A DNA stretch of 64,000 nucleotides from positions 3,158 to 67,157 of the forward strand of contig JACWAD010000094.1 in the NCBI GenBank assembly GCA_014874175.1. Direction: 5' to 3'. Within the stretch, counting starts at the first letter, position 1, and the number at the start of each line of letters is the position of its first letter. The position numbers were made by a program, and so were the translations under genes. This document shows positions 1 to 64,000 of this stretch, piece after piece. The DNA comes from Thermoleophilia bacterium. Its GTDB lineage: Bacteria > Actinomycetota > Thermoleophilia > BMS3ABIN01. The notes under the pieces are model-generated. The model had not been told where the DNA came from, did not search any database, and saw only the letters and a program-made list of their open reading frames with translations.

Positions 1-912
1 CATGCAGCGGTATCCTCCCTCTGGAATCAGATGGGCCGAATACTCGCGCGGGCTTGCCCCCTGGATCAGGCGCCGCAGCTGGGGCTGCTGCTTGAACTTG
101 TCCAGGATTGAATAAGCCTCTGTAACATTGTCAACGAGGCTGTCAAGGAGGACGCCGACGCCGATGGAGATAGTGTCCTGGTTGGTGTAGATAAAACCGG
201 TTCCCGGCAGGCCGCCGGTGATCTCGCCGATTATCTCGATGGCGGCGCCGGCGCCGGGCTCAAGGTCAAAGCGGTCCTCGATCTTTTCCTTGGGCAGCGC
301 CAGCACCTCCTTGACCGCCAGGGCAACATTGGGGGCCTGGGGCGGGCAGGAGGCCAGCCCGGCCTTCTCGGTCAGGAAGGGATTGACCCCTTCAGCGATG
401 ATAACCACGTCGGCTTCCAGGTCTCCCTGCGGCCGGCCGCTGCGAATGCCGACTACGCGGCCGTTCTCCTGGAGCAGATCCTCCACCAGCGTTTCCGTGA
501 CCATCCAGGCGCCGGCAGCCGCAGCCTGCGCCGCCAGCCACTTGTCAAAACGGGAGCGGTAGACGGTGAATGAGTTGAACGGCTCCTGGCCAAAGTCAGC
601 GGACTCGAAGGACGCCTTGATGGCCGAGTCGGTGGTGGCGAACCACATGTCACGGCGGGTGACCAGCCTTTCCAGGGGAGCCTCGCGCCAGAACCCGGGG
701 AAAACATTGGCTGTGGGATGTGAGTAAATGACTCCGCCCATCATGTTCTTGCTGCCGGACCAGGTGCCCCGCTCCAGGCAGGCAACGGTGGCGCCCGCGC
801 TGGCCAGGGTAAAGGTGGCCGCCAGGCCTGCCGGCCCGCCGCCGACAACGATGGCGTCGAAGCGTGAAGGGACCGTCCCGTTTGCGCCGGGTTTGTGTTG
901 ACCAGCGTTCAT
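1..912 (-). CDS. fixC: FAD-dependent oxidoreductase FixC/Etf-quinone oxidoreductase-like, 3' end truncated by window edge
   Basis: Manual minus-strand translation from the ATG at 912 gives [32 protein letters not shown]... (Rossmann FAD GxGxxG), FixC/geranylgeranyl-reductase-like. No stop before position 1. Start overlaps the etfA stop (ATGA). Confidence 0.7.
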   Translation of the reverse strand, partial: MNAGQHKPGANGTVPSRFDAIVVGGGPAGLAATFTLASAGATVACLERGTWSGSKNMMGGVIYSHPTANVFPGFWREAPLERLVTRRDMWFATTDSAIKASFESADFGQEPFNSFTVYRSRFDKWLAAQAAAAGAWMVTETLVEDLLQENGRVVGIRSGRPQGDLEADVVIIAEGVNPFLTEKAGLASCPPQAPNVALAVKEVLALPKEKIEDRFDLEPGAGAAIEIIGEITGGLPGTGFIYTNQDTISIGVGVLLDSLVDNVTEAYSILDKFKQQPQLRRLIQGASPREYSAHLIPEGGYRCM

Positions 913-2027
913 TTGCTCGTTCCTGTCTCTATCCTCAGGCCGCCGGCGGCCCCGGCCTGCGCCTTGCGGCGCCTGACTTCCTCCAGCAGGGCGGGCGCCA
1001 CTTCAAACAGGTCGCCGACAATGCCATAATCGGCGACCTCGAAGATAGGCGCCCCGGGGTCATTGTTAACGGCCACTACAATGTCAGAAGCCTGCATCCC
1101 GGCAAGGTGCTGGATGGCGCCGGAGATGCCCATGGCGAAGTAAAGCACCGGCCTCACCGTCTGGCCGGTCTGTCCCACCTGCCGCTGGGCCGAGATCCAG
1201 CCGGCGTCCACTGCCGCCCGCGAGGCGGCAACCGTGCCGCCCAGTTCCTGCGCCAGCTCTTCCAGGAGAGCAAAGTTGCGCGCAGCTTTCAGGCCCCGGC
1301 CGCCGGCGACAATCACCTTGGCTCCCTGCAGGGAAAGCTCGTCCTCCGGATCCGGAATGAATTCAAGCTGCTTGACTGAAGCGGCAGTTGCCTTCAGCCG
1401 CGCCCGGGAAGTGATGATTTCACCCGGCGCTTCCGGAAGGTGCCCGGGCTGCGGAAAAACTCCCGGCCTGACGGTCGCCATCTGCGGCTGGTGCCTCGGT
1501 GTAATAATGGTAGCCATCACGTTGCCGCCAAAGGCGGGACGGGTCTGGAGCAGCAGTTTTTTTTCCGGATCGATTTTAAGCTCGGTGCAATCGGCGGTCA
1601 GCCCGGTCTCCAGCTCGGTTGCGGCGGCGGAAGCGAGGTCGCGGCCGCGCGTTGTGGCGCCCAGCAGAATGATCCCGGGCTTGTGGCGGACGGCCAGCTC
1701 CACCAGCGCCTGGCAGTGCGGATCGGCCGAATATACCTCCAGTTTGGGTCCAGAAGCCAGGTAAGCGGCGGCGGCGCCTGAGGCGCACGCCCTGGCGGCC
1801 AGCTCACGCCCGCCGGCGCCGATGATGACGGCGGCGGCGCGCACGCCAAGCTCATCCGCCAGCAGCCGGGCCGCGCCGACAAGCTCCCAGGAGACGGACG
1901 CCGCCTCGGGGCCTTCGTGCTCGATGACAACCCAGACCTCGCCCCCATTAGCGGCGTTTACGGAGGCGTCTTCTGCCGCCAGGTTATTCCTGCCTCTTCG
2001 CGCCGCGTTTTTCTTTTCCTCAGCCAC
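909..2027 (-). CDS. etfA: electron transfer flavoprotein alpha subunit (EtfA/FixB)
   Basis: 372 aa ORF; EtfA FAD-binding C-terminal region; 8 nt overlap with etfB. Confidence 0.9.
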
Positions 2028-2877
2028 CGCGCCTGCCGATCTTCAGTCCGCGTTCCGACAACCTGTCAAACAGGTTTTCCACCACTTCAGTGACCGGTTT
2101 GCTGGGCGCTGAAAGGGTTTCCCCCCGTTTTCTGGCCGGCGGAGCAAAGATTCTGCTCACCCTGGTAGGGGAGCCCTTAAGCCCCAGGCGCCCTCTGTCC
2201 ACATCCAGGTCCGGCACGCTCCAGACCTCGACAGGTTTCTTTGCGGCAGCGATCAGGTCCGGCAGCGATGCGTAGCGGATGTGGCTGCACTGCTCGGTTA
2301 CCGTGACGGCAACCGGCAATTGAGCCCGGAGGAGCTCGCGCCCGTCTTCACGCCGGCGCCATGCTTCAACACACCCTGCCTTAACGTCAATTTCAATAAG
2401 AGAGCAGACATAGGTCAACTGGCTGAACCCCAGCCGCCGCGCCAGACCGGGGCCAACCTGGCCGGTGTCGCCGTCAATCGACTGCTTGCCGCAAAAGACG
2501 ATGTCAACGCCGCTGCCGCCCCCTGTTTGTGAAGGCCGCCCGGCTGCGATTTTTTTGACAGCCGCCGCCAGCGCGTATGTGGTGGCCAGCGTGTCGGCGC
2601 CGGCAAAAGCGCGGTCGGAGAGCAGAACGGCCCGGTCCACACCGTAGCCGAGAGCTTTTCTTAAGACTTCCTCAGCCTGCGGCGGACCCATTGAAAGCGC
2701 AGTGATAAATCCGCCGAACCGGTCCCTGATGCCGAGGGCCGTTTCCAGCGCGTACAGGTCGTAAGGATTGGCAACGGATGGAATCCCCTTGCGGACAAGG
2801 CTGCCCGTCTCCGGATCAATCCAGACCTGGCTTGTGTCGGGAACCTGCTTGATACAGACTACAGAATTAATTGACAA
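2020..2877 (-). CDS. etfB: electron transfer flavoprotein beta subunit (EtfB/FixA)
   Basis: 285 aa ORF MSINSVVCIKQVPDTSQVWIDPETGSL..., canonical EtfB N-terminus. Confidence 0.9.
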   Translation of the reverse strand: MSINSVVCIKQVPDTSQVWIDPETGSLVRKGIPSVANPYDLYALETALGIRDRFGGFITALSMGPPQAEEVLRKALGYGVDRAVLLSDRAFAGADTLATTYALAAAVKKIAAGRPSQTGGGSGVDIVFCGKQSIDGDTGQVGPGLARRLGFSQLTYVCSLIEIDVKAGCVEAWRRREDGRELLRAQLPVAVTVTEQCSHIRYASLPDLIAAAKKPVEVWSVPDLDVDRGRLGLKGSPTRVSRIFAPPARKRGETLSAPSKPVTEVVENLFDRLSERGLKIGRRGG

Positions 2878-3000
2878 CTACCGCTCCCTTATCATCGGTA
2901 AATTTGGCAAAATCGGCGGGACAGAAAAATTACGTTGAAGATGAAATTGCAGTGAGGCTTTCAGCATGCAACTCAATCGGCATGCCTGCAAAACCGGTTT

Positions 3001-3348
3001 TTATGCTGTGATGCCTTCAAGCGCTTCTTCCCTGGTCTGAAAGATATCGAAGACACTGTTTAGGCCTGTGATCTGGAAAATCCAGTTGACGTTTTCGTCC
3101 ACACTAACAAGAACGAGCCTGCCATCCTTGGGCTTGAGCCGCTTGACCCCTCCGATTAGCACCCCCAGGGCGGAGCTGTCAATGAAATGGACTCCCGACA
3201 TGTCAATAACGATCCTAAGCATTCCGTCTCCCAGGGCTTGCAGCAGAGCCTCTTTCAGCCGCGGAGCCGTGTAAAGGTCAAGCTCGCCGGCAACCTCGAT
3301 CACTGCAACCCCGCCGGCAGTTTGTTCAGTTGCGATATTGAATTCCAT
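3001..3348 (-). CDS. STAS-domain anti-sigma-factor antagonist (SpoIIAA/RsbV-like)
   Basis: 115 aa; ...GELDLYTAPRLKEAL...IDMSGVHFIDSSALGVL..., typical STAS fold motif. Confidence 0.8.
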   Translation of the reverse strand: MEFNIATEQTAGGVAVIEVAGELDLYTAPRLKEALLQALGDGMLRIVIDMSGVHFIDSSALGVLIGGVKRLKPKDGRLVLVSVDENVNWIFQITGLNSVFDIFQTREEALEGITA

Positions 3349-3568
3349 GCGCTCCTCCGGTCGGTAAAAGCCTGGCTTGCCTGCAACCCTGTTAACCCGA
3401 CATCATATCAGCTTCGCTGGTTGATGTTGTACATTGCAGATTGGATATTATATAAAGCACCGAACTGTTATTCTTTAGCCCGCGACGGTTTTAGAATTTT
3501 ACCTCGGTGGTAATTAAAGTAAACGTTCAGGCAAGCCGGCCGGGCCAAAGGCTAGAAAAGGAGAGAGC

Positions 3569-3769
3569 ATGCGTGTAAAGATCGAGCCCAGGGATGAATG
3601 TCTAGGCGACGCCATTTGTTCGGATGAATGCCCGGAGGTGTTTGTTATCAATGAAGAGGACGGCCTGGCGATGGTTATCAAGGAAAATCCTGATGAAAGC
3701 CTGCGCGAGGCGGTTCAGAATGCGGTTGATGAATGCCCGGCCGAGATCATCATCATCGAAGAGGATTAG
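3569..3769 (+). CDS. small ferredoxin (single-cluster type)
   Basis: 66 aa acidic protein with CLGDAICSDECP...ECP cysteine pattern. Strong SD GGAGAGAG upstream. Confidence 0.75.
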   Translation: MRVKIEPRDECLGDAICSDECPEVFVINEEDGLAMVIKENPDESLREAVQNAVDECPAEIIIIEED

Positions 3770-3834
3770 CAGCCGGCAAGCGGCTTTCTGACAACAATTA
3801 ACCGGCCCGCCGCTTTAAAAGAATGAGGAGCCCA

Positions 3835-4221
3835 ATGAAGGGAACGCGCAAGAGGCAAAGACTCTTGGCATTGATCGGACTGACGGCCGTCGCCGCACTT
3901 TTTCCCTTTGCCTGCGGCTACAGTAGCGGTGGGACCCCGGCGGGAGGAGCGGCAACAGTTAGCGGAAATACAGCCAGCGTGTCGATGAAGAATATCGCCT
4001 TCAACCCCGCCGATATCACGGTCAGCAAAGGCACAAAAGTAACATGGACCAACGATGACTCCGTCGCCCATACGGCCACAGCCGACAACGGCATGTTTGA
4101 TTCGGGCAACATGGATCCGGGGAAATCGTTCAGCTTCACGTTCAGCCAAACGGGTTCATTCCCTTACTATTGCAAATACCACGTTTCACAAAACATGAAA
4201 GGGACTGTGACGGTCAAGTAG
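3835..4221 (+). CDS. cupredoxin (plastocyanin/pseudoazurin-like blue copper protein), signal peptide/probable lipoprotein
   Basis: Signal peptide ending ...FPFACGY. Copper ligands H (VAHT), C-x2-H (YYCKYH), M (NMKG). GAGGAG SD 4 nt before the ATG at 3835; track ORF starts at 3823. Confidence 0.7.
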   Translation: MKGTRKRQRLLALIGLTAVAALFPFACGYSSGGTPAGGAATVSGNTASVSMKNIAFNPADITVSKGTKVTWTNDDSVAHTATADNGMFDSGNMDPGKSFSFTFSQTGSFPYYCKYHVSQNMKGTVTVK

Positions 4222-4339
4222 CGATGGCGTCAGCGGATGAGGTCCGGGTTGAGGTTGACTTTGAGCATTGAATTGGCCTAGTGCGGGGGCAGGGCAATCA
4301 GCGGGGCGGCGAAAGTCTTTTCATGCCGGAGAGTGATAA

Positions 4340-5557
4340 ATGGCGGAAACAGCAGCCCAGAAAAAAATAAAAATTTACACAACCCCTGGTTGACCTTTTT
4401 GCCGGCGCCTGAAGGCTCTATTCCGTGAGAGGGGAATGGATTTCAGCGAGAAGGACGTGGCCGCCGACCTGCTGGCGCTCGCCGAGATGCGCAGCCTCAC
4501 CGGCAAGAGCTTCGTTCCCCAGATATTTATCGGCGACGAGTACATCGGCGGCTATCAGGATTTTCTCATCCTTGACGCCAGGGGGGAGATCGACCGCAAG
4601 CTGGGGCGGCGCCCGCATCCTGTCCGCGAAGTCGCCGAAATCTTTGACATGATCATCATCGGCGGCGGCCCGGCAGGGCTGACGGCGGCAGTTTATGCGG
4701 CCAGAAAGGGCATGAAAACCTTGCTCCTTGCCGACCTGCTCGGAGGGCAGCCGATCCTGACCGCGGACGTTGAGAATTACATGGGGTTTCAGTTTGTCAC
4801 AGGCCCGGAGCTGATGGCTAAGTTTGAAGAACAGGTGAGGCAGTTTCCCAACGTTGTGCTTATCACCGGTCAGCCAGTGACCAGGCTCGAGCTGGAAGGG
4901 GGCCTGAAAAAGGCGACGACCGCATCGGAAAAGTCATTTCTGGGGCGGAGCGTCATAATTGCCTCCGGCAAGCAGCCGCGAATGCTTAATATCCCGGGCG
5001 AGCGCGAGTATGTGGGCAGGGGCGTAAGTTATTGCGCAACCTGCGATGCGCCGCTTTGCGCGGGCGAGAGCGTCATGGTTGCCGGTGGCGGGAATTCCGC
5101 CATGGAGGCTGCGCTAGAACTGTCTGCGATCTGTCCCCACGTGCATCTGGTTGTGCGCGACAGGCTCAGGGGGGATGAGGTGCTGATGGGCAAGGTGCTG
5201 GCCGAAGACCGCATCTGCAAGCACCTCTCCTGGCAGCCTGCCGAGATCAAGGGGGACGGCAAGGAAGTTAAATCAGTCGCGATCGCGTCTGCCGACGGGA
5301 AGGACAGAAAGGAAATTGACGTCCGGGCGTTTTTTGTTGAGGCTGGCCTGCATCCAAACGCTGATTTTGCCGTCGGGCTGGTGCAGCTTAATCCCTTGGG
5401 GGAGATCATTGTCGACTGCGATTGCCGCACGGGCGTCGACGGGGTTTTTGCGGCCGGCGACGTCACCCAGGTGCGCGACAAGCAGATTGTGGTGGCGGCA
5501 GGCGAAGGCGCCAAGGCGGCCCTTTCGGCGTACGAGTACTTGCTGGTGCAGAGGTAG
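4340..5557 (+). CDS. selenoprotein: glutaredoxin-like domain (active site U-P-F-C, Sec encoded by in-frame TGA at 4391-4393) fused to low-Mr thioredoxin-reductase-like flavoprotein (CATC active site)
   Basis: ATG at 4340 with GGAGAG SD 6 nt upstream. Translation MAETAAQKKIKIYTTPG-TGA-PFCRRLKALFRERGMDFSEKDV...VPQIFIGDEYIGGYQDF... is a complete Grx fold only if TGA=Sec. It continues in frame into the track ORF 4436..5557 with GGGPAG and SYCATCD motifs. Confidence 0.65.
4391..4393 (+). other. in-frame UGA at the glutaredoxin active-site Cys position (putative selenocysteine codon); candidate SECIS hairpin 4409-4446
   Basis: TGA replaces the first Cys of the CPxC motif (IYTTPG-U-PFC). Downstream CUGAAG(4409-4414)/UUUCAG(4441-4446) can close a stem-loop. 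Confidence 0.55.
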
Positions 5558-5774
5558 AGTTTATTGGTCAATGATAGTATTTGTGATACAAATAAAAAAT
5601 GAGCGCAACAACAACCCTGGCCCCAGGGGGAACCCCAATTTTAATTCTATCATGTGCTTTGCTGTTTTTAATCAAACTTTGGTATGATTTTCGTTTTTAA
5701 AAAGATGTAGTTTCTGTGATTACCGGGAGCTCATGCGGGAGTTCACACCAGCCCAGGGCAGATAGCCGCGCCAG

Positions 5775-7481
5775 ATGAAGTTGCGGCAATTTATCATGGC
5801 GGCCCGGGGGCAGGCGCCGGCGGATATGGTTCTTAAAGACGCCCGGCTGGTTGACGTTCTCTCCGGCGATGTCATCCGCACGAACGTCGCTGTTTTTGGC
5901 GGCCGTGTCGCCGGCCTGGGCGATTACAGCGGCAGGGAAGTCATTGATCTGGGCGGCCGCTATCTCTGCCCCGGCTTCATCGATTCCCACATTCATATTG
6001 AAAGCACGATGCTGACGCCGCCGGAGTTCGCCCGCGCCGTCATTCCCCTGGGCACGACTTCAGTGATTATTGACCCGCACGAGATTGCCAACGTCCTGGG
6101 CCAGGAGGGCATCAATTACATGCTCAAGTCCAGCCGGGATCTGCCGGTCTCCGTATACGTGATGCTGCCCTCATGCGTGCCGACCACCGGCATGGAGACG
6201 TCCGGCGCCAGGCTGGACAGTCGGGCCTTGGAGCCGCTACTTGGCAAAGAGCGCGTGCTCGGCATTGCCGAGATGATGAATTACCCCGGCGTGCTTGACT
6301 CCGACCCTGAAGTGCTGGCAAAGATCAAGCTGGCGGCGGGCCGCCCTGTCGACGGGCATGCCCCGGGCCTGAGTGGCAGGGACCTGGCAGCCTACATCGG
6401 CGCCGGCATTATCTCCGACCATGAGTGCGTCGCGGCCGCCGAGGCCATGGAAAAACTGCGTCTGGGCATGCACATCCTTGTCCGCGAGGGGTCCACCGCC
6501 AAGAATCTGGCAGATCTCATCACTATTGTCAAGAAAGAAAACGCCGCACATTTCAGTCTGGCCACGGACGACCGCCACCCGGTGGACCTGATCTGTGAAG
6601 GGCACATCAACTACCTGGTGCGCCTGGCGATCAGCGGGGGCGTGCCGCCCGTAACCGCCATCCGGATGGCGACAATCAACACGGCTTCCCATTATGGGCT
6701 GGCAGGCCTGGGCGCCATCGCTCCCGGCTACATGGCCGACATGCTGGTCCTTGACGATCTTGAGCAGGTGAGTGTCGCCAGCGTGTTCAAGCAGGGGCGC
6801 CTGGTGGCCAGAGATGGGGCGGCGCTTCCATTCAAGGCTGGAAATCCCGCAGGCGTCGTTCATGGCACGGTTAATATTGATGTGTCAAGCCTCGACCGTC
6901 TCGCTATCCCGGCGGCCGGCGGGCGGCTGAAAGTGATAGGCATCATTCCCGATCAGGTCATTACAGAAAAACTTGTTGTCAATGCCAGAATCGAAAACGG
7001 CCTGGCGGTCTCCGATCCGGACCGGGACATCCTCAAGCTGGCCGTGATCGAGCGCCACCACGCCAGCGGCAACATCGGCCTTGGCTTCGTGCGCGGCGTC
7101 GGCCTCAAGCGGGGGGCGCTGGCCAGCTCGGTGGCTCATGACTCCCACAACATTATTGCCGTCGGGGTTAGTGATGGCGACATGCGCCTGGCGGTGCTGG
7201 AGCTTGCCCGGATGAGAGGCGGCGCCGTCGCCGTCGCCGCCGGCGAGGTGCTGGCCTCGTTGCCTCTGCCGGTCGCCGGCCTCATGTCGGACCGGCCCCT
7301 GGCCGAAGTTGCAGGGGCATCCCGGCGGGTGACCCAGGCCGCAGCCGGCCTCGGCTGCCAGCTTCCGGATCCGTTCATAACGATGTCTTTCCTCGCTCTG
7401 CCGGTGGTGCCAAAGTTGAAGCTTACCGACAAAGGGCTTGTGGATGTAAACGCATTTAAACTGGTGGGCCTGTTTGAATGA
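5775..7481 (+). CDS. ade: adenine deaminase
   Basis: 568 aa; amidohydrolase motifs GFIDSHIHIES, VDGHAPG; length and motifs match Ade. Confidence 0.85.
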   Translation: MKLRQFIMAARGQAPADMVLKDARLVDVLSGDVIRTNVAVFGGRVAGLGDYSGREVIDLGGRYLCPGFIDSHIHIESTMLTPPEFARAVIPLGTTSVIIDPHEIANVLGQEGINYMLKSSRDLPVSVYVMLPSCVPTTGMETSGARLDSRALEPLLGKERVLGIAEMMNYPGVLDSDPEVLAKIKLAAGRPVDGHAPGLSGRDLAAYIGAGIISDHECVAAAEAMEKLRLGMHILVREGSTAKNLADLITIVKKENAAHFSLATDDRHPVDLICEGHINYLVRLAISGGVPPVTAIRMATINTASHYGLAGLGAIAPGYMADMLVLDDLEQVSVASVFKQGRLVARDGAALPFKAGNPAGVVHGTVNIDVSSLDRLAIPAAGGRLKVIGIIPDQVITEKLVVNARIENGLAVSDPDRDILKLAVIERHHASGNIGLGFVRGVGLKRGALASSVAHDSHNIIAVGVSDGDMRLAVLELARMRGGAVAVAAGEVLASLPLPVAGLMSDRPLAEVAGASRRVTQAAAGLGCQLPDPFITMSFLALPVVPKLKLTDKGLVDVNAFKLVGLFE

Positions 7482-7540
7482 AAGTCTGTTTTTTGCCAGC
7501 GTGATCCTGCGTGCTGGAACCTGGCAAAGATTAAAAAGAT

Positions 7541-7643
7541 TGCCAATGGGTAATTGTCATCCCGAGGCGATGCCGAAGGATCTCGGGCTTAGAACCCAGA
7601 CTCTTCGCCGCCTGCGGCGACTCAGAATGATATTTTACTGAGG
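7541..7643. repeat. palindromic intergenic repeat, family copy A (MITE-like or structured-RNA-like)
   Basis: ATTGTCATCCCGAGGCGATGCCGAAGGATCTCGGGC... is homologous to the elements at 18614-18700 and 58841-58965. Internal inverted repeats CCCGAG/CTCGGG and CGCCGC/GCGGCG. Confidence 0.6.
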
Positions 7644-7698
7644 AACTGACAAAAGCAACCTTTCTTTACCACGTGAAACTTTAAACGTGAAACTTTTT

Positions 7699-8940
7699 TT
7701 ACATGGCCGGCAGTTCTTCCTCCGCTTTGTAAGCGTATGATTGGGGCACCGGCTCGCCCAGCTGCCGGTCCAGCTCCGGCTCTTCCTTTCTGGCGGGGTA
7801 ATACCACAAGAAGCCGTCGATCATCATCAGCATCCCCGCACTGGCAAGCAGCATGCCCCACAATCCCGGCGCCCTAAGTTCGTATACCTTGGTCAGCCCA
7901 ACGCCGATGCTGGCAAAGACTATTCCCGTGCGGATGAATCCCAGCCCTGTCCTGGCGCGGGCGTAAACCGTGCGGTAACATGCGGCTATCGTCCTGTGCG
8001 CCGCCAGGATGTTGCGCTCCCGCGCCAGGTATGTCCGCATCCGGCTTTCCGGCGCCGGCTTCAGAATGGTGCTGTAGCTTGGCAGAAGGTCTTCCAGCCG
8101 GGCAAGCATTGTTTCCCTGGTTTTGGGACGGGGCGCATCTTCCAGGTGGTAACGCTCAAGGAAGGAGACTGTCGCCGCGGTCACCTCCGCCAGTGTTTGC
8201 GGACCTGCCATCCTAAGCATTGAATGGCGAAGCTTTCCATATTGCCAGGTGCCGAAGCCGGCAATCGCCAACCCCGCAGCAGCCAGCAGCCAGATCAACG
8301 CCTGCGAAAAGACAAACTTCCAGTCAAGAATGATAAACGCCGCCGCCAGCGTCACCGTACCCAGGCCCCACCGCGCCAGCGCCTGCCAGGTCCGCATGCG
8401 CGCCATTTCCGTGCGGTAACAGGCCAGCCGCGTCCGCCACGCCGCCATCGTGTTGCGCCAGAAGGCGAGCCCGGTGCGCTCAGTGCCGATAATGCGGCCG
8501 GGGCGGTCATTCAGGTAGTCCTGGACATACCAAAGAATTTCCATCACCAGGCTGACCCTGGGCGAATAGGGTCCCTGCACAAAGCGGTCGATCTCTTCGC
8601 GAACCACGGGCGAGCCCGGATCATTCAGGGCGGCAATGACCTTGCCGTTTTCAAGGATCAATGGGAACATGGGCTCACGCTTCAGCCTCTCCGGCTCCAG
8701 GCCTTCCAGCAGCTCGGGCGGCACGGGCAGACGCTCGTCAAACTCGATGGCGGGGAAGCCGAACTCCTCCGAGAGGGCGCCAAGCAGCTCTTTTTTTGGC
8801 ACTCCGTATTCTTCCATCAAAACCGCCTCGATTTCTGCGTTCCTTTCGGCGGCGGAAGCGTATGCGGCCTTAAGCTGCTTTTTGCTGATCACGCCGGTTT
8901 CCGCCAGCCGGCGGTATGTGACAAGTTGCCTAGAAATCAT
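7699..8940 (-). CDS. membrane protein: GspE/MshE N-terminal-like (T2SSE_N) domain + two reiterated DUF202(YidH)-type ERT/RT-x-LA repeat membrane modules
   Basis: Track ORF 7699..9030; likely start is the M at 8940 (MISRQLVTY...). N-terminus ...ISKKQLKAAYASAAERNAEIEAVLMEEYGVPKKELLGALSEEFGFPAIEFDE... Repeats ERTGLAFWRNTMAAWRTRLACYRTEMARMRT... and ERNILAAHRTIAACYRTVYARARTGLGFIRTG followed by TM helices. Confidence 0.6.
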   Translation of the reverse strand: MISRQLVTYRRLAETGVISKKQLKAAYASAAERNAEIEAVLMEEYGVPKKELLGALSEEFGFPAIEFDERLPVPPELLEGLEPERLKREPMFPLILENGKVIAALNDPGSPVVREEIDRFVQGPYSPRVSLVMEILWYVQDYLNDRPGRIIGTERTGLAFWRNTMAAWRTRLACYRTEMARMRTWQALARWGLGTVTLAAAFIILDWKFVFSQALIWLLAAAGLAIAGFGTWQYGKLRHSMLRMAGPQTLAEVTAATVSFLERYHLEDAPRPKTRETMLARLEDLLPSYSTILKPAPESRMRTYLARERNILAAHRTIAACYRTVYARARTGLGFIRTGIVFASIGVGLTKVYELRAPGLWGMLLASAGMLMMIDGFLWYYPARKEEPELDRQLGEPVPQSYAYKAEEELPAM

Positions 8941-10552
8941 CTTCAAACACCACCCTGCCCCAGAGGCGGGCCGGCTTGCCGTAATCCGGCAGGCTGATCT
9001 CCAGCCCGCCGCGGCAATAGGGATACTCACGCCTGAGCCTTTCCGATGTCAGGCACCAGCGCAGCCCGTCCCCGGCCAGGATCATCCCGGCGATTACCAG
9101 CAGCAGCGGCAGCAGTTTCCAGGAAACGCCGTTGGGCAGGGTCAGTACCACCAGGGTGGCGCCGACGCCGGCGATGCTCATGCCGGTGCGGATGAAGGAC
9201 AGCCCCGTGCGCGAGTGCGCCATCACGGTGCGCACCAGCGCCATCAGATTGCGGCGCTCGGCCAGAACTGTCCGCTCCAGCGCCAGCCCGGTTGTGCCCC
9301 AAATGCCCGGTGAGTGGCCGGCGCCAACCGGCGGCGCTTTATGCCGTGACCGGTGCAGGGCGGGAAAAGCCTCGTCCCAGATCGTATCTTCCTTAAGAGC
9401 GTCAAAAAAGCTTCTCAGACCGCTTCTGCCGGCCAGGTATCCGGAGCGGTACCAGTAGAAACCTTCAAACACCATCAGGACGCCTGCGGCCATGAGAAAA
9501 TAATCCAGATACCTTAAGTCTCCCCCGGGGAACCTGGTGAACAGGCCCAGCCCCAGGCCTCCGAAGGCGACACCGCTTCTGGCGAAGGCAAGGCCGGTGC
9601 GCGCCTGCGCCATCGTGGTGCGCATGGAGGCAAAGATGGTCCGCCCCTCCGCCAGGTCAGTGCGGTCATTTGCAAGGAAACGGCGCCGCATCACCGGGGA
9701 GAGCCGCCCCCAGGCCCGCCGCAGCCGGCCGGCTCCTGATACCCTTTTAGTGCGGCTGAACTCAATATCAGAATCCTCATTATGAGTCAACAAGACTGTC
9801 ATTTCTGGAGCCTTTGCTGTTTCCTGGTAGCCTGTTTTTTTTACCGCCTCGCTCCGGGCGGGGATGTACCATTTAAGACCATCAATAATTGAATAGGCTC
9901 CGGTTGCGATCAGGGCCAGATCAAGCGGCAGGAAGAGTCCAGCGCCAAACAGCTTGATGAATGCCACGCCGATTGTGATAAGCGAGATGCCGGTGCGCAG
10001 GAACGCCAGCGCCGTCCTCGCCTTGGCCATCGAGGTCCGCTGGACGGCCAGCGAAGAGCGCACGCCTGCCAGATAGGTTCTGGTCCTGGCCAGCGGCGTC
10101 CTGCCGGCCTCGGGGGGGAAGCCGGGGTTCAGGTCCTGGTTGTTCTCGATGATGCGGACGATGTCATTTGGCAGGGCAACGCGGAAGTCAACCTGACTGA
10201 CCCCTAGCGTGCTTTTGATATCCTTGACTACTTGTGGAGCGTGGGGCTGGCTGGCGATGACCTCGGCCCGGCCGCCCTGGATGGAGATCGGCATCCACAG
10301 CTTCTGCTTCAGCTCTTCAGCGTCGACGCGGCGCATAATTTTCCATGACACCATCAGGTCTTCATCGTACTCAATGTAAGGGCAGCCGTAGTGCTCGGAG
10401 AGGCTGACCAGGGCCTCGCACTTGGGCACGCCCCTTTCCAGCAGGATCTGCTCCAGCGGCCTGCCGGATTCTTCAGACAGCTTCAGCGCCGCCTCCAGGC
10501 CGTTCTTGTCAATGGAGCCGTTTTTTTGCAGCCTCTTATACACTGGCCTCAT
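8930..10552 (-). CDS. paralogous membrane protein: T2SSE_N/MshEN-like domain + three DUF202-type repeat modules
   Basis: Track ORF 8930..10612; probable start is the M at 10552 (MRPVYKRLQKNGSIDKNGLEAALKLSEESGRPLEQILLERGVPK...). Three repeats of RT-x-LA-x2-RT...RTG followed by TM helices. Confidence 0.6.
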   Translation of the reverse strand: MRPVYKRLQKNGSIDKNGLEAALKLSEESGRPLEQILLERGVPKCEALVSLSEHYGCPYIEYDEDLMVSWKIMRRVDAEELKQKLWMPISIQGGRAEVIASQPHAPQVVKDIKSTLGVSQVDFRVALPNDIVRIIENNQDLNPGFPPEAGRTPLARTRTYLAGVRSSLAVQRTSMAKARTALAFLRTGISLITIGVAFIKLFGAGLFLPLDLALIATGAYSIIDGLKWYIPARSEAVKKTGYQETAKAPEMTVLLTHNEDSDIEFSRTKRVSGAGRLRRAWGRLSPVMRRRFLANDRTDLAEGRTIFASMRTTMAQARTGLAFARSGVAFGGLGLGLFTRFPGGDLRYLDYFLMAAGVLMVFEGFYWYRSGYLAGRSGLRSFFDALKEDTIWDEAFPALHRSRHKAPPVGAGHSPGIWGTTGLALERTVLAERRNLMALVRTVMAHSRTGLSFIRTGMSIAGVGATLVVLTLPNGVSWKLLPLLLVIAGMILAGDGLRWCLTSERLRREYPYCRGGLEISLPDYGKPARLWGRVVFEDDF

Positions 10553-11054
10553 CCGCCGGCAGCGCGGGAGAAACAGGATATGCAGGGGCGCCGCCGCGCG
10601 CCATGGTGACAACGGGGTGGGGCGAGTGCTTCAGCATGCGTTTGCGGATAGTGCGGCTTTCCGTAACCATGGGGCTGAGCAGAACCATGTCTACTTTCAT
10701 TTTTCGCAGAAAACACATGATCGTGGACGCGGTCGCCTCCAGCTCGGCATGCACGGTAGCTGCGATGCCGTGGTGATTGCATTTTTCGATCAGCAGGCTT
10801 TCTACCGGCACAGAAGCCTGGCGGCTGTTTTTTTCATGCAGGGCCGCCGCGGCCTCGGCATAGGCATCCGGGAAAGGGGAGACCGAAGCAATGGAGGTCA
10901 ACGCCTTCTCAAACCGGCTGCCGGAGCCGTGGCTGCTGAGCAGCAAGATCCGGAGAGGCTTGCTGAGCAGTTTGGCGAGATATATGGCGTAAGAAATGCC
11001 ATGCTCGTAGTGCTCATCCTTATAGGCTACGTATAGAAGTTCCTGTCCTGACAT
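10536..11054 (-). CDS. hypothetical protein, USP-like alpha/beta fold
   Basis: ATG at 11054 has a perfect SD GGAGGAG 1 nt upstream. Product MSGQELLYVAYKDEHYEHGISYAIYLAKLLSKPLRILLLSS... The track ORF extends to 11210, probably spuriously. Confidence 0.5.
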   Translation of the reverse strand: MSGQELLYVAYKDEHYEHGISYAIYLAKLLSKPLRILLLSSHGSGSRFEKALTSIASVSPFPDAYAEAAAALHEKNSRQASVPVESLLIEKCNHHGIAATVHAELEATASTIMCFLRKMKVDMVLLSPMVTESRTIRKRMLKHSPHPVVTMARGGAPAYPVSPALPADEASV

Positions 11055-11090
11055 GACTCCTCCTTTTTTTCTCTTTATAAAAAGTGAAGG

Positions 11091-11106
11091 AGCAAGAACC
11101 ATGCCA
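11091..11106 (-). promoter_or_regulatory. sigma-54 (RpoN) -24/-12 promoter TGGCAT-N5-TTGCT driving the USP-like/MshEN-DUF202 operon
   Basis: Minus-strand sense CTGGCATGGTTCTTGCTCC: GG and GC exactly 10 nt apart. About 35 nt upstream of the ATG at 11054, directly downstream of the sigma-54 activator gene. Confidence 0.6.
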
Positions 11107-11202
11107 GCTTTATAATTAGCCTGCAAAAAAGGGATAAATTTAGCGGCAATCAGCGCTCGTTCAGGGCGGAAAAGAAGATTTGGGGCGGTTGCTTCAAAAA
11201 AA

Positions 11203-11219
11203 CGTTTCAATAAGAAACG
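11203..11219. promoter_or_regulatory. 17-bp palindrome CGTTTC-N5-GAAACG, candidate enhancer-binding-protein UAS ~100 bp upstream of the sigma-54 promoter
   Basis: Perfect inverted repeat CGTTTCAATAAGAAACG. More GAAAC repeats follow (GCGAAACAGTTAACAGAAATTCTGACGAAAC). Confidence 0.4.
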
Positions 11220-11266
11220 CTAGCGAAACAGTTAACAGAAATTCTGACGAAACATCCCTGGCCGGC

Positions 11267-12604
11267 CTATTTTTCTTCCTTTAGCATGCGCCAGAGGCTG
11301 GTGCGGGAAACGCCCAGCACACGGGAGGCTTCGGACTTGTTGCCGCCAAACATCTCCAGCACGGAATGCACGTATTCCCTGTTAATTTCAGCCAGGGATT
11401 TTACCTTGTCCGGTTCCAGCGAGGTTTCTATTTGAAACATAAGCAGCGATTGTGGCAGGGATTCGGCGGTTATAAATGTACCCTTTTCCAGAATGACGGC
11501 GCGCTCGATGATGTTTTCCAGCTCGCGCACATTGCCCGGATAGCTGTACCGCTTGAGCACATCGAGCGCCTCCCTGTCAAACCTGCTTATTTTCTTGCCG
11601 TATTCGCGCACGTGCTTGCGCAGAAAGAATTTGCTTAAGGGCGCAATATCTCCCCTGCGCTCGCGCAGCGGCGGCACGTATATTTCCATGACATTAAGGC
11701 GGTAGTAGAGATCCTTCCGGAACGAGCCCCTGGCTACCGCCTCACTGATGTTCTGATTTGTGGCCGCAATGAACCTGGCGTCCGCCCGGACCGGCTTTAT
11801 GCCGCCAACCGGATAGAACTCCCTCTCCTCGATGGCCTTCAGCAGCTTGGCCTGCAGGTTGGGCGACATTTCGGTTATCTCGTCAAAAAAGAGAGTGCCC
11901 TTGCCGGCGATTTTCATCAAGCCCTGTTTGCGCGAATCCGCCCCCGTAAAGGCCCCTTTTTCGTGGCCGAACAGCTCGCTGGCCAGCAGCTCTTCGGAGA
12001 AAGTGGCGCAGTTCAGGGACAGGAAGGGCTTGTCGCGGCGCGCGCTGGAGTAGTGGATAACCTTGGCGAGCAGGTTCTTGCCCACCCCGCTTTCGCCGGT
12101 AAGAAGAACGTTGCAGTCCGACCCCTGGATGCTGTTGACCATCTCCAGCACCTTTTTCATGCCCCTGCTCTCGGCAATGACATTGATATTTTTACCGAGG
12201 TCAAGGGATGTGCGCAAGGCAACGTTCTCCTGGGCGAGCTCTTTCTGCTTAAGGATGTTTTGCACCTTCAGAAGCAGCTCGTCGAGATCGAAAGGCTTAG
12301 GCAGGTAATCAAAAGCGCCTTTCTTCATTGCCTCCACGGCCGAGTTGATGCTGCCGAAACCGGTAATGACGAGCACTTCTGTCTCGGGTGAAATTTTCTT
12401 CACCCGCGTCAGCAGCTCGAGGCCATCCATTTTAGGCATCTTGATGTCGGCAATGAGCACATCGAAGTCTTTTGACTTTATTTCATTGAGGGCGTCAACG
12501 CCGTTTCCGGTGCTCTCCACCTCGTAACTTTCATCACGGAGAATGTCAGCCAGATGTTTCCTGGTGATGTCCTCATCCTCTGCTATCAGAATCCTGAAAG
12601 TCAT
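11267..12604 (-). CDS. sigma-54-dependent response regulator (NtrC/AtoC family: REC + AAA+ + Fis HTH)
   Basis: 445 aa; REC domain; GESGVGK Walker A; GAFTGA sigma-54 contact motif; C-terminal HTH. Confidence 0.9.
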   Translation of the reverse strand: MTFRILIAEDEDITRKHLADILRDESYEVESTGNGVDALNEIKSKDFDVLIADIKMPKMDGLELLTRVKKISPETEVLVITGFGSINSAVEAMKKGAFDYLPKPFDLDELLLKVQNILKQKELAQENVALRTSLDLGKNINVIAESRGMKKVLEMVNSIQGSDCNVLLTGESGVGKNLLAKVIHYSSARRDKPFLSLNCATFSEELLASELFGHEKGAFTGADSRKQGLMKIAGKGTLFFDEITEMSPNLQAKLLKAIEEREFYPVGGIKPVRADARFIAATNQNISEAVARGSFRKDLYYRLNVMEIYVPPLRERRGDIAPLSKFFLRKHVREYGKKISRFDREALDVLKRYSYPGNVRELENIIERAVILEKGTFITAESLPQSLLMFQIETSLEPDKVKSLAEINREYVHSVLEMFGGNKSEASRVLGVSRTSLWRMLKEEK

Positions 12605-14187
12605 GGGCGCTTCTCCAGGGGCAGAATAATTTCAAAGATGGTCCCGATGCCTTCTTCGCTAATCACCGATATTTGCCCTTCGTGCTTCCGAATTGTACTC
12701 AATACAATCGCCAGCCCCAAACCGGTCCCCTTGTCTTTTTTTGTGAAGAAGGGATCGAAGATCTTTTCCCTGTCTGAGGGCGGTATCCCTTTGCCGGTGT
12801 CGGAGACCAGGATTTCCAGATCGCCGTTCTTGGGGCTGATATGAACTGCGATTTTGCCTTCTCCTTCTATGGCGGCGATGGCGTTTGTAAACAGGTTGAC
12901 AAAGGCGCGCTCCAGCTGCGGCTGGTCCGCCTGCAGCCTGACCTCGCGGCCGCCGGAGTCCAGCTCAAATTCAATTCCGTCTGCGTGCGCCGACTTTTGC
13001 GCCAGATTATATGCGCCGGCAACCAGGCTGTTGATATTCACCTTCTTAAGCTGCAGCTCCCGCTCGCGGGCAAACTCCAGCAGGTTGCTGACGATGTCCC
13101 GCACCCTCTCGGTCTGCCCGACAATATCATTGACGATTCGCATCACGGCCGGCGGCTCGCCGGCGCCGATTTTTTTCTTCAGCACCTGGGCCGAGAGGCT
13201 GATGTTATTAAGAGGGTTGTTCAATTCGTGAGCCACGCCAGAGGCGAGGGTGCCGATCGCCGCCAGCTTTTTTGCCTGCAGCAGCGCCTCCTGGTTCTTT
13301 TCCCGGATCCGGCGCTCCCACTCGCTGCGCAGGTGGTTCATTCTGTTAAATTTGTCAACCAGGATATCAACTTCATCCTTGCGCACCCGCCCACCGCCTC
13401 CTCCAGGCCGCGGTGTCTTGGGGCCGAACAGCTTGCTGATCCGCTCGATTGCGCCCGTGAGGGCCTTGACCTTCTTGACGACATCCGAGCTGACGTAAAG
13501 CAGAGCCCCCAGGCCAATCATAAGAAACAGCGGGAAGACAACCAGTATCTCGAGCTGGGACTGGTTGATAACATTGCCGGCGCTGCTGCGGGTGTTCTTG
13601 TCCAGGTCATTGGCGGCAGTAACAATATTGTTGCTGGTGTCGCGCAGCTGATTAATCCGGGTGCTGAGCAATCCAAGCGCCGCCACCCGGGAGTCGCCGG
13701 CCGGAAGCGAGAGGCTGCTTTTAAGGTAGGCCGCCGCCAGTGAAGGATTGTCGCGTGATTCGGCTTTAAGCAGGGGGATAGCCCCGGCAGCCCCGGGACT
13801 GGTTGTTCCAAGCGCGTCAATTCCCTGCGATATCTGCGCCAGCAGAGCCTGGATACTAATAAATTCAGACTGGTAGGTTGTAATGAGGCCCCTTAAATTG
13901 ACGGCGGCCGAGGGATCTTCCGCCTCGATGTCTCCCGTGAGGCCGTCCAGCTCGGACAGGTAGCCCAGTGTCGCCGCCGATTCCTGCGCCGCCTTGTCCG
14001 GGAAGAGAAAGAAGTTTTTCTCGTGCCTTAAGATCTTCAGCGACCTGTCCCGGGCTGAATCGGCCACCTCCAGAAACCGCATCTGGTTTTTTTCCTGGAT
14101 GAAATTAATGTACTCAAATGTGGCGAGGGTGCCAACAATCAGGACGCTGATGAGGAAACTGAGTATGATCTTTTTGCGGAGGGACAT
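12601..14187 (-). CDS. sensor histidine kinase (TM + sensor + HAMP + HisKA + HATPase)
   Basis: 528 aa; H-box GVAHELNNPLN; N/G-box motifs; 4 nt overlap with the downstream RR gene. Confidence 0.85.
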   Translation of the reverse strand: MSLRKKIILSFLISVLIVGTLATFEYINFIQEKNQMRFLEVADSARDRSLKILRHEKNFFLFPDKAAQESAATLGYLSELDGLTGDIEAEDPSAAVNLRGLITTYQSEFISIQALLAQISQGIDALGTTSPGAAGAIPLLKAESRDNPSLAAAYLKSSLSLPAGDSRVAALGLLSTRINQLRDTSNNIVTAANDLDKNTRSSAGNVINQSQLEILVVFPLFLMIGLGALLYVSSDVVKKVKALTGAIERISKLFGPKTPRPGGGGGRVRKDEVDILVDKFNRMNHLRSEWERRIREKNQEALLQAKKLAAIGTLASGVAHELNNPLNNISLSAQVLKKKIGAGEPPAVMRIVNDIVGQTERVRDIVSNLLEFARERELQLKKVNINSLVAGAYNLAQKSAHADGIEFELDSGGREVRLQADQPQLERAFVNLFTNAIAAIEGEGKIAVHISPKNGDLEILVSDTGKGIPPSDREKIFDPFFTKKDKGTGLGLAIVLSTIRKHEGQISVISEEGIGTIFEIILPLEKRP

Positions 14188-14528
14188 TGATTAGATTATA
14201 CATCAGGGGAAAAGCCAACACCTTTAAATGGAGCTTTGTTATTAATAAGATAAGCAACGGCTGCTTTCAAATAAAATAATTATTCACGGGAACCCTGTAT
14301 CATAATGAAACGCAAGTCTGGAAAAAGATATAGAAAAGTGTTTAAATTTAAAACGATAACGCGTAAACTTATCAAAGAATATGACATTGATAAGATTTAC
14401 TTATATTTAATGTGCAGTCTGTTATACATGACCGGGCCGGAGGCGGGGCAGACAGCCGAACGGAGCAATCCCCCAAACGGCGCCATGATGCAGGTGTACG
14501 GGTATTAACGGTATGATGAGCGAGGAGC

Positions 14529-16034
14529 GTGAGTAATTTGGCGAGCTTTCCCCATCCGTTCTTTTCCAGCAAGCCGAACTGGAAATGGTTCATTTTAACA
14601 ACGGTGTTGATGGGCGCCACCATGTCGGCGCTGGACGTCAGCATCGTCAACGTCGGCATGCCGACGATGAAATCGGATTTTAACGTCTCCACCTCAATGA
14701 TCGCGTGGGTGGCGATGGCCTACATGATCACGCTGACGATTTTCCTGCCGTTCTTTGGCCGGCTGGCGGATATGCTGGGCCGGACCAGGCTGTATACGAT
14801 CGGCTTTGTTGTATTTACGGTCGGCTCGCTCTTCTGCGGCTTGGCGCCCAGCGCTTATATTCTGATTGGCTCGCGCGTGTTGCAGGCGGTGGGCGCCGGC
14901 CTTCTGCAGGCAAATTCAGTGGCGATTATCGTTTCTTCCTTTCCTTCGAGTGAGAGGGGCAAGGCGATCGGCATCCAGGGCGCCGTCCAGGCGATCTCGA
15001 TGTCCATCGGCCCTCTGGTTGGCGGCATACTGATCGCCGCCATCGGCTGGCGGGCCATCTTCTATGTGAACCTGCCCATCGGCCTGATTGGCGTCACGGC
15101 GGCGCTGCTGATCCTTCCCAAGAGCGAGAAGGCTGCCGAAAAGGAAAGGGTGGATTACTTTGGCACCCTGGCTTTTGTTATCGGCCTGGGGGGGCTGGTG
15201 CTGGGCATTAACGGGATGGGAACCCAGGGAATTAACCCCACGATTATTGCCTACTTGGCGATCGCAGTTGTGTTCCTGGTGATCTTTGCCATTACCGAGC
15301 TTAGAATCAGGTTCCCGCTGATAGATTTCAATATGTTCAAGAACGGGCTGTTCCTGCTGGGAAATGTGACCGGCATGCTTTCGTATTACGTGCTGTTTGG
15401 GATTCTGTTCCTGATGCCGTTCTACATGGAGAACGTGCTCAATTTCAGCGCTGGGGCAGCAGGCTTGCTTCTGACGCCTGTACCTCTCTCGATGGCGATT
15501 GTGGCCCCGTTTTCGGGCAACATTTCTGACAAGTATGGATCGAGAATCATGACTACCGCCGGCATGGTGACGGCCTCAGTCGGCTGCCTGGCAATGTTTT
15601 TCCTGGGCTCGGCGACCGCCGTGTGGCTGCTGATCATCGAGCTGGTTGTTATCGGGGTGGGCATGGGTATGTTCACGCCCCCCAACAATAGCGCCATCAT
15701 GGGAGCGGCCCCCAGGGACAAACTTAGCGTGGCGGGCGGGATTCTGAATATGACCAGGTCGCTGGGGTCGATTTTCGGCGTTGCTGTCTCCAGCCTGGTA
15801 TTGACTACCCTGGAGCACAATTACCTGTTCGGCAAAGGCTACCCTGTTGTCAAACATGTGTTTAGCGGCAATAATATTCCCGTAGCCGACAGGGACGGAG
15901 CTTTTCTGCATGGCCTCGCGCTGGCGATTGCGATCATGCTGGGGCTGACCATCATTTCTACCGTGCTCTCGATCGCCAAAAAGGAGGGCGAGGCGCTGGA
16001 CTCCGAGGCGGTCAAGGAATTTGAGGGAATCTGA
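14529..16034 (+). CDS. MFS transporter, DHA2 (EmrB/QacA) family, 14 TMS
   Basis: 501 aa, GTG start in track; multiple TM helices; motif LDxSIVNVGMP; GRLADMLGR. Confidence 0.85.
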   Translation: MSNLASFPHPFFSSKPNWKWFILTTVLMGATMSALDVSIVNVGMPTMKSDFNVSTSMIAWVAMAYMITLTIFLPFFGRLADMLGRTRLYTIGFVVFTVGSLFCGLAPSAYILIGSRVLQAVGAGLLQANSVAIIVSSFPSSERGKAIGIQGAVQAISMSIGPLVGGILIAAIGWRAIFYVNLPIGLIGVTAALLILPKSEKAAEKERVDYFGTLAFVIGLGGLVLGINGMGTQGINPTIIAYLAIAVVFLVIFAITELRIRFPLIDFNMFKNGLFLLGNVTGMLSYYVLFGILFLMPFYMENVLNFSAGAAGLLLTPVPLSMAIVAPFSGNISDKYGSRIMTTAGMVTASVGCLAMFFLGSATAVWLLIIELVVIGVGMGMFTPPNNSAIMGAAPRDKLSVAGGILNMTRSLGSIFGVAVSSLVLTTLEHNYLFGKGYPVVKHVFSGNNIPVADRDGAFLHGLALAIAIMLGLTIISTVLSIAKKEGEALDSEAVKEFEGI

Positions 16035-16084
16035 CAGCTGTCCTTTGGCGGGCAGAAGAAAATACCGGGAGGTATGCTAATAAC

Positions 16085-16942
16085 ATGGCCGAACAATGTC
16101 CTCTGGGCGAGCTGGAAAAAATACTGGTGGCGACGGATGGGTCCGAGTCAAGCGGGGGGGCGATCAGAGAAGCTCTGAGCCTGGCCGGCCTGTGCACCAG
16201 CAAGCTTACGGCCGTCCTGGTCGTCGAGTCTTTCCAAAGGTTTGCTTTTCTGGCTCCAAATGTTATCGGGACGATGGCGGACGTGGCCCAACAGCAGGAA
16301 GCCGAGGGACGCAGATACCTGGAGGAATCGGTCAGGGCAAAGGCTGCGGATTCCGGAATTGAATGCGACATCGTAGTCAAAACAGGTGACCCGTTTGGCG
16401 TCATTATCGAAGAAGCCAAGAGAAGCGGATCTGAGCTGATTATCATCGGGCGCCGCGGCCTGTCGCACCTGGCCCGGATGGCGATGGGCAGCGTGACAGC
16501 CAAAGTGATCGGCGACATGCCCAGCGATGTGCTGGTGGTTCCCAAGGATGCCAGCACCGATTGCAGAGTTATCCTGGCCGCAACGGATGGATCGAGCGAT
16601 GGCAGGATGGCGGTGGAGGAAGCTATAAAGATGAGCCGGAAGTGCGGCAGCAGGCTGCTGGCTATATCCGTGGCAAAGTCCGAGGCCCGGGAGGCGGAAG
16701 CCGCCGGGGCCCTGGCCGAAGCAAAGGAGCTTGCCAGGGGCGCCGGCGTCGAGATGGAGACGCTTGCCGCAACCGGAAAGCCCTACGTGGAGATTATCAA
16801 GGCAGCCGAGGCGAATGGCGTCGATCTGATCGTCGTGGGCCGTCATGGCCGGGGCAAGCTGGAAAAACTGCTGATGGGCAGCGTCACCGAACGGGTTGTC
16901 GGCCATGCCAGCTGCGCGGTGCTGGTTTCGCGGTCTTTTTAA
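16085..16942 (+). CDS. tandem universal stress protein (2x UspA domain)
   Basis: 285 aa; two repeats of ...ILVATDGSE...GSVT..V........VLVV. Confidence 0.85.
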   Translation: MAEQCPLGELEKILVATDGSESSGGAIREALSLAGLCTSKLTAVLVVESFQRFAFLAPNVIGTMADVAQQQEAEGRRYLEESVRAKAADSGIECDIVVKTGDPFGVIIEEAKRSGSELIIIGRRGLSHLARMAMGSVTAKVIGDMPSDVLVVPKDASTDCRVILAATDGSSDGRMAVEEAIKMSRKCGSRLLAISVAKSEAREAEAAGALAEAKELARGAGVEMETLAATGKPYVEIIKAAEANGVDLIVVGRHGRGKLEKLLMGSVTERVVGHASCAVLVSRSF

Positions 16943-17157
16943 CGGTGGTATAATTCTTCGGTATGGTTTTGAGGCCCAGAAGATACGATCACCTGGCGCA
17001 GGCTTTCGACTGAAAGCCCGCCGGCAGGCGCACAGCAAGACCGGCGGGCGCTGGAGCTGCTGATCAGTTTGGCCTTACGCGAGAAACCGTAACCGCACTT
17101 CTTATCTTAACTCCTTGTTTTTCCGCATCCGCCGCTTGCCGGGCGCCAGAGCCTAAA

Positions 17158-18573
17158 ATGCCCGGTTCTTTCGAAATCATCAAGAAACAGCTTGCGGTCC
17201 GCCTCAAGCATGCGGCCGCCGAAGAGTCCATCATGCTCATCAGCGTCCTCAAGTGGACAGTGCTGGCCACGATCACGGGCGTGATAGTTGGCTTTTCTTC
17301 CGGCGGTTTTCTCTTGTTGCTGAAATGGGCGACGAACTACAGCGGCCAGTACTATTACTATTTTCTGTTGCTGCCGGTGGGCTTTTTCATCAGCTCCGTG
17401 CTGGTCAAGTACCTGGCCCCGGAAGCCAAGGGCCACGGCACCGAGAAAGTGATCGAGGCGGTGCACAAGCGTTCCGGCAAGATCGCGCTGCCGGTGGTGC
17501 CTGTCAAACTGGTGGCGACGCTGGCTACCCTGGTTGTGGGCGGCTCGGTCGGCAAGGAAGGCCCCAGCGCCCAGATCGGCGCCGGCCTGGCCTCGGCATT
17601 TGCCGACCTTTTCCGCTTTGGCAACTCCGACCGTAAAAAGCTGGTCATCTGCGGCATCAGCGCCGGCTTCGCCTCCGTGTTCGGCACGCCCATTGCCGGC
17701 TCCATTTTCGGCATCGAGGTGCTGTTCATTGGCGGCATGATGTACGAGGTGCTGCTGCCATCGTTCATCGCCGGCATTATCAGCTTCGAAGTCTCATCGC
17801 ACCTGGGAGTGTCATATTTTTACCATGCGATCAAATTCGCGCCCACCTTTAGCAGCTTGTTCTTCTCCAAGGTCATCCTGGCCGGCATTTTCTTTGGCGT
17901 CTGCTCGCTGCTGCTGATCGAGGGGCTGAAAATGGGCGAAAGGATTGCTCACAGGATGCGCTTCTGGCTGCCCCTGCGCGGAATCGTAGGCGGCGCCTTC
18001 CTGATCGTGCTGACGCTGATTTTTTCCAGGCAGTTCCTGGGCCTGGGGCTTGACAGTATCCAGGGAGCCCTGACGGGAGCGCAGATTGTCTGGTACGCGT
18101 TCCTGCTCAAGATTGTTTTTACGAGCATCACCTTGGGCATGGAAGGAAGCGGCGGCATCATTACACCAATATTCTTCGTCGGCGCCACCGCCGGCAGCGC
18201 TTTCAGCTCTCTGCTTGGTCTCGACCCCGCTACTTTTGCCGCCATCGGCATGGTGGGGCTGGTGGCCGGAGCCGCCAATACGCCGATCGCCGCCAGCATT
18301 CTCACGGTGGAACTGTTTGGCCCGGCGATCGCCCCTTACGCCGCCATCGCCGCCGTGATCAGCTTTCTGATCTCTGGTCACAGAAGCGTTTACCCATCCC
18401 AGGTGCTGGCCATGGCCAAGTCTCCTTCGCTTGAGGTGGAAAAGGGATGCGAGATTGTGGAGGCGCACCCGACATTCGCGCTGCGGGAAAAGAGCCTGAT
18501 CTCTTTTCTGTACTACAGGGTCTGGCGGTTTCTCTGCAACCTGGGAGGGCGCAGGGACGAGGGGAAACGGTAG
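17158..18573 (+). CDS. ClC family voltage-gated chloride channel / H+-Cl- antiporter
   Basis: 471 aa; GSVGKEGP and GTPIAGSIFGIEVLF selectivity motifs. GKEGP identifies the canonical Cl- type, not the CLC-F type. Confidence 0.85.
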   Translation: MPGSFEIIKKQLAVRLKHAAAEESIMLISVLKWTVLATITGVIVGFSSGGFLLLLKWATNYSGQYYYYFLLLPVGFFISSVLVKYLAPEAKGHGTEKVIEAVHKRSGKIALPVVPVKLVATLATLVVGGSVGKEGPSAQIGAGLASAFADLFRFGNSDRKKLVICGISAGFASVFGTPIAGSIFGIEVLFIGGMMYEVLLPSFIAGIISFEVSSHLGVSYFYHAIKFAPTFSSLFFSKVILAGIFFGVCSLLLIEGLKMGERIAHRMRFWLPLRGIVGGAFLIVLTLIFSRQFLGLGLDSIQGALTGAQIVWYAFLLKIVFTSITLGMEGSGGIITPIFFVGATAGSAFSSLLGLDPATFAAIGMVGLVAGAANTPIAASILTVELFGPAIAPYAAIAAVISFLISGHRSVYPSQVLAMAKSPSLEVEKGCEIVEAHPTFALREKSLISFLYYRVWRFLCNLGGRRDEGKR

Positions 18574-18613
18574 CCGGTTTGCAAACTTGCCGGATTCAGT
18601 TAGATACTGTGCT

Positions 18614-18700
18614 GTGTCATCCTGAGCCGAGAGTGAATGATCTTGTTTGAGGCGGCTCAACGTCTTTCCTGGAGCGAAACAAGGGATGGCGTCTTTTCGT
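18614..18700. repeat. palindromic intergenic repeat, family copy B
   Basis: TGTCATCCTGAGCCGAGAGTGAATGATCTTG...GCGAAACAAGGGATGGCG aligns to both ends of copy C. Confidence 0.55.
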
Positions 18701-18726
18701 GAAAAACAGCATCAGGGAGAAGAAAG

Positions 18727-19755
18727 ATGAATTCCAATATTAACCTGGGAGAGCCGGCGCTTAGGTGCAAGTACGGCGAGAACGGCTACCAGACGCCGGC
18801 CGCCCTGTACAGCGGCGGCTCCGGTGACCCGCTCGCTCTGGACCGGTTTAGGGTAATTCAGGGGGCCGCCCCCAGCTACAACAACCTCTGCGACCTGGAC
18901 CGGCTGCTGCAGACGTCAACGCATATTGCCGCCGGTTTTGACGTAAACGGCGGCAGTGTGCCCTTGATCGCGGTCGCCTGCAAGCACGGCAACCCCTGCG
19001 GCGCCGCGGCCGGAAATGATCCTCTGCAGGCGACCCGGCTGGCGCTGGAAGGAGATCTGCGGGCCGTTTTTGGCGGCCTTGTCCTGCTCACCTTTCCTGT
19101 GGATGAGGAGGTTGCCGATATCATGATGACCCACAAGATGGACGGCGGCCGCCGCCTGCTGGACGGCATCATCGCGCCTGCATTCAGCGAGGGCGCCACG
19201 GAAATGCTCAGGCGCAAAGGCGACAAATGCCGGCTGCTTGTCAACGAAGCGCTGGGCCGGATGGACAGCGGCTCGCTGGACGGGGCGCAGCGAATCCGTT
19301 ACGTGCGGGGCGGCTTTCTAGCGCAGCCCAATTATACTTTTGTCCCCAATATTGACAAGGTGGAGCGTTTGGGAAGCGCCACTCCAGCCCAGCTTGATGA
19401 CATGATTCTGGCCTGGGCCATCGGATCCACCTCTAACAGCAACACCATGACCCTCGTGCGGGGCGGCATGCTGATCGGCAACGGGGTCGGCCAGCAGGAC
19501 CGCGTTGGCGGCTGCAAGCTGGCAGTAACAAGGGCATGGGACGCCGGCCACAGCACCGAGGGCGCGGTGGCCTACAGCGACAGCTTCTTCCCGTTTGCCG
19601 ACGGGCCCGCCGAGCTGGCCGCCGCCGGCGTGGTAGCGGTGCTAGCTACCAGCGGCTCTGTCAGAGACCAAGAAGTGAAAGATTATTGCCGCGAGCGCGG
19701 GTTGACCCTGTTCCTCTACCCTGATACGGAAGGGCGAGGGTTCTTCGGGCATTAA
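18727..19755 (+). CDS. purH: AICAR transformylase-domain protein (PurH AICARFT domain only, no IMP cyclohydrolase domain)
   Basis: 342 aa; LRCKYGENGYQ (LRYGENPHQ-like), KHGNPCGAA, C-terminal YSDSFFPFADG...SGSVRD motifs of the AICARFT domain. Confidence 0.7.
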   Translation: MNSNINLGEPALRCKYGENGYQTPAALYSGGSGDPLALDRFRVIQGAAPSYNNLCDLDRLLQTSTHIAAGFDVNGGSVPLIAVACKHGNPCGAAAGNDPLQATRLALEGDLRAVFGGLVLLTFPVDEEVADIMMTHKMDGGRRLLDGIIAPAFSEGATEMLRRKGDKCRLLVNEALGRMDSGSLDGAQRIRYVRGGFLAQPNYTFVPNIDKVERLGSATPAQLDDMILAWAIGSTSNSNTMTLVRGGMLIGNGVGQQDRVGGCKLAVTRAWDAGHSTEGAVAYSDSFFPFADGPAELAAAGVVAVLATSGSVRDQEVKDYCRERGLTLFLYPDTEGRGFFGH

Positions 19756-20105
19756 GTGCGGGGCGCAGCATGCCGCGCTCCTGCTGTGATTGCGTTCCCG
19801 CGTGGCGCGTCACCTCATTGTTGCGTCCTGCCCTTCTTATGGCCTCCTGTCCAAAAACAAACATGACACGTCCTGTTATATATAAGCAAATGAGATCAAG
19901 CTGCGTTGACATTTTATTGTAATTGCGTATAATAAATATCCTAAAGAATCCTAATAAACTTATATATGAAAATATGACATTGATGGTCATAATTTGGTCA
20001 CGGATGCCTTGTGGCATTGCCAATAAATCGGTTAAAGAGGAGGTTTATCGAAAAAGTAAAGCGCGGCAGGGGGGAGGAGACAGACTTCACAAGACAAGAA
20101 AGGGG

Positions 20106-21641
20106 ATGGGGAATTTGAATAAACAGTTAAGACTGACATGCCTTGTCATATTCGCAGTCAGCATTGTGGCCGGGCTGAGCGTGGTCGCCAGCAGCTCCGC
20201 GGCGCCGCCGCCGGGCGACCAGCAGTTCAGCGTAATTGCTGACGCCAGCAATTCCTATCTGAATACCACTCCGGGCGGCATTGTACCGGGCACCAACTAC
20301 ATGGACACGCCGACGCTGATGGCGCTGCTGGATGACAACGGCGACGGCGCGATCGGCCCCGGCGATGATCCTACCAACGACCCCCTCGTTATCGACGTGA
20401 GGGCTCAGAATGCCTATGAGGGGACTGCCGGCGGTATGGGCCTGGGGCACATCCCGGGTGCCATTCACATAACCACATACTCGTACAAGGACATTGTCAA
20501 GCCGGCCAACCTGTTATACATCAGACAGCAGCTGGCAAAGCACCAGAAAAAGGAGATCGTCCTCGCCTGCTACAGCGGTCACACTGACAAGCTGGCGGAG
20601 ATGGCCCTGGGCGCGGTGGCCCAGGCCGGGTACTTCGGCTTTCCCGCGCCCCAGATCACGGCGCTGAAGTGGGGCAACCTGGGATGGAACTCGGCAGGCG
20701 AGACCTCCGTGCTCGCGGAAGTAACGCCGGGTTCTTCAGACATCTATGTCCACACGTACGGCGTGGAAGCCACGCCGCATGCGCTGCTGCCCGTGCCGAA
20801 TCCGTATCCGGTAATCAACAACACCACCTCAACAGAGCCGGCGGAGATCACCAGGGTGGCCGGCGACCTGTCCGAGTATGCCACCAACCCGCCGTTCATC
20901 TGGCCTGGAACCGGCGCGGGCCAGGTCAATGACGCCAACATCGGCAATTACACCGTGCTGGATGTCAGGACTGCCGCCGAGTACGCCGCCGGGCACATCA
21001 CGGGCGCCGTCAACATCCCATACCAGCAGCTCTTTGCCAAGGATATGGGGGGCGACTACACCAACCTGCTGTCGATCGACACCAGCAAGCCTGTGATCGT
21101 TTACGCCAATGGCCAGCAGGAATCAAATGCTGCGGTTATTGGCCTCAACGCGCTGGGAATCCGCAACGCCGGCGCTCCCGACAAGGGACTAAGGTATGGA
21201 CTGGCGGCATGGAACTATAATTATGGAATGATGTTCCTGGCCCCCGAGGAGCATAGCTATCCAATAGTTACCGGCTCTGCTCCCGGCGGGCTGACGTACT
21301 CGGGGAGCTGCTCCGGCGGCAAGCCCAGCCTGAGCCTGGGCGCCCCCCATGCGTATTGGGCATCGCTTTCCGATTATAACGCCGGCCTGCTTTCGGTGGA
21401 CTGGACCAACAGCAACATCGGCGCCAGCATTGCCTACGACATCGACATCACCGGCAGCACCAACAACAACGGCGTGACGCTGTCAACAACGCTGCCGCTG
21501 ACGGTAGCGAACATTATGTCGCCGGGCGGCTCGGCTACCGCGACGCTGAAGTACAATATCCCGGTTGGCGTGACCTGGTTCCATACGACCATGACGGGCA
21601 GCACGACCGACGTTTGCGGCAACTCCTACACATTGCCTTAG
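20106..21641 (+). CDS. secreted tandem rhodanese-domain protein (one catalytic Cys domain, one inactive)
   Basis: ATG at 20106 followed by a signal peptide (MGNLNKQLRLTCLVIFAVSIVAGLSVVASSSA). Rhodanese domain 1 has the CYSGHT catalytic loop; domain 2 lacks Cys. Track ORF starts at 19923. Confidence 0.7.
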   Translation: MGNLNKQLRLTCLVIFAVSIVAGLSVVASSSAAPPPGDQQFSVIADASNSYLNTTPGGIVPGTNYMDTPTLMALLDDNGDGAIGPGDDPTNDPLVIDVRAQNAYEGTAGGMGLGHIPGAIHITTYSYKDIVKPANLLYIRQQLAKHQKKEIVLACYSGHTDKLAEMALGAVAQAGYFGFPAPQITALKWGNLGWNSAGETSVLAEVTPGSSDIYVHTYGVEATPHALLPVPNPYPVINNTTSTEPAEITRVAGDLSEYATNPPFIWPGTGAGQVNDANIGNYTVLDVRTAAEYAAGHITGAVNIPYQQLFAKDMGGDYTNLLSIDTSKPVIVYANGQQESNAAVIGLNALGIRNAGAPDKGLRYGLAAWNYNYGMMFLAPEEHSYPIVTGSAPGGLTYSGSCSGGKPSLSLGAPHAYWASLSDYNAGLLSVDWTNSNIGASIAYDIDITGSTNNNGVTLSTTLPLTVANIMSPGGSATATLKYNIPVGVTWFHTTMTGSTTDVCGNSYTLP

Positions 21642-21657
21642 CTGAGGAGAGATAAAA

Positions 21658-21828
21658 ATGGCAGAGGCAGTAAACATAATAAAGACAGGAGGAACCGCAA
21701 TGGACGTCAGGCTGAAAACGCGGGAGCCGTACACGAAGCCAAAGCTGGTCAAGCATGACAACCTGAAGGCGCTTACCTTCGAATGCTCTAACTGGTCGTG
21801 CAGCGTGACGGTTCCCCCGGCTCCGTAA
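21658..21828 (+). CDS. small Cys-containing peptide (56 aa), possible RiPP-like or sulfur-carrier peptide
   Basis: Strong SD GAGGAGAG 7 nt upstream of the ATG. Product MAEAVNIIKTGGTAMDVRLKTREPYTKPKLVKHDNLKALTFECSNWSCSVTVPPAP. Not in the supplied ORF track because it is under 60 aa. Confidence 0.4.
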   Translation: MAEAVNIIKTGGTAMDVRLKTREPYTKPKLVKHDNLKALTFECSNWSCSVTVPPAP

Positions 21829-21881
21829 AAGGGCAATAACCAGGCGAAGGGCGCAAAATGCGGCGCCCAACAACAAAGTAG

Positions 21882-21907
21882 GGGCGGCCCGGAAGGGCCG
21901 CCCCTAC
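21882..21907. terminator. GC-rich hairpin between convergent genes (terminator for the minus-strand DJ-1 gene; possibly bidirectional)
   Basis: GGGGCGGCCC-GGAA-GGGCCGCCCC is a perfect 10-bp stem. A U-rich tract follows on the minus-strand sense (TACTTTGTTGTT). Confidence 0.5.
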
Positions 21908-21972
21908 GCTTGAAGGGCGCCAAGCAGGCCGGGAATAAGAATCAAGTATTGTATACTCGCGTTTTTCCGGGC

Positions 21973-22551
21973 CTACGCCGCCCTTTGTGAGTTTTGAAGG
22001 CGCTTCCAATATGAGCTGAAAAGGTCCACCATCATGCTGTTAAAGACCGGCAGATCCAGGGGGTTGCGGCTGCTTACCCAGTTGCGGTCAACGACGCCGT
22101 CCCTGTCCAGCCAGCGGCCGCCGGCGTTGCGGATATCATCCTTGAGGGTGTAGTAGCTGGTCATCGTCCTGCCGCTGACGAGGCCGGCGGAGACCAGCAG
22201 CCAGGCGCCGTGGCAAATAACGGCAACAGGTTTTTCCTGCTCATCCATCCGGGTGACAAACACCCGCGCTTGCGGCTCCATCCTCAGCTTGTCGGCGTTG
22301 ATTACCCCGCCCGGCAGTATCATCGCATCGAAGTCGGCAGGGTCGGCTTCAGCCAGTGTCATGTCAACGTCGAAGGCGTTTGCCCTCCTGCCATGCTGAA
22401 ACCCTTGCACCTGCCCGGAATGAGGTGCAATCAGGAAAGTGACGGCGCCCTCGTTTCTGAGTGCTTCCCGGGGTTCGGTCATCTCGACCTGCTCGAAATC
22501 ATACGTCGCCAGAATGGCGATTTTCATTCCCTCCAGTTTATGCTCAGGCAT
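21973..22551 (-). CDS. DJ-1/PfpI family protein (class I glutamine amidotransferase-like)
   Basis: 192 aa; AICHGAW nucleophile-elbow motif; alternative start at 22527 (MKIAIL...). Confidence 0.85.
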   Translation of the reverse strand: MPEHKLEGMKIAILATYDFEQVEMTEPREALRNEGAVTFLIAPHSGQVQGFQHGRRANAFDVDMTLAEADPADFDAMILPGGVINADKLRMEPQARVFVTRMDEQEKPVAVICHGAWLLVSAGLVSGRTMTSYYTLKDDIRNAGGRWLDRDGVVDRNWVSSRNPLDLPVFNSMMVDLFSSYWKRLQNSQRAA

Positions 22552-22767
22552 CTTATCCTCCCTCTTTATATGCCATGCCCAACGGCGGCGATTTCAAACT
22601 CTTGTTGCTTATGGGACGGCTGCTGCCCCGTTCTTTTTATGCCAGGCAACCGGTTGACCTATGATCTGGGCGGCGAGGCTGGAAAAGGAAGTTCCCGGAT
22701 GAAGGCAAACGGGAAAAGAAACGAACAACCGGGCTTTTTTGTCTTAATAAGCCGGGCTGGGAAAAAC

Positions 22768-23940
22768 ATGCGCATACTGTCAATTAACAGCGGCTCATCA
22801 AGCCTGAAATACGCCCTTCACGATATGGAAAGAAGCGGCCGCGGGGCTGCCGTCGAGTCAGGCGGTTTGATGCGCATCGGCATGGCCGCCAGCCGTTTTT
22901 TGTGCCGCAACCATGGCGCCCAGTCATCATGGCAGCTGGCGCTGCCTGACCATGCCGCGGCTATGGAGGCACTGGTCCGGCACCTGCGCCGGGGTGACTT
23001 GATGTCAACAGTGGATTGCATTGGCCACCGCATCGTGCACGGCGGCTTGCTTTACCGGCAGCCGGAAATTGTCTCTCCTGGAATGATTGACAACCTGCGG
23101 GGGCTGGTCCGGCTGGCGCCCGAGCACTTGCCCGATGAGATTACGGCGGTTGAGTTTTTCGGCCGAGAGTTTCCTCACTTGACCCAGGTTGCCTGCTTTG
23201 ACACGTCTTTCCATTCGAACCTTCCCCGGCTGGCGCGCATTTTTCCTCTGCCGGCAGGGCTGGAGGACGGTGGTCTTGTCCGCTACGGATTTCACGGGCT
23301 TTCCTACGAATACATCATGTCTCGCCTGAAAGAGCTGGAGGAGGCACAGGGCCGCATTGTCATTGCCCATCTCGGCAACGGGGCCAGCATGGCGGCGGTA
23401 AGGGACGGCCGCAGCGTTGACACAACGATGGGGTTTACGCCCGCCGGCGGCCTGATGATGAGCACCCGCTCCGGCGACCTTGACCCCGGGGTTATTTTTT
23501 TCCTGCTCAGGGAAAAGAACCTCGACGCAGAAAGCGTGGCCAGGCTGATAAATGAACAATCCGGGCTTGCCGGAGTTTCCGGAAGATCGGGCGATATGGA
23601 AGAGCTGCTCAGCCAGGAGAAGGAAAGCGCCGCGGCTGTTGACGCGGTCAACCTGTTTTGCTACCTGGCGCGAAAATTCCTGGGCGCGCTGGCGTTTGCA
23701 CTGGGCGGGCTTGATACTGTCGTTTTTACCGGCGGCATAGGCGAAAAATCGCCAGCGGTGCGGGCCCGCATCTGCGCCGGGCTTGAGTTTGCCGGCCTGA
23801 AACTTGAAGAGGAGCGAAACCGTGATAACGCTGGCTTAATCTCGGCCGCCGGGTCAGCCGTCAGCGTCCGGGTGATGAAGGCTGGTGAGGAGCTGATGAT
23901 CGCTCGCCACGCCGCCCGGCTGATGCGTGAGAAGGAGTGA
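22768..23940 (+). CDS. ackA: acetate kinase
   Basis: MRILSINSGSSSLKY..., HRIVHGG, FDTSFH motifs. Track ORF starts upstream at 22210; the ATG at 22768 matches the AckA N-terminus. Confidence 0.9.
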   Translation: MRILSINSGSSSLKYALHDMERSGRGAAVESGGLMRIGMAASRFLCRNHGAQSSWQLALPDHAAAMEALVRHLRRGDLMSTVDCIGHRIVHGGLLYRQPEIVSPGMIDNLRGLVRLAPEHLPDEITAVEFFGREFPHLTQVACFDTSFHSNLPRLARIFPLPAGLEDGGLVRYGFHGLSYEYIMSRLKELEEAQGRIVIAHLGNGASMAAVRDGRSVDTTMGFTPAGGLMMSTRSGDLDPGVIFFLLREKNLDAESVARLINEQSGLAGVSGRSGDMEELLSQEKESAAAVDAVNLFCYLARKFLGALAFALGGLDTVVFTGGIGEKSPAVRARICAGLEFAGLKLEEERNRDNAGLISAAGSAVSVRVMKAGEELMIARHAARLMREKE

Positions 23941-23947
23941 ACGACCT

Positions 23948-26341
23948 ATGGCAAACGCCAAGAAAACTGCCGTCCGGGAAATGGCGCCGATGACGAAAGC
24001 GCGCATCGCCCAGATCCAGAAGTACTGGACTGCTGCCAACTTCCTGGGCGCCGCTCAGCTCTACCTGAAAGACAACCCCCTCCTTGACGAGCCGCTCAAG
24101 CCCGAGCACATCAAGCCGCGGCTGCTGGGCCACTGGGGCACACAGCCGGGGCTCAACTTTATTTACGCCCATCTTAACCGCCTGATCCAGGACACGGAAG
24201 CTTCCATCCTGCTGGTCGTCGGCCCCGGCCACGGAGCGCCGGCAATTCTCGCCAATTTTTATCTGGAGGGCACGCTGGGAATTCTGGAGCCGGAGTTGAC
24301 ATTTGATATCGATGGCCTGGGGAAGCTGATGCGCCGGTTTTCCTGGCCCTATGGCGCCCCCAGCCATCTGTATCCGGGAACGCCGGGCATGATCCAGGAA
24401 GGAGGCGAGCTTGGCTACTCGCTGGCGCACGCCTACGGCGCTGTCTTTGACAATCCCGGCCTGATCAGCGCCTGTATCGTGGGCGATGGCGAGGCGGAGA
24501 CGGGGCCGCTGGCAACAGCCTGGCATTCAAACAAGTACCTTGATCCCGCCGGCAGCGGCGCCGTTTTACCGATCCTGCACCTGAACGGCTACAAGCTGGG
24601 AGGGCCCAGCCTCATGGGCCGGATGACCGACGAAGAGCTTTTTGATCTTTTCCACGGTTATGGGTACGAGGTCAGCCTGGCCGGCGGCGATGATCCGGGA
24701 CAGATGCACAGGCTGATGTGGCAGGCGCTTGACTGGGCCTACGGCCGCATCCGGCACATCCAGGAAGTTTTCCGCTCCGGCGGCGGGTTGGAGCGGCCTT
24801 CCTGGCCGATGATCATCTTAAGGACGCCCAAGGGCTGGACGGGACCGAAAGAGATCGACGGCCTGAAGGTGGAAGGCAGCTTCCGCTCTCACCAGCTGCC
24901 CATCCCCGACCCGGCGGGCAATCCCGATCATCTGAGGGAGCTTGCCAGGTGGCTGAAAAGCTACCGGCCCGAGAGCCTTTTTGATGAGCAGGGCAGGCCG
25001 CTTGCCGCCACCACCGCCATCTGTCCCGGGGCGGATCTGAGGATGGGCATGAACAAGCACGCCAATGGCGGCGGCATGCTGGCGCCGCTGAAGCTGCCGC
25101 CCTGTGAGGATTACGCCGTCCAGGTCGGCGCCCCGGGCCATGTGCAGGCGGGAGCTACCCGGCAGCTGGCCAAGTGCCTGCGGGATGTCTTCCGCTTAAA
25201 CAGGGAGGCCGCCAATTTCCGCTTCTTCTGTCCTGACGAGATCACGTCCAACCGGATGCAGGCCATTTTCGAGGCCACCGAACGCGCTTTTGTCTGGCCG
25301 ATCGATGCCGCCGACGAGCACCTCGCTGCCGGCGGCCGCGTGATGGAGATATTAAGCGAGCATACCTGCCAGGGCTGGCTGGAGGGATACCTGCTTACAG
25401 GCAGGCACGGGCTCTTTGCCTGCTATGAGGCTTTCATACCGATTGTAGATTCGATGCTCAACCAGTACGCCAAGTGGCTGAAAGTGGCGCGAGAGATACC
25501 CTGGCGCCGGCCGCTGGCCTCTCTTAACTATCTGCTGACATCGCATGTATGGCGCCAGGACCATAACGGCTACACGCATCAGGTGCCCAGTTTTATCGAC
25601 AATGTTGTCAACAAGAAAAGTTCCGTCTCCAGGATCTACCTTCCTCCCGACGCTAACTGCGTGCTGGCCGTGACGGACCATTGCCTCCGCAGCCGCGACT
25701 ACGTAAACCTGATTATCGCCTCCAAGCACTCGGCGCCGCAGTGGCTGGGCATGGAAGCCGCCAGAGAGCATTGCAACCGTGGCGCATCCGAATGGCGCTG
25801 GGCCGGCCGGGGAGCCGGCGACCCGGACGTCATCCTCGCCTGCGCGGGCGACATTCCCACGGAAGAGACTCTGGCGGCCGCCTGGCTGCTGGCGCGCGAG
25901 ATTCCCGAGCTCCGCTACCGCGTTGTCAACATTGTTGACCTGTTTTCGATCATGTCCCACCGCGATCATCCACATGGGCTCGATGATGAGAGCTTCATAG
26001 GCCTATTTGGGGAAAACACGCCGGTGATCTTCGCCTTCCACGGCTATCCGCGCGCCGTCCATGAGCTCATCCACCACCGCCCCCAGCCGGGCCGGTTCCA
26101 TGTGCATGGCTATATCGAGGAAGGCTGCACGACCACGCCTTTTGACATGCTGGCGCTCAATAAAATGAGCCGCTACCACCTGGCTATTGATGCCGCCACC
26201 CGGGCTGAGCGGCTCAGCTCGCTGGCCGGGGATGTCGTCGACAATTTTCAGAGCCGCCTGCGGGCGCATGACTCGTACATCAGGGAGAACGACCAGGACC
26301 TGCCGGAAGTTCGCCGCTGGAAGTGGAGCCGGCTGGCTTGA
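23948..26341 (+). CDS. xfp: xylulose-5-phosphate/fructose-6-phosphate phosphoketolase
   Basis: ~800 aa; N-terminus ...YWTAANFLGAAQLYLKDNPLL...GHWGTQPGLNFIYAHLNR... is characteristic of XFP (a TPP enzyme). Confidence 0.9.
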   Translation: MANAKKTAVREMAPMTKARIAQIQKYWTAANFLGAAQLYLKDNPLLDEPLKPEHIKPRLLGHWGTQPGLNFIYAHLNRLIQDTEASILLVVGPGHGAPAILANFYLEGTLGILEPELTFDIDGLGKLMRRFSWPYGAPSHLYPGTPGMIQEGGELGYSLAHAYGAVFDNPGLISACIVGDGEAETGPLATAWHSNKYLDPAGSGAVLPILHLNGYKLGGPSLMGRMTDEELFDLFHGYGYEVSLAGGDDPGQMHRLMWQALDWAYGRIRHIQEVFRSGGGLERPSWPMIILRTPKGWTGPKEIDGLKVEGSFRSHQLPIPDPAGNPDHLRELARWLKSYRPESLFDEQGRPLAATTAICPGADLRMGMNKHANGGGMLAPLKLPPCEDYAVQVGAPGHVQAGATRQLAKCLRDVFRLNREAANFRFFCPDEITSNRMQAIFEATERAFVWPIDAADEHLAAGGRVMEILSEHTCQGWLEGYLLTGRHGLFACYEAFIPIVDSMLNQYAKWLKVAREIPWRRPLASLNYLLTSHVWRQDHNGYTHQVPSFIDNVVNKKSSVSRIYLPPDANCVLAVTDHCLRSRDYVNLIIASKHSAPQWLGMEAAREHCNRGASEWRWAGRGAGDPDVILACAGDIPTEETLAAAWLLAREIPELRYRVVNIVDLFSIMSHRDHPHGLDDESFIGLFGENTPVIFAFHGYPRAVHELIHHRPQPGRFHVHGYIEEGCTTTPFDMLALNKMSRYHLAIDAATRAERLSSLAGDVVDNFQSRLRAHDSYIRENDQDLPEVRRWKWSRLA

Positions 26342-26578
26342 TCGGCGCGCCCGCGCTTTGGCAGTGTTACGATTCCTGCAACAGCCGTCCTGCCGCCATG
26401 ACATCGCGCCGCCAGCCGGGCGCGGCAAGGCGCGATTTCCTGTATTATGGGGCAGGTTTTTCAGGAGCAGAAAATAATTTTACTAAAAATTTACCTTCCT
26501 GGGTCAGAATGGAGGACTATAGGTGGTTTAAAGGGATAGATTATCGGAAGAAATGAGCGTGAACTACCATAAAACAAA

Positions 26579-27628
26579 ATGATGTCAGCCCCGGACTTTA
26601 AAAAAGCACTGGCCCGCATCAACAGCTTCAAGAAAGAGAAGTTGAAGGGAAGGCTGTTGATGATTCTTGTTGCCACTTACTTTTTGTTAATCAGCAGTTT
26701 TATGATATTTAACGGAATGTGGTTCTCGCCGGACCAGTTCATCATTGCCGGCCTGGTCCTCGCCCTGTTTGTCGCCCAGCCGCTGGCGTTTCTGCGCGAC
26801 TGGATTCCTTTCGTTTTCCTCTTTCTAAGCTACGAATACCTGCGCGGCCTGGCGCCAAAACTGGGGATGAGCGTGCATATTTTTCCAATGATTCACGTGG
26901 ACCAGTTTCTGGCGCGCGGGGTGCTGACGGCCAATCTCCAGAAAATTCTTTACACACCAGGCAGTCTCCACATTTACGATTATTTCTTTTCCATCCTCTA
27001 TATGCTGCATTTTGTCTCGCTGCTCGTTTTTGCCTTTTTCCTCTGGATTAAAAAAAGGCACGTTTACAAGCGATTTGTCGTGACCACAATCGCCCTTGCC
27101 TACGCGGGTTTTCTCACTTACGTGCTTTACCCGGCGATGCCGCCCTGGATGGCTTCTAGTAAAGGTTTTATTCCCCCTGTCGCCAACGTCGTCAGCGACA
27201 CTTTTAATTCTTTTGTAAAGACGGTGCATTTTCCCAGCCTTTACCAATTCATGGATCCAAATCCGGTTGCCGCCATGCCTTCACTCCATGCTGCTTTTCC
27301 GATGCTGGTCTACCTGTTTATGGTTGACATCTTTGGGAAAAGAGCTAGGCCTTTCATCATTTACCCGGTCCTGGTCTGGATTGCCATCATTTATACCGGC
27401 AATCATTATATCATAGATACTATTGTTGGTATATTATATGCTTATGTGGCCTTCTACGCGGTGAAGTTTTTCTATAACAGAAAAGAAGGAAAAGAACTGG
27501 CCGGGCAGGAGGGACCCGGATTGCCACGGGGCGCTCTTCCGGCCTGGGAGGCGGAAGGGTTCAGCCTGGCTGCCGGCGAACTGCCGTCAAGCGATGCCGG
27601 CGCCTCTGGTGGCGAGGCCCGGAATTGA
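26579..27628 (+). CDS. PAP2-superfamily membrane protein (phosphatidic acid phosphatase type 2/AUR1-like)
   Basis: 349 aa polytopic membrane protein; PSLH and NHYxxD motifs. Codon usage and GC are visibly lower than in neighbours; low-complexity GC-rich C-terminal tail. Confidence 0.7.
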   Translation: MMSAPDFKKALARINSFKKEKLKGRLLMILVATYFLLISSFMIFNGMWFSPDQFIIAGLVLALFVAQPLAFLRDWIPFVFLFLSYEYLRGLAPKLGMSVHIFPMIHVDQFLARGVLTANLQKILYTPGSLHIYDYFFSILYMLHFVSLLVFAFFLWIKKRHVYKRFVVTTIALAYAGFLTYVLYPAMPPWMASSKGFIPPVANVVSDTFNSFVKTVHFPSLYQFMDPNPVAAMPSLHAAFPMLVYLFMVDIFGKRARPFIIYPVLVWIAIIYTGNHYIIDTIVGILYAYVAFYAVKFFYNRKEGKELAGQEGPGLPRGALPAWEAEGFSLAAGELPSSDAGASGGEARN

Positions 27629-27682
27629 ACCGGGGACGCCAGGATTTTCAGTCCTGCGCTCTACCAACTGAGCTACCTCGCC
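27607..27682 (-). tRNA. tRNA-Phe (anticodon GAA), CCA encoded
   Basis: Minus-strand sequence GGCGAGGTAGCTCAGTTGGTAGAGCGCAGGACTGAAAATCCTGGCGTCCCCGGTTCAATTCCGGGCCTCGCCACCA folds as a cloverleaf (7-bp acceptor, GCTC/GAGC D-stem, anticodon loop CTGAAAA, TΨC loop TTCAATT). Confidence 0.9.
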
Positions 27683-28000
27683 GGCTAAGGCCCAAGGAAT
27701 AACCTTTGGGGCGGGCTTGTTTTCGGCGCTGCTTGCTGAGAAAAAGGCCCTGCAATCCCGCGCAGGCGCATTTTAGCGGGTTGCCACCGCAAGTGCAATT
27801 AAGCCTCCCTGACAGGACTACCGAGCCTATGCCTGGCAAGGGGGCGGCTGACAGCGCGACAAATGCTTCCCGGCTCTTGCTGGGGCGTCGGCGTGTTGAT
27901 ATTATCGGGTTCCGGCTGTTTTTTTCGCACCTTTTCTCCTGACAATATCTGAAGATGGCTGATAATCCCCAGCAACCCCAGCACGGAAGCGGGGCTGACA

Positions 28001-29179
28001 TTGTTGAGCTTTGACGAGTTAAGAGAGCAGCTCAAAATAACGGCTGCCCAACTGCAGGCGGCGCGGGATCAGATTTCGGAGCTGAAGCAGCAGCTGCGCG
28101 ACTACCCTGAACAACTTGAGCAGAAAGTCAAGGAAAGAACGCGGGAACTGGAGGCAATCAACCGCATCGCCGCCACGGTCAGCCGCTCACTTAATCTGGA
28201 TGAGATTTTAAAAGATTCCCTGGAGAAAGCGCTGGAATTCCTGGAACTCGGCGTTGGCGCCATTTTCCTTGTTGACGAAAGGAAGGGCGAGCTCGATTTG
28301 ATGGTGCACCGCGGCTTTTCCAATGACCTCGTTTCGCGCCTGCAGGTAAGCCCGATAGACAGCGGCTGGCCCGGGAGCGTTGCCCGGGACGGCAAGCCCC
28401 TGCTGATTGAAGACGGAGGTGGGGCTGGCCTGGAGGGCATTGCGGAGGCGCGGGCCAATAATTCGGAGTTTAAATCGTTGGTGGGAATTCCCTTGAAGTC
28501 GAAGGGCCGCGTGCGCGGGGTGCTTTGCGTCTGCAGCCCGGAAAAAAACCGCTTCACTCGTGAAGAGTTGAATGTGCTGGTGACTGTGGGGGGAGAAATC
28601 GGCGTGGCCATTGAGAATGCCTGGCTCTATGAGAAATCTTACGCTTACTCAAAAAAAATGGAAGAGCTGTCCATAACCGACAGCCTTACCGGTCTTTTTA
28701 ACCGCCGTCATTTCTACCGCCGTCTCAAAGAAGAAATCGCCCGCGCCAGGCGGCAGCACCACCCGGTGTCGCTGCTGGTGGTCGACCTCGACAACCTCAA
28801 GGATTATAACGACAGGCGCGGCCATCTGAAAGGAGACGAGGCTTTGCGCGGAGTGGCGCAGGCGATTACGGCCAGCATCAGGCAGGATGTAGACACCGGC
28901 TATCGTTACGGCGGCGATGAGTTTGCCGTCATCCTCCCGTATAGCGATGAGCGGGAGGGGGAAGTCGTGGCCGGCCGGATCCGGGAAACGTTTGCAGGGT
29001 TTGCTTTCCCGGACACCGGCCTCAGCCTGGGGCTGGCGCAGCTTGAGCCGGATGAAGAAGTGGACAGCCTGGTTTCGCGTGCCGACACGGCAATGTACGT
29101 GGCTAAGAATTCCGGCGGCAACCGCGTTTGCAGGGCCGGCAAAAAGAAGCATGGCCCTGGGCTTGATGCCGATGAGTGA
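28001..29179 (+). CDS. diguanylate cyclase with N-terminal coiled-coil and GAF domain (GAF-GGDEF)
   Basis: 392 aa (TTG start in track); RYGGDEF active site; GAF-like region upstream. Confidence 0.85.
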   Translation: MLSFDELREQLKITAAQLQAARDQISELKQQLRDYPEQLEQKVKERTRELEAINRIAATVSRSLNLDEILKDSLEKALEFLELGVGAIFLVDERKGELDLMVHRGFSNDLVSRLQVSPIDSGWPGSVARDGKPLLIEDGGGAGLEGIAEARANNSEFKSLVGIPLKSKGRVRGVLCVCSPEKNRFTREELNVLVTVGGEIGVAIENAWLYEKSYAYSKKMEELSITDSLTGLFNRRHFYRRLKEEIARARRQHHPVSLLVVDLDNLKDYNDRRGHLKGDEALRGVAQAITASIRQDVDTGYRYGGDEFAVILPYSDEREGEVVAGRIRETFAGFAFPDTGLSLGLAQLEPDEEVDSLVSRADTAMYVAKNSGGNRVCRAGKKKHGPGLDADE

Positions 29180-30626
29180 AGAAGTTTACCGGAACTTCAT
29201 CGCCGGCGAATGGGTTGATTCAGCAGCAGGAGAAACATTTTTCAACCTCAACCCTGCCGACACCGGCGACGTCATCGGGCGTTTCCAGGACTCAAACCGG
29301 GCTGACGCCGGGCATGCAATTGCCGCCGCCCGTGAAGCCGCCGCCGGCTGGCGCGCCTTAAGCGCACCGGGACGCGGGCGGCTGCTTGCCGGGGCCGCCC
29401 GCATCATCGAGCGGGACCTGGGCCTGATCGCGCAGGGGTTGACCAGGGAAGAAGGCAAGACCCTTGCGGAAGCCAAGGCGGAGACGGCAAGGGCGGTGCA
29501 GATCTTCGATTATTTTGCCGGAGAGGGCCGGCGCCTCTCCGGAGAGACGACGCCCTCGGAGTTTGGCCGCACCCTGCTTTACACCGTGCGCGAGCCTCTG
29601 GGGGTGGTTGCTCTGATAACCCCCTGGAATTTTCCCGTCGCCATCCCGGCCTGGAAGCTTGCCCCGGCGCTGGTGAGCGGCAATACCGTCGTACTGAAGC
29701 CGGCCAGCGCCGCCCCCCTGACGGCGTTAAACATTGTCAGGGCTCTCGAAGAGGCTGGCCTTCCCGCGGGAGTGTTGAATTTTATTACCGGTTCGGGGGC
29801 CGTGGTTGGCGCGGAGCTGGCCGCAAACGCTGCAGTGGCCGGGGTTTCCTTCACCGGCTCCGATACGGTGGGATCCGGCATTTACGCCTGTGTCTCGGGC
29901 CGGGGGGGCAAGGCGCAGTGCGAGATGGGTGGCAAGAACCCTGTCATTGTTCTTGAGGACGCCGATCTGGACAAGGCCGTTGACCTTTCCATCAACGGTG
30001 CCATGTGGTCAACAGGCCAGAAGTGCACGGCCACCAGCCGGGCGATTGTCCAGCAGGACGTCGCCGGCGAGTTTACAGACCGGCTTCTCAAGCGTGTTGC
30101 AACTATCAAGGTGGGCAACGGCATGGATCCGGGGACACAGGTGGGCCCGCTGATCGACAAGTCGCAGCTTGACACGGTCATCGGCTATATTGACGCCGGC
30201 AGGCAGGAAGGGGCGAAGCTGGCCGCCGGCGGCGGCAGGATAACCGCAGCGCCGCTGGACCGGGGCTTCTTTGTTGAGCCGACTGTATTTGTTGACGTCA
30301 AAGCTGACATGAGCATTGCGCAGGAGGAGATTTTTGGTCCCGTGCTTTCTGTTATTGCGGTGTCTGGTTTTGAGGAAGCCATCCAGGTTGCAAACAGCGT
30401 CAGGTTTGGCTTAAGCGCGTCCATCTGCACGCGCGACATCTCCCGGGCGATGGAGTTCGCCGACCGGATCGAGGCCGGCCTGGTGCACATCAACTCTCCC
30501 ACCGTCGGCGCCGAAGTCCAGGTTCCGTTTGGGGGCATGAAAGCCTCCAGCACCGGCACCCGCGAGCAGGGCCGGGTGGCGGTTGACTTCTACACGCAGA
30601 TCAAAACCGTCTATCTTGAGTACTGA
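29166..30626 (+). CDS. NAD(P)-dependent aldehyde dehydrogenase
   Basis: MSEEVYRNFIAGEWVDS...; catalytic Cys motif in ...TGQKCTATSR...; ...EIFGPV... motif. Start overlaps the GGDEF gene stop; the track ORF extends upstream to 28917. Confidence 0.85.
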   Translation: MPMSEEVYRNFIAGEWVDSAAGETFFNLNPADTGDVIGRFQDSNRADAGHAIAAAREAAAGWRALSAPGRGRLLAGAARIIERDLGLIAQGLTREEGKTLAEAKAETARAVQIFDYFAGEGRRLSGETTPSEFGRTLLYTVREPLGVVALITPWNFPVAIPAWKLAPALVSGNTVVLKPASAAPLTALNIVRALEEAGLPAGVLNFITGSGAVVGAELAANAAVAGVSFTGSDTVGSGIYACVSGRGGKAQCEMGGKNPVIVLEDADLDKAVDLSINGAMWSTGQKCTATSRAIVQQDVAGEFTDRLLKRVATIKVGNGMDPGTQVGPLIDKSQLDTVIGYIDAGRQEGAKLAAGGGRITAAPLDRGFFVEPTVFVDVKADMSIAQEEIFGPVLSVIAVSGFEEAIQVANSVRFGLSASICTRDISRAMEFADRIEAGLVHINSPTVGAEVQVPFGGMKASSTGTREQGRVAVDFYTQIKTVYLEY

Positions 30627-30753
30627 TATTTTCAGGTCCTCAGAACAAGCGGGGATAGCAGTCGGGAAATAACCAGAAAAAGGCGTTTCACGTTTAACGT
30701 GCTATTTGTTATTTATCATGAAACGTTAAACATGAAACGTTAAGCGGGGTTTT

Positions 30754-31689
30754 ATGAAGCTGCTACAGTTCTACCTCCCCGGGCAGGGCACGAGGCTGGG
30801 CCTGCTCTACGACGGCCTTGTCCATGATCTGACCGAAGCCGAGCCCGCTTACGATTCTTTCATGGCCCTCCTGGAGCAGGCCGGAGGCCAGGCAGCCACC
30901 CTGGAGCGTTTTGCCAGGGAGCAGGGAGCGCGCGTGCCCGGCGGCGCCACGTATGCGTGGCAGGATCTTGACCGGCTTCCTGATCCGTCACTGCCGCACC
31001 TGCTCATGCCCGTTTTTTCACCTGAGGTATGGGGATTTGGCGTGACTTACAGGCGCAGCGCCGAGGCGCGCGATGCTGATCTTGGCAATGCCGCTGCCAG
31101 CGAAGGCAGCGCCAAAATGCCAAACATATATGACCGTGTCTACAGGAGCGAGCGCCCCGAATGTTTTTTCAAGGCCACTGCTTCCCGCTGCGTGGGGCCG
31201 CACGGGCAGATTTGCATCCGCAGCGACTCCGGGCTGACTGCCTGCGAGCCGGAGCTGGCTTACGTCCTGGGCGCCAACCGGGAGATTGTCGGCTACACTG
31301 TCTGCAATGACGTATCGGCCTGGGACCTGGAGCGCGAAAACCCGCTCTACCTGCCGCAGTCCAAGATATATGCGGGTTGCTGCGCCCTGGGCCCGGTGAT
31401 CGTCACCCCCTCTGAGATCAGCGACCCGTACATGCTTGAAATTCGGTGCCGTATCAGCCGGGGCGGCGAGGTTGTTTTCGGGGATTCCACCAGCAGCAGC
31501 CACATGGGGCGCACTTTTGACAAGTTGAACGAATATCTCTACCGTGACAACCCGATACCGCTGGGCACAGTTGTCTCCACAGGCACGGGCATCATGGCGC
31601 CAAACGAATTTTGCCTTCGCGACGGAGACACAGTCGAGATCGAGATTGAGGGCATCGGCGTCCTTTCCAACCCGGTGCGGAAACTGTAA
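30754..31689 (+). CDS. fumarylacetoacetate hydrolase (FAH) family protein
   Basis: 311 aa; FAH-fold C-terminal motifs (…GTGIMAPN…GDTVEIEIEGIGVLSN). Confidence 0.8.
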   Translation: MKLLQFYLPGQGTRLGLLYDGLVHDLTEAEPAYDSFMALLEQAGGQAATLERFAREQGARVPGGATYAWQDLDRLPDPSLPHLLMPVFSPEVWGFGVTYRRSAEARDADLGNAAASEGSAKMPNIYDRVYRSERPECFFKATASRCVGPHGQICIRSDSGLTACEPELAYVLGANREIVGYTVCNDVSAWDLERENPLYLPQSKIYAGCCALGPVIVTPSEISDPYMLEIRCRISRGGEVVFGDSTSSSHMGRTFDKLNEYLYRDNPIPLGTVVSTGTGIMAPNEFCLRDGDTVEIEIEGIGVLSNPVRKL

Positions 31690-31702
31690 GAGGCTGTGAG
31701 GG

Positions 31703-31736
31703 CGCTGCCTGACCCTTCAGGCAGCGAAAAATGTTT
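31703..31736 (+). terminator. rho-independent terminator after the FAH gene
   Basis: GCGCTGCCTGA-CCCT-TCAGGCAGCG stem followed by AAAAATGTTT. Confidence 0.55.
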
Positions 31737-31818
31737 AGAAGCCGTCCATCCGGAAAATAATCTGTTATCGGCGGCGGACGCGCCGTCAGTGTTTTGCTTA
31801 ACTGAAAGGAATAACCGG

Positions 31819-32523
31819 GTGGCATCGTCAAGAATTTTGAGTTGCCTCTTTTTTCTGCCGTCATGTTTGTTGCTGGCCGCCGCGGCTGCTGGCTGCGGCC
31901 AGACGCAGCCGGCGGTGTCGACCACTGCCATCAGCTCTGTGGCCGCCGGCGGCATCTGCGGAGAGGACATTGACCACAGCGGGACGGAGTTCATAAGAAA
32001 CGGCAATTTTCACGGGGGGCTGGCCGGCTGGCAGGTAGTAACTGTAGGCCCGGGCACCAACCTCGCCCGGGCTCGAAGCGACTCAAGCTGCGGCACCGCA
32101 CTGGTGCTCACCCGGGAGGGAGCCGGCAACGTCACCGGCCTGGTCGGAGTCGAGCAGCCCGTGCGCGTGGATAAAGACGGGCTCTCAAGTCTTGAGGTGC
32201 AGCTGGTGGCGATTATCGAGCAACAGGACCTGAGGTCGGACGGCCAGCTGGGCGGGGAAACCCCTGTTTTCATCACGCTTGATTACACAACTTCAAACGG
32301 ACAGTCCAGGAGCTGGACGCACGGACTGCTTCTTTCTGGCAGCAGCATCAAGTATCCGGACCGGGACGAGGCGATTGCGCCAACCTACTGGCACACTTAC
32401 AAAAGCGGAAATTTGTTGACAATGATTCCGGATCTGGGCCAGATCCAAATGGTTACCGTTGGCGGCAACGGTCTTGATTTAAACAGCAAGATCGCACTGG
32501 TGTCATTGCTGGGAAAGCGCTGA
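31819..32523 (+). CDS. hypothetical lipoprotein
   Basis: GTG start at 31819; signal peptide + lipobox (...LLLAAAAAGCGQ). Track ORF 31696..32523. Confidence 0.45.
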   Translation: MASSRILSCLFFLPSCLLLAAAAAGCGQTQPAVSTTAISSVAAGGICGEDIDHSGTEFIRNGNFHGGLAGWQVVTVGPGTNLARARSDSSCGTALVLTREGAGNVTGLVGVEQPVRVDKDGLSSLEVQLVAIIEQQDLRSDGQLGGETPVFITLDYTTSNGQSRSWTHGLLLSGSSIKYPDRDEAIAPTYWHTYKSGNLLTMIPDLGQIQMVTVGGNGLDLNSKIALVSLLGKR

Positions 32524-32685
32524 CATCAGCAGATCCTTCTTTGTAAGCCTGTCATTCGGGGGAGCGTAGCGACGAAGAATCTCAAAACTCGAGATCCTTC
32601 GCCTTTGGCTCGTGATGACAACCACTGCTCAGGATAACAACCATTGCTCGTGATGACAGGACATGCAAGCCGGCCGGCAGGTCAA

Positions 32686-33120
32686 TCAAGCGTAAGGATA
32701 CAGCCTCCGCTTGAAATCATTTAGCTGGCTGACAAGCTTGTAGTGCTTGCGCTCATCTTCCAGCAGGTAGGAAAGCAGCTCGCGCACGACAAAGTGGCGG
32801 CTGTTTTCGAATTCCTCCGTAGCCAGTGAAATCGAGTCGCGCTCAATCCTGAGGTGATTTTCAAGCAGTGACGAGAGGCCGCCCAGCTCATCGGGCGCCA
32901 GGGTAATGGTGCCGTTTAGGGCGTCTTCTATCACCGCCAGGATCTCCTTGTGTTTGATCGAATCGGCTTTGATAACGCCGGCAATGGTCTTTACGAGCTT
33001 ATTATCCGTGGCGTCAATAAGAGCGTCGCACGACTCAATGGTCGTATCCTCTACCTGCTGCCATCTGCGGATTCCCTGCTCGAATGTGGTTTTTTCCTCG
33101 ACTATGCCTTCGATAGCCAT
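32686..33120 (-). CDS. ferritin-like four-helix-bundle protein (putative diiron, ExxH motifs)
   Basis: 144 aa; motifs ...SIKHKEIL... and ...EDERKHYKL... Confidence 0.45.
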   Translation of the reverse strand: MAIEGIVEEKTTFEQGIRRWQQVEDTTIESCDALIDATDNKLVKTIAGVIKADSIKHKEILAVIEDALNGTITLAPDELGGLSSLLENHLRIERDSISLATEEFENSRHFVVRELLSYLLEDERKHYKLVSQLNDFKRRLYPYA

Positions 33121-33158
33121 CTTGACCTCCCTCGGCTGTTTGCGCCTCTTCTCTGTTT

Positions 33159-33545
33159 TTAGAAATACCGTTTCAGCAAGTTGCGCAGCATCGCCGCGTG
33201 CCTGGCTTCATCATGAGCGGCCGTGTGCAGGTTGGAAGCAACCTGTTTCTGGCCGGCTGCCTCCGCTGTTTTCACGCCTTCATGCTTGCCCTCGTAAGCC
33301 TGCTCCTCGCCCGACAGCATCTTTTCAATTTCTTCCTTCAGGTCGCCGATGTTCCCTGCCAGGTACTTAAAACGGGAACCGTGCATGGCCTCATCCATGG
33401 CGATACTACGCAAAGTCTGCGCCACTTCAGTCATGCCTTCGTTGTCTGCTTTCAGGGCCATTGCCAGGTAATGGACCACCTCCCAGGTCTCGCCCTTGAT
33501 CTCGTTGCTGACGCATTCCTCAACCGTGGCTGTTTGCTCTGCCAT
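33159..33545 (-). CDS. rubrerythrin-like ferritin-domain protein (no rubredoxin domain)
   Basis: 128 aa; two ExxH motifs (DEAMHGSRF, DEARHAAML). Confidence 0.6.
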   Translation of the reverse strand: MAEQTATVEECVSNEIKGETWEVVHYLAMALKADNEGMTEVAQTLRSIAMDEAMHGSRFKYLAGNIGDLKEEIEKMLSGEEQAYEGKHEGVKTAEAAGQKQVASNLHTAAHDEARHAAMLRNLLKRYF

Positions 33546-33642
33546 TATTTGCTCCTTTCGATTTTAAAAGGGGATGTTGATGAATTACCCGGCTAAAAGG
33601 GGATTAAAACGTCGCCAGTATTATGGCCACGTGGCTTTTTCG

Positions 33643-34932
33643 TTACCCGGGTTCATCTTCCGTGAGGGATTCAGCTTCCGGCAGGCCAATAACCTCAGCG
33701 GCAGACTGTTCCGGCAACTGCTCTACGTCTTTCAGTTTTCGCTGCATCACACGAGTGCGTGTTTCTGTTTGATCTATTGTGTTTTCTGCGGATTTGAGCT
33801 GCTTTTTGACTTTTGACAGGATAGTGGCGAATTTATCAAACTCGGTTTTTACAGCAGCCAAAATTTGCCATACTTCGCTTGACCGCTTCTCAATTGCCAG
33901 GGTTCTGAACCCGGTTCTCAGACTTGTTAATATCGCCGAGAGGGTTGTTGGCCCGGCGATTACGATCCGGTAATTGTGCTGAACCCTTTCCGTGCACCCG
34001 GGATTTCGGAGCACCTCGGCATACAGGCCCTCGGTGGGAAGAAACATTATGGCGAAATCGGTTGTCGCGGGCGGATTGACATACTTGTCGCGGATATCCC
34101 TGGCGGAGTTTTCAACTGCCCTGATCAATGCTTCGTGAGCTTTCTTGACTGCCTCGGCGTCTGCGGCATCCGAGGCTTCTACAAGGCGGAGATAATCTTC
34201 CTGGGGAAACTTTGCATCTATGGGCAGCCAGATGTGCGAGCCGTCACCATCATTGGACCCGGGCAGCTTGATGGCGAACTCGACCATTTCCGATGAGCTT
34301 TCATTCGTCTTGACATTGCGGGCGTACTGGTCCGGCGTCATAAGCTGTTCAAGAATGGCACCGAGCTGTACCTCGCCCCATGTGCCGCGTGTCTTAACAT
34401 TAGTCAAAACGCGTTTGAGGTCGCCGACTCCCGTTGCCAGGCTCTGCATCTCGCCCAGGCCGCGCTGGACTGCTTCCAGATGCTCGCTAACCTGTTTGAA
34501 TGATTCGCCAAGCCTTTTTTCGAGTGTGCTATGGAGTTTTTCGTCAACTGTTGCCCGCATCTGCTCGAGTTTTTTTTCATTGTTTTCATGCAGTTGCCGC
34601 AACTGGTTGTCAATGGTGGACCGCAAGGCTTCGAGCTTTGACTCATTCGATTTTGTCAGCTCCATGATCTGGACCGCCGCCCCGGAAAGGCTTTCCTTTT
34701 GCGCGGCCGCCATCGCCTCCATGGTTTTGATTGTGATTTCAGACGAAGTTTTCTGACCGGCTGAAACTTCCTCTCTCAAATCACGAGCATTTTTGGCGGC
34801 TTCTTCTCTTCCCAGCCTCATTTCCTCGCTGAGAAGATGATCGATCTGCCGGCCGGCTGACTCCTTCCGAATCATCACAAATAGAGCAGCGAGCAACAAA
34901 AGCAGGCAGGCGGCAAGTAAAGTTATGGCCAT
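33643..34932 (-). CDS. rmuC: DNA recombination protein RmuC
   Basis: 429 aa; N-terminal TM + long coiled coil; C-terminal RmuC nuclease-like domain (GTWGEVQLG...). Confidence 0.85.
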   Translation of the reverse strand: MAITLLAACLLLLLAALFVMIRKESAGRQIDHLLSEEMRLGREEAAKNARDLREEVSAGQKTSSEITIKTMEAMAAAQKESLSGAAVQIMELTKSNESKLEALRSTIDNQLRQLHENNEKKLEQMRATVDEKLHSTLEKRLGESFKQVSEHLEAVQRGLGEMQSLATGVGDLKRVLTNVKTRGTWGEVQLGAILEQLMTPDQYARNVKTNESSSEMVEFAIKLPGSNDGDGSHIWLPIDAKFPQEDYLRLVEASDAADAEAVKKAHEALIRAVENSARDIRDKYVNPPATTDFAIMFLPTEGLYAEVLRNPGCTERVQHNYRIVIAGPTTLSAILTSLRTGFRTLAIEKRSSEVWQILAAVKTEFDKFATILSKVKKQLKSAENTIDQTETRTRVMQRKLKDVEQLPEQSAAEVIGLPEAESLTEDEPG

Positions 34933-35467
34933 CGGTTATTCCTTGTGGGCTCTGCGTCAGGATGAGCCTATCACACCGGGCGGATGGAACAAGGGGGAAT
35001 TGATCATGCGGAAAGCAAGGCAACGCTTGTTCACGCGTGGCGGCGCTTAAGAACGGCTTCCAGGCCAAAAAAAAGGAAAACTTCGGGCCTTATGAGCGGG
35101 TGAGGGTAGGACCTGAGGCGGCGGCGCTGACCGCGTGCGATCTAAGCTGCCAGAGGCGCCGCATGTAATCTTCCGCCGGAGCGCCGGACAGCCAGAGGTG
35201 TTTTCCGGTGACGGATGCCAGGCAGCGGCCCGTCGCTTCGAAATTGGCAATAGTGCCGCAACTCTTGCATACGTGGAGGTCCATAATTCCCTTTCGGGGA
35301 GATTGGATGCCCCTATACTGCCACGATTTGAGTAATCTCAAACTTGCCGAGACGGCTAAAGCTTATCATTGTCACAGATAGGATTGCAAGTTAAAGAGGA
35401 GATATCTGATAATGTTAATAGAATTATGACGGAGCAAGGGACCCGGCGGGATATTCCTTCAGGCTGC

Positions 35468-36937
35468 TTAGCTGCCGATGATCTTTGCCACCGCGTCCTG
35501 GGCGGCGTTCAGGATTGGCGCCGGCAGCACGCCCAGGATGATCACCGCCGCCGTGGCCAGGCCCAGCCCCAGGCTGAGGTCCCAGGAGCGCCCGTCTGCC
35601 GGCTCCATGGCGGTCGCAACTTCATCGGAAGGCTCGCGCATGTACATATAGACGATCACCCGCAGGTAATAGAAGGCCGAGACGACGCTGAAGAGGACGC
35701 CGATCACGGCCAGCCAGGCGTATCCGGCGTCGACGACGCTGGCAAACAGGTAGAATTTTGCCAGGAAGCCGGCGGTGGGAGGGATGCCGGCCAGGGAAAA
35801 CATCAGCACGGCCATGACGCCGGCGGCGCCGGGGAAGCGGCGCGCCAGGCCTGCCATCTCGCCCAGGCTGTCGTTAAATCTGGCTGAGTTGGCGAGGAAA
35901 ACAAGCACGCCGAAGGCGCCCATGTTCATGGCGGCGTAGGCAGCCAGGTAGAAGAGGATGGCGGAGGAGCCAAAGCTGCTATGGCTCTGGCCGGCGGCGA
36001 TCATGGCCAGGAGAAGGTAGCCGACATGGGCAATGCTGGAGAAGGCCAGCATCCGCTTCAGATCGCGCTGCAAAAGCGCCATGGTGGCGCCAATCAGCAT
36101 GGTGGCGATGGCGATCGCGATCATCAGCGGCACCCAGCGGGCCTGCTCGCTGCCCAGCATTATTGTGAAAAACTTGATAATGGCGGCAAAAGCGGCGATT
36201 TTGGGGCCAACCGACAGGAACGCCGCCGCCGGGGTAGGGGCGCCCTGGTAGACGTCCGGCGCCCAGCCGTGGAAAGGGGCTGCCGCCACCTTGAAAGCGA
36301 AGCCGCCCAAAAGCAGTACGATGGCGATCACGAGCACGTGGCCGTCCAGTGATCCGGAACTGACAGCGGCGCTGATCTGTTGATAATTTGTGCTGCCGCT
36401 GAGGCCGTAAAGCAGCGCCATGCCAAAGAGCAGGATCGCCGAGGCAAACGAGCCGGTGAGGAAGTATTTCAGCGACGCCTCGATGCTGCGCTCGCGCCCG
36501 CGGAAGAAGCCGGCCAGCAGGTAGCTGCAGATGGCCATCAGCTCCAGGCCGACAAAGAAGGTGGCAAGATCAATGGCCGAGGCCATCACCATCATGCCGA
36601 CTGTCGCCAGCAGGATGAGGGCGTAGTAGTCGCCCAGCAGGCGCCCGCTCAAGGCCAGGTGTTTTTCCGAGAGCAGCATTGCCAGCACAGCCACCGCCAG
36701 CAGGAGAATCTTGAAGAAAACGGTAAACCTGTCCAGGGCGATGCCGTTCGAGAACGTGGAGAACTGCTCAGAGCGCGCCAGCCATACCGACGCAGCCGCC
36801 GGCAGGCAGGCCATGATTCCCAGCCAGCTTAATCCCCGCCGCCCTTCCGGCGGCAGAAACGGGTCGATTAAAAGCAGCACCAGCGCCGCCGCAACCAGCA
36901 TCAACTCCGGTACTATGGCGACGACGGCATGCTGCAT
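35468..36937 (-). CDS. nuoN: NADH-quinone oxidoreductase subunit N
   Basis: 489 aa polytopic antiporter-like subunit; last gene of the nuo operon. Confidence 0.9.
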   Translation of the reverse strand: MQHAVVAIVPELMLVAAALVLLLIDPFLPPEGRRGLSWLGIMACLPAAASVWLARSEQFSTFSNGIALDRFTVFFKILLLAVAVLAMLLSEKHLALSGRLLGDYYALILLATVGMMVMASAIDLATFFVGLELMAICSYLLAGFFRGRERSIEASLKYFLTGSFASAILLFGMALLYGLSGSTNYQQISAAVSSGSLDGHVLVIAIVLLLGGFAFKVAAAPFHGWAPDVYQGAPTPAAAFLSVGPKIAAFAAIIKFFTIMLGSEQARWVPLMIAIAIATMLIGATMALLQRDLKRMLAFSSIAHVGYLLLAMIAAGQSHSSFGSSAILFYLAAYAAMNMGAFGVLVFLANSARFNDSLGEMAGLARRFPGAAGVMAVLMFSLAGIPPTAGFLAKFYLFASVVDAGYAWLAVIGVLFSVVSAFYYLRVIVYMYMREPSDEVATAMEPADGRSWDLSLGLGLATAAVIILGVLPAPILNAAQDAVAKIIGS

Positions 36938-38503
36938 CTAGTGGCCACCTCCAAGGGAGGCGAAAAACCGCGTCAGGAAGTCGCCGTGCTGGGCCAGGTA
37001 AGGACTCATGTGGTCGATCAGATGGCTTGCCGACGGGTGGATGATGTTAATGAAGGTGTCAGGGTAGGCTCCCACCCATACCGCCAGGCCTGCCAGAGGC
37101 GCCAGCGAGGCGATCTCGCGCAGACTCAGGTCTGACAGCCGGAACCATTTCTGATCACGGACTTCGGCAAACATTACCCGCAGGTACATCCAGAGCAGGT
37201 ACGCGGCCGCCAGAATGACGCCGGCGGCGGCCACAACCGCCATCGCCTTGTTGTAGGTGAACAGTCCCAGAAGGCTGAGAAACTCGCCCACAAAACCGGA
37301 AAGCCCCGGCAGGCCCAGCGAGCCCAGGGTGAAGAAAAGCAAGAAGGCGGCCATCACCGGGAATGGCGTGGCCAGGCCGCCCATGGCGGAGATCTCGCGT
37401 GTATGCAGGCGCTCGTACATGAAGCCGACCATCAGGAACAGCGCCCCGGTCAGCAGGCCGTGGCTGAACATCACCAGCAGCGCTCCCTCCAGGCCGATCA
37501 CGGTGAAGGCAAAGATCCCGCCTGTGACAAAGCCCATGTGGCTGACGCTGGAGTAGGCGACCAGCTTCTTTAAATCTTTTTGCACCAGGGAGACCAGGGC
37601 TCCATAGATGATGGCAATTATTGACAGAATGAGGATATAAGGTATAGCAGTCACGACTGCGTCCGGGAAAAGCGGTATACAGAAGCGAATGATGCCGTAG
37701 CCGCCCATCTTCAGCAGCACGCCGGCGAGGATGACGCTGCCCGCGGTGGGAGCCTCGACGTGCGCATCCGGAAGCCAGGTGTGCAGCGGCCACATAGGCA
37801 CCTTGATGGCAAAGGCGATAAAGAAAGCCAGAAAGGCCGCCATCTGCACCGGGAAGGAAAAGACGGCGTGCTGGAGCTGGTCCAGGTCGAAGACCGGGGC
37901 CGCGTACTGGTCCGGCCGCGCCAGGTAGGCGATGCCGACGATGGCGACCAGCATCAGAACGCTGCCGGCCATCGTAAAGAGGAAAAACTTGAGAGCCGCA
38001 TAGACGCGGCGGGGACCGCCCCAAACGCCGATGATGAAATACATCGGGATCAGCATGATCTCCCAGAAAACGTAGAAAAGAAGGAGGTCGCGGGCGCAGA
38101 AGGTGCCGATCATGCCGGTCTCCAGGAACAGGAACGAGGCAAAAAAGCCAAGCTCGCGGTCCTTGATGTAGTTCCAGGATGCCGGGATGATGATAAGGGA
38201 AAGCAGGGTTGTCAAAAGGATAAGCAGGACGCTGATGCCGTCCACGCCCATGTGGTAACTGGCGCCAATCCGCTGGATCCAGTTTACTTTTTCGATGAAC
38301 TGAAAGTCAGCGGTGTACTGGTCGAATTTCCAGAGCATCATGAGGGAGAGGACGAAGGTGGCGGCCGTCGCCGCCAGGGCCGCGCTCTTGTAAAGGCGGG
38401 GCCGGCCGCGCATGAACAGGAGCATCACGACCCCCCCCAGGGTAGGCAGGAAGGTCATGACGCTCAAAATCGGAAAGCCGATCTGGGATTGGAAAGAATA
38501 CAT
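36938..38503 (-). CDS. nuoM: NADH-quinone oxidoreductase subunit M
   Basis: 521 aa antiporter-like subunit. Confidence 0.9.
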   Translation of the reverse strand: MYSFQSQIGFPILSVMTFLPTLGGVVMLLFMRGRPRLYKSAALAATAATFVLSLMMLWKFDQYTADFQFIEKVNWIQRIGASYHMGVDGISVLLILLTTLLSLIIIPASWNYIKDRELGFFASFLFLETGMIGTFCARDLLLFYVFWEIMLIPMYFIIGVWGGPRRVYAALKFFLFTMAGSVLMLVAIVGIAYLARPDQYAAPVFDLDQLQHAVFSFPVQMAAFLAFFIAFAIKVPMWPLHTWLPDAHVEAPTAGSVILAGVLLKMGGYGIIRFCIPLFPDAVVTAIPYILILSIIAIIYGALVSLVQKDLKKLVAYSSVSHMGFVTGGIFAFTVIGLEGALLVMFSHGLLTGALFLMVGFMYERLHTREISAMGGLATPFPVMAAFLLFFTLGSLGLPGLSGFVGEFLSLLGLFTYNKAMAVVAAAGVILAAAYLLWMYLRVMFAEVRDQKWFRLSDLSLREIASLAPLAGLAVWVGAYPDTFINIIHPSASHLIDHMSPYLAQHGDFLTRFFASLGGGH

Positions 38504-38506
38504 TGT

Positions 38507-38880
38507 TTAACGTTTCACTGAATAGGTTTCATGATATCTATGGCCGCGTATTTTTGTTTCTTTCAGGTAATTCATAAAACCGTAAATTAACTCGCTGGTC
38601 GATTTCGCAACTAACTTCATTGATTTAAATTCATCTGCTGACAAATAGCCTTGATCATGTGCCACATATAATTGGGCCCTGACTTCACCTGCAGAGCCTT
38701 TAGCCAAAGATAGGAAATACAGAAGCTCCTTTGTTTCTCCTCTTTCAAAGCCCTCGGCAATATTGGCCATCACGGATAAGGAGGCTCTGCGTGTCTGATC
38801 TTTCAGGTTGAAATCTTTTGCAAACGCTCCTTTTACTTGATTGCGAATATACAGCCTTTGTCAACTCTCTCTTCAAATCG
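38507..38880 (-). pseudogene. degenerate 'four helix bundle protein' (TIGR02436 / 23S rRNA-intervening-sequence protein family) inserted between nuoL and nuoM; N-terminal half frameshifted
   Basis: Low-GC island. Intact C-terminal part ...SVMANIAEGFERGETKELLYFLSLAKGSAGEVRAQLYVAHDQGYLSADEF... The upstream helix (FEERVDKGCIFAIK*) is in another frame with stops. Confidence 0.55.
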
Positions 38881-38969
38881 CCGCACAGTTGTCACATTCT
38901 CTCCTTATCAACTTTCAGCTTCCGCAAGAGAAGCTAAATTCGATACGTTAAACGTTAAACGTTAAACGG

Positions 38970-40859
38970 TCAAAGCATTAAAAGTATGTAGACGATCATC
39001 AGCGCCAGCAGTCCCAGGAACATGGCGAACAGGTAGCCCTGTACTTTTCCCGCCTGGATCGGCCTCAGCAGCCGGCCGGCGCCCACCGACAGCCAGCCGG
39101 CGCCGTTGACAGCGCCGTCGATGACGCCGTCGTCGACGATGCGCCAGAGCCAGCCGGAGAAGCGGCGCAGGGGGTTGATAATAACGGCGAAATATATCTC
39201 GTCAACATAGTACTTGTTCAGGAGCAGGGGATAAAGGCGGCCGGCGCGCTTGCAGGCGGCCGCCGGCAGAAACGGGCAGCGCAGGTAAAAATGCCAGGCC
39301 AGCAGGATGCCGCCAATGCCCACCGCCGCGGAGATGGCCATAAGGCTCCCTGACAGAAAACTGAACTCGTGCGCCGGCGCCACAATGGCGGCGGCAAAGA
39401 CGCGGTGCAGGAAATGGTCGATGTGGCCGCCTTCGGGCGGAATGCCAAGCAGGAGCCCGGCCAGCACCGTTGGCACGGACAGCACGATCAGCGGCGCCGT
39501 CATCACCGGCGGCGACTCGTGAGCGTGCGCAAAAACCTTGGCGTCGCCGCGCGGCTCATTGTGGAAAGTCATGAATATCAGCCGGAAGGAATAAAAAGCG
39601 GTCAGGAAGACCGTAATCAGGGCCACGATCCAGAAGTACCAGTAGCCCTCGCTGAAAGCCCCGGAAAGGATGGCGTCCTTGCTGAAGAAGCCGGAGAGGC
39701 CGGGGAAACCGGAAAGGGCAAGGGCGCCGATGAAGAAAGTCCAGTAAGTTATCTTGATCTTCTTTTTCAGGCCGCCCATCTTGCGCATGTCCTGCTCGCC
39801 GCCGAGGGCATGGATCACCGATCCCGAGCAGAGGAAGAGCAGGCCCTTGAAGAAGCCGTGCGCCAGCAGGTGGAACATGGCCGCCGCCCAGGCGCCGACG
39901 CCTAGGGCCATAAACATGTAGCCGAGCTGGCTGACGGTGGAGTAGGCCAGCACCTTCTTGATGTCATTCTGGACCATGGCGATGCTGGCGGCGAAGATGG
40001 CGGTAAATGTTCCCACGGCGGCCACCACCAGCATGGCCGTGTGCGAGTGGGCGAACAGGGGGCTGGAGCGGGCCACCATATAGACGCCGGCGTTAACCAT
40101 GGTGGCGGCGTGAATCAGCGAGCTGACCGGCGTCGGGCCTTCCATCGCGTCCGGCAGCCAGACGTGAAGCGGGAACTGGGCGCTCTTGCCCACAGCGCCG
40201 GTAAAGAGGAGCAGGCAGATGGCGGTGACCATGCCGCCGCCGAGAGTGCCGGCGGCGGCGAAGACGCCGCTGTAGCTCAGCGTTCCCAGCGTCACGAAGA
40301 TGAGCATGATCCCCAGGCTGAAGCCAAAGTCGCCGACGCGGTTGACCAGGAAGGCTTTCATGCCCGCGTTGGAGGCGCTCAGGCGCGGGTACCAGAAGGC
40401 AATCAGCAGGTAGGAGCACAGGCCCACTGCCTCCCAGAAGACATAGAGGAGCAGGTAGTTGTTTGCCAGGACCAGCATGAACATCGAGAACATGAACAGG
40501 TTGATGTAGGCGAAGAAGCGGTAGTAGCCCTTGTCGCCGTGCATGTAGCCGATCGAGTAGATGTGCACCATCAGGCCGACCGTGGACACGACCAGCAGCA
40601 TGATGGCGGTCAGCTCATCGACCAGAAAGCCTATGTCAACATGGAACTTGCCGGCGGCAATCCAGGTATACAACTGCCAGGAGAGAGTCTGGCCGCGCTC
40701 GACCTGGATAAAGACATACATGGACAGGGCCCAGCTTAAGGCGACCGAGCCCACGGACAGGTAGTGGCTTTTCTCCCTGAAGTAGCGGCGCCCGAAGAAC
40801 CCCGTGATTATAAACGACGCCAGCGGTAGCAACGGTATGAGCAGAACGGCCGCTTTCAT
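38970..40859 (-). CDS. nuoL: NADH-quinone oxidoreductase subunit L
   Basis: 629 aa antiporter-like subunit with a long C-terminal extension. Confidence 0.9.
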   Translation of the reverse strand: MKAAVLLIPLLPLASFIITGFFGRRYFREKSHYLSVGSVALSWALSMYVFIQVERGQTLSWQLYTWIAAGKFHVDIGFLVDELTAIMLLVVSTVGLMVHIYSIGYMHGDKGYYRFFAYINLFMFSMFMLVLANNYLLLYVFWEAVGLCSYLLIAFWYPRLSASNAGMKAFLVNRVGDFGFSLGIMLIFVTLGTLSYSGVFAAAGTLGGGMVTAICLLLFTGAVGKSAQFPLHVWLPDAMEGPTPVSSLIHAATMVNAGVYMVARSSPLFAHSHTAMLVVAAVGTFTAIFAASIAMVQNDIKKVLAYSTVSQLGYMFMALGVGAWAAAMFHLLAHGFFKGLLFLCSGSVIHALGGEQDMRKMGGLKKKIKITYWTFFIGALALSGFPGLSGFFSKDAILSGAFSEGYWYFWIVALITVFLTAFYSFRLIFMTFHNEPRGDAKVFAHAHESPPVMTAPLIVLSVPTVLAGLLLGIPPEGGHIDHFLHRVFAAAIVAPAHEFSFLSGSLMAISAAVGIGGILLAWHFYLRCPFLPAAACKRAGRLYPLLLNKYYVDEIYFAVIINPLRRFSGWLWRIVDDGVIDGAVNGAGWLSVGAGRLLRPIQAGKVQGYLFAMFLGLLALMIVYILLML

Positions 40860-40926
40860 GTCAGCCTCTTGCCCTGTGGCGGGCGGCCCCTCCGGCCGCT
40901 GCCGCTGTTTTGTTTTCTGGCAAGGA

Positions 40927-41235
40927 TCATCCCTTCATCTCATCCAGCTCATCTACATCAAGCCTCTCGCGCAGGCGGAACATGGCGATGCCGATCGCCA
41001 GCCCGACGGCGACCTCGGCGGCGGCAATGGCCAGCACAAAGAAGACGAAAGCCTCTCCCCGGCCTGCTCCCAGGTTGGCGTAATTTGAGAACGCCGCCAG
41101 GGCGATATTGACGGCGTTAAACATCAGCTCCAGGCACATCACCACCATGATGATGTTGCGCCGCGCCAGCACGCCCCAGGCGCCCACCGCGAAGAGGACG
41201 CCCGCCAGGACCAGGTAATGTTGCAGCGGCGTCAA
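40927..41235 (-). CDS. nuoK: NADH-quinone oxidoreductase subunit K
   Basis: 102 aa, 3 TM helices. Confidence 0.85.
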   Translation of the reverse strand: MTPLQHYLVLAGVLFAVGAWGVLARRNIIMVVMCLELMFNAVNIALAAFSNYANLGAGRGEAFVFFVLAIAAAEVAVGLAIGIAMFRLRERLDVDELDEMKG

Positions 41236-41729
41236 GGGCGCCGCTCCCGCCGGGCCAGCAAAACGGCGCCGACAATTGCCGCCAGCAGCACCAGCGACGC
41301 CAGCTCGAATGGAAATGCGTACTGGTTAAAAAGCAGGCGGGACAGATTGGCGGTGGCCGGATTCTTGGGACTGCTGCCGGCGTTGAACCTGGCGCTGCCA
41401 AGCACCAGGCCCAGCACAACGGCAAGAGCCGCCGCTGCGGGAAGCGCTGCCCAGGACTGGCGGTGGAAAAAGATGCCGACGGCGCCGCTGCGCCGGCGGG
41501 TGAGCATGATGGCAAACAGGATCAGGATTGATATGGCGCCCACATATATAAGAAGCTGCGACGCGGCCAGCAGCTCCGCATTCAGGGTAACAAACACGGC
41601 CGCCACCCCAGAGAAGCAGGCAATCATGGCCATAGCGCTGTAAATCAGGTTCTTAAGCGACACCATCAGCACGGCCGGAATGATGACCAGCGCCGCCACG
41701 ATGTAGAAAACTGGCGTGGAGAATTGCAT
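41232..41729 (-). CDS. nuoJ: NADH-quinone oxidoreductase subunit J
   Basis: 165 aa; 4 nt overlap with nuoK. Confidence 0.85.
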   Translation of the reverse strand: MQFSTPVFYIVAALVIIPAVLMVSLKNLIYSAMAMIACFSGVAAVFVTLNAELLAASQLLIYVGAISILILFAIMLTRRRSGAVGIFFHRQSWAALPAAAALAVVLGLVLGSARFNAGSSPKNPATANLSRLLFNQYAFPFELASLVLLAAIVGAVLLARRERRP

Positions 41730-44257
41730 TACTCGGGCTCCCCCTTTTTGTCCGCCGGCCCGGCCTGGGCGGAGCCGGCCCCGGGCTCCCGCGCCGCGGG
41801 ACGGCCGCTTCCGCTGTCGGGGACTGCCTTCTCTTCGGCGTGCACCTCTTTTTGATACTGCTTGGCGGCGTGGTCCTGGCCCGGGCTGGCGGCATGATCC
41901 TGCTGGAAAGTGCCTTCGGGACTAAGGTCCGGTCCGCGGGCCATCTCCAGCAGATTATAGCCAAGCTGCCCGTGCCCGGTCGTGGCCAGCTCGAAGGCGG
42001 GCGTGATCGCCAGCGACTCCACCGGGCAGACCTCGACGCAATCGGCGCAGAAAATGCAGCGGGACGTGTCCAGGCGCCAGTCCGCCAGCTGCCGTTCTTT
42101 CATAAAGAGCGCCCCGGTGGGGCAGATGGTGGCGCAGCGCCCGCAGGAGACGCAGTCGGTGTCATTGAGGGAGCGGTCAAAAGGCGGGGTGACGATGGCG
42201 TGCCGGGCGCGGTAGGCAAAATCGTAAACGCCGGCGCCGGTCTGGTGCTTGCAGACGCGGATGCAGCGGCCACAATCGATGCAGCGGTTGGGGTCGCGCT
42301 GGATGAAAGCATGAGTGGTGTCGCGCCCGTAAAGGTTTTGCTCGCCGGCAAAGCGGTTGCCCTCTTCCTTCACCAGCCCCGCCGCCAGGCTGTAACGCCT
42401 CAACTTGCAGGTCTCGACGCCCTCGCAGATGCACTGCAGGCAGCGGCGGCTTTCGGTGCCGGCGGCGTGCTCGGAAAATCCGCGGTCGATCTCAAGGAAA
42501 TTGCCCTCGCGTTCCTTCTCAGTCAGCTGGGGCGTCAGCTGCCGCTCTATCTTCTCTTCGCGGTAGGCAGGAATGGCAATCATCGGCGGTTTGTCAAAGG
42601 CGGGCAGGGCGGCTTCGTAAGCAGCCATGTCCTCCCCTTTCAGGAAAGCGTCCATGGCCCAAGCGGCCTTCTTGGCCCCGCCGATGGCTTCCACCACCGT
42701 CTTGGCGCCGGTGGCGCCGTCGCCGGCGGCAAACACCTGCGGCCGCCCCGTCTGGCAGGTCTTGGGATTGATCTCGATTGTCTGCCAGCGGGTGCAGATG
42801 ACCCCGCCTTCTTCAGGAAAGATATCGCATTCTTCCCTGGTCTTGACGTCCACATATTTCAGCTTGGGCAGCTGGCCGATTGCCGGGATGATCGTGTCAA
42901 CCCCGGTGAGATATTCCGAGCCGGCCACCGGCTGCGGGCGGCGGCGGCCGCTTTCATCGGGCTCGCCCAGCTCCATTTTCTGACAGACTATGCCGGTGAC
43001 GCGTCCGTCAGCGGCCTCGACTTTGACCGGCGCCGCCAGGAAAGTGAACTTGATGCCCTCCTCCATGGCGTCATGCACCTCGATCTGGTCGGCCGGCATC
43101 TCTTTCTGGGTGCGGCGGTAGATGACTGTCACCTCTTTGGCTCCCAGGCGCCTGGAGACGCGGGCGGCATCCATGGCCGAAAAACCGCCGCCGATGACCG
43201 CGACTCGGTCGCGAATATCGGGCGGATTTCCCATCGCCACATCGCGGAGGAACTCGACCACCGGCATTACGCCTTCCATGTCTTCGCCCTCAACCCGCAT
43301 CGAGCGGCTCTCATGGGCGCCTATTCCCAGGAAAACGGCGTCAAATCCCATCTCGCCGAGGAGATCGTCGAGGGAAAAATCAGGCCCGAGGGCCATGCCG
43401 GTTTTCATCTCGACGCCCATCGCCCAGAGCGGCTCCAGCTCGGCGTTTAAAACTTTTTTGGGAAGGCGGTACTCAGGAATGCCGTAGCGGAGCATGCCGC
43501 CGGTATCCGGGAGCGCCTCGAAGATGGTGACGGCATGGCCCCTGAGCGCCAGGTAGTAGGCGTTGGCCAGCCCGGCCGGCCCGGCGCCGATAACCGCCAC
43601 CCGCTTGCCGGTGGCAGGGGCGGGCCGCTCCGGTTTAAACCCCTTTTCGATGGCGACGTCTCCCACGAACCGGTGGCAGAGGCGGATGGAGATCGGCTCT
43701 TCTACCTCGCTGCGGCGGCAGGCGCTTTCGCAAGGATGCGGGCATACCCGGCCCACGACAGCCGGGAAGGGCAGGTTTTCTTTCAGCACCCGCTGCGACT
43801 CGTCATAATCGCGGTCGGCGATCAGGCCCAGGTAGGCAGGGATGTCAACATTGGTGGGGCAGCCGTACTTGCAAGGCGGCAGGCAGTAGGCGTTATGGTC
43901 GGACAGGAGCAGCTCCAGATAAGTCTTGCGCAGCCTCAGCACCCGCTCGCTGCCGGTGGTGATGGCCATGCCCCCCTTGACCCTGGTGGCGCAGGCGGGA
44001 AGCGGCTGCTCCTCTCCCTCGACCTCAACCACGCAGACGCGGCAGCCGCCAAACGGCTCCAGGCCCTTGACATGGCAGAGGTAAGGGATCTTGATCCTGG
44101 CGGATTTGGCCGCCTCCAGGATGGTGTCGCCCTCATGCGCTATTACAGCCTGTCCGTTAATTGTCAGGGTCACCGGGGCGCCGGCTCCGGAAATTCGCAC
44201 CGGCGGCAGGGTCTGCGGCTTGTCGCCTAACCCATCAGTCATGAATTTTAATTCCAA
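41729..44257 (-). CDS. fusion protein: N-terminal [2Fe-2S] NuoG-N-like domain + GltD/NfnB-like NAD(P)H:FAD oxidoreductase + two 4Fe-4S ferredoxin motifs + NuoI C-terminal half
   Basis: 842 aa. Residues ~55-80 LCHVKGLEPFGGCRVCVVEVEG ([2Fe-2S]). Residues ~165-200 VCPHPCESAC...LCHRF (GltD N-terminal cluster). GKRVAVIGAGPAGLANAYYLA...GGMLRYGIPEYRLPK (GltD FAD/NADPH). Residues ~725-775 DWRLDTSRCIFCADCVEVCPVESLAITPAFELA...GYNLLEMA (NuoI C-terminal half). TTG start in track; alternative ATG at 44242. Confidence 0.7.
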   Translation of the reverse strand: MELKFMTDGLGDKPQTLPPVRISGAGAPVTLTINGQAVIAHEGDTILEAAKSARIKIPYLCHVKGLEPFGGCRVCVVEVEGEEQPLPACATRVKGGMAITTGSERVLRLRKTYLELLLSDHNAYCLPPCKYGCPTNVDIPAYLGLIADRDYDESQRVLKENLPFPAVVGRVCPHPCESACRRSEVEEPISIRLCHRFVGDVAIEKGFKPERPAPATGKRVAVIGAGPAGLANAYYLALRGHAVTIFEALPDTGGMLRYGIPEYRLPKKVLNAELEPLWAMGVEMKTGMALGPDFSLDDLLGEMGFDAVFLGIGAHESRSMRVEGEDMEGVMPVVEFLRDVAMGNPPDIRDRVAVIGGGFSAMDAARVSRRLGAKEVTVIYRRTQKEMPADQIEVHDAMEEGIKFTFLAAPVKVEAADGRVTGIVCQKMELGEPDESGRRRPQPVAGSEYLTGVDTIIPAIGQLPKLKYVDVKTREECDIFPEEGGVICTRWQTIEINPKTCQTGRPQVFAAGDGATGAKTVVEAIGGAKKAAWAMDAFLKGEDMAAYEAALPAFDKPPMIAIPAYREEKIERQLTPQLTEKEREGNFLEIDRGFSEHAAGTESRRCLQCICEGVETCKLRRYSLAAGLVKEEGNRFAGEQNLYGRDTTHAFIQRDPNRCIDCGRCIRVCKHQTGAGVYDFAYRARHAIVTPPFDRSLNDTDCVSCGRCATICPTGALFMKERQLADWRLDTSRCIFCADCVEVCPVESLAITPAFELATTGHGQLGYNLLEMARGPDLSPEGTFQQDHAASPGQDHAAKQYQKEVHAEEKAVPDSGSGRPAAREPGAGSAQAGPADKKGEPE

Positions 44258-44306
44258 GTTTCAAGTTTCAAGTTCCCGGTTGGGCCGCAAGGTTGTGCGC
44301 CCCAAC

Positions 44307-46121
44307 TCATTCTCCGCACTTCCCGACGCGGCAGCGCCCCTCGGCGGCATGCTCGAGGAACTCGTCCCGGAAAAACTTCAGGCCGGTGAGAAGCGGCCTG
44401 ACAGCGCCGCGGCCGAGGCCGCAGAGAGCTCCCGCCTTAATGTCCGCCGCCAGCGCCTCGGCAAGCTCCAGGTCCGCCTCGCTTCCCTCTCCCGAGCAAA
44501 TTCTTTCAACTATGTCAAGGAGGCGCCAGGTGCCAAGGCGGCAGGGCACGCACTTGCCGCATGACTCGCCGGAAGCAAAGGCAAGGCACTGCCTGACCAT
44601 GTCCACGATGCATTCATCCTGGCCCAGAATCCTGATAGTGCCTGAGCTCAAATCTCCGCCTGTCTCCCGGATTGAATCAAAGTCAAGCGGAATGTCAAAA
44701 AGGCCGGGCGAGAGGAAGCCGCCCCAGACGCTGCCAACGAGGGCCGCCCTGGGCTCGCTGATGAAGCCGCCTGCTTCCGTGGCGACGAGTTTTTTCAGGC
44801 TGGTGTCCAGCGTGGCCTCGTAGAGACCGGGACTCTCCACTGCTCCCAGCAGGGTGAAAAGCTTGGTGCCGGGGGCGTGCTCCGCCCCCAGTTGCCGGAA
44901 GGCGCCGGCGCCGCTTGAGATAATCCAGGGCACGGTTGCCAGCGTCTCCACGTTTTCCACTACTGTCGGCATCCCCCTGAGGCCTTTTTCAGCCGGGTAG
45001 GGAGGCCGCACGCCCGGCATGGGCCGCCTGCCTTCCAGGGTGGCGATAAGAGCTGTTTCCTCGCCCCCGACAGGCGCGCGCGGCACTTCGATTACTCGAA
45101 TGGAAAAAGAAAAGTCCGTTCCCGGCAGTTCCTCTTCCAGCAAGCCGTTGCCGGCAGCCTGCCCCACCGCCCGTCTGATCCTCTCGGCGGCAAGCTGGTT
45201 CTCGGCGGTGAGATAAATGATGCCCTCCCTGGCTCCCGCCGCGTAACCGGCCACGATCATGCCCTCGATGACCGCGTGCGGATTTTCCTCGAGGATGACG
45301 CGGTCCTTGATAGACCCGGGATCGCCCTCCTCGCCGTTGCAGATGATGAATTTCTTGGCCGCCTTTTGCCGGGCGGCCACCTGCCACTTGCGCCCGGTGG
45401 GGAAGCCGGAGCCGCTCCGTCCCCTGAGGCCGCTTACCGCGATCTCGTCAACGACCTCTGCCGGCGCCATCTCCGTAAGCGCCTTGGTGACGGCTTTGTA
45501 GCCGCCGGCGCCGGTGTAGTCTTTGATGCTCTCGGGGTCGACCTTGCCGACGTTTCCCAGCAGGATGGGGGGGCAGCCGGCGGCCGTCACCCGCGCGGGT
45601 GGCTCCTGGCGCTCCGGCCCCAGCTGAGGCGCGCCCGGCCCCAGTTGGTCATAGAAAGTGGCGACGCCAAAGACCTGGCTCAGCCAGACGCCGCTCTTTA
45701 AAGCGGTGGCGGCAAGCTCGTCTTCGCTCAGCTCCCCGGCAGCGAGCAGGGAGCTGGCCAGGCAGCCGTAGCGGCCGGGCGCGGCCTGCCCTGGTTCACC
45801 GGTTGGCCAGGGCGGCATCGCCACCGCCTTTTCGCCACGGTTCAAGAATGAGAGCATCGGGCCGGCGCCGGCGTCAAAGCGCCATACCTTCTCCGGCCGC
45901 TTTTCATCATAAATAATCTTGATAGCAACGGCGGGGCAGACCTGCTCGCAGAAAGTGCAGGCGATGCAGCGCGGCGTGGCGGCGTCGTCCTTCAGGCGCA
46001 GACGGATCAGCCCCCGGCTGCGCAGCGGCAGCTGGCGGCGCACCTCGGGATACTGCACCGTCACTTTCTTGCGGAAGAGGTGCGCCCCCGTTATCTTCAG
46101 GCCTTTGAGTAATCCGATCAT
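44307..46121 (-). CDS. fusion protein: NuoI N-terminal half (first 4Fe-4S motif) + degenerate NuoE-like linker + NuoF-like NADH/FMN/[4Fe-4S] domain
   Basis: 604 aa. N-terminus MIGLLKGLKITGAHLFRKKVTVQYPEVRRQLPLRSRGLIRLRL...CIACTFCEQVCPAVAI (NuoI). ...GVATFYDQ (NuoE-like). GLRGRSGSGFPTGRKW and SGESCGKCVPCR (NuoF). Confidence 0.7.
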   Translation of the reverse strand: MIGLLKGLKITGAHLFRKKVTVQYPEVRRQLPLRSRGLIRLRLKDDAATPRCIACTFCEQVCPAVAIKIIYDEKRPEKVWRFDAGAGPMLSFLNRGEKAVAMPPWPTGEPGQAAPGRYGCLASSLLAAGELSEDELAATALKSGVWLSQVFGVATFYDQLGPGAPQLGPERQEPPARVTAAGCPPILLGNVGKVDPESIKDYTGAGGYKAVTKALTEMAPAEVVDEIAVSGLRGRSGSGFPTGRKWQVAARQKAAKKFIICNGEEGDPGSIKDRVILEENPHAVIEGMIVAGYAAGAREGIIYLTAENQLAAERIRRAVGQAAGNGLLEEELPGTDFSFSIRVIEVPRAPVGGEETALIATLEGRRPMPGVRPPYPAEKGLRGMPTVVENVETLATVPWIISSGAGAFRQLGAEHAPGTKLFTLLGAVESPGLYEATLDTSLKKLVATEAGGFISEPRAALVGSVWGGFLSPGLFDIPLDFDSIRETGGDLSSGTIRILGQDECIVDMVRQCLAFASGESCGKCVPCRLGTWRLLDIVERICSGEGSEADLELAEALAADIKAGALCGLGRGAVRPLLTGLKFFRDEFLEHAAEGRCRVGKCGE

Positions 46122-46153
46122 AAAGTCACCGTTTCACGTTTAACGTCAACATG

Positions 46154-47266
46154 TCACCCCTCTGCTTGGCTCAGGGCAAGAGTTGTTTTTCTCCCGACCC
46201 GTTTGCGCAGCAGCGCTCTTCGCAGCACCGGCCGGAACAGCAGGATGATCGCGATCACCGACGCCCAACTGAACGCCGCCACCGGCGGCAGAAAATTGTC
46301 CGGCAGCAGGATGATGAGCAGGCCGGTCACGCCCAGGTTCACCAAGCTGAGCGGGATCAGCACCTTCCAAGCAAAATTCATCAGCTGATCAACCTGGAGC
46401 CGCGGAAACGTGGCAAGGAACCAGATGACGACAAAGGCCAGCGCCAGCACCTTGAGAATCAGCCAGCCGGGACTGCCCGCAAAGGGTCCGCGCCAGCCGC
46501 CCAGGAACAGGGTGGCGCCTGTCAGCGACCAGATTGACGCGTTGCCCCATTCTACCAGGCCGTAAAAGAAGCCAAAGCGCATGCCGCTGTACTCGGTCAG
46601 GTAGCCGGCCACTAGCTCCGATTCCGCCTCGGGCAGGTCAAAAGGGGTGCGGTTAAGCTCAGCCATGCCGGCGATGATGAAGACGAGGAAAGCCAGCGGC
46701 TGTACGGCGATGTACCAGATTTTCCCCTGGGCGCCAACGACGTCGTTGAGGCTGAGGGAGCCCACTAGCATGGCGATGATAATGATGTTGAGGATCATCG
46801 GAACCTCGTAGGAGACCATCTGCGCCACTGACCGGAGGCCGCCCAGGAGCGAATATTTGTTATGCGACGCCCAGCCGGCCAGCAGGATGCCGAGCACCGT
46901 GAAAGAGCTGAAGGCAACAATAAAAACGAGCCCCACGTTCAGGTTGGCAATGGTGAAGCCTTTGCTGAAAGGAATTACGGTCACCGCCAGCACCGGCGTG
47001 ATAAATGCGACAGCCGGCGCCAGCCTGAACAGCAGCCGGTCTGCCTTCAGCGGCGCCACGTCTTCCTTCAACAGCAGCTTCAGAAAGTCCGCAATCGGCT
47101 GGAAGAAGCCCTGGGGGCCGACGCGGTTGGGGCCGAGGCGGTCACTGATGAAGCCCGATAGGCGGCGCACGGCGAACGGAAGCACCAGGGCGCTGAGAGC
47201 CGGCACCGCCAGCCCGATCACCAGCGCCGCAATCAAGTGGATGATGAAAGACGCGCCCCAGCTCAC
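46154..47266 (-). CDS. nuoH: NADH-quinone oxidoreductase subunit H
   Basis: 370 aa, 8 TM helices; NuoH motifs. Confidence 0.9.
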   Translation of the reverse strand: MSWGASFIIHLIAALVIGLAVPALSALVLPFAVRRLSGFISDRLGPNRVGPQGFFQPIADFLKLLLKEDVAPLKADRLLFRLAPAVAFITPVLAVTVIPFSKGFTIANLNVGLVFIVAFSSFTVLGILLAGWASHNKYSLLGGLRSVAQMVSYEVPMILNIIIIAMLVGSLSLNDVVGAQGKIWYIAVQPLAFLVFIIAGMAELNRTPFDLPEAESELVAGYLTEYSGMRFGFFYGLVEWGNASIWSLTGATLFLGGWRGPFAGSPGWLILKVLALAFVVIWFLATFPRLQVDQLMNFAWKVLIPLSLVNLGVTGLLIILLPDNFLPPVAAFSWASVIAIILLFRPVLRRALLRKRVGRKTTLALSQAEG

Positions 47267-48342
47267 CGGTCAACCGCCCCCATGATCAGGTCGAGGCTGC
47301 CGGCGATGCCGACAACGTCGGCGACTTTGTTGCCCGGCAGGATTTTTGGCATCGTTGACAGGGCGACGAAACAGGAATCGCGCATCTTCAGCCGGTAAGG
47401 CCGCAGCGATCCATCGGAGACAAGGTAGTTGCCCCACTCGCCGCGGCCGGTCTCCACGGCGCGGTAGATCTCTCCCGCCGGCGGCCTCAGCATGGGCGGC
47501 ACCCGCATGTTGACCGGGCCGCCCGGCAGGGCGTCCAGAGCCTGCTCGATTATGCGCACCGACTGGCGCAGTTCCTCGATGCGGCACTTGTACCTGTCAA
47601 AGCTGTCGCCGTTGACGCCGACAGGGATGTCAAAATCAAGCTGGGGGTAAACCGAATAGGAGTCGTGCCGCCTGAGGTCCATCGCCACGCCCGAGGCGCG
47701 CAGGTTGGGCCCCGAGAGGCCGAAGTCGAGCGCCTGCCCGGCGCTGATGACCCCCATCCCCAGCGACCGCGCCAGGAAGATCTCGTTGCCGGAGATCAGC
47801 TCTTCGTACTCGTCGATCCTGGCCGGGAACCGTTTCAGAAACTGGCGGCACTGCTCCTCGAAGCCGTCCGGGAGGTCGTAACGCACTCCGCCGGCGCGGG
47901 CGTAGTTGTACATCATCCGCTGTCCCGTCAGCAATTCCAGCAGATCAATGACATCTTCGCGGTCGCGGAAAGTCCATAGCACCGGCGTCAGTGCGCCCAG
48001 GTTGAGCAGGTAGTCGCCGATGGCCATGTGATGGCTGATGATGCGGTTCAGCTCGCCAGCGATCACGCGCAGGTATTCGGCCCGCGGGGGCGGCTCGATT
48101 TCCATCAGCCCTTCAATGCAGCGCACGTAGGCCCATTCCATGAAAAAGCCGGCCAGGTAGTCCAGCCGGCTGAGCATGGAGAAGAACTGCAGGTAAGTGC
48201 GGTTCTCTGCCAGCTTCTCGAAGCCGCGGTGCAGGTAGCCGATGCTGGGATCAACGCTGACGACCATTTCGCCGTCGAGGCGCAGCACCAGCCTGAGGAC
48301 GCCGTGTGCAGACGGGTGCTGGGGGCCCATGTTTAAAACCAT
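47263..48342 (-). CDS. nuoD: NADH-quinone oxidoreductase subunit D (49 kDa)
   Basis: ...MVLNMGPQHPSAHGVLRLVLRLDGE...; the track ORF runs to 48555 but the upstream 70 codons are low-complexity spacer. Start assigned to the ATG at 48342 (uncertain; a TTG ~38 codons upstream is possible). Confidence 0.8.
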   Translation of the reverse strand: MVLNMGPQHPSAHGVLRLVLRLDGEMVVSVDPSIGYLHRGFEKLAENRTYLQFFSMLSRLDYLAGFFMEWAYVRCIEGLMEIEPPPRAEYLRVIAGELNRIISHHMAIGDYLLNLGALTPVLWTFRDREDVIDLLELLTGQRMMYNYARAGGVRYDLPDGFEEQCRQFLKRFPARIDEYEELISGNEIFLARSLGMGVISAGQALDFGLSGPNLRASGVAMDLRRHDSYSVYPQLDFDIPVGVNGDSFDRYKCRIEELRQSVRIIEQALDALPGGPVNMRVPPMLRPPAGEIYRAVETGRGEWGNYLVSDGSLRPYRLKMRDSCFVALSTMPKILPGNKVADVVGIAGSLDLIMGAVDR

Positions 48343-48493
48343 CTCTTCTAAATGGAGGTCCGGTTGATCGCGGCCTATGTCTGTTTCTTGAACGATTGTC
48401 TGACTCCCAAAATCAGTTTCTTGTTTCTGGTTTCCGGTTTCGCGTTCAAACTTCAAAACTCGAAGCCTGCAACTCGCAACTGGAAACCTGAAT

Positions 48494-49042
48494 TCATGAT
48501 CTCTCGCCCCGGTCGCCTTCCCCGGGGAGCCGGCGCGGCGCGGCGATGCCCTCAAACTGCCATTCCCGGCGCTGCTGCCGGTGCGGCCGGGCGTCCTTGC
48601 GCAGGGGATAGACGCCGTCTGCGCTTGTCGTCAGGATGCGGCGCAGATCCGGATGGCCTTCAAACTCTATACCGAGGAGGTCGTAGGTTTCCCGCTCGTG
48701 CCAGCCGGCGGTGCTCCAGACATCGGACACAGTCGGCGCCACGGGCTGTTCCCGGTCCAACTGCGCCCGCATTTCAGCCACAACGGGGTGGTTGACCGAG
48801 CGCAGAATATAGACGGCGTCCATCCTGTCCTTATAGTCAATGCCGCCGGCAAAACTCAGGTATCTGAAGGAAAGCTGCTTGTGGTCCCGCAGCTTTAAAG
48901 CCGCCTCATGCAGCTTGCCTGGCTCAAGCGCAATTACGATCCTGTCCGCTTCCAGGTAAACGTCCGTGGCCAGGCCGCCCAGCAGATGCTGGGCCAGTTC
49001 TGCTGCTTCTGCCTCGCCCAAGGCTGGGGACTCCGCGCTCAC
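48494..49042 (-). CDS. nuoC: NADH-quinone oxidoreductase subunit C (30 kDa)
   Basis: 182 aa; NuoC fold; different frame from nuoD (not a CD fusion). Confidence 0.85.
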
Positions 49043-49578
49043 TCTTCACCGCCGTCTGCATCGTACTGGACCATCGTGCCGGCCGCCAGCCGGCGCGCCA
49101 GGCCCACCTGTGACTGTTTGCGGATTTTTTCCTGCAACTGGCGCATGCCGTAGATGAGCGCCTCCGGGCGGGGCGGGCAGCCGGGAATGTAGATGTCAAC
49201 CGGCACCAGCAGGTCGGCCCCCTGGACCACGTTGTAGGAATCCCAAAACATGCCGCCGCCGCAGGCGCAGGCCCCCATCGCCACCACCCAGCGCGGCTCC
49301 GCCATCTGGTGGTAGAGGTGTACCAGCACGGGCGCCATCTTGTCGGTGATCGTGCCCGATACGATCATCACATCCGACTGCCTGGGGGTGGCCCGGAACA
49401 CCTCCATGCCGAAGCGGGCGATATCATGGCGCGGCATGGCGGTGGAGATCATCTCGATGGCGCAGCAGGCGAGCCCGTAAGTAAAGGGCCAGAGCGAGTT
49501 CAGCCGCGCCCAGTTAAACAGCGAGTCCGTGGCGGCTGTCACTATATTGGGATGCTCGAACCGCTCCAGGACTGACAT
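49039..49578 (-). CDS. nuoB: NADH-quinone oxidoreductase subunit B (20 kDa, N2 cluster)
   Basis: 179 aa; CCAIEM...GACACGGG...GCPPRP cysteine motifs. Confidence 0.9.
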
Positions 49579-49579
49579 G

Positions 49580-50011
49580 TCAGCTCCACTCCAGGGCGCC
49601 CTTGGCCCAGGCGTAGAGGAGCCCGAACAGGAGCACGGCGATAAAGATCATCATCTCGGCAAATCCTGTCTTTCCCAGGCTGCGGAAGACCAGCGCCCAT
49701 GGGTAGACAAAAACGGCTTCCACGTCAAAGATGACAAACAGGAGGGCGTAGATGTAATAGCGGACTGCGAACGGGGACCAGCTGTCGCCAACCAGCAGCT
49801 CGATGCCGCATTCGTAGGAGCTTAACTTCTCGGAATAGGGGTGGTAGCGTTGCAGCAGCCGCGATATGGCGAGGGTGGCAAAGACAAAGCCGGCGCCCAC
49901 AATCCCCAGGGCGACGACGTAAACGTAGCTTTGCGCATAATCAGGAGTCACTGCGGCTCCCGCGAAAAGCTGCACGGATTTGTGGCCCTCATTCCTGTAA
50001 GCATGTCGCAC
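49580..50011 (-). CDS. nuoA: NADH-quinone oxidoreductase subunit A
   Basis: 143 aa, 3 TM; YECG motif; first gene of the nuo operon. Confidence 0.85.
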
Positions 50012-50218
50012 AAGCGGTAAAGCAGGATCGATGAGCTGGGTGGGCAGCAGGCCAGGCTGGTTGAGTCCGCCCGCGCGGAGGACGCCGCCCTTAGATTTCC
50101 GGCGTTACTATATTAAACGCTTGTTGGAATTACAAATCAGATTGCTGGAGAGGCTGCCCTGCAGGTCAGACGTGCGTCGCGCCTTTTTAGTGCGGCAGGA
50201 TGCAGGACGGATTCTTTT

Positions 50219-50995
50219 CTAGTGCAGCGCCGTGTAGGTTGCGATCACGCCCACCAGGTTAAAAAGCATGTGCCCGCCGATGGAAGGCAAGAGCGAATGG
50301 GTGCGGTGGACGAGAAATGCAAAACCGAAGCCGAGCAGGAAGATGGGCACGAAGATATCCAGCTGAAAATGCGCCAGGGCAAAGATGGACGCCGACAGCA
50401 CTGCGGCGGGAAAAAATCCAAGGCCGCGCTCCAGCCCCTGGTGGATGATGCCGCGGAAGAAGGTCTCCTCCGCCAGCGGTGCGATGATGACAATCTGAAG
50501 CACGGCCAGCGCCAGGTTAAACAGGCCTGGCTGGATCTCCTGAAGCGCCTGCTGCGGGCTTGGCGTGACGAACTGCTCATAAACTGCTGAGCCCAGGTAG
50601 GAAAGGAACAGCACCGCCAGCACCATCAGCGCCCCTTTAACCGGAGTAGTCGGCCGGTATCCGAGCGTTGCCGACCTGAACTGGTAACGGCGCAGCTTCA
50701 GATAGCCAAAGGCTGCGCCCAGGGTGACTACCCACTGTAGAACAAGAAATGCCAGGCTCAGCAGCGGCTGCTGCAGCACATCCATGGATGTGGGCGAGAG
50801 CAGCCTCAAAAACAGGCTCAGAATAATCAGGTCGGCCGCGGCAACCAGGGCGATGATCGCGAACACGTCGCGCACCGACCAGGGCACCGCGCCCGGCCTT
50901 TGCTGCCCCTGCCTGACTTCCTCCGGCTCTGCTTCCGGATTTAGAAGGTCATACTGAACCATAAAACAGGTCCCCCGCTCCTCTCGGGATGACAC
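50219..50995 (-). CDS. CPBP family intramembrane glutamic endopeptidase (CAAX protease/Abi-like)
   Basis: 258 aa; EExxxR (LAEETFFRG) and FxxxH (ALAHFQ) motifs. Confidence 0.8.
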   Translation of the reverse strand: MSSREERGTCFMVQYDLLNPEAEPEEVRQGQQRPGAVPWSVRDVFAIIALVAAADLIILSLFLRLLSPTSMDVLQQPLLSLAFLVLQWVVTLGAAFGYLKLRRYQFRSATLGYRPTTPVKGALMVLAVLFLSYLGSAVYEQFVTPSPQQALQEIQPGLFNLALAVLQIVIIAPLAEETFFRGIIHQGLERGLGFFPAAVLSASIFALAHFQLDIFVPIFLLGFGFAFLVHRTHSLLPSIGGHMLFNLVGVIATYTALH

Positions 50996-51045
50996 ATTAA
51001 CGGTATGACAGCCATTAATACGACATTCTGAATATCGGCCAACAA

Positions 51046-51810
51046 CTAGTCTTTCTTATCCAGTTTCTCCAGAAACGGCCTGATTAAATCTATCGGCACC
51101 GGAAAGATCGTGGTTGAGTTGCGCTCCGACGAGACCTCGACCAGGGTCTGCAGGAAGCGCAGCTGCAGCGCCATTGGTTCCGCCGATATAACGTTGGCGG
51201 CGCTGGCCAGCTTCTCGGAGGCCTGGAACTCGCCTTCGGCGGCGATGATCTTCGCCCGCCGCTCCCGCTCCGCTTCCGCCTGCCTGGCCATCGCCCGCTG
51301 CATTGTTTGCGGAATTTCCACATCCTTGACCTCAACGGTGGTCACCTTGATGCCCCAGGGCGCCGTCTGCTCGTCGATGATCTTTTGCAGTTGCTGGTTG
51401 ATCTTGTCCCGCTCCGCCAGCAGGTGGTCCAGGTCGGACTGGCCCAGGGTGCTGCGCAGGGTCGTCTGGGCGATCTGGGAGGTGGCCATGATGAAATTCT
51501 CCACCGCCATCACTGCCTTTTGCGGATCAAGGACGCGGAAGAAAAGAACGGCGTTGACCTTGACCGGCACATTGTCGCGGGTGATCACCTCCTGCGGCGG
51601 CACGCTCATGGTGACAATGCGCAGGTCAATTTTTACCATCCGGTCCAGAACCGGTATCAGCAGGAACAGGCCCGGTCCTTTCTGGCCAATCAGCCGCCCC
51701 AGCCGGAAGATGACGCCCCGCTCGTATTCCTTGGCGACGCGGATGGCGGCCAGCAGCATAAAAATAACGATAAGGCCGACGATGACGATCAATATTGCCG
51801 CAACAGCCAT
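51046..51810 (-). CDS. SPFH/band-7 (stomatin-like) membrane protein
   Basis: 254 aa; N-terminal TM + SPFH domain + coiled coil; GGGAGG SD upstream. Confidence 0.85.
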
Positions 51811-51839
51811 GACCTACCTCCCATCTTAAAGTTCCAAGT

Positions 51840-53225
51840 TCAGGTTTTCCTGACCTTCAGCATCATCCCGCTGACCCTGGTCACCACCACTCTTTCCCCT
51901 TTTTCAATGTATTCTCCCTTCGGCGCCTCGGCGCTCCAGATTTCGCCGTTGATAAAAACCTGGCCCAGGGGCGCCAGGCCGGTGCGGGCCACGCCGGTTT
52001 CGCCGATCAGGGCGCTGCGCGGACTTGCCGCCGGCATGCGCCGCGCCCGGAAGGCGGCCCGGGCGACAAACACGAAGAAGGCCGTCGCCAAGGCTGACAG
52101 GACAATGTCAAGCGGCAGCGACACCTTCAGAAACGGGGTTGAGGAGCTGTAAAGGAAAAGCGAGCCCACGATCAGGCTGATGGCGCCGCCAAACGTGAGC
52201 GCTCCATGCGCCGGGACATAGAGCTCTGTGACGAACAGCGCGACCCCAAGCAGGATCAGCGCTGCGCCAACGTAGTTGACCGGGAGAATATGCAGCGCGT
52301 AGAAAGAGACGATCAGGGCGATGATGCCGGCGAGGGCGCCGATGCCGATGCCCGGATGCAGAAATTCGTAAGCGATGGCCAGCAGGCCAAATATAAAGAG
52401 CAAGTAGGCGACGTTGGGATTCAGGATCAACTGCAGGAACCGCTCGCGCAGGGACATGCCCGCCTCGCTGATGGCGGCCCCGGCGGTTTTCAGGGTGACC
52501 CCTTTGGCCCTGGTCCTGAAGCCGTTAAGTTGATTTAATAGCGTATTTAAGCTATCTGCCTTGAAGTCAATTACTTTTTGTGACAGGGCATCGTCGGCGG
52601 TCAGGGAGACGGACTGGCGCACCGCAAGCTCGGCCCAGTCGGCATTGTAACCATTGGCTTCGGCCAGGGAGCGGATGTAAGCGGCGGCGTCATTGATGAT
52701 CTTGCGGCTTTCCACCGTTCCCGGATCTGCGCCGGTGGCCACCGGCGTGGCGGCCCCCAGGTTGGTTCCAGGGGCCATGGCGTTGGCGTCGGCGGCCATC
52801 ATGATGTACGTGCCGGCCGAGGCGGCCCGGGAGCCGGACGGCGCCACATAGGCGATCACGGGCAGAGGGGTGCTCTCCATCTTCTTGATAATGTCGCGCA
52901 TGGCGTCATCGAAGCCGCCGGGGGTGTCAATCCTGAGGATAATGGCTTGCACGCGGTCCTGCTGGGCCTGGTCAATGTTGCCGGCGACAAAATCTGCCAT
53001 CACCGGGTCGATGATGCCGTCAATGGGGATGACCCGCACCTGCGACGGGCCGGCGGCGGGCGAGGCCCTGCCCGACATGGCGCTGGCCGCGACAAGGATC
53101 ACAATGAAAACGCCCAGCACGGCGCCGGGCGCCAGTAGGCGCGAAACCAGGCGCCGCCTGCGTTTGCGGAAACCACCGGCGCGCCTGCGCCGGCGCGGCC
53201 CCCTCGCGGCCCGGCGCAAAGCCAT
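51840..53225 (-). CDS. NfeD-like membrane-bound ClpP-class serine protease (stomatin operon partner)
   Basis: 461 aa; ...IDTPGG... serine protease core, C-terminal TM region and OB-fold; start overlaps the upstream stop (TGATG). Confidence 0.8.
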   Translation of the reverse strand: MALRRAARGPRRRRRAGGFRKRRRRLVSRLLAPGAVLGVFIVILVAASAMSGRASPAAGPSQVRVIPIDGIIDPVMADFVAGNIDQAQQDRVQAIILRIDTPGGFDDAMRDIIKKMESTPLPVIAYVAPSGSRAASAGTYIMMAADANAMAPGTNLGAATPVATGADPGTVESRKIINDAAAYIRSLAEANGYNADWAELAVRQSVSLTADDALSQKVIDFKADSLNTLLNQLNGFRTRAKGVTLKTAGAAISEAGMSLRERFLQLILNPNVAYLLFIFGLLAIAYEFLHPGIGIGALAGIIALIVSFYALHILPVNYVGAALILLGVALFVTELYVPAHGALTFGGAISLIVGSLFLYSSSTPFLKVSLPLDIVLSALATAFFVFVARAAFRARRMPAASPRSALIGETGVARTGLAPLGQVFINGEIWSAEAPKGEYIEKGERVVVTRVSGMMLKVRKT

Positions 53226-54433
53226 CAGGCGGCCCTGACTTTAAACATTTTCAGGCCGATCAGGAAACAAACTGAGCCGTAAGCAAACAATACTGCCGCC
53301 TGGGGAAGGATGTCAGCGAGCCCCTGGCCTTGAATGATGATGCCCTTGATGCCGTCGAGCGCCCATGCATTCATACTCAGGTGACCCAATTTTCGCATAA
53401 AGGAAGGCACTATATCGAGCGGCCACCAACTGCCGCCCAGCGCCGACATCAGCAGGATGGCCAGGATGCCGATAGAAGAAGCCTGGCGCCTCGTTTTGGT
53501 CAGGGCGGCCAGGAGGAGGCCAAAGGAAGTGGCCGTGAAGGCGGTAGCCACCAGCATCAGCGCCAGCCCCGCCAGCGAGCTGCCGGTGTCCATACTGAAG
53601 GCAAAGTGCCCCACCGCAAACAGCAGCGTGATCTGGATTACGCTGACTATGAACTGGGCAAACAGTTTCCCTCCCAGGATGGAGGCCCTTGAAACCGGAG
53701 CCACCATCAGCCGCCCCATCGTGCCCTTGTCCCTTTCTTCCAGCAGCCCTTCGGCACCAATCATGACGCCGAAAAGGAGAAACATCACCGCGAAGCCGGG
53801 AGTTTCAATATCAAAAGTGTTAAGCGTCTTGACGCCGCCGGCGGGCTGCTCTCTGGTCTGGATCGGCTGATTCTGCATTTGCGCGGATGCGGCGGCGGAC
53901 GCCTGGCTGGCCACCGCGGAGGCGTCCGCCTGCCGGTTCTGTTCCACCGCTTCCGCAACGGCCACCTTCGCCGCCACTTCCACCGCCGAAAACCTGTTGA
54001 CGGCGCCGTCGATCATTCCTTTCAGGAACGGGGCCGAGGTGGTGGAATTTGGGTCTTCGTAAACCTGGAGCTGCACTCTTTCTCCGGCCTGGACGCGGGC
54101 GGAGAAATTCTTGGGGATCACCAGTGACAGGCCAGAGCTGCTGCCGCTCTGCTTGAGGGTCTGGCTCTCCCGGTCGCTGGCCGGCTGGATGGTGATATTG
54201 GGGCTGGCGGCGAGGGCATCAGTCAGTTGCTTGCCAAGGCTGCCGGCGTCGTGGTTTGTCACCAGCATCGTCGCATGCAGGCTGCCGCCCTTGTATATAG
54301 GGGAGAGCGCAAAAGAGACAACCACGATCACCACAAGCGGCGTCACCAGCAGGGTCATCCATGCGCCCCGGTCCTTGGCGACTATGAGCAGGTCCTTAGC
54401 GGTTACATACCAGAGTTTTTTTATAGCCGGCAC
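53225..54433 (-). CDS. ABC-2 type transporter permease
   Basis: 402 aa; large extracytoplasmic loop after TM1, 6 TMs. Confidence 0.8.
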   Translation of the reverse strand: MPAIKKLWYVTAKDLLIVAKDRGAWMTLLVTPLVVIVVVSFALSPIYKGGSLHATMLVTNHDAGSLGKQLTDALAASPNITIQPASDRESQTLKQSGSSSGLSLVIPKNFSARVQAGERVQLQVYEDPNSTTSAPFLKGMIDGAVNRFSAVEVAAKVAVAEAVEQNRQADASAVASQASAAASAQMQNQPIQTREQPAGGVKTLNTFDIETPGFAVMFLLFGVMIGAEGLLEERDKGTMGRLMVAPVSRASILGGKLFAQFIVSVIQITLLFAVGHFAFSMDTGSSLAGLALMLVATAFTATSFGLLLAALTKTRRQASSIGILAILLMSALGGSWWPLDIVPSFMRKLGHLSMNAWALDGIKGIIIQGQGLADILPQAAVLFAYGSVCFLIGLKMFKVRAA

Positions 54434-54440
54434 CTCAATG

Positions 54441-55382
54441 TCATTCTCTCAGCTCCTTCCCCGTCAGCTGGATAAACAGCTTCTCCAGGCTAGGGGCATA
54501 AAGCTCCAGGCTGCTGATCTGGCAGCCGGACTGCTCCAGCACTTTCAGCACCGGCGGCAGCGAACGGGCGCTGTTTGAGGAGGAGACAAACAGTTTATTG
54601 TCTTCGCTCCTTGTTGCAGTTACCTCCTGCTGGCCCTGTATTTTTTCCTTAAGCCCAGCCGGGCAGCCGGGCGGCGCCACTTCCAGCTCGATCACTCCGC
54701 CTTCCCCCAGCATTTTCAGCAGCTCCTTGAGAGTGCCGCTGGCAATCACCTTTCCCCGGTCCATGATGGCGATGTGGTCGCAGAGAAGCTCAACCTCTTC
54801 CATATAATGGGACGTATAAAGAATGGTGGCGCCGTTGTCACGAATTTTGAAGATGGTATCAAAAATGTGCTCGCGCGACTGGGGATCGACGCCAACGGTG
54901 GGCTCATCCAGCAGCAGGAAACGGGGGCCGTGCAGCAGCCCGGCGCCCAGGTTGATGCGCCGCTTCATGCCGCCGGAGAATTTCTCGATGTTGTCGTGGC
55001 GCCGCTCCCACAGTTCCACCAGCTCCAGCACGTCGCGGCAGCGCTCGTCCAGCAGGGCGCCGCCGAGCCCGTACATCTTGCCGTAAAACTTCAGGTTTTG
55101 CAGCGCCGTCAGGGTTGGATAGAGGGCGATCTCCTGGGGCACGAAACCGATTATTTCCCGCACCTTGCCCGCCTGGCGCCTGACGCTCAGGCCGTCCACC
55201 GCCGCCTCGCCGCCGGTCGGCTCCAGGAAGGTGGAGAGGATGGAGATAGTGGTGGTCTTGCCGGCGCCGTTAGGGCCCAGCAGCCCGAATATCTGGCCTT
55301 TCTCTATGGAAAAGCTGACGCCGTCAACGGCGGCGATGCCGCCGTATTTCTTGACGAGGCTGTCAGCCTGAACTATGGACAT
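54441..55382 (-). CDS. ABC transporter ATP-binding protein
   Basis: 313 aa; Walker A GPNGAGKTT, signature LSGGMKRR, Walker B LLLDEP. Confidence 0.9.
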   Translation of the reverse strand: MSIVQADSLVKKYGGIAAVDGVSFSIEKGQIFGLLGPNGAGKTTTISILSTFLEPTGGEAAVDGLSVRRQAGKVREIIGFVPQEIALYPTLTALQNLKFYGKMYGLGGALLDERCRDVLELVELWERRHDNIEKFSGGMKRRINLGAGLLHGPRFLLLDEPTVGVDPQSREHIFDTIFKIRDNGATILYTSHYMEEVELLCDHIAIMDRGKVIASGTLKELLKMLGEGGVIELEVAPPGCPAGLKEKIQGQQEVTATRSEDNKLFVSSSNSARSLPPVLKVLEQSGCQISSLELYAPSLEKLFIQLTGKELRE

Positions 55383-55411
55383 CTAGTTCCCAGTATCCAG
55401 CATCCGCTTCA

Positions 55412-55786
55412 TCACGTCAGGTCGATCCGCCAGTCGCGCACTTTCTGGCCGGGAACGAGCGGCATGAAGAACTGCCCCGATTTGCTCTGGCCGGAATCCA
55501 TGCCGATGGTGATGTAATCATTCTGAGAATCGCCGCCGCGCTCATTGAGGTATGCGTGAAAATTGACATTGACGTCGCCGCTGGCGCCGCCGGTGTCTTT
55601 TACCGTGTAATGGAAGTCGGCGCCGTACCTTGTCCCGCTCTGGATATTCATGCCCGATGAGGTTAGCTCGAAGCGCGGGCCCGGCTTCAGCAGCGGAAAC
55701 GCCAGAATCAGGACCAGAACAAAAAGAAACATGGCGGCAATGCGCCAGAAATTGATGCTACGCCAGAGCATTGCTAAACGCTGCAC
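55412..55786 (-). CDS. hypothetical membrane-anchored protein (operonic with the ABC exporter)
   Basis: 124 aa, GTG start in track, single N-terminal TM. Confidence 0.45.
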   Translation of the reverse strand: MQRLAMLWRSINFWRIAAMFLFVLVLILAFPLLKPGPRFELTSSGMNIQSGTRYGADFHYTVKDTGGASGDVNVNFHAYLNERGGDSQNDYITIGMDSGQSKSGQFFMPLVPGQKVRDWRIDLT

Positions 55787-55831
55787 GGTTCATGTTTAAC
55801 GCTTGACGTAATTGTTCGATTTCAGGCTTTT

Positions 55832-56764
55832 TCAAGCCTCCACTTCCTCAAAATGCGACAGCAGCTTGAACTCGGCGAACCGGTCCAGAATATCCTGCAT
55901 CTTAAGGGTTTTCATGCGGCCGAGGCTGAAATCCTCCACGTTGAAGCTGGCCAGGGTGGAGCCGAAGACGATCGCCTGGCGGATGGAGGCGTCATTTATC
56001 TCCTCAACCGTAGACAGGTAGCCCATGAAGCCGCCGGCGAAGGTATCGCCGGCGCCGGTGGGGTCGTAGACATCCTCGAGCGGATAGGCGGGCGCCGAGA
56101 AGACCGAGTGCTGGTTGAACATGAGCACGCCGTATTCCCCCCGCTTGACCACCAGCGTTTCCGGGCCCCAATTCAGGATCTGCCGCGCCGCCTTCACCAG
56201 GCTGGGCTCACGGGCCAGCTCCCGCGCCTCGGCGTCATTGATAATAAGAATATCAACCTTCTGCAGAGTCCGGCGCAGCTGGTCGTAGGCTCCTTCGATC
56301 CAGAAGTTCATCGTGTCGCAGGCAATGATGCGCGGCGCGCTCACCTGCTCCGCCACCTGCAGCTGCAGTCCCGGCTGGATGTTGGCCAGGAAGACGAACT
56401 CGCTGTCCTTGAAGCTCGTCGGGATTTTTGGGGCAAAGGTCTCGAACACGTTCAGCTGCGTGTCCAGCGTGTGCGCTTCATTCAGGTCGTAGTCGTAGCG
56501 GCCCTTCCAGCGGAAAGTGGCGCCCCGGGCCCGCTCCAGTCCGGAGAGGTCAATATCGCGGCGCTTGAGCAGATCGAGGTGCTCTTCGGGGAAGTCCTCG
56601 CCGATTACGCCCACCAGCCGCACGTGATTGAAGAAGCTGGCAGCATAGGAAAAATAAACCGCCGCTCCGCCCAGCGCCTCCTCGGCCTGGCCGAAGGGCG
56701 TCTCGACGGTGTCGAGGGCGACGGAACCGACTGCCAGAATGGTCAAATTTTTCCTCCAAACCAT
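55832..56764 (-). CDS. PfkB family carbohydrate/nucleoside kinase
   Basis: 310 aa; DPTGAGDTFAGGF motif. Confidence 0.85.
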   Translation of the reverse strand: MVWRKNLTILAVGSVALDTVETPFGQAEEALGGAAVYFSYAASFFNHVRLVGVIGEDFPEEHLDLLKRRDIDLSGLERARGATFRWKGRYDYDLNEAHTLDTQLNVFETFAPKIPTSFKDSEFVFLANIQPGLQLQVAEQVSAPRIIACDTMNFWIEGAYDQLRRTLQKVDILIINDAEARELAREPSLVKAARQILNWGPETLVVKRGEYGVLMFNQHSVFSAPAYPLEDVYDPTGAGDTFAGGFMGYLSTVEEINDASIRQAIVFGSTLASFNVEDFSLGRMKTLKMQDILDRFAEFKLLSHFEEVEA

Positions 56765-56821
56765 TGTTGCTGGAACCAGGATATTCTAGTCAGCCACGCG
56801 AGGTTTGTCATCTCTGTGATT

Positions 56822-57211
56822 TTAATAAGCTCCCGGTGCAAGGATCAGAATGCCTTCAATGGTTTTGCCAAACACTAGCCCGAAATGAGTGACATCGCCC
56901 GTGAGCAAATGAGTTGCGCTGGCGCTGATTGCTGCCTGTAGAATCGGGACGTCTCCAGCCGGCAGGCCGTATGATTTCGAGCGGGTTCCCGCTGGCGGCG
57001 CCGCGACAATCTCCATGCGCCGGAGGAGTTTTTCCAGTCTCTCCGGCTGCCGCGGCTGCGTCAGGTTCCGCCGGGCCTCTTCGGCGGCATACGCGGAAGT
57101 GATCAACCGGGTCTTGCGTTCGCGGGAAAGTATCCAAAGCCGCTTCAGTCCACATTCGGGCTTGTACGCTGCAGAGAACAGGACGTTGGCGTCGAGGAAG
57201 AGGCGGTCCAA
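56822..57211 (-). CDS. vapC: PIN-domain protein (VapC-like toxin)
   Basis: 129 aa; MDRLFLDANVLFSAA (N-terminal Asp), PIN fold. Confidence 0.7.
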   Translation of the reverse strand: MDRLFLDANVLFSAAYKPECGLKRLWILSRERKTRLITSAYAAEEARRNLTQPRQPERLEKLLRRMEIVAAPPAGTRSKSYGLPAGDVPILQAAISASATHLLTGDVTHFGLVFGKTIEGILILAPGAY

Positions 57212-57234
57212 GCCGTTTCCAATCCAGGGCGAAC

Positions 57235-57603
57235 CTAGGCGCGGCCCGGAGGAAGGTGCTGGATGCGGTCGGGGTCGAGCCCCATTTTTTCGACCTCCTT
57301 GCGGGCGAGCTGGTAATCCTCTTCGTCGACGGCGTTACTCAGCAGGAATTCCGCCTGACGCTCGTCACCGTATATTTCAACGGGCATGGCGACAGCCGGC
57401 CGGATAAGAACGCCATCCTCACGCTCTTCCTCGATAATCAGGGAGCCTTCATCGAGGCCGAAGCGGCGCCGGAGCGAGGCGGCGATGACTACTGTGCCCC
57501 GCTTGCCTATTTTGCCGGTTTCCCGGATAAGCGAAGCCCCGGATGGCCTGCTATCGCTGTTCGGATATCTGTTCTTCACCTGAAAATTTCCGATGATCGG
57601 CAA
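57235..57603 (-). CDS. vapB: AbrB/SpoVT-domain antitoxin-like protein (VapB-like)
   Basis: 122 aa; GKRGTVVIAASLRRRFGLDEGSLIIEEE swapped-hairpin motif; upstream of the PIN gene. Confidence 0.6.
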   Translation of the reverse strand: MPIIGNFQVKNRYPNSDSRPSGASLIRETGKIGKRGTVVIAASLRRRFGLDEGSLIIEEEREDGVLIRPAVAMPVEIYGDERQAEFLLSNAVDEEDYQLARKEVEKMGLDPDRIQHLPPGRA

Positions 57604-57648
57604 TTGCTTTTTACTGCTTGAAATTACAGAATATCTGATTTTCAGATT

Positions 57649-58506
57649 TTATTCAATATATTTCCCGATAATGTCTTTCAGCTTCTCTTTCGTCTCCGCC
57701 GGGATCGCTTCCGGCGCCGTCATCACTCCGTACTGCATGGCGCTGGGGCAGCCGCATTCGCCCCGCCTCTCGGAGATGCGCGGCACCGCTGTCTCGACTA
57801 TTTTCTTGGCCATGGCCACGTTTTTGTTCATTGTCTCGATCACCTGGGTGATGGTCACGTCCTCCTCGCCTTCGTACCAGCAGTCATAATCGGTGGCAAG
57901 CGCCATTGTGGCAAAGCAGATCTCGGCCTCGCGGGCCAGCTTGGCTTCCTGCAGGTTTGTCATGCCGATCACGTCCACGCCCCAGCTGCGGTAAAGACGG
58001 GATTCGGCCCGGGTGGAGAATTGCGGCCCTTCCATGCACAGGTAAGTGCCGCCCTCGTGGATGGTGGCGCCGGCGGCCCGGCCTGCCTGGGCCAGCAGCG
58101 GGGACAGATCAGGGCAGACGGGGTCGGCGAAAGCGACATGGGCGACGCAGCCCTCGCCGAAAAAGGTGGAGCGGCGCTGACGGGTGCGGTCAATGAACTG
58201 GTCCGGGATGACGATGTCACCCGGTTTAATATTCTCTTTCATGCTGCCCACAGCGCTAACCGAGATGATCCATTCCACTCCCAGCTGCTTCATCGTCAGG
58301 ATATTGGCCTGGAAGGGCAAGTCTGTTGGCATGACCCGGTGCCCCTTGCCATGCCTTGGCAGGAAGCAGACCTCGCGTCCGCCGATCTTGCCAATGGCGA
58401 TGGCGTCACTCGGGTCGCCAAAAGGGGTGCTAACGCGCTCTTCCTGCGGATTTTCCAGCAGCTCGTAGAAGCCCGAGCCGCCAATAACTCCAATTCTTCC
58501 AGCCAT
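57649..58506 (-). CDS. mtnP: S-methyl-5'-thioadenosine phosphorylase
   Basis: MAGRIGVIGGSGFYEL... with GAGGAG SD at the ATG at 58506. The track ORF extends to 58824 through a non-homologous region. Confidence 0.85.
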   Translation of the reverse strand: MAGRIGVIGGSGFYELLENPQEERVSTPFGDPSDAIAIGKIGGREVCFLPRHGKGHRVMPTDLPFQANILTMKQLGVEWIISVSAVGSMKENIKPGDIVIPDQFIDRTRQRRSTFFGEGCVAHVAFADPVCPDLSPLLAQAGRAAGATIHEGGTYLCMEGPQFSTRAESRLYRSWGVDVIGMTNLQEAKLAREAEICFATMALATDYDCWYEGEEDVTITQVIETMNKNVAMAKKIVETAVPRISERRGECGCPSAMQYGVMTAPEAIPAETKEKLKDIIGKYIE

Positions 58507-58840
58507 GAAAGCTCCTCGATCCGGGTAGGTCAGGCAAGGAAAAAGTATTATATCACCAGGGAAAGGAAACGAGGAGTAATCTGACTTGGCCGCGAGATAT
58601 AGGTGACGCGCCTCGGCGCCGGAGAAAGCGTCCACGATTTCATCGCCGGCTGGCCGGATGAATCGGCCGGGCGGGCCTGGGGCCATCCTGTTGATATAAT
58701 ATTTAACGCGGGTAAAATGTATATCTCCGATGACTCGGGCGGTTCGATATACAAGGTGAGAAGGATGGCGCCCGAATTTGGAGCATATAATAACTATCTC
58801 AAAAAGGTTTTTTAAATTGATCATACAACTGGCTCAGGTC

Positions 58841-58965
58841 CACTCATGATTGTCATTCCGAGCGGAGCGAGGAATCTGCTTTTATCGGAAAAGCAGATCC
58901 TTACGTCGCGCTTCGCGCTCCTCAGAGCCTGCCCTGAGCATTGCGAAGGGATGACAATACCTGAA
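58841..58965. repeat. palindromic intergenic repeat, family copy C (most complete copy, with terminal inverted repeats)
   Basis: ATTGTCATTCCGAGCGGAGCGAGGAATCTGCTTTTATCGGAAAAGCAGAT...GCGCTTCGCGC...CTCAG..CTGAG..CATTGCGAAGGGATGACAAT. Ends are mutual reverse complements (TGTCATTCC/GGGATGACA) and there are several internal hairpins. Confidence 0.6.
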
Positions 58966-59032
58966 TGAATTGTATGATCAGTTTTATTAAATAGTAACTT
59001 TGACAAATATCTTAAGGGACGCAGGGAGCAAA

Positions 59033-59515
59033 ATGAGCGATGATAACAAACCAGGGCAAAGAGAGCCGGAGGGCTCAGAGCCGGAGGATATTCCCGGCAT
59101 GTCCGAGGAGGAGCTGCGCCAAAAAATCGAGGAGCAGATCCGCAAGCAATCGGTAGCGGATGTCCTGGTGCAGTTTATGGCAAGCCTCAGCAACCTTGCC
59201 TACATGAAAATGGGCTTGACGGAAGACACGAAAGATATCAAGGATATCGAGCAGGCCCGTTTGGCGGTTGACGGCTTCAAGGCGCTGCTCGATGCTGCCG
59301 CCGGCCGGCTGGCCGAGCAGGACAAAAACGCGCTAGCCGGCGCTCTGGCCAGCATGCAGCTGACGTTTGTCAAACAGTTTCCGGCAGGAGAAAATAAGCC
59401 CGAGGAAGAGCCGGCGCGGGACGGAAAGGCTCCTTCCGGGGAGAAAAAGCAAAAGAAAAAGGAACCTTCCCAGGCAGATCGCACGCCCGCGAAGGAAGAA
59501 GAGAAGCAGCACTGA
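59033..59515 (+). CDS. hypothetical acidic protein
   Basis: ATG at 59033 with GGGAG SD (track TTG start at 59000); MSDDNKPGQREPEGSEPEDIPGMSEEELRQKIEEQIRKQ... Confidence 0.45.
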   Translation: MSDDNKPGQREPEGSEPEDIPGMSEEELRQKIEEQIRKQSVADVLVQFMASLSNLAYMKMGLTEDTKDIKDIEQARLAVDGFKALLDAAAGRLAEQDKNALAGALASMQLTFVKQFPAGENKPEEEPARDGKAPSGEKKQKKKEPSQADRTPAKEEEKQH

Positions 59516-59700
59516 TGGCGGAGCCGCTTGACCGGGAGCTTCCCGTTCTTCCGGCGGAAGCGTGCAGATATCTTTTTAAGGACAAGGCCAAGTACCGGAC
59601 CGCCCGCGAGATCTGGCTTTGCGTCAAAGACGAGCGTTTCTCCGAGGTATCGCGCCAGAAAGGAAAAAAGTGCATGCGGGGGAAGTGGTGCAGCCGCTAG
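59512..59700 (+). CDS. small Cys-containing hypothetical protein (61 aa)
   Basis: ATGA overlap with the upstream stop; 4 Cys (C16, C36, C53, C59). Confidence 0.3.
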   Translation: MMAEPLDRELPVLPAEACRYLFKDKAKYRTAREIWLCVKDERFSEVSRQKGKKCMRGKWCSR

Positions 59701-59732
59701 CCAGGCGGACAAAATTCTGACAGGGGGCCGAC

Positions 59733-60206
59733 ATGGGCAACAAGATCCTGATTCCCGTTGATGGGTCGCAGGCGGCGCTGGACGCGGCCCGGTTCGCAGT
59801 CCGGCTGGCAGCCGTCCTGGATCTGGAGCCAGTGGCGCTTAGGGTTGTTGACGTTGACCGTTACGCTTCCGAATTTGAGGCAGTGCGCGACACTGTCGCC
59901 GCTGAGCTGGAGCGGGGCGCGAAAAAAATCCTGGCGGAAGTGGAGACGATGGCGGCGGCGACTGGCGTTTCAATCGAGACGCTGGTCCGGCACGGCGATT
60001 CCTCGCGGGAGATCATCCGTTTTGCCCGGGATACGCCCGCGGTGGTGCTTATTGTTATCGGCGCTAGCGGCAGGCGCCGCCTGGGGCGGCAGATGATCGG
60101 CAGCACTGCCGACCGCGTTGTCCGCCAGGCAGCCAGGGATCTTCCCTGTCCGGTGGTTGTTGTGCCCAGCCGGGCCGACCAGCCGGAGGCCAGGCTGGAC
60201 CTGTAA
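59733..60206 (+). CDS. universal stress protein UspA
   Basis: 157 aa; KILIPVDGS...GSTADRVVRQA..CPVVVV. Confidence 0.85.
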   Translation: MGNKILIPVDGSQAALDAARFAVRLAAVLDLEPVALRVVDVDRYASEFEAVRDTVAAELERGAKKILAEVETMAAATGVSIETLVRHGDSSREIIRFARDTPAVVLIVIGASGRRRLGRQMIGSTADRVVRQAARDLPCPVVVVPSRADQPEARLDL

Positions 60207-60226
60207 CGCGCCAGACGCCCGGTCAA

Positions 60227-60252
60227 AAGCGATTAAGCGGCTCCGGCCGCTT
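60227..60252 (+). terminator. rho-independent terminator after the usp gene
   Basis: AAGCGGC-TCCG-GCCGCTT followed by TTCTT. Confidence 0.5.
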
Positions 60253-60295
60253 TTCTTGAAAGGTTGTCCTGGCAGGCTCTTCGTTGCCAGACCGA

Positions 60296-60325
60296 GCGAA
60301 AAAAGCGGCCCTCTCCTGAGAGGGT
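60296..60325 (-). terminator. rho-independent terminator after the RR-HD-GYP gene
   Basis: Minus-strand sense CCCTCTC-AGG-AGAGGG followed by CCGCTTTTTTC. Confidence 0.5.
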
Positions 60326-60351
60326 TTGCTAAGTGCCTATCCCGGCAGGCG

Positions 60352-61365
60352 CTAAGCTTCGCCGGCATGGAAATCAGTCTGTTTGCGCGCCTTTTCCTCG
60401 TCGTCGATCATCGCTGCAAATTCGCTGACAATGCCGGGATCCCATTGCCTGCCGGCCTCGCGCTCAAGGGTGTTTAAGGCCTGGCTTTGCGACATCGGCG
60501 GCCGGTATGGCCGCGGCGAGGTCATGGCGTCATAGGCGTCCACGACCGAGATTATCCTCGCTTCGACCGGAATCTCGTTGCCAACCAGGTGATCGGGATA
60601 GCCTTTGCCGTCGTAGCGCTCCTGATGATAGCGGATCACCGTCAGGAGCAGATTGGCGGACCTTAGCGGCCTGACAATTTTCTCGCCGATAGCGGGGTGA
60701 TCCTGGACCGCGATCAACTCCTTTGTTGACAGGGGGCCCCGCTTTTGCAGGATCGATTCGCTGATGCCGATCTTGCCGATGTCGTGAAGAATGCCGGCAT
60801 CGCGGATGACATCCTGCTGCTCCCGGGACAGGCCCAGCCTTTTTGCCAACCTGACCCCGTAACCGGAGACGCGCTCGGAATGACCGCGCGTGTAGGGATC
60901 GCTGGCTTCGATTGCCAGGGCGAGGGTGTAAATTACGTCCCGGGCGCTTTCCAGATCTTCATTTAAATGCTTTGTCCTTAGCAGGGATTTTACCCTTATC
61001 AAAAGCTCCATCTTGTCAATGGGCTTGGAAAGGAACTCGTCTGCCCCTGCCTCGAACCCTTTCACCTTGTCATCAATTTCCCGAAGCGCCGTAAGCAGCA
61101 TGACGGGGATGCGGCGCGTTTCCTCCCCGGCCTTTATCTTGCGGCAGGCCTGGTAGCCGTTGACGCCGGGCATCATCACATCTAGGATGATCAGGTCGGG
61201 AAGGCCGGTGCCGGAGTCCCTGCCGTCCAGAATCTCCAGTGCTTCGGCGCCGCTGTAGGCGCAAATGACCTTGTAGCCGGCGCCTGCGAGGTATGCCTCC
61301 AGCAGCTGCACATTGGGCACGTTATCGTCAACTGTTAATATCTTGTCCTGATGGTTGGTCGTCAT
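60352..61365 (-). CDS. response regulator with HD-GYP c-di-GMP phosphodiesterase domain (RpfG-like)
   Basis: 337 aa; REC domain (phospho-acceptor D in ...LIILDVMMP...); HD-GYP motifs HDIGK, GKGYP. Confidence 0.85.
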   Translation of the reverse strand: MTTNHQDKILTVDDNVPNVQLLEAYLAGAGYKVICAYSGAEALEILDGRDSGTGLPDLIILDVMMPGVNGYQACRKIKAGEETRRIPVMLLTALREIDDKVKGFEAGADEFLSKPIDKMELLIRVKSLLRTKHLNEDLESARDVIYTLALAIEASDPYTRGHSERVSGYGVRLAKRLGLSREQQDVIRDAGILHDIGKIGISESILQKRGPLSTKELIAVQDHPAIGEKIVRPLRSANLLLTVIRYHQERYDGKGYPDHLVGNEIPVEARIISVVDAYDAMTSPRPYRPPMSQSQALNTLEREAGRQWDPGIVSEFAAMIDDEEKARKQTDFHAGEA

Positions 61366-61368
61366 ATC

Positions 61369-63339
61369 CTAGTCCACGGCCCCGGCTTCGCGAGGGCGTT
61401 TCTGCCGCGCCTCATAGAGCAGGCGGCTTTCCAGGCGGCAGAGCAACTGCTCTTTTGACACCGGCTTGACAAAGTAGTCAAAGGCCCCCAGCTCCAGGCC
61501 GCGGCTGCTTCTCTCCAGTATTGAAACAATGATTACCGGAATGACGCTGGTGTCAGGATCGGCCTTAAGCTGCCTAAGCGCCTGCCAGCCGTCCACGCGG
61601 GGAAGCAGAATGTCGAGCGTGATTGCATAAGGCTTCAACTCACGGGCCAGCTTGAGCGCCTGCTCGCCGTCAAAAGCGCGCGCAACCCGGAAGCCTGCTT
61701 CACCAAGCCAGAGGCCGATAAGCTCACTTGTCTGAAGGTCATCTTCGGCGACCAGCACCAGTGGCTGGCCGGGAGTATCCTCCGCCCCCACCTCCGGCTT
61801 GAGGACACCGGCAGCCGGGGGCTGGTCGGATGCCCGCCGCCTGCCCGGGGTTAGCGGCAGCGTGAAAGCAAACCGGCTTCCCTGGCCCGGTTTGCTTTCA
61901 ACACGGATGGTGCCGCCGTGCAGCTCTACCAGCTTTTTTGTCAGCGCCAGCCCTACTCCTGTTCCCTCAAAGTGGCGGGCATGGTCACTTTCCAACTGCT
62001 TGAACTCGATGAATATTTTTTTCTGGTCTTCAGGACTGATGCCGATGCCGGAATCCGAGACCCAGAACTCAACCATGCCGCCCAGGGCTTGGGCGCCAAT
62101 AGTTACCCGGCCCCCTTCCGGCGTAAATTTAATGGCGTTGCTGACAAGATTATACAGGATGCGCTTGACCTTGGCGGCATCGGCCTGCACCAGCGGCAGC
62201 CTCTCGGACGCTTTTACCGCGAGCCAGATGCTCCGCTGGGCCGCAAACGGGTGCCCCAGCTTGCGCACATCCTCCATCAGCTGGGGGACGGAGAGATCTT
62301 CCTTGACCAGCTCGGGGTTGTCGGAGCCAACTGCCGCCAGGTCAAGAATATCGTTGACCAATTGCAATAAATGAAGGCCGCTGGTCTCGATATTGGTCAG
62401 AAATTTCTGCTGGTCTTCCTGGCCGGCTCCTGCCTTCTCCTTCAGCAGCTCGGAAAAGCCGATGATGGCGTTAAGCGGCGTGCGCAGCTCATGGCTCATT
62501 ACCGACAGGAATTCGGATTTCAACCGGTTGGCCTCCAGCAGGTTCAGGTTGACCTGCCGCAAGTCCTGTTGCGATTCTTCCAGGCTGTCCGCCATTTTGT
62601 TAAAGCTGGCCGCCAGGCCGCCGATCTCGTCGCGGGACCTTACGTTAACGCGCCGGCTAAGGTCGCCGCTGGACATTTTGCCGATGGTCCCGACCACCTT
62701 CTTCAGCGGCTTGATGACGGTCATATGAAGCGAGATCCCCAAAACCAGCAGCAGCGCCGCCAGTCCAGGCACGAAAAATCCGACCATTCTGAAAACGTTG
62801 CTTCTGATCGCCTCCTGCACGTCCGCCATTGATGTCGAAACCAGGACGGCACCGCGCAGTGGATTGCCGGAGCCGTGGCACTTCTGGCAGGCGGCCTGGT
62901 TGGGCAGCGGCGTCACGTTTACCAGGTACTGCTGGCCGCCGCGCTCCTCATAAAACTGGGAGCGGGAGCCGGAGCCAAGCACATCAAGGACCTGCCGGGG
63001 CGGCAGGCCGGCAGCGGCGTCGGAGCCGGCAAAAACTTCCTTGCCCTGGGTTGAGAAAATCTGGATGCGGTCCACTGCCAGGGCGCGCCTCAGGTTCTCA
63101 AGGTCGCTGGTCATGCCGGGGCCTTTGCCTCCCAGCATGGTGTTCTGGATGGCGCTGACCACCTGCGAGCTGAGGCTGGCGGTATGCTCTTCCTTTTGGA
63201 TTGTCAGATCGTTGGCGTGGGCGGTGATATCAAGGATGGCAAAGATTACGGAGCCAATTACGATTAAGGTCATCGTCAGGCCCAGAATTTTGACCTCCAG
63301 GCTTTCCCGGAACCTGCTGATGAAACCAAAAAGTTTCAT
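61369..63339 (-). CDS. hybrid sensor histidine kinase (periplasmic sensor + HAMP + HisKA + HATPase + C-terminal REC)
   Basis: 656 aa; H-box SHELRTPLN; G-boxes; C-terminal receiver with conserved Asp. Confidence 0.85.
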   Translation of the reverse strand: MKLFGFISRFRESLEVKILGLTMTLIVIGSVIFAILDITAHANDLTIQKEEHTASLSSQVVSAIQNTMLGGKGPGMTSDLENLRRALAVDRIQIFSTQGKEVFAGSDAAAGLPPRQVLDVLGSGSRSQFYEERGGQQYLVNVTPLPNQAACQKCHGSGNPLRGAVLVSTSMADVQEAIRSNVFRMVGFFVPGLAALLLVLGISLHMTVIKPLKKVVGTIGKMSSGDLSRRVNVRSRDEIGGLAASFNKMADSLEESQQDLRQVNLNLLEANRLKSEFLSVMSHELRTPLNAIIGFSELLKEKAGAGQEDQQKFLTNIETSGLHLLQLVNDILDLAAVGSDNPELVKEDLSVPQLMEDVRKLGHPFAAQRSIWLAVKASERLPLVQADAAKVKRILYNLVSNAIKFTPEGGRVTIGAQALGGMVEFWVSDSGIGISPEDQKKIFIEFKQLESDHARHFEGTGVGLALTKKLVELHGGTIRVESKPGQGSRFAFTLPLTPGRRRASDQPPAAGVLKPEVGAEDTPGQPLVLVAEDDLQTSELIGLWLGEAGFRVARAFDGEQALKLARELKPYAITLDILLPRVDGWQALRQLKADPDTSVIPVIIVSILERSSRGLELGAFDYFVKPVSKEQLLCRLESRLLYEARQKRPREAGAVD

Positions 63340-63692
63340 TTATAGTTATAGCTCATCGGCAACCGGGACCGCGGGAAGAGAGTCGGGACAGGCCCGCCGC
63401 GGCTGGTGGGGGCCCGGTAATCATCTTGGGAAAGTTTAACTGCGGTTGCCATAGCTTCACGCCAATTGGAGGATAAAAACTTCACAATCAGCAGAATTGC
63501 AGGCTTGATTTTGCCACTCCAGAGTGACATGTTAAGCTTTGTCACTTGAAGGACAAGCAAAGTATAGCATACGGCAGGCGATCCCTCAGGGCGGAAGCCC
63601 CGGGATTTTAATAAAAAAATTTCCGAGCGCCTGTTTCTAAGGCCTGCAGACATCAACCCGGCGCCCGTTTCATGTCCCAGATCGGCGGGTAA

Positions 63693-64000
<308 letters not shown>

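Follow-up and report, generated by a model that had tools for sequence, protein, structure and literature searches.

In bacteria the commonest class of selenoprotein comprises proteins of the thioredoxin (Trx) fold with a U-x-x-C center, where U is selenocysteine (Sec). Stand-alone Sec-glutaredoxins of this type (PF00462, UxxC) are reported for Geobacter and for Alkaliphilus/Clostridium sp. OhILAs by Kim et al. (2011), and the known examples are single-domain proteins of ~80-100 residues. Another Sec-containing Trx-fold protein, of the AhpF-NTD/PDO type, resembles the region of AhpF from which substrates receive their electrons, but it belongs to a double-fold family and is not fused to the flavoprotein. 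AhpF itself, subunit F of alkyl hydroperoxide reductase and an NADH:peroxiredoxin oxidoreductase (E. coli, structure 4o5q; S. typhimurium, 1hyu), has ~520 residues, with two N-terminal Trx folds, a CxxC-type center and a thioredoxin reductase (TrxR)-like module carrying its own CxxC. In the Cp34/Cp9/Cp20 system of Clostridium pasteurianum (Reynolds, Meyer and Poole, 2002, as outlined in PMC3720550), a TrxR-like flavoprotein serves a glutaredoxin-like redoxin with a C-P-[YW]-C site, which passes electrons to a peroxiredoxin. Eukaryotic thioredoxin-glutathione reductase (TGR) joins an N-terminal glutaredoxin (Grx) to a TrxR-type flavoenzyme and is also a selenoprotein, with a high-Mr TrxR, an all-Cys Grx and Sec in a C-terminal GCUG tail.

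We have analyzed a gene in which a Sec-Grx appears to be joined to a flavoprotein of the AhpF kind. It lies in a stretch of 64,000 nucleotides from a Thermoleophilia bacterium, which we call the window. We consider it very probable that positions 4340-5557 are a genuine selenoprotein gene, encoding a Sec-Grx fused to an AhpF-like flavoenzyme, with SECIS-directed decoding of UGA and a relay of electrons from NAD(P)H to substrate. Both parts are well known, and it is their layout that has been missed by gene callers and by curated selenoprotein lists. The fusion is missing from the consulted family tables of selenoprotein reviews of 2026 and 2022. We found no description of a Grx-TrxR/AhpF-like fusion of either Sec or Cys type in the literature searched, an absence that is not proof.

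A Reading Frame Containing a Single TGA

An open reading frame (ORF) had been listed mechanically at 4436-5557, and the original prediction held that it begins in the middle of a glutaredoxin fold whose complete N-terminus is restored by reading upstream to an ATG at 4340. Frame and coordinates agree with this. The start of the listed ORF corresponds to M33, inside the Grx domain. The longer forward-strand frame, 4340-5557, reads MAETAAQKKIKIYTTPG-TGA(4391-4393)-PFCRRLKALF..., contains this one in-frame TGA and is otherwise open until TAG at 5555-5557. The Shine-Dalgarno-like GGAGAG is separated from the ATG by TGATAA, and because this spacer holds two in-frame stops, ATG 4340 is the first possible start. 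The translated C-terminus is ...EYLLVQR, with no GCUG tail. The features of the gene and of its N-terminal half are as follows.

4328-4333, forward strand: Shine-Dalgarno-like GGAGAG, 6 nt 5' of the start codon (direct reading)
4340-5557, forward strand: predicted read-through coding sequence for Sec-glutaredoxin plus AhpF/TrxR-like flavoprotein, 405 codons with UGA-18 (translation, Pfam)
4367-4546, forward strand: glutaredoxin domain of the Grx3/GrxC type, with cis-Pro motif VPQ at residues 59-61 (PF00462)
4391-4393, forward strand: in-frame TGA, predicted selenocysteine codon U18 (aligns with Cys1 of the CxxC of homologs)
4391-4402, forward strand: Grx redox active site U-P-F-C (translation; homologs have C-P-[FYWH]-C)
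4601-4639, forward strand: flexible interdomain linker, approximately residues 88-100 (low pLDDT at 88-93 in the model of Cys ortholog P0011; poorly conserved columns in alignments A1 and A2)

When the U is treated as C, residues 10-69 match the glutaredoxin family PF00462 at E = 2e-17, with 63.5 bits where 22.9 are required, and the active site U-P-F-C, V59-P60 and a GG pair at 70-71 are all in place. The best solved relatives of this half are the Grx3 structures 4tr0 and 1fov (66-68 bits), the NrdH/Cp9-like BC3987 scoring 27 bits. The glutaredoxin 3 equivalog model TIGR02181 (GRX_bact) is matched at 70.0 bits, below its cut-off of 90. By these scores the domain is Grx3-like, outside the TIGR02181 equivalog.

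The Flavoprotein Is AhpF-like

The second half of the protein, searched in the same U-to-C form, matches Pyr_redox_2 over residues 102-390 (E = 1e-42). Its features are these.

4643-5509, forward strand: AhpF/low-Mr-TrxR-like FAD/pyridine-nucleotide disulfide oxidoreductase module, residues 102-390 (PF07992; AhpF and TrxR structure matches)
4655-4678, forward strand: FAD-binding GxGxxG motif IGGGPAGL, residues 106-113 (alignments A1 and A2)
5033-5044, forward strand: redox-active disulfide C232-A-T-C235 (direct reading; aligns with the AhpF C345/C348 region)
5084-5107, forward strand: pyrophosphate-binding GGGNSAME of the pyridine-nucleotide domain, residues 249-256 (direct reading; motif rule GGGxxAxE, from PMC5627308)
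5141-5176, forward strand: position of the 2'-phosphate motif, occupied by VHLVVRDRLRGD in place of VxxxHRRDxxRA (sequence, consensus, motif rule)

In the FAD-binding motif G108, G110, P111 and A112 are invariant in both alignments, as is G113 in A2; C232, T234 and C235 are invariant across 52 homologs; and in the pyrophosphate motif G249 and G251 are invariant, with G250, N252 and S253 nearly so. The elements of an AhpF-type C-terminal module, i.e., CATC at 232-235, GGGPAG, GGGNSAME and the GD motif, are all conserved. The predicted CATC redox motif is present in the fused FAD/NAD(P)H domain, and the flavoprotein is of the TrxR type.

In detail it stands nearer to AhpF than to a canonical NADPH-TrxR. 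Among solved structures the highest sequence score was obtained with AhpF (4o5q, 246 bits), as against Lactococcus lactis TrxR (5mh4, 213), DTR (5j60, 148) and FFTR (6gna, 101). Residues 59-402 align with AhpF 171-516, and the spacing from active site to cis-Pro is collinear with the second Trx fold of AhpF; the whole fusion is collinear with AhpF minus its first fold. An AF2 model of the Cys ortholog P0011 (pLDDT 88.7) aligned with full-length AhpF over ~410 columns, and full-length AhpF gave the top matches in a Foldseek search.

The fusion nevertheless differs from AhpF in several respects. It has a single Trx fold of ~85 residues where AhpF has two, and ~405 residues in all; its N-terminal domain is of the Grx3 and not the AhpF type; its outlet nucleophile would be Sec. 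The AhpF model TIGR03140 scored 313.7 bits against a cut-off of 502.9, over profile positions 171-514 only. The residues of NADH specificity are not conserved, nor is AhpF's acidic residue (the Glu after strand beta-2) in the clade, and no AhpC or peroxiredoxin gene lies near the fusion gene in the window. NADPH thioredoxin-disulfide reductase (TIGR01292) was matched at 281.4 bits against 343, and its 2'-phosphate motif is absent: the clade consensus at this position is VHLVSLTxLTGD, without HRRDxxR. An FFTR or DTR assignment is disfavored by the structure scores given above and by retention of GGGxxAxE. TGR (TIGR01438) was matched at 42.5 bits against 475.9, and its Grx domain matches the TGR structure 5w1j weakly, at 26 bits. 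The fusion has a flavoprotein of low-Mr/AhpF type and its predicted Sec in the Grx site; the resemblance to TGR is convergent, not homologous. The fusion protein scores below the cut-off of every NCBIfam model, and the AhpF-NTD/PDO type is not among its top NCBIfam matches.

Given this proximity to AhpF and the missing 2'-phosphate motif HRRDxxR, it would be unsafe to take NADPH for the electron donor, and the sequence gives no support to canonical NADPH specificity.

Neighboring Genes and the Source of Electrons

Two genes directly upstream bear on the question of the donor.

3569-3769, forward strand: single-cluster ferredoxin of 66 aa, a conserved upstream neighbor (Fer4_13/Fer4_15)
3823-4221, forward strand: plastocyanin-like cupredoxin, encoded between the ferredoxin and selenoprotein genes, whose hydrophobic N-terminus resembles a signal peptide (PF00127/PF13473; TIGR02656 below cut-off)

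All nine of the other clade loci with called genes have a ferredoxin gene (64-66 aa, Fer4_13/15) directly upstream in the same orientation, six of them have the cupredoxin gene (it is missing from L163, L164 and L168), and ETF/Fix genes are found divergent upstream in the window and in eight of the nine (not L165). The ferredoxin may be co-transcribed with the fusion and is a candidate alternative electron donor. The selenoprotein would then be the same, but its flavoprotein would be reduced in an FFTR-like manner by ferredoxin and not by NAD(P)H, the ferredoxin possibly being charged by the divergent FixABCX-type electron-bifurcating ETF. Such a scheme draws on the conserved gene order, and on a clade consensus that lacks AhpF's acidic residue as well as HRRDxxR. 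We think it unlikely. The flavoprotein is far closer to the NADH-dependent AhpF and to NADPH-TrxRs than to FFTR or DTR, and it keeps the pyrophosphate motif GGGNSAxE, whereas that of TRi, which is independent of NAD(P)H, is degenerate (PMC5627308). Moreover, the synteny need not be functional, because the linkage is seen in this clade only and an exported-looking cupredoxin often intervenes. A pyridine nucleotide is the more probable donor to the fusion.

The TGA Codon Occupies a Conserved Cysteine Position

The clade of the window comprises metagenome-assembled genomes (MAGs) labeled Thermoleophilia/Actinomycetota, from which we sampled 12 members including the window. DNA for these close relatives was obtained by exact-protein look-ups; a metagenome scan gave only more distant relatives among the matches listed. 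The codon at the predicted Sec position is TGA in 11 of the 12 (the window, L081, L001, L009 and L162-L168), i.e., it is shared with 10 other independently assembled relatives, and is TGT in L169. In alignments with the Cys-type fusions, L169 among them, the TGA falls on Cys1 of C-P-x-C, which is where the first Cys of the active site had been predicted to be replaced. A second, independent lineage of Sec-type fusion is represented by L170, with MYSQIQ-U-PWC and a Cys sibling, P0063.

Over the nine codons 5' of the TGA, pairwise differences among the 12 sequences are distributed 199/160/369 over the three codon positions, and the motif I-Y-[ST]-x-P-[GT] is kept through synonymous changes, the start codon of each locus lying 12-62 codons upstream. 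By this measure these codons evolve as coding sequence. On the 3' side, Grx residues 22-90 are conserved across the clade, and the ORF is intact from TGA to stop in nine members (384-387 codons); L167 is frameshifted directly after the TGA. In the databases 54 of 59 close-clade clusters are called from just past the active site, as expected since gene callers typically err at a Sec codon, and one is called full length with CxxC.

Were TGA a true stop, the locus would specify a 17-residue leader peptide and a separate flavoprotein starting at ATG 4436 or later, the Grx N-terminus being in decay. Gene callers annotate it in this way in almost all databases, ATG 4436 has a purine-rich stretch upstream, no Sec machinery is found in the window, and there is the frameshift of L167. 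Yet a Grx deprived of strand beta-1 and of its nucleophile would serve no purpose, and residues 22-90 are conserved all the same. Furthermore, the substitutions 5' of the TGA are of coding type, 11 assemblies, and a second lineage besides, have the TGA exactly where Cys1 is encoded, the positions of the downstream "start" codons vary among relatives, and the hairpin described below is specific to genes of the TGA type. Termination at this codon, and with it a decayed pseudogene, is accordingly very improbable.

The remaining evidence concerns the decoding of UGA as Sec. TGA is an ordinary stop for other genes of the window, e.g., the adenine deaminase gene at 7479-7481, and therefore recoding would be specific to this site and not the consequence of an alternative genetic code. 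No further in-frame TGA with redox-motif context was found in the window. Among ~30 ORFs of the window annotated with Pfam and NCBIfam there is no selA, selB, selD or selU; the only tRNA gene in the 64 kb is tRNA-Phe, with no tRNA-Sec; and the flanks of 37 Sec-type loci contained none of selA, selB, selD and tRNA-Sec. The presence of the Sec machinery in this genome is therefore inferred.

A Hairpin Downstream of the TGA Codon

A bacterial SECIS element is a stem-loop inside the ORF, directly 3' of the UGA, whose apical loop contains G (usually GU) at a distance of ~16-37 nt. We applied rules of the kind used by bSECISearch in an implementation of our own, not the program itself. A hairpin had to have at least 5 bp, GU within the first three nucleotides of the loop and a loop start 13-37 nt past the codon, this being the range scanned.

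4409-4446, forward strand: candidate bacterial SECIS element (local MFE fold, clade-wide pairing, Sec/Cys contrast)

The hairpin consists of an outer stem (4409-4414 with 4441-4446), a 2-nt bulge (4415-4416), an inner stem (4417-4424 with 4433-4440) and the apical loop GUGAGAGG at 4425-4432. The loop starts 31 nt past the UGA, on an 8-bp stem stacked over one of 6 bp. The element proposed originally was the pairing of CUGAAG (4409-4414) with UUUCAG (4441-4446). Folding of the RNA near the TGA gives this stem at those coordinates as the outer tier of the local MFE structure, but what is conserved is the inner stem-loop (4417-4440), whose loop starts with G-U at 4425. The clade as a whole can also be drawn in an alternative register, with stem 4417-4423/4429-4435 and loop CGUGA at 4424-4428, to which the window fits with one mismatch.

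Taken alone the hairpin of the window is moderately unusual (z = -1.5 to -2.2). The local MFE of 4405-4450 is -17.7 kcal/mol (z = -2.2), six of 200 shuffled sequences were as stable, and so were 6.7% of synonymous recodings. Downstream RNA is more stable at Sec-type than at Cys-type sites (means of -11.4 and -6.6 kcal/mol, p = 4e-8), and a shift of the Sec-type sites is seen against synonymous recodings as well (p = 4e-6), p-values that are optimistic since the sequences are related and not independent. A GU-loop hairpin lies 3' of 27 of 35 Sec-type sites, compared with five of 64 Cys-type sites. Within the clade pairing is maintained in 94% of cells, against 63-79% in slid controls, with compensatory double changes at three of seven pairs and a covariation score reached by none of 500 shuffles. 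In the Cys ortholog L169 three of the seven pairs are kept. Synonymous change was not significantly suppressed in the codons of the hairpin (0.63 vs 0.53, p = 0.14). Rfam gave no relevant match at its gathering threshold, nor with the limit set to E <= 10; to our knowledge Rfam lacks a generic bacterial SECIS model. A scan for promoters and terminators gave nothing informative, and a terminator-like match overlapping the UGA (4380-4392) was rejected as weak, the equivalent sequence of L081 differing at stem positions.

We regard as highly unlikely a full-length protein made without selenium, in which near-cognate decoding, for example, or another form of recoding would place Cys or Trp at the UGA. 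In its favor, no Sec machinery was found in the window or at the related loci, and the enzyme works with Cys, as Cys-type orthologs like L169 show. Against it, UGA terminates other genes of the window in the normal way, a GU-loop hairpin (by the simple criteria given above) accompanies UGA and is absent from Cys-type genes, UxxC proteins of the Trx fold are the commonest class of bacterial selenoprotein, and stand-alone Sec-Grx is established.

The alternation of TGA and Cys, purifying selection 5' of the TGA and the conserved, co-varying SECIS-like hairpin thus support, at the level of sequence, the proposal of a self-contained, single-chain selenium-dependent disulfide reductase in which Sec replaces the first Cys of the Grx CPxC site.

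Related Genes in Other Lineages

In related lineages the same Grx/TrxR-like pair occurs either as two adjacent genes or as all-Cys fusions. The TGA-containing Grx genes of the delta-proteobacterial and Chloroflexota loci are not fusions but separate genes of ~80 aa, each of which terminates just before the TrxR-like gene. At several Chloroflexota loci the pair lies beside genes for a Fur-family regulator, rubrerythrin and Fe/Mn-SOD, and at the delta-proteobacterial locus L003 a peroxiredoxin of the Redoxin/AhpC-TSA family is found downstream. All-Cys Grx-flavoprotein fusions (~395 aa) are widespread, in Thermodesulfobacteriota, Gammaproteobacteria, Actinobacteria and MAGs of Methanomicrobiales. 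The expectation that a single-chain fusion of this kind would be unusual is therefore not upheld: the architecture is not rare, and its Sec-type form is present in at least two lineages.

Discussion

The gene can be interpreted by the following scheme, in which the insertion of Sec, the donor and the substrate, and the direction in which electrons flow are inferred. The ribosome would start at ATG 4340, and the stem-loop 15-55 nt past the UGA (4409-4446) would recruit SelB with Sec-tRNA, so that selenocysteine is inserted at 4391-4393. The predicted product of 405 residues has a Grx3-type domain with U18-P-F-C21, a linker of ~13 residues and the AhpF/low-Mr-TrxR-like flavoprotein. As in AhpF and low-Mr TrxR, FAD would be reduced by a pyridine nucleotide, more likely NADH than NADPH, and would in turn reduce the C232/C235 disulfide. 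After the domain rotation typical of this class, the C232/C235 dithiol would reduce the U18-C21 selenenylsulfide of the tethered Grx, and the exposed selenolate could then attack a protein disulfide, a peroxiredoxin or a mixed disulfide of a low-molecular-weight thiol.

So constituted, the protein amounts to a "mini-AhpF" built on a single Trx fold in place of two, with Sec as its predicted outlet residue. It is also the fused, selenium-containing counterpart of the split Cp34/Cp9 system. The logic of the latter is the same as that of the two-gene Sec-Grx and TrxR-like relatives that lie by rubrerythrin and SOD genes (Chloroflexota) or a peroxiredoxin gene (L003). The fusion differs from it in being a single chain with a predicted Sec redoxin, in the greater closeness of its Grx domain to Grx3 than to redoxins of the YruB/Cp9 type (TIGR02196, 55 bits against 88.6, besides the low score with BC3987), and in having no nearby peroxiredoxin gene. 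With the stand-alone Sec-glutaredoxins it shares family, the Sec position in U-x-x-C and a candidate in-ORF SECIS directly downstream, but here the domain forms the N-terminus of a 405-residue flavoenzyme. Since replacements of the U-x-x-C type are so common in bacterial Trx-fold proteins, the finding is not a conceptual surprise.

It has consequences for annotation nonetheless. At least 54 clusters of the clade, including NCBI MAG records named "FAD-dependent oxidoreductase," have been called without their catalytic N-terminus, which a dedicated model would correct. Fusion in the clade of the window and in L170, together with adjacency at Chloroflexota and delta-proteobacterial loci, provides Rosetta-stone evidence for the reductase of Sec-Grx, in organisms that may lack glutathione. 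The natural Sec/Cys pair in one synteny (the window and L169) and the two independent lineages of Sec fusion also offer a clean system in which to measure what Sec gains in a thiol-disulfide relay. A broader proposal, which we put forward only tentatively and regard as doubtful in its entirety, is that an unrecognized "seleno-mini-AhpF" has arisen at least twice and is misannotated in dozens of MAGs, and that its AhpF-like flavoprotein is the long-missing reductase of Sec-Grx in anaerobes, fed in the clade of the window, in the boldest form of the idea, with low-potential electrons by the FixABCX-charged upstream ferredoxin and not by NAD(P)H. If the ferredoxin-fed form were true, it would link flavin-based electron bifurcation to selenol-based reduction of disulfides or peroxides.

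A Glutaredoxin-Flavoprotein Frame Interrupted by a Single TGA

The sequence at 4340-5557 was originally predicted to encode a selenocysteine (Sec)-containing glutaredoxin (Grx) fused to a thioredoxin reductase (TrxR)-like flavoprotein. On re-reading the sequence, the ribosome-binding site, start codon and lone in-frame TGA are as described. The features are:

4328-4333, forward strand: Shine-Dalgarno-like GGAGAG, read from the sequence
Upstream of 4340, forward strand: spacer TGATAA, two in-frame stops, then the ATG at 4340, read from the sequence
4340-5557, forward strand: read-through frame, translated as MAETAAQKKIKIYTTPG, TGA (4391-4393, position U18), PFCRRLKALFRERGMDFSEKD..., ending at TAG 5555-5557
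5033-5044, forward strand: flavoprotein redox center C232-A-T-C235, from the sequence

Only this TGA interrupts the translated frame, the TAG being the next stop. The listed ORF (4436-5557) starts at Met33, which lies in the middle of the Grx fold. A Pfam scan of the translation with C in place of U detects a Glutaredoxin domain at residues 10-69 (63.5 bits against a cut-off of 22.9) and Pyr_redox_2 at residues 102-390 (E = 1e-42), bearing out the fusion of Grx to a TrxR-type flavoprotein with a CATC motif. A hairpin CAACC-CCU-GGUUG followed by ACCUUUUUGC (4380-4392) overlaps the UGA and fits a simple terminator pattern. This is most likely a chance match, since it is weak, with only 5 bp, and its equivalent in the relative L081 differs at stem positions.

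Conservation of the TGA and Alternation with Cysteine

Homologues of the read-through protein fall into two groups, a close clade of 57-88% identity and a distant clade of 43-48%. The distant proteins are mostly full length (~395 aa) with C-P-[FYW]-C. Several close-clade members carry NCBI names of Thermoleophilia MAGs, and 54 of the 59 close-clade database clusters start inside the Grx domain, just past the active site (e.g., 'MSLKDLLRARG...', 'MRLKALLRERG...', 'MKERTGKSYVPQ...'). The sole full-length cluster among the 59 is P0011, with active site C-H-Y-C. Database records P0002-P0059, such as NCBI 'MAG: FAD-dependent oxidoreductase [Thermoleophilia bacterium]', lack residues 1 to ~22, including the catalytic U-x-x-C. 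This truncation is a systematic annotation error; the proteins were deposited without their N terminus because gene callers stop at TGA.

Is the TGA itself maintained in the DNA of the clade? The alternation with a Cys codon to which the original prediction looked is present: the P0011 locus (L169) has TGT, and TGA occupies the identical codon in ten others (L081, which is syntenic and 88% identical, L001, L009 and L162-L168), L166 having the active site U-Q-H-C. Every clade locus supplies a start codon of its own, 12-62 codons 5′ of the TGA. For the nine codons just before that TGA, pairwise differences number 199, 160 and 369 at codon positions 1, 2 and 3, and I-Y-[ST]-x-P-[GT] is maintained by synonymous changes. 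This pattern indicates that the segment is under protein-coding selection, of which translation through the TGA is the only sensible reading. The ORF from TGA to stop is unbroken in nine clade members (384-387 codons). Other genes in the window end at TGA as an ordinary stop, so the recoding would be local. L167 (GCA_021790075.1) has the TGA and a 1-nt frameshift soon after 'RLKALL' (~5545-5630, inside the SECIS region), which may be an assembly error or mark a decaying copy.

A Candidate SECIS Hairpin

The hairpin originally proposed downstream of the TGA does fold, but it is merely the outer tier of a larger structure. At its local free-energy minimum (−17.7 kcal/mol, z = −2.2), 4405-4450 folds into a hairpin of two tiers:

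4409-4414/4441-4446, forward strand: outer stem, as originally proposed
4417-4424/4433-4440, forward strand: inner stem, after a 2-nt bulge
4425-4432, forward strand: apical loop GUGAGAGG

By itself the window hairpin is only moderately unusual, and two alternative pairing registers are possible. We compared 35 Sec-type (TGA) with 64 Cys-type Grx active sites, each fused or adjacent to a TrxR-like gene.

The 48 nt 3′ of the codon fold with a mean of −11.4 kcal/mol in Sec-type and −6.6 kcal/mol in Cys-type sites (Mann-Whitney p = 4e-8), and comparison with synonymous recodings that encode the same peptide also shows a shift for Sec-type folds (p = 4e-6 versus Cys-type sites), both among interrelated sequences. 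A hairpin resembling a simple bacterial SECIS, with 5 or more stem bp, GU within loop positions 1-3 and its loop beginning 13-37 nt past the codon, is present at 27/35 Sec-type and 5/64 Cys-type sites. The loop occurs in two positions, as [A]GUU ~22-23 nt downstream in separate Sec-Grx genes and as [C]GUGA or GUGAGAGG ~30-31 nt downstream in the window's clade. In the alignment of clade DNA (columns 27-33/39-45), 94% of stem cells are paired, compared with 63-79% in slid controls; both sides change in three of the seven pairs, and the covariation score exceeds 500/500 shuffles, for sequences that are interrelated. The Cys orthologue L169 retains just 3/7 pairs. Its two Arg codons are CGG/CGG, those of Sec-type members being CGU for the first (10/10 compared) and AGG for the second (7). 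Synonymous change is not significantly suppressed across the codons of the hairpin. No selA, selB, selD or tRNA-Sec gene was found in the 64-kb window or in the flanks of 37 Sec-type loci, so it is from the comparative evidence that we infer Sec insertion at TGA 4391-4393.

Similarity to AhpF and a Proposed Electron Path

The flavoprotein half best matches AhpF (4o5q, 246 bits; residues 59-402 align with AhpF 171-516), low-Mr TrxRs ranking second. Scores of the Grx half (66-68 bits for Grx3 structures, 27 for the NrdH/Cp9-like BC3987) identify it as a classical Grx3-type domain. No NCBIfam model reached its cut-off (AhpF 314/503, TrxR 281/343, Grx3 70/90, YruB 55/89). In the AlphaFold model of the Cys orthologue P0011 (pLDDT 88.7), linker residues 88-93 are disordered, and the model's best Foldseek matches are full-length AhpF proteins (~410 columns aligned). 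From the sequence and structural matches, the window protein is collinear with AhpF if the first Trx fold of the latter is left out, and the distance between active site and cis-Pro agrees as well (residues 18 and 60 here, 129 and 172 in AhpF).

By analogy, NADH or NADPH would reduce FAD, and FAD in turn C232/C235; the dithiol would pass electrons to the U18-C21 selenenylsulfide of the tethered Grx domain, whose selenolate, with Sec as the exposed attacking nucleophile, would reduce a disulfide, peroxiredoxin or mixed-disulfide substrate. By published rules (PMC5627308), the pyrophosphate motif GGGNSAME is conserved and the NADPH 2′-phosphate motif is not (window VHLVVRDRLRGD; clade consensus VHLVSLTxLTGD). 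Ferredoxin as donor is a minority alternative, favored by conserved synteny with a ferredoxin gene, but AhpF scores far above FFTR (101 bits), which depends on ferredoxin, and DTR (148 bits). NADH or NADPH is the more probable donor.

Gene Neighborhood

Gene order is conserved across the window's clade:

Within 1-3348, reverse strand: upstream ETF/Fix genes, shared by the window and 8/9 other clade loci (not L165), six with a FixX-like ferredoxin subunit
Also within 1-3348, between the ETF/Fix and ferredoxin genes, reverse strand: STAS anti-sigma-factor antagonist gene, in all loci (window, L081, L162-L169)
3569-3769, forward strand: small ferredoxin gene
Between the ferredoxin and Sec-Grx-flavoprotein genes, forward strand: plastocyanin-like cupredoxin gene, optional
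After these, forward strand: Sec-Grx-flavoprotein gene
Between the Sec-Grx-flavoprotein and adenine deaminase genes: MOFRL-family gene, optional
End of the string, forward strand: adenine deaminase gene

The ETF/Fix and STAS genes are divergent from the string of ferredoxin, optional cupredoxin, selenoprotein and adenine deaminase genes, in which a purine-salvage enzyme is maintained beside a redox gene.

Elsewhere in the window, the complex-I (Nuo) cluster encodes an 842-aa protein (41729-44257, reverse) with 2Fe-2S, Fer4_20/GltD-like Pyr_redox_2 flavoprotein and 4Fe-4S modules. From nuo gene order we take its place to be that of NuoG; none of the 15 Pfam families it matches is a molybdopterin-type domain. 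Together with an unusually long NuoF-like protein (604 aa; 44307-46121, reverse) it may form a non-canonical electron-input module. A sigma-54-dependent response regulator and MshEN/DUF202 proteins (11267-12604 and 8930-10612, reverse) adjoin a histidine kinase, as in L081 and L163. As such systems are not usual in Actinomycetota, the 'Thermoleophilia' label given to the related MAGs may need checking. An acetate kinase gene adjoins a phosphoketolase (XFP) gene (22210-26341, forward); the ~188-aa N-terminal extension of its listed ORF is probably a wrong start.

The Same Partnership in Other Lineages

In Chloroflexota and some delta-proteobacterial loci the partners are unfused, a Sec-Grx gene of ~80 codons lying directly 5′ of a TrxR-like gene. 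Chloroflexota MAG loci with the separate 80-aa Sec-Grx (TPT-U-P[WYF]C) include L015, L034, L042, L053, L060, L071, L078, L148 and L150, among others. Annotated neighbors (L015, L034, L078) are a Fur-family regulator, rubrerythrin(s) and Fe/Mn-SOD; NifS/NifU-like ORFs, recognized from resemblance only, also lie near such loci. About 1 kb downstream, L003 carries a gene for a peroxiredoxin of the Redoxin/AhpC-TSA family. The split arrangement has a characterized counterpart in the Cp34 (NADH-dependent TrxR-like)/Cp9 (Grx-like)/Cp20 (peroxiredoxin) system of C. pasteurianum (PMC3720550).

In Desulfobacterales-type loci (L005 10033-11476; L011 10045-11479; L006; L082) a separate Sec-Grx gene is followed at once by a Cys-Grx(GCPFC)-flavoprotein fusion, and these two serial Trx-fold modules recall the double N-terminal fold of AhpF. 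L170 (657-1812) encodes a Sec-type fusion, 'MYSQIQ-U-PWCHRAKALL', 46% identical to the window protein, with a stable hairpin ~22 nt past the UGA and a Cys-type sibling, P0063. It is a second, independent Sec-type fusion lineage, to which the truncated entries P0088, P0094, P0106, P0112 and P0118 may belong.

Stand-alone Sec-Grx and a Sec-containing 'AhpF N-terminal domain homolog' have long been known. Cys-type fusions are frequent in databases; our literature search turned up no study characterizing one. Searching the family tables in reviews of 2022 and 2026 by term returned no Sec-type fusion. NCBIfam has no model that recognizes this protein at cut-off, and the public records give it in shortened form.

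Follow-up and report, generated by a model that had tools for sequence, protein, structure and literature searches.

Intergenic repeats in a Thermoleophilia genome are probably decayed CGTC/TGTC-tagged DNA hairpins of the Ssn-related kind

REPs with a CGTC tag, including dRS3 of Neisseria and RPE-4 and RPE-6 of Rickettsia, have been reported from five phyla (Di Nocera, De Gregorio and Rocco 2013, PMC3733652). The same authors reported no Y1 transposase that was flanked by CGTC repeats. The Neisseria Transformation Sequence (NTS, CGTCATTCCCGCGMAVGCGGGAATCYRG) is one of the Ssn-related motifs (SRM), and in N. meningitidis it modulates transformation together with the nuclease SsnA (Chenal et al. 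2025, PMC11893778). SsnA binds and acts on single-stranded DNA only, not RNA; the critical bases of its site are the GTC and the C that follows the palindrome, and for binding this C matters most. The documented role of Ssn is that of a transformation-restricting nuclease, not of a transposase (PMC11893778).

We analyzed a 64-kb stretch of DNA from a Thermoleophilia bacterium (hereafter, the window) and found at least five repeat elements: four inverted pairs (A at 7552-7635, B at 18612-18691, D at 32547-32660, and C at 58848-58959) and one solo unit (50964-50997). An earlier note on this DNA had described A, B, and C as a three-copy family. The sequences it quoted are all where it placed them, including the common 5' end TTGTCATYCYGAG and the 3' ends of B and C (GCGAA...GGGATG(A/G)C), but the fourth dimer (D) and the solo unit add to the count. 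The copies are indeed palindromic, but the repeat unit is a hairpin of ~26–35 nt, and what was called a "copy" consists of two units that face each other in inverted orientation with their tags outward (in all four dimers), giving elements of ~80–110 nt. So the remark that all copies lie on the same strand tells us only which half of each element survived better.

A covariance model (R1) was trained only on units from other organisms and then run on the window. Its eight best matches were the repeat copies; all other matches had E ≥ 0.9. Similarly, the head motif TGTCATYCYGAG (with at most one mismatch) occurs nine times in the window, versus 0.70 ± 0.93 times in shuffled sequences, and none of 100 shuffles reached nine. 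(The head match at 60874-60885 lies inside an HD-GYP gene and is due to chance.)

Element A (7552..7635), between convergent genes, is an inverted pair with the tags outside (an "HH dimer"). Its left unit U1 (7552..7587, + strand; TGTC ATCCC GA GGCGATGCC GA AGGAT CT) is well preserved, with a single C·A in the basal stem; it matches the strict pattern that we describe below and scores 35.3 bits with R1 (E = 1e-6). The right unit U2 (7594..7635, − strand; TATC ATTCT GA GTCGCCGCAGGCGGC GA AGAGT CT; R1 E = 0.026) has a G>A mutation in the tag and a long inner hairpin, which is nearly identical to that of a unit flanking a GIY-YIG gene (locus L248, 799-832). The fold of element A has a z score of −2.4 on the + strand and −3.3 on the − strand. 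Element B lies between co-directional genes. Its left unit U7 (18612..18647, + strand; TGTC ATCCT GA GCCGAGAGT GA ATGAT CT) is decayed (R1 20.4 bits, E = 0.006). The spacer and strongly decayed right arm (18648..18691, − strand; ...GCGAAACAAGGGATGGCG) can be seen in the sequence; the arm was not recovered by R1 and is too far decayed to score. The fold of element B is no better than those of shuffled sequences.

Element D, again between convergent genes, has unit U4 (32547..32586, + strand; TGTC ATTC GGGG GA GCGTAGC GAC GA AGAAT CT; R1 E = 0.012), which forms inverted-repeat pair I1 with element A, and unit U3 (32588..32623, − strand; TGTC ATCAC GA GCCAAAGGC GA AGGAT CT), which scores 26.9 bits (E = 1e-4) in a match that spans 32588-32642. 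Two additional partial "heads", TGTCATCACGAGCAATGG and TTGTTATCCTGAGCAGTGG, lie 5' of U3 (32624..32660, − strand), in tandem with a 19-nt period; such head arrays are also found in other organisms (33 arrays in ~320 loci). The dimer folds with a z score of −4.4. The solo unit (50964..50997, − strand; TGTC ATCCC GA GAGGAGC GG GGGAC CT) is decayed, with an exact head match and an R1 E value of 0.16. It lies between co-directional genes, directly upstream of an Rce1-like gene.

Element C has a gene remnant on one side and a gene start on the other, and its left unit U5 (58848..58881, + strand; TGTC ATTCC GA GCGGAGC GA GGAAT CT) is fully canonical: it matches the strict pattern and scores 43.3 bits (E = 9e-9). 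As the earlier note had seen, the termini of element C are inverted repeats (ATTGTCATTCC and GGGATGACAAT, 11 nt, 91% complementary), and its central spacer is a perfect hairpin (ATCTGCTTTT-ATCGG-AAAAGCAGAT, 58874..58898, pair I3, 100% complementary). The right arm (58891..58959, − strand) is composite. Its head GTCATCC is at 58958 and its tail GGATCT is at 58891, and the 48 nt between them hold a headless unit (with GCGAAGC) and a CTCAG/CTGAG hairpin; the R1 match (E = 0.23) has a 48-nt insertion. The whole element folds with a z score of −5.2 and sits within an outer palindrome (58814..58984; arms 58814-58839 and 58959-58984, 26 nt, 81% complementary; I1). The neighboring remnant (58609-58767), which had also been noticed, corresponds to the final 53 amino acids of a GSDH-type gene, which a relative carries in intact form.

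All of these elements are strictly intergenic, as claimed before, and the genes on either side may be convergent, co-directional, or divergent. Of the eight dimer units, two are in a good state, and the solo ninth unit is decayed too. The covariance model alignments show losses of stem pairs or of the tag in six of the dimer units. TGTC is kept in seven of nine units; the exceptions are U2 (TATC) and the right arm of element B, which has no tag. The units in the window are ~60–70% alike and have no spacer in common, which is unlike an actively spreading population.

Across organisms, the unit consists of a YGTC tag, a 5-bp stem (ATYCY/RGRAT), tandem G·A pairs, a small inner hairpin, and then CT. 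Counted through, the stem has nine positions and starts with AT; positions 6–7 are G·A/A·G, and the loop is either 3–4 nt or a longer inner hairpin. The inner hairpin varies in length and is most often GCGNAGC or GCGNNAGC, and the C right after the palindrome is invariant. We searched with a strict pattern, GTCATYCYGAG-N4-16-GARGRATCT, which fixes the GTC; the base preceding it is T in 72–77% of units and C in 21–23%. The free Y/R pairs of the stem are Watson-Crick in 158 of 162 and in 158 of 162 units, and the exceptions, read on the tagged strand, are C·A (7) and T·G (1), not G·U. In alignment A5, the covarying pairs are CG 54, UA 54, and other 2 at one position and UA 69, CG 40, and other 1 at another; none of 500 shuffles reached the observed covariation score. 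Invariant columns in A5 are A8, T9, A37, T38, and C39. Other stem types that we met are ATGCT/AGCAT and ACCCT/AGGGT. The commonest cores of the unit are identical to d(GCGNAGC) and d(GCGNNAGC), which form very stable mini-hairpin DNA (Hirao and co-workers, reviewed in PMC13037366). That work deals with physical chemistry and with phage and plasmid origins, not with a genome-wide repeat family.

A literal search of 8 million papers for the sequence found no match. The earlier note could not place the repeats in a named family; a name can now be given, as they belong with the CGTC/TGTC-tagged REPs of PMC3733652, the counterpart of the Ssn-related motifs of PMC11893778. In the CGTC REPs the unpaired tag at one end is "changed to TGTC in many repeats" and can also be CCTC, there is a short unpaired tail, and the stem has 8–9 positions and starts with AT. 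They are also mostly HH dimers with spacers of 20–100 bp (TT and HT arrangements are rare), some of the dimers are within larger palindromes, and they are intergenic with no link to a transposase (PMC3733652). All of this resembles our units. However, CGTC REPs have fully paired stems and loops of 4–5 nt, whereas in our units two stem positions are non-Watson-Crick and the loop is GNA/GNNA (3–4 nt) or a longer inner hairpin. Our units also end in a CT(C) tail instead of CCA, and among the matches listed, they spread far beyond five phyla. As in the SRM and NTS, YGTC lies directly on the 5' side of a palindrome, which opens with AT and is followed by an invariant C. Also as in the SRM/Ssn systems, units flank a single-domain GIY-YIG gene of ~94 amino acids and are mostly intergenic. 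But unlike the SRM, our stem conserves two G·A mismatches and encloses an inner hairpin that varies and is often GCGNAGC. The published SRM pattern, HGTCWYN(0-2)YYVSBRHN(0-5)WNVSBRGN(0-2)RNCYNB, fits none of 322 distinct units and nothing in the window; as a control, NTS sequences do match it. These repeats belong to a known kind of element, but their sequence form escapes the published pattern.

The strict pattern was found in at least 120 stretches of a viral collection and in at least 120 stretches of a genome collection; such scans give samples of abundance and taxonomic spread, not counts. The matches listed come from viral contigs and from nearly all bacterial phyla, candidate-phyla bacteria included. 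(An apparent unit, GTCATTCTGAGGAGCGCCATTTACACGAAGAATCT, recurs in related viral contigs over a long conserved ORF and is probably a coding match, not a member of the family.) Among the 120 genome loci listed, we counted 87 pairs with the tags outside, 56 solo units, 13 pairs with the tags inside, and 11 tandem pairs, and the gap between paired units was mostly 2–82 nt. Clustering the ORFs within 600 nt of units at the 240 loci listed gave no transposase or RAYT family; the only clusters were phage structural genes of related viral contigs. A link to 23S-rRNA intervening-sequence cassettes (with four-helix-bundle or GxxExxY genes) was not supported by this clustering either.

A GIY-YIG ORF of ~95 amino acids abuts units in 3 of the 120 genome loci listed. 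At 80 metagenome loci with relatives of this gene, a unit lies within 200 nt upstream in 52, within 250 nt downstream in 50, and on both sides in 39. Unit density at these loci is 4.55 per kb near the gene and 0.21 per kb elsewhere, which is a 22-fold enrichment. The protein has ~94 amino acids and a single domain (PF01541 only). In the compact cassette of locus L264, a unit at 2958-2982 (+) is followed by the gene at 3001-3267 and a unit at 3295-3319 (−). The cassette has a cultured carrier, plasmid p1 of Planktothrix agardhii (protein WP_083616022.1), where it lies between an MmeI-type restriction-modification gene and the DISARM gene drmA. The partner protein is 48% identical over 88 amino acids to the 94-residue SsnA orthologue of Neisseria gonorrhoeae (E = 2e-28; tblastn E = 7e-17; hhalign probability 99.6), which passes the E < 1e-10 criterion of PMC11893778. 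Y17 and E64 (SsnA numbering) are present, and the tyrosine of the first motif is within one residue of Y6. A PDB search with the GIY-YIG alignment found no SsnA structure; all that matched were distant UPF0213 proteins. In N. gonorrhoeae, nine NTS repeats surround ssnA, and close homologues of the partner (in loci L318 and L325) have NTS-like perfect hairpins on their flanks.

The covariance model found no unit in ~103 kb from four syntenic relatives, versus eight in the 64-kb window. The spacer downstream of ade, which holds element A, has 217 nt here versus 63, 63, and 37 nt in three relatives (L001, L002, L003) that lack the element, and the spacer of element C has 218 nt versus 48 nt in a relative. 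For element B, the adjoining ClC gene is absent from relative GCA_021787475.1, and the locus of the other relative stops short of the site. The orthologous spacer of element D is of similar length in a relative and holds an unrelated repeat, so that site shows turnover and not a clean empty site. Since the relatives are syntenic and unit-free and their spacers are shorter, the elements look like lineage-specific insertions, which appear to have reached the intergenic spacers once this lineage had parted from its nearest sequenced relatives. Neither the window nor the loci of the relatives contained an ssn-like gene.

We propose that the elements are REP-type DNA hairpin repeats of the CGTC/TGTC class, that is, Ssn-related motifs recognised by small GIY-YIG nucleases that act on single-stranded DNA (Ssn), and that they are mostly decayed; we consider this likely. 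When DNA is single-stranded, as during replication, transformation, or repair, a unit would fold, and a cognate Ssn would bind it and cut a few bases 5' of the tag. Ssn activity or the subsequent repair could then spread and reshuffle the repeats. Our analysis established the family with its covarying structure and its distribution, and it showed that the units are linked to the GIY-YIG gene, that the encoded protein is homologous to SsnA, and that the relatives lack the units. Because the unit misses the published SRM pattern, we infer Ssn cleavage of this variant by extrapolation from a related hairpin type. Mobilisation by Ssn is likewise something we infer, as is inactivity in this genome. 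The copies in the window are most likely relics with no sequence-specific role. They might have incidental effects, from hairpins in transcripts or from a −35-like ATGACA at an outer end.

The note's suggestion of a MITE/REP-like element was apt, in that these are inverted pairs of REP-type hairpins, missing from the relatives' spacers, with the layout of a gene-bearing cassette minus the gene. We considered REPIN-type elements moved by a RAYT/TnpA_REP (HUH Y1) transposase, as for the GTAG-tagged REPs. REPINs (Bertels and Rainey 2011, PMC3116915) are also inverted pairs of REP hairpins that form a hairpin of ~100 nt, and they are also non-autonomous, intergenic, and expanded in particular lineages. 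The tagged hairpins, the 20–100 nt spacers, and the lack of target duplication fit too, and HUH Y1 enzymes likewise act on single-stranded DNA hairpins (PMC6006769). However, the tag here is YGTC, not GT[AG]G, and the enzyme that goes with GTAG is a Y1 HUH transposase, whereas here it is a GIY-YIG nuclease, whose gene is enriched beside units. No transposase cluster was seen at the 240 loci listed, and Di Nocera and colleagues saw no Y1 transposase with CGTC repeats on its flanks (PMC3733652). Also, REPIN populations are usually near-identical within a genome, while the copies in the window have diverged. We think that this explanation is quite improbable. A classical MITE, meaning a deletion derivative of an IS with a DDE transposase, terminal inverted repeats, and target-site duplications, would account for the inverted ends (ATTGTCAT...ATGACAAT), the small size, the intergenic location, and the presence and absence among relatives. 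But none of the four dimers is flanked by direct repeats, there is no DDE transposase near units, and the gene found between such ends encodes a 94-residue nuclease. Furthermore, the "terminal inverted repeat" is in fact a hairpin that covaries and carries an oriented tag. A MITE of this kind is extremely unlikely.

The note had also raised a structured RNA, like a 3'-UTR stabiliser, a terminator, or an sRNA. Convergent genes do flank elements A and D, both strands of the dimers fold well as RNA (z scores of −2.1 to −5.2), and E. coli REPs can affect mRNA stability (PMC12306157). Still, this seems inconsistent with the settings of element C and of element B and the solo unit, and with the family's occurrence in both orientations relative to adjacent genes. 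At the gathering score, Rfam matched only a tRNA in the whole window; it gave nothing meaningful around element A at E ≤ 10 and nothing in three loci with canonical units at E ≤ 1. Terminator scans found no T-run terminators and no terminator-like site that overlaps any element. The stem exceptions on the tagged strand are not G·U, the loop is a DNA-specific mini-hairpin, and SsnA does not bind RNA (PMC11893778). An RNA family is thus very unlikely. Host-selected sites that still function, for instance in limiting recombination or DNA uptake as in Neisseria, would fit the role of NTS and SsnA in N. meningitidis (PMC11893778) and perhaps the neighbors of the Planktothrix cassette, which belong to restriction-modification and DISARM systems. 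But most dimer units here are damaged in stem or tag, the relatives do not share the sites, and neither the window nor the relatives' loci has an ssn gene. We consider host selection unlikely.

Returning to Ssn-related hairpins, the dimer has the layout of the cassette (unit on the + strand, ssn gene, unit on the − strand) minus the gene, so the dimers look like non-autonomous derivatives of cassettes. A bolder version, which we hold to be doubtful, is that the variant with G·A pairs and a mini-hairpin and its GIY-YIG partner form an autonomous/non-autonomous mobile pair. The "unit - ssn - unit" of ~360–450 nt would be the master, the dimers of ~80 nt would be its MITE-like derivatives, and the GIY-YIG single-stranded DNA nuclease would carry out transposition or copying.

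Four intergenic spacers in the window are oversized because a hairpin repeat, selfish or domesticated, was inserted in them, and nothing in the window points to a regulatory RNA. The hairpin form GTCATYCYGA-GCGNAGC-GARGRATCT recurs in practically all of the bacterial phyla sampled and in viral contigs. Because this variant is tied to an SsnA-like nuclease yet falls outside the SRM pattern, current estimates of the prevalence of Ssn/hairpin pairs will be too low. For Ssn-based single-stranded DNA tools, there is a new candidate pair of enzyme and site, with plasmid p1 of Planktothrix agardhii as a cultured source. To our knowledge, no mobilising enzyme for CGTC-type REPs has been known since 2013; the relation between cassette and dimer is a concrete, testable idea for how these repeats spread. 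If the mobile pair were real, it would extend to nearly all bacterial phyla and to phage contigs while being largely invisible to the published SRM pattern, and it would account for the multiplication of the "transposase-less" CGTC REPs and for the tandem arrays of half units at their 5' sides.

The earlier note described a family of three intergenic repeats: A (7541-7643), B (18614-18700), and C (58841-58965). The sequences were as it gave them: all three share the left end TTGTCATYCYGAG, the 3' end GCGAA..GGGATG(A/G)C is present in B and C, and in copy C the termini are inverted and the inner hairpins are perfect. These copies are real, but there are more of them, as found by a motif search and by a repeat finder (pair I1). 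The head motif TGTCATYCYGAG, from the tag-side half of the repeated unit, has nine matches in the window with at most one mismatch, versus 0.70 ± 0.93 (and always fewer than nine) across 100 dinucleotide shuffles. The right end of copy A (7621-7632) is a head motif on the opposite strand; there is a fourth element, D (32547-32660); and there is a solo copy, with its head motif at 50983-50994. The match at 60874 is due to chance; it falls within an HD-GYP gene (…GHSERV…).

All of the elements (A, 7552-7635; B, 18612-18691; C, 58848-58959; D; and the solo unit, 50964-50997) are composed of one short hairpin unit, which reads, 5' to 3' on its own strand, TGTC, ATYCY, GA, a small inner hairpin, GA, RGRAT, and CT. 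Element C includes U5 (58851+; TGTC ATTCC GA GCGGAGC GA GGAAT CT); A includes U1 (7555+; TGTC ATCCC GA GGCGATGCC GA AGGAT CT) and U2 (7632-; TATC ATTCT GA GTCGCCGCAGGCGGC GA AGAGT CT); D includes U3 (32620-; TGTC ATCAC GA GCCAAAGGC GA AGGAT CT) and U4 (32550+; TGTC ATTC GGGG GA GCGTAGC GAC GA AGAAT CT); and B includes U7 (18615+; TGTC ATCCT GA GCCGAGAGT GA ATGAT CT). The solo unit (50994-) is TGTC ATCCC GA GAGGAGC GG GGGAC CT. Elements A, B, C, and D are each an inverted pair of units, with the TGTC tags outermost and the tails toward a short spacer. Very little is left of the right arm of B; that of C is composite, with a 48-nt insertion containing a further headless unit; and D has two additional half-units ("heads") in tandem, with a period of 19 nt. 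A larger palindrome encloses element C; its arms, at 58814-58839 and 58959-58984, are each 26 nt long and are 81% complementary. Dimers within palindromes are known for the CGTC/GTAG repeats (Di Nocera et al., PMC3733652). When either strand of A, C, or D is folded alone, the fold is better than those of shuffles (z = -2.1 to -5.2); this does not hold for B.

Using the pattern GTCATYCYGAG-N4-16-GARGRATCT, we found at least 120 matching stretches in each of two collections, one viral and the other of species-representative genomes. By our own arithmetic, about 4e-10 matches per base are expected by chance, so in collections this large, a few tens to a few hundred of the matches could be due to chance. 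That the matches are a real family follows from the pairing of the free positions, the compensated inner hairpin, and the paired arrangement of units. Among the units listed, the first free Y/R pair was T-A in 90, C-G in 68, and C·A in 4, and the second was T-A in 109, C-G in 49, C·A in 3, and T·G in 1. In an alignment of 110 distinct genome units, one pair was CG in 54, UA in 54, and other in 2, and the other pair was UA in 69, CG in 40, and other in 1. None of 500 shuffles attained the covariation score of this alignment, and slid registers all collapsed. The covariation analysis that the earlier note asked for, run on units from other organisms, gave near-perfect covariation of the free stem pairs. 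The inner segment also forms a small hairpin; its length varies, and changes on one side are compensated on the other (for instance, GCCGCAGGC and CCACCGTAGGTGG). Its most frequent forms, GCGNAGC and GCGNNAGC, are the two extraordinarily stable DNA mini-hairpins (PMC13037366).

Most units are paired as in the window: among the matches listed, the arrangement at genome loci was tags outside for 87, tags inside for 13, tandem for 11, and solo for 56, with a gap between units of 2-82 nt for most. By record title, carriers among the matches listed include Chloroflexota, Acidobacteriota, Nitrospirota, Planctomycetota, Bacteroidota, Saccharibacteria, Gracilibacteria, Firmicutes, alpha-, beta-, gamma-, and delta-proteobacteria, Verrucomicrobiota, Omnitrophota, Melainabacteria, Gemmatimonadota, and others. 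When a covariance model built from foreign units only (R1) was run on the window, the window's units were its eight best matches, and everything else had E ≥ 0.9.

In 3 of 120 genome loci among the matches listed, a GIY-YIG ORF of ~95 amino acids abuts the units. Each of these three ORFs is from a different phylum, and their pairwise identities are 46-54%. Using the three proteins as queries, we obtained 80 metagenome loci. Of the 80, 52 have a unit no more than 200 nt upstream of the gene, 50 have one no more than 250 nt downstream, and 39 have both. Unit density is 4.55 per kb up to 250 nt from the gene, versus 0.21 per kb in the remainder of the same loci. The most frequent layout is unit(+), gene, unit(-) with tags outside, as in L264 (unit 2958-2982, gene 3001-3267, unit 3295-3319); this cassette is laid out like the dimers, with the gene between its units. 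We also noticed that the inner hairpin of U2 (window 7599-7631, minus strand), TCGCCGCAGGCGGCGAAG, is nearly identical to TCGCCGCAGGCGGACGAAG from a unit that flanks a GIY-YIG gene on a metagenome contig (L248 799-832, minus strand), a hint that the repeat includes a specific sub-lineage.

The L264 protein is homologous to SsnA, a 94-amino-acid, single-domain GIY-YIG protein whose genes are flanked by NTS (CGTCATTCCCGCGMAVGCGGGAATCYRG), a longer Neisseria form, and by related SRM hairpins (Chenal et al., PMC11893778). In tblastn against plasmid records, it matched a Neisseria gonorrhoeae record (49% identity, E = 7e-17), as well as Azospirillum, Novosphingobium, Sphingobium, and Sinorhizobium, which are genera with described CGTC REPs (PMC3733652). 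The N. gonorrhoeae ORF has 94 amino acids, with Y6, Y17, and E64 (our count on the translation), and is surrounded by nine NTS repeats. A Planktothrix homologue with variant units on its flanks shares 48% identity with this ORF across 88 residues (E = 2e-28), and a profile comparison put the probability at 99.6. In contrast, the hairpins flanking two close homologues (L318 and L325) are perfect and NTS-like, so one protein clade accompanies both types of hairpin. A cultured example is on plasmid p1 of Planktothrix agardhii No.66 (L329; NZ_LR882964.1 17347-20613), where two variant dimers lie upstream of the GIY-YIG gene (WP_083616022.1), and a head array and a dimer lie downstream. The gene is located between an MmeI-type restriction-modification gene and the DISARM gene drmA, which is a defence-island context.

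CGTC REPs have stems of 8-9 bp that start with A-T "almost invariably," short loops, and a 3-nt tail; they occur mainly as "HH dimers" (tags outside) with spacers of 20-100 bp; some dimers are nested in larger palindromes; a transposase is not associated; and members include Neisseria dRS3 and Rickettsia RPE-4/6 (PMC3733652). Intragenic copies are listed with peptides such as VIPAKAGI (PMC3733652), and our back-translation of this peptide has the same skeleton as the window's unit (for instance, GTCATTCCCGCGAAAGCGGGAATC). SsnA binds just one strand of its hairpin, and only as ssDNA, and the cut falls a few bases upstream; cutting depends most on GTC, the three bases preceding the palindrome, and binding depends most on the C directly after it (PMC11893778). 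The unit retains exactly this GTC and the trailing C. The published SRM search pattern matched none of 322 distinct units and nothing in the window, while NTS controls do match; it misses the units because of their conserved G·A/A·G positions and different inner part. We conclude that the repeat is of the CGTC-REP/SRM kind, in a distinct sequence form, because the pattern is just a search heuristic, while the tag, the palindrome, the trailing C, and the flanking of an SsnA homologue are all present.

The earlier note had proposed a MITE/REP-like element or a structured RNA. Neither the window copies nor canonical copies match Rfam, and the intrinsic-terminator signature overlaps none of the elements. 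Elements A and D lie between convergent genes, B and the solo unit lie between co-directional genes, and C has a gene remnant on one side and a gene start on the other, so there is no shared position relative to transcription. A classical MITE can be rejected: the elements have no direct repeats beside them that could be target-site duplications. Also, no transposase family was found among the ORFs near units at 240 loci. Of the two proposals, the evidence supports the REP/MITE-like element, as these are inverted pairs of REP-type hairpins that were apparently gained in this lineage, but it does not support a structured RNA. At the outer end of C, ATGACA is followed 16 nt downstream by TATGAT (58951-58978, plus strand), a sigma-70-like match (10/12) toward the DUF1844 gene; this consensus match is a candidate promoter.

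MtnP homologues with 80-90% identity are from MAGs named as Thermoleophilia or Actinomycetota, so the host is probably an uncultured member of the Thermoleophilia. Synteny with the window extends to four related assemblies: GCA_021787475.1, an ENA contig, GCA_027331575.1, and GCA_054635875.1. At the site of A, the spacer downstream of ade is 63 and 37 nt in relatives versus 217 nt in the window; at the site of C, the GSDH-DUF1844 spacer is 48 nt versus 218 nt. R1 found zero units in about 103 kb from the relatives. Given these short spacers and the lack of R1 matches, the elements were gained in this lineage or lost in all four relatives; by this comparison, losses in all four would be less parsimonious. 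The window's units are mutually diverged, lack a common spacer, and have mostly broken stems (the only two well-preserved units are U5 and U1), and neither the window nor the relatives' loci contain an ssn-like ORF. So we read the window's units as probable ageing copies.

The GSDH-type dehydrogenase gene is a remnant (58609-58815, plus strand): only the last 53 codons are left, 66% identical to residues 336-388 of an intact 390-amino-acid gene (L327), and about 335 codons between mtnP and the remnant were deleted. The longest mtnP ORF (391 amino acids) is over-extended; homologues have 284-285. At the site of D (32524-32685), GCA_021787475.1 has an unrelated repeat of similar length (L246 18693-18857), with two copies of GGTAGGC and two AGGCTAAAAGCCTGCCATCT-like copies; the spacer is apparently a palindromic-repeat hot spot. 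The enlarged spacer downstream of ade also has, at 7484-7529 and 7672-7697, the hairpin TTTTGCCAG...CTGGCAAA and two copies of the direct repeat ACGTGAAACTTT; both are absent from the relatives and are outside the hairpin family. The ClC channel gene (17158-18573) is present in the ENA relative (L003) and absent from GCA_021787475.1, which has just a 78-amino-acid ORF between the Usp and AICARFT genes (L246 3653-4389).

Viral-classed contigs (IMG/VR, L004-L123) often carry units, with as many as 6 strict units in a single 10-kb contig (for instance, L050 at 3860-4064, 5344-5481, and 8589-8687). If phages truly carry the target hairpins of a host ssDNA nuclease, this would merit a look. We also noticed arrays of half-units (the tag, the 5' half-stem, and ~10 nt) with a period of 18-29 nt, 5' of a full unit. 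Arrays with at least three heads number 33 in about 320 loci, and 22 of the 33 end in a full unit. Examples are at 32609-32660 (minus strand) in the window, L081 (166-310 and 3792-3878), L138 (7250 and 3763), L220, L267 (2782/2825), and L329 (1840-1909). They accompany NTS-like units too (L324); one possible origin is that the tag is cut repeatedly and slippage occurs there.

Published work on SsnA-type enzymes describes binding to such hairpins in ssDNA and cleavage 5' of the tag; the one role so far shown for Ssn is restriction of transformation (PMC11893778). We propose that the variant unit is cut by its own Ssn. The ~80-nt dimers would be derivatives of the cassette that lack the gene, and their spread may be owed to Ssn or to repair following its cuts; the tandem half-units may be an outcome of that same process. 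More broadly, one hairpin form is very widely distributed and is invisible to the published SRM search pattern, and the proposed relationship between cassettes and dimers is testable.

Follow-up and report, generated by a model that had tools for sequence, protein, structure and literature searches.

A conserved pair of DUF202-hairpin membrane proteins behind a putative sigma-54 promoter: a candidate arginine-lined anion conduit

Two neighbouring genes in a 64,000-nucleotide stretch of DNA from a Thermoleophilia bacterium (the window, meaning the whole stretch that we analysed) encode the membrane proteins A and B, which are members of an uncharacterised family and carry a variant of the known DUF202 module. 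Our analysis tentatively suggests that regulator and effector genes form one self-contained unit at this locus, in which A and B would together form an arginine-lined conduit for anions or polyanions, a reading we regard as possible rather than probable.

The locus and its control region

Along the minus strand the order is a kinase, an NtrC-type activator, a palindrome, a putative sigma-54 promoter and then three overlapping genes:

12601..14187, minus strand: sensor histidine kinase, 528 aa (Pfam HisKA and HATPase_c; N-terminal membrane/periplasmic region)
11267..12604, minus strand: NtrC-type sigma-54 enhancer-binding protein (Pfam REC, Sigma54_activat with E 2.9e-65, AAA_lid_14 and HTH_8)
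11237..11254, minus strand: second copy of a TGTTTCG-containing repeat (direct repeat D1)
11203..11219, no strand assigned: palindrome CGTTTC-N5-GAAACG (inverted repeat, conserved)
11091..11106, minus strand: putative sigma-54 promoter, -24/-12 element TGGCAT-N5-TTGCT (TGGCATGGTTCTTGCT; pattern match and conservation)
10536..11054, minus strand: USP-like protein, 172 aa (ORF with a strong Shine-Dalgarno sequence)
8930..10552, minus strand: protein A, 540 aa (Pfam, AlphaFold2 model, alignments)
7699..8940, minus strand: protein B, 413 aa (MshEN/GSPII-fold domain and two hairpin modules)

The open reading frames of the operon and their coordinates agree with the original prediction, as do the upstream activator and kinase, judging from their Pfam domains. 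The start of A overlaps the stop of the USP-like gene, and the ATG of B overlaps the stop of A by 11 nt (ATGATTTCTAG). Since the genes overlap, the USP-like gene, A and B are almost certainly carried on one transcript.

TGGCATGGTTCTTGCT is the only sigma-54 match in the window. At least one such match arises in 20% of shuffles, and therefore the significance of the promoter comes from its conservation. The element is kept in all six close relatives compared, where TTGGCAYGNTTCTTGCTCCT is also kept within an otherwise diverged spacer. It lies 5' of the USP-like gene in about 30 of 37 loci and is found across Nitrospirota, the background expectation being 0.014 matches per 330 nt, and it was found directly upstream of A in none of 79 loci. 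The promoter proposed earlier thus holds up, with conservation across phyla upstream of the USP-like gene.

The 17-bp palindrome, also noted before, is real and conserved across phyla as well. In the window, ~105 bp separate its centre from the -24 element downstream; in Nitrospirota it recurs 65-75 bp 5' of this element, and 30 of 37 loci have related palindromes of the form GTTC/GTTTC-N5-7-GAAC. It is kept in loci L002-L007, including L007, where the kinase takes the place of the activator as the upstream gene. The palindrome is probably the activator binding site (UAS), and in this genome it may double as the terminator of the activator gene; a T-run after the stem is not conserved among the compared loci. 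The first copy of the TGTTTCG-containing repeat (11213-11230) overlaps the palindrome, and the second, whose CTGTTTCG block is kept in close relatives, is possibly an additional activator half-site.

The first gene of the operon had been described as USP-like with a perfect Shine-Dalgarno sequence. The latter is present (AGGAGG, 6 nt 5' of the ATG), but the USP identity is less secure: the protein has no match in Pfam or NCBIfam, lacks the glycine-rich ATP motif of universal stress proteins, and aligns with the neighbouring USPs at an hhalign probability of 42% (E 2.7e-4, 122 columns). It might be a remote, degenerate relative of universal stress proteins. Its homologues were found in 42 of 82 loci.

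Two paralogues with five hairpin modules

Pfam supports the predicted architecture of A and B as tandem paralogues that combine an MshEN-like domain with reiterated DUF202 modules. Protein A consists of an MshEN/GSPII-fold domain, a conserved linker, three hairpin modules and a conserved C-terminal tail (PDYGKPARxWGKVVF). The domains of the two proteins are as follows:

10133..10552, minus strand: MshEN/GSPII-fold domain of A, residues 1-140 (degenerate c-di-GMP motif)
9839..10117, minus strand: module A1, residues 146-238 (DUF202 34.2 bits alone)
9431..9706, minus strand: module A2, residues 283-374 (DUF202 27.0 bits alone)
9023..9307, minus strand: module A3, residues 416-510 (DUF202 35.4 bits alone)
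8509..8940, minus strand: MshEN/GSPII-fold domain of B, residues 1-144 (Pfam 25.9 bits; Foldseek)
8209..8493, minus strand: module B1, residues 150-244 (most divergent, RW instead of RTG; below the DUF202 threshold alone)
7765..8052, minus strand: module B2, residues 297-392 (DUF202 26.5 bits alone)

Both proteins exceed the Pfam MshEN cut-off of 23.1 bits, A with 37.9 bits, and Foldseek matched the N-terminal domain of B to the PilB-N/PilZ complex, MshE and PilF GSPII-B. For DUF202, A scores 60.5 bits in three stretches; B as a whole protein scores 19.5 bits, under the cut-off of 23.4, and passes through B2 alone. Taken singly, A1, A2, A3 and B2 each exceed the DUF202 threshold, as does yeast Vtc1.

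The five modules align in register. Each is a helical hairpin whose long first helix carries six Arg at a strict 7-residue spacing; in A1, for example, six RTxxLAx heptads occupy a 52-residue helix (151-202) and the return helix spans residues 208-236. Arg is invariant at module positions 13, 20, 27, 34 and 41 and is found in nearly all modules at position 6. Within the heptad the conservation is 100% for Arg, 91% for Ala(-3), 87% for Leu/Met(-4) and 95% for Thr/Asn/Ser(+1), and the other three positions are variable. We found no conserved acidic partners for the ~30 heptad arginines across the five module types. Another reading of the heptad is possible, in which Arg takes a flanking (e) position rather than a lumen position. 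The AlphaFold2 models of A and B are confident (pLDDT 84.5 and pTM 0.78 for A), with first helices of 50-56 residues and return helices of 29-41. The earlier estimate of two to three modules per protein can be sharpened, as exactly three are present in 111 of 112 A homologues and exactly two in all 108 B homologues.

The architecture had been called non-standard, and it is indeed unannotated and unstudied, but it belongs to a conserved family. A relative is encoded in 323 stretches of the species-representative genome set, and A has 883 homologues at E <= 0.001. A B homologue is adjacent to A, directly 3' of it and on the same strand, in 80 of 81 loci, mostly in Nitrospirota, and this amounts to every comparable locus; in the sole exception (L039) the contig edge comes just after A. 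Wherever the contig allowed the check, no locus has A without B. Three loci carry an extra A paralogue between the two (A, A', B) and would yield eight modules, counter to a count of five hairpins. The Thermoleophilia variant, in which A has no MshEN domain and B no four-helix subdomain, keeps the 3+2 module count despite these losses.

Of 82 loci, 60 have a kinase homologue linked to the cluster and 38 have an NtrC-type activator near it. In most Nitrospirota loci a second paralogous kinase (HK2; 27-30% identity over ~530 aa) lies 3' of B. The recurrent neighbours are anion/ion transport and stress genes, i.e. TauE/TSUP, a CLC channel, MFS, a P-type ATPase and USPs. Polyphosphate enzymes (PPK, PPX, TTM, SPX) are absent among the conserved neighbours, counter to the conduit reading.

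Possible roles of the A-B pair

We speculate that the kinase and the NtrC-type activator drive the sigma-54 promoter, the activator probably binding at the palindrome, and that the transcript would carry three translationally coupled genes, for the degenerate USP-like protein, A and B. A and B would be obligate partners in a single membrane complex, most simply at 1:1, A supplying three DUF202-type hairpins and B two. In every hairpin the first helix would run for about four heptads in the cytoplasm and then cross the membrane, presenting its six arginines on the conserved Leu-Ala-Arg-Thr face. The five long helices could pack as a pseudo-pentameric bundle, its lumen or groove lined by the ~30 arginines, and the bundle might serve as a conduit or binding track for phosphate/polyphosphate, sulfate-type anions or another polyanion. 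This proposal is modelled on the polyphosphate pore of the yeast VTC channel, which is built from five DUF202 domains (3 Vtc1, Vtc3 and Vtc4). The MshEN-like domains may be protein-interaction or gating modules at the cytoplasmic mouth, comparable to GspE-N, which binds GspL, and PilB-N, which binds PilZ. The data show the gene structure, the domains, the number and register of the modules, the periodicity of Arg, the pairing of A with B and the conservation of promoter and palindrome. We infer the heteromer, its pentameric geometry, the lumen-facing arginines, the anionic substrate and a role in stress response.

Alternatively, though somewhat unlikely in our judgement, A and B could be a membrane-anchored sensor or scaffold in signal transduction and not a conduit. 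Their Arg-rich helices next to the membrane would attach to anionic lipid head groups or monitor the state of the membrane or envelope, and the MshEN-like domains would recruit HK2, a REC-only regulator or an 850-890 aa PPDK_N/PEP-utilizer protein. The genes for these three come after A-B in ~46-49 of 82 loci, the Thermoleophilia locus among them. In PilB and XpsE the MshEN-fold domain is known to mediate protein interactions, and the PilB-N/PilZ complex is among the top structural matches; a fusion to a REC domain is also seen in some relatives with a single module (P0198). However, the near-invariant arginines without conserved acidic partners, set in five fixed and distinct module types, exceed what an amphipathic helix normally requires for lipid binding. 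The Thermoleophilia variant keeps the modules and dispenses with the MshEN domains, and A-B is retained in the window's own lineage although HK2, the REC-only regulator and the PPDK-like gene have been lost there.

It is also conceivable, with a lower likelihood still, that A and B are separate homo-oligomers with related but independent functions and that the 3+2 count is coincidental. The prediction for A on its own is a compact chain, which could be a closed six-helix bundle and not three-fifths of a ring; the additional A paralogue in three loci fits such independence, and the single-module relatives must homo-oligomerise if they assemble at all. Against this stand the invariant adjacency of A and B with their stop/start overlap, their co-retention in two phyla and the lack of any A without B.

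The original prediction also implied a c-di-GMP receptor; on this reading, c-di-GMP bound to the MshEN domains of the two proteins would turn the membrane modules on or off. The fold itself, with the c-di-GMP-binding PilF GSPII-B as its nearest solved relative, agrees with this, and the window does encode the other c-di-GMP enzymes noted earlier, a GAF-GGDEF cyclase (28001-29179) and a REC-HD-GYP-type protein (HD_5, 60352-61365). However, the relaxed 24-residue motif of Wang et al. 2016 (PMC5013675) is found in none of the 220 proteins tested (112 of the A family and 108 of the B family). Both motifs show a conservative replacement of Gly3, with Phe/Tyr in motif 1 and with Glu in motif 2; conservation is also lacking at Arg1. 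Under the NCBIfam c-di-GMP_motif model A scores 20.4 bits and B 17.7, around half of its cut-off of 38, and the four-helix subdomain is missing in the Thermoleophilia variant. The absent motif and the scores below the cut-off leave the receptor idea unsupported; we infer that these domains are not canonical c-di-GMP receptors, and gating by c-di-GMP is quite improbable. A relic or accessory of a type II secretion or type IV pilus machine is hardly credible, as only the MshEN/GspE-N-like domain and source annotations ('type II secretion protein' in some database names) point that way, A and B have no T2SSE ATPase domain in Pfam, pilin, secretin and platform genes are not among the conserved neighbours, and the NCBIfam PilB model yields 24-26 bits against a cut-off of 676.

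Comparison with known systems

The N-terminal domains of A and B share the fold of the MshEN/GSPII domains of MshE, PilF, PilB and XpsE, with four-helix and alpha/beta subdomains in the same N-terminal position; in those proteins the domain is joined to a secretion ATPase, whereas in A and B it is joined to membrane hairpins. Their degenerate tandem 24-residue c-di-GMP motifs resemble the non-binding PilF GSPII-A domain.

The YidH-type DUF202 proteins (~115-aa bacterial inner-membrane proteins) belong to the same Pfam family and share the ERTxLAxxRT signature with A and B. Unlike A and B, they have a single module with two heptads and three membrane helices, and no cytoplasmic domain. YidH was a candidate from a D-Ala export screen and had no transport effect (PMC10299036). 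The single-module 'long RT-heptad' membrane proteins (for example P0202, P0176 and P0198) carry the RTxxLAx heptad of A and B and have in common with them a two-helix hairpin ending in RTGLAF.RTG...DG..WY. They possess one hairpin after 12-20 uninterrupted heptads and no MshEN domain, and are uncharacterised like A and B.

The membrane units of yeast VTC (PDB 8i6v and 7ytj) belong to the same Pfam family, DUF202, as those of A and B. The VTC pore is made of five TM1 helices and lined by two Vtc1 residues spaced 7 apart, K24 and R31 (the Arg of the ERT motif); mutation of K24/R31 abolishes vacuolar polyphosphate (PMC9911596). In the DUF202 profile, position 1 coincides with residue 24 of Vtc1 and, in the modules, with the fourth heptad Arg. 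The ERT motif, whose Arg is the key basic residue on the first helix in VTC, is reiterated in the A and B modules. The module profile did not find the VTC chains in PDB at E <= 10, and hhalign gave a probability of 6% for the modules against Vtc1, a similarity that is not significant; therefore the link to VTC runs through the Pfam family only. The SPX and TTM catalytic domains of VTC are missing from A and B, and the modules have two membrane helices per unit against three in Vtc1. The first helix of A and B is longer by about four Arg heptads, which extend into the cytoplasm. VTC assembles five DUF202 units of unequal kinds as 3+1+1 (3 Vtc1, 1 Vtc3 and 1 Vtc4 chains in 8i6v), and A and B likewise hold five, concatenated as 3+2 in two polypeptides.

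Domain composition and the arginine hairpin module

Protein A (540 aa) and protein B (413 aa) are a conserved, uncharacterised two-gene membrane system, which is built from a known module, DUF202. They are encoded behind a kinase, an activator and a USP-like gene, all on the same strand.

Genes of the operon and its candidate regulators, in gene order
12601-14187 (-), histidine kinase
11267-12604 (-), NtrC-type activator with REC, Sigma54_activat and HTH_8 domains (Pfam)
10536-11054 (-), USP-like gene, 172 aa, with AGGAGG 6 nt before its ATG
8930-10552 (-), protein A, 540 aa, MshEN and, in three stretches, DUF202 (Pfam)
7699-8940 (-), protein B, 413 aa, MshEN above and DUF202 below the Pfam cut-off

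The original prediction had described A and B as fusions of an MshEN-like domain with reiterated DUF202 modules, and the HMM searches agree with this architecture. MshEN (PF05157) scores 37.9 bits in A and 25.9 bits in B against a cut-off of 23.1, and DUF202 (PF02656) scores 60.5 bits in A over three stretches. The whole of B reaches 19.5 bits, below the DUF202 cut-off of 23.4. When the modules are scored alone, the three of A (A1 34.2, A2 27.0 and A3 35.4 bits) and the second one of B (B2, 26.5 bits) pass this cut-off, and the first one of B (B1), the most divergent of the five, has no match to Pfam DUF202. The N-terminal domains have the two-subdomain GSPII fold, i.e. a four-helix bundle and an alpha/beta subdomain. 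The AlphaFold2 models, built on alignments of about 110 sequences, are confident for both proteins (A with pLDDT 84.5 and pTM 0.78, B with pLDDT 81.9 and pTM 0.63).

We cut the five modules from A, B and 9-11 homologues each, and aligned the resulting 50 module sequences in a single register. Arg is invariant at module positions 13, 20, 27, 34 and 41 and is found at position 6 in nearly all sequences, with a spacing of exactly 7. Within the heptad, Arg is conserved at 100%, Ala at -3 at 91%, Leu/Met at -4 at 87% and Thr/Asn/Ser at +1 at 95%, while the other three positions are variable, and hence the helix has a single conserved face (Leu, Arg, Ala, Thr). In the AlphaFold2 models each module is a hairpin, in which a heptad helix of 50-56 residues runs into a hydrophobic stretch and is followed by a short loop and a return helix of 29-41 residues ending in DG.xWY. 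Since a helix of this length enters the hydrophobic stretch, roughly four heptads must project into the cytoplasm according to the models, and the helix length and hydrophobicity would place the last two Arg of a module at or in the inner leaflet. Two segments of A outside the modules are almost invariant and are modelled with two short strands each: the first inter-module linker (residues 240-285, LSPVMRRRFLA) and the C-terminal tail (residues 511-540, PDYGKPARxWGKVVF). These strands may make up a small beta-sheet element in the cytoplasm.

The N-terminal domains had also been proposed as c-di-GMP receptors, an idea that our data do not support. The MshEN receptor is characterised by two tandem 24-residue motifs, for which a relaxed search pattern is available (Wang et al., PMC5013675). 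The full motif is RLGxx(L/V/I)(L/V/I)xxG(L/V/I)(L/V/I)xxxxLxxxLxxQ, and the relaxed pattern matches none of the 112 A-family and none of the 108 B-family sequences, although it is not an absolute criterion, because the GSPII-B fragment of PilF, a known binder used as control, also fails the literal pattern owing to a one-residue deletion. The glycine at position 3, whose backbone contacts the guanine, is conservatively replaced by Phe/Tyr in motif 1 and by Glu in motif 2. Conservation is also lacking for the Arg at position 1, and Ser/Ala or Tyr takes the place of the closing Gln. The NCBIfam model c-di-GMP_motif (NF053729) gives 20.4 bits for A and 17.7 bits for B against a cut-off of 38, and the four-helix subdomain is dispensable in a Thermoleophilia variant. 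With such degenerate motifs, low NF053729 scores and a dispensable subdomain, canonical c-di-GMP binding by these domains appears unlikely. The GGDEF and HD-GYP-type genes reported elsewhere in the window are real, and say nothing specific about the A-B operon. The locus is a clear example of MshEN-fold domains for which annotation as a c-di-GMP receptor should be avoided.

Operon structure and probable sigma-54 control

The ends of the USP-like gene, A and B overlap: the start of A overlaps the stop of the USP-like gene, and the ATG of B sits within the final codons of A (ATGATTTCTAG). Because of these overlaps, the three genes are very likely co-transcribed and translationally coupled. An adenine deaminase gene lies downstream of B and converges on the operon, and no canonical intrinsic terminator was found downstream of B. 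Directly past the stop of B, two copies of AGTTTCACGT form a direct repeat, 14 nt apart (7671-7694). The repeat resembles the GTTTC half-site of the palindrome upstream of the operon and is not conserved in the relatives.

A spacer of 212 nt separates the activator gene from the USP-like gene. It contains TGGCATGGTTCTTGCT at 11091-11106, which has the -24 GG and -12 GC of TGGCAC-N5-TTGCW at the correct spacing. This is the sole match in the window, but a single match alone is not rare by chance, as at least one match occurs in 20% of the shuffles. It is the conservation that settles the question in favour of a predicted sigma-54 promoter: six relatives keep TTGGCAYGNTTCTTGCTCCT at an unchanged distance from the start codon, in spacers that are otherwise divergent, and about 30 of 37 loci, from several phyla, have a -24/-12 element before the USP-like gene, against a background expectation of 0.014 matches per 330 nt. 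Directly upstream of A, such an element was found in none of 79 loci.

About 105 bp upstream of the -24 element is the palindrome CGTTTC-N5-GAAACG (11203-11219), which was also scored as terminator-like. It is kept in locus L007, where the kinase gene is the upstream gene; in Nitrospirota loci, related GTTC/GTTTC-N5-7-GAAC palindromes precede the promoter by 65-75 bp and are often accompanied by another copy still further upstream; and the T-run after the palindrome is not conserved. We read it for these reasons as the candidate binding site of the activator, possibly doubling as a terminator in the window. The originally predicted circuit of promoter, NtrC-type activator and palindrome is thus well supported by the comparison across loci.

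The closest relatives (60-83% identity; loci L002-L007) come from MAGs that bear the labels Actinomycetes, Actinomycetota or Thermoleophilia. Nevertheless, conserved sigma-54 promoters and NtrC-type activators occur in them and in the window, which is, to our knowledge, unusual for Actinomycetota. Either the taxon labels are wrong or these lineages have RpoN.

The label of the USP-like protein is plausible but weak. In a profile-profile comparison, hhalign aligns the protein co-linearly with genuine USPs from related loci over 122 columns at a probability of 42% (E 2.7e-4), and the region of the USP glycine motif G-x2-G-x9-G(S/T) is not conserved. The protein has no match in Pfam, including PF00582, or in NCBIfam.

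Distribution, gene pairing and neighbourhood

Homologues with E <= 0.001 among the candidates scored number 883 for A and 895 for B, and their best existing names are "DUF202 domain-containing" or "type II secretion protein". The family is narrow, with 39 matches at E <= 1e-30 in 1.84 billion representatives, among which no A-B fusion was found. A scan of one genome per species gave 323 stretches with a relative, mostly from Nitrospirota/Thermodesulfovibrionales. The B homologue is directly downstream of A on the same strand in 80 of 81 loci, and the sole exception is L039, in which the contig ends just after A. Using a detector of Arg/Lys runs with a spacing of 7, we counted three modules in 111 of 112 A homologues and two in 108 of 108 B homologues.

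In three loci (L045, L046 and L065), a further A paralogue is inserted between A and B, so that the modules number 3+3+2; in L046, for example, A at about 10001-11629 is followed by the paralogue at about 11745-13427 and then by B. These loci can be reconciled with a simple fixed pentamer only if alternative complexes form. The Thermoleophilia variant (L082, 6776-13483) sits between rplL and rpoB, and its upstream spacer contains poly-G/poly-C tracts and a 10-N assembly gap. Its A-like protein has no MshEN domain and its B-like protein has the alpha/beta subdomain only, the four-helix subdomain being gone, while the module counts are still 3 and 2. Hence the invariant core of the system is the 3+2 hairpin set and not the N-terminal domains.

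Nine single-hairpin relatives (P0176, P0197, P0202, P0204, P0213, P0215, P0220, P0198 and P0177) have 12-20 uninterrupted RTxxLAx heptads, with Arg at every 7th residue over up to 134 residues, followed by a two-helix hairpin as in the modules. In P0198 and P0177, a REC domain is added at the C-terminus. This wider family of membrane proteins with arginine heptads seems not to have been studied.

We clustered all ORFs of 82 loci. In Nitrospirota, a long same-strand cluster was observed, which encodes a kinase, an NtrC-type activator, a USP-like protein, a TauE/TSUP permease, an Alph_Pro_TM protein (TIGR02186), a tandem USP, a USP, A, B, a second paralogous kinase, a REC-only regulator and a PPDK_N/PEP-utilizer protein of 850-890 aa, whose C-terminal 300 aa have no domain assignment. 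Its genes from the USP-like one onwards are typically arranged as in L075:5446-16422 and are shared by L014, L015, L026, L049 and L078. The upstream kinase (12601-14187 in the window) and the second kinase downstream of B (L075:11904-13319 and equivalents) are 27-30% identical over about 530 aa, including the N-terminal sensor region, which no Pfam domain covers; the two may sense the same or a related signal. A serious alternative to a transport role is that A-B serves as a scaffold or sensor and works with the products of the kinase, regulator and PPDK-like genes downstream, all of which still follow the A-B pair in L082. The window lineage has a reduced cluster of the USP-like gene, A and B, and TauE, Alph_Pro_TM and the PPDK-like gene are absent across the whole 64 kb.

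Genes for CLC channels, MFS transporters and a P-type cation ATPase are found repeatedly near A-B. In the window, three such or USP genes are divergent from the kinase gene, and MFS and CLC genes adjoin A-B again in unrelated loci.

Genes divergent from the kinase gene
14529-16034 (+), MFS transporter
16115-16933 (+), tandem USP
17158-18573 (+), CLC chloride channel

A second signalling cluster was found in the window at 59733-63339. PADLOC anti-phage models gave no match for the USP-like protein, A, B or the PPDK-like protein.

Second signalling cluster
59733-60206 (+), USP
60352-61365 (-), REC-HD (HD_5) protein
61369-63339 (-), hybrid kinase with Mcp40H-20-type sensor, HAMP and REC

Proposed role and comparison with known systems

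In the most economical reading, A and B would form a 1:1 heteromer, in which the five long helices bundle around an Arg-lined lumen or groove. The bundle could serve an anion or a linear polyanion as conduit or track, with the MshEN-like domains at its cytoplasmic mouth acting as interaction or gating modules. A stress-induced role in ion homeostasis would fit the anion/ion-transport and USP neighbours and the sigma-54 two-component control. We put this conduit model forward tentatively, as possible rather than probable. The heptad Arg could also be at a flanking position instead of the lumen position. If the conduit model is true, it would show by what route anions or polyanions cross the membrane of some anaerobic bacteria (Nitrospirota and Thermoleophilia-like lineages) during stress, and would guide the annotation of thousands of DUF202 proteins. 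Neither A nor B has the T2SSE ATPase domain of a GspE/PilB secretion ATPase, and TIGR02538 gives 24-26 bits against a cut-off of 676.

We know of no DUF202 proteins with a known role other than the membrane domains of VTC, the yeast polyphosphate polymerase/channel, nor of a function assigned in bacteria to this large family. Yeast Vtc1 is a DUF202 protein by its Pfam score, and position 1 of the DUF202 profile aligns Vtc1 residue 24 with the fourth heptad Arg of a module. The solved VTC complex has three Vtc1 chains, one Vtc3 and one Vtc4. Its pore consists of five TM1 helices and is lined by Vtc1 K24, R31 and their equivalents, with a constriction at R31/R709/R629, and the basic pore residues are required for vacuolar polyphosphate (PMC9911596).

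A-B resembles VTC in its first helices, along which basic residues recur every seventh position at the ERT motif: K24 and R31 of Vtc1 are 7 residues apart, R31 being the Arg of the ERT signature, and both fall on profile positions that are Arg in the modules, where the stripe is extended to six invariant or near-invariant Arg. A and B together supply five such units, of five distinct, orthologously conserved kinds (a conserved count of 3+2), which might assemble into one pore. Unlike YidH and Vtc1, the A-B modules have two helices in the AlphaFold2 models, not three, and the DUF202 profile covers a module only to positions 1-52..63 of 68. For the membrane part of A-B, neither structure searches nor direct sequence comparison gave a significant match to VTC; unlike in VTC, no TTM polymerase or SPX sensor domain is found in A, B or their conserved neighbours; and no polyphosphate enzyme was found to be linked to the A-B cluster.

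By analogy, A-B might be a bacterial counterpart of the VTC pore, i.e. a pseudo-pentameric alpha-helical barrel of 3+2 concatenated DUF202 hairpins with about six stacked Arg rings running from the cytoplasm into the membrane, which, controlled by sigma-54 in response to stress, would carry a linear polyanion (e.g. polyphosphate) through the cytoplasmic membrane. We consider this specific proposal unlikely. If true, it would be the first prokaryotic polyanion translocon of the VTC type and would assign a function to the DUF202/YidH superfamily. The obligatory gene pair, the fixed 3+2 modules and an invariant Arg stripe much longer than that of VTC make a VTC-like hypothesis concrete and testable.
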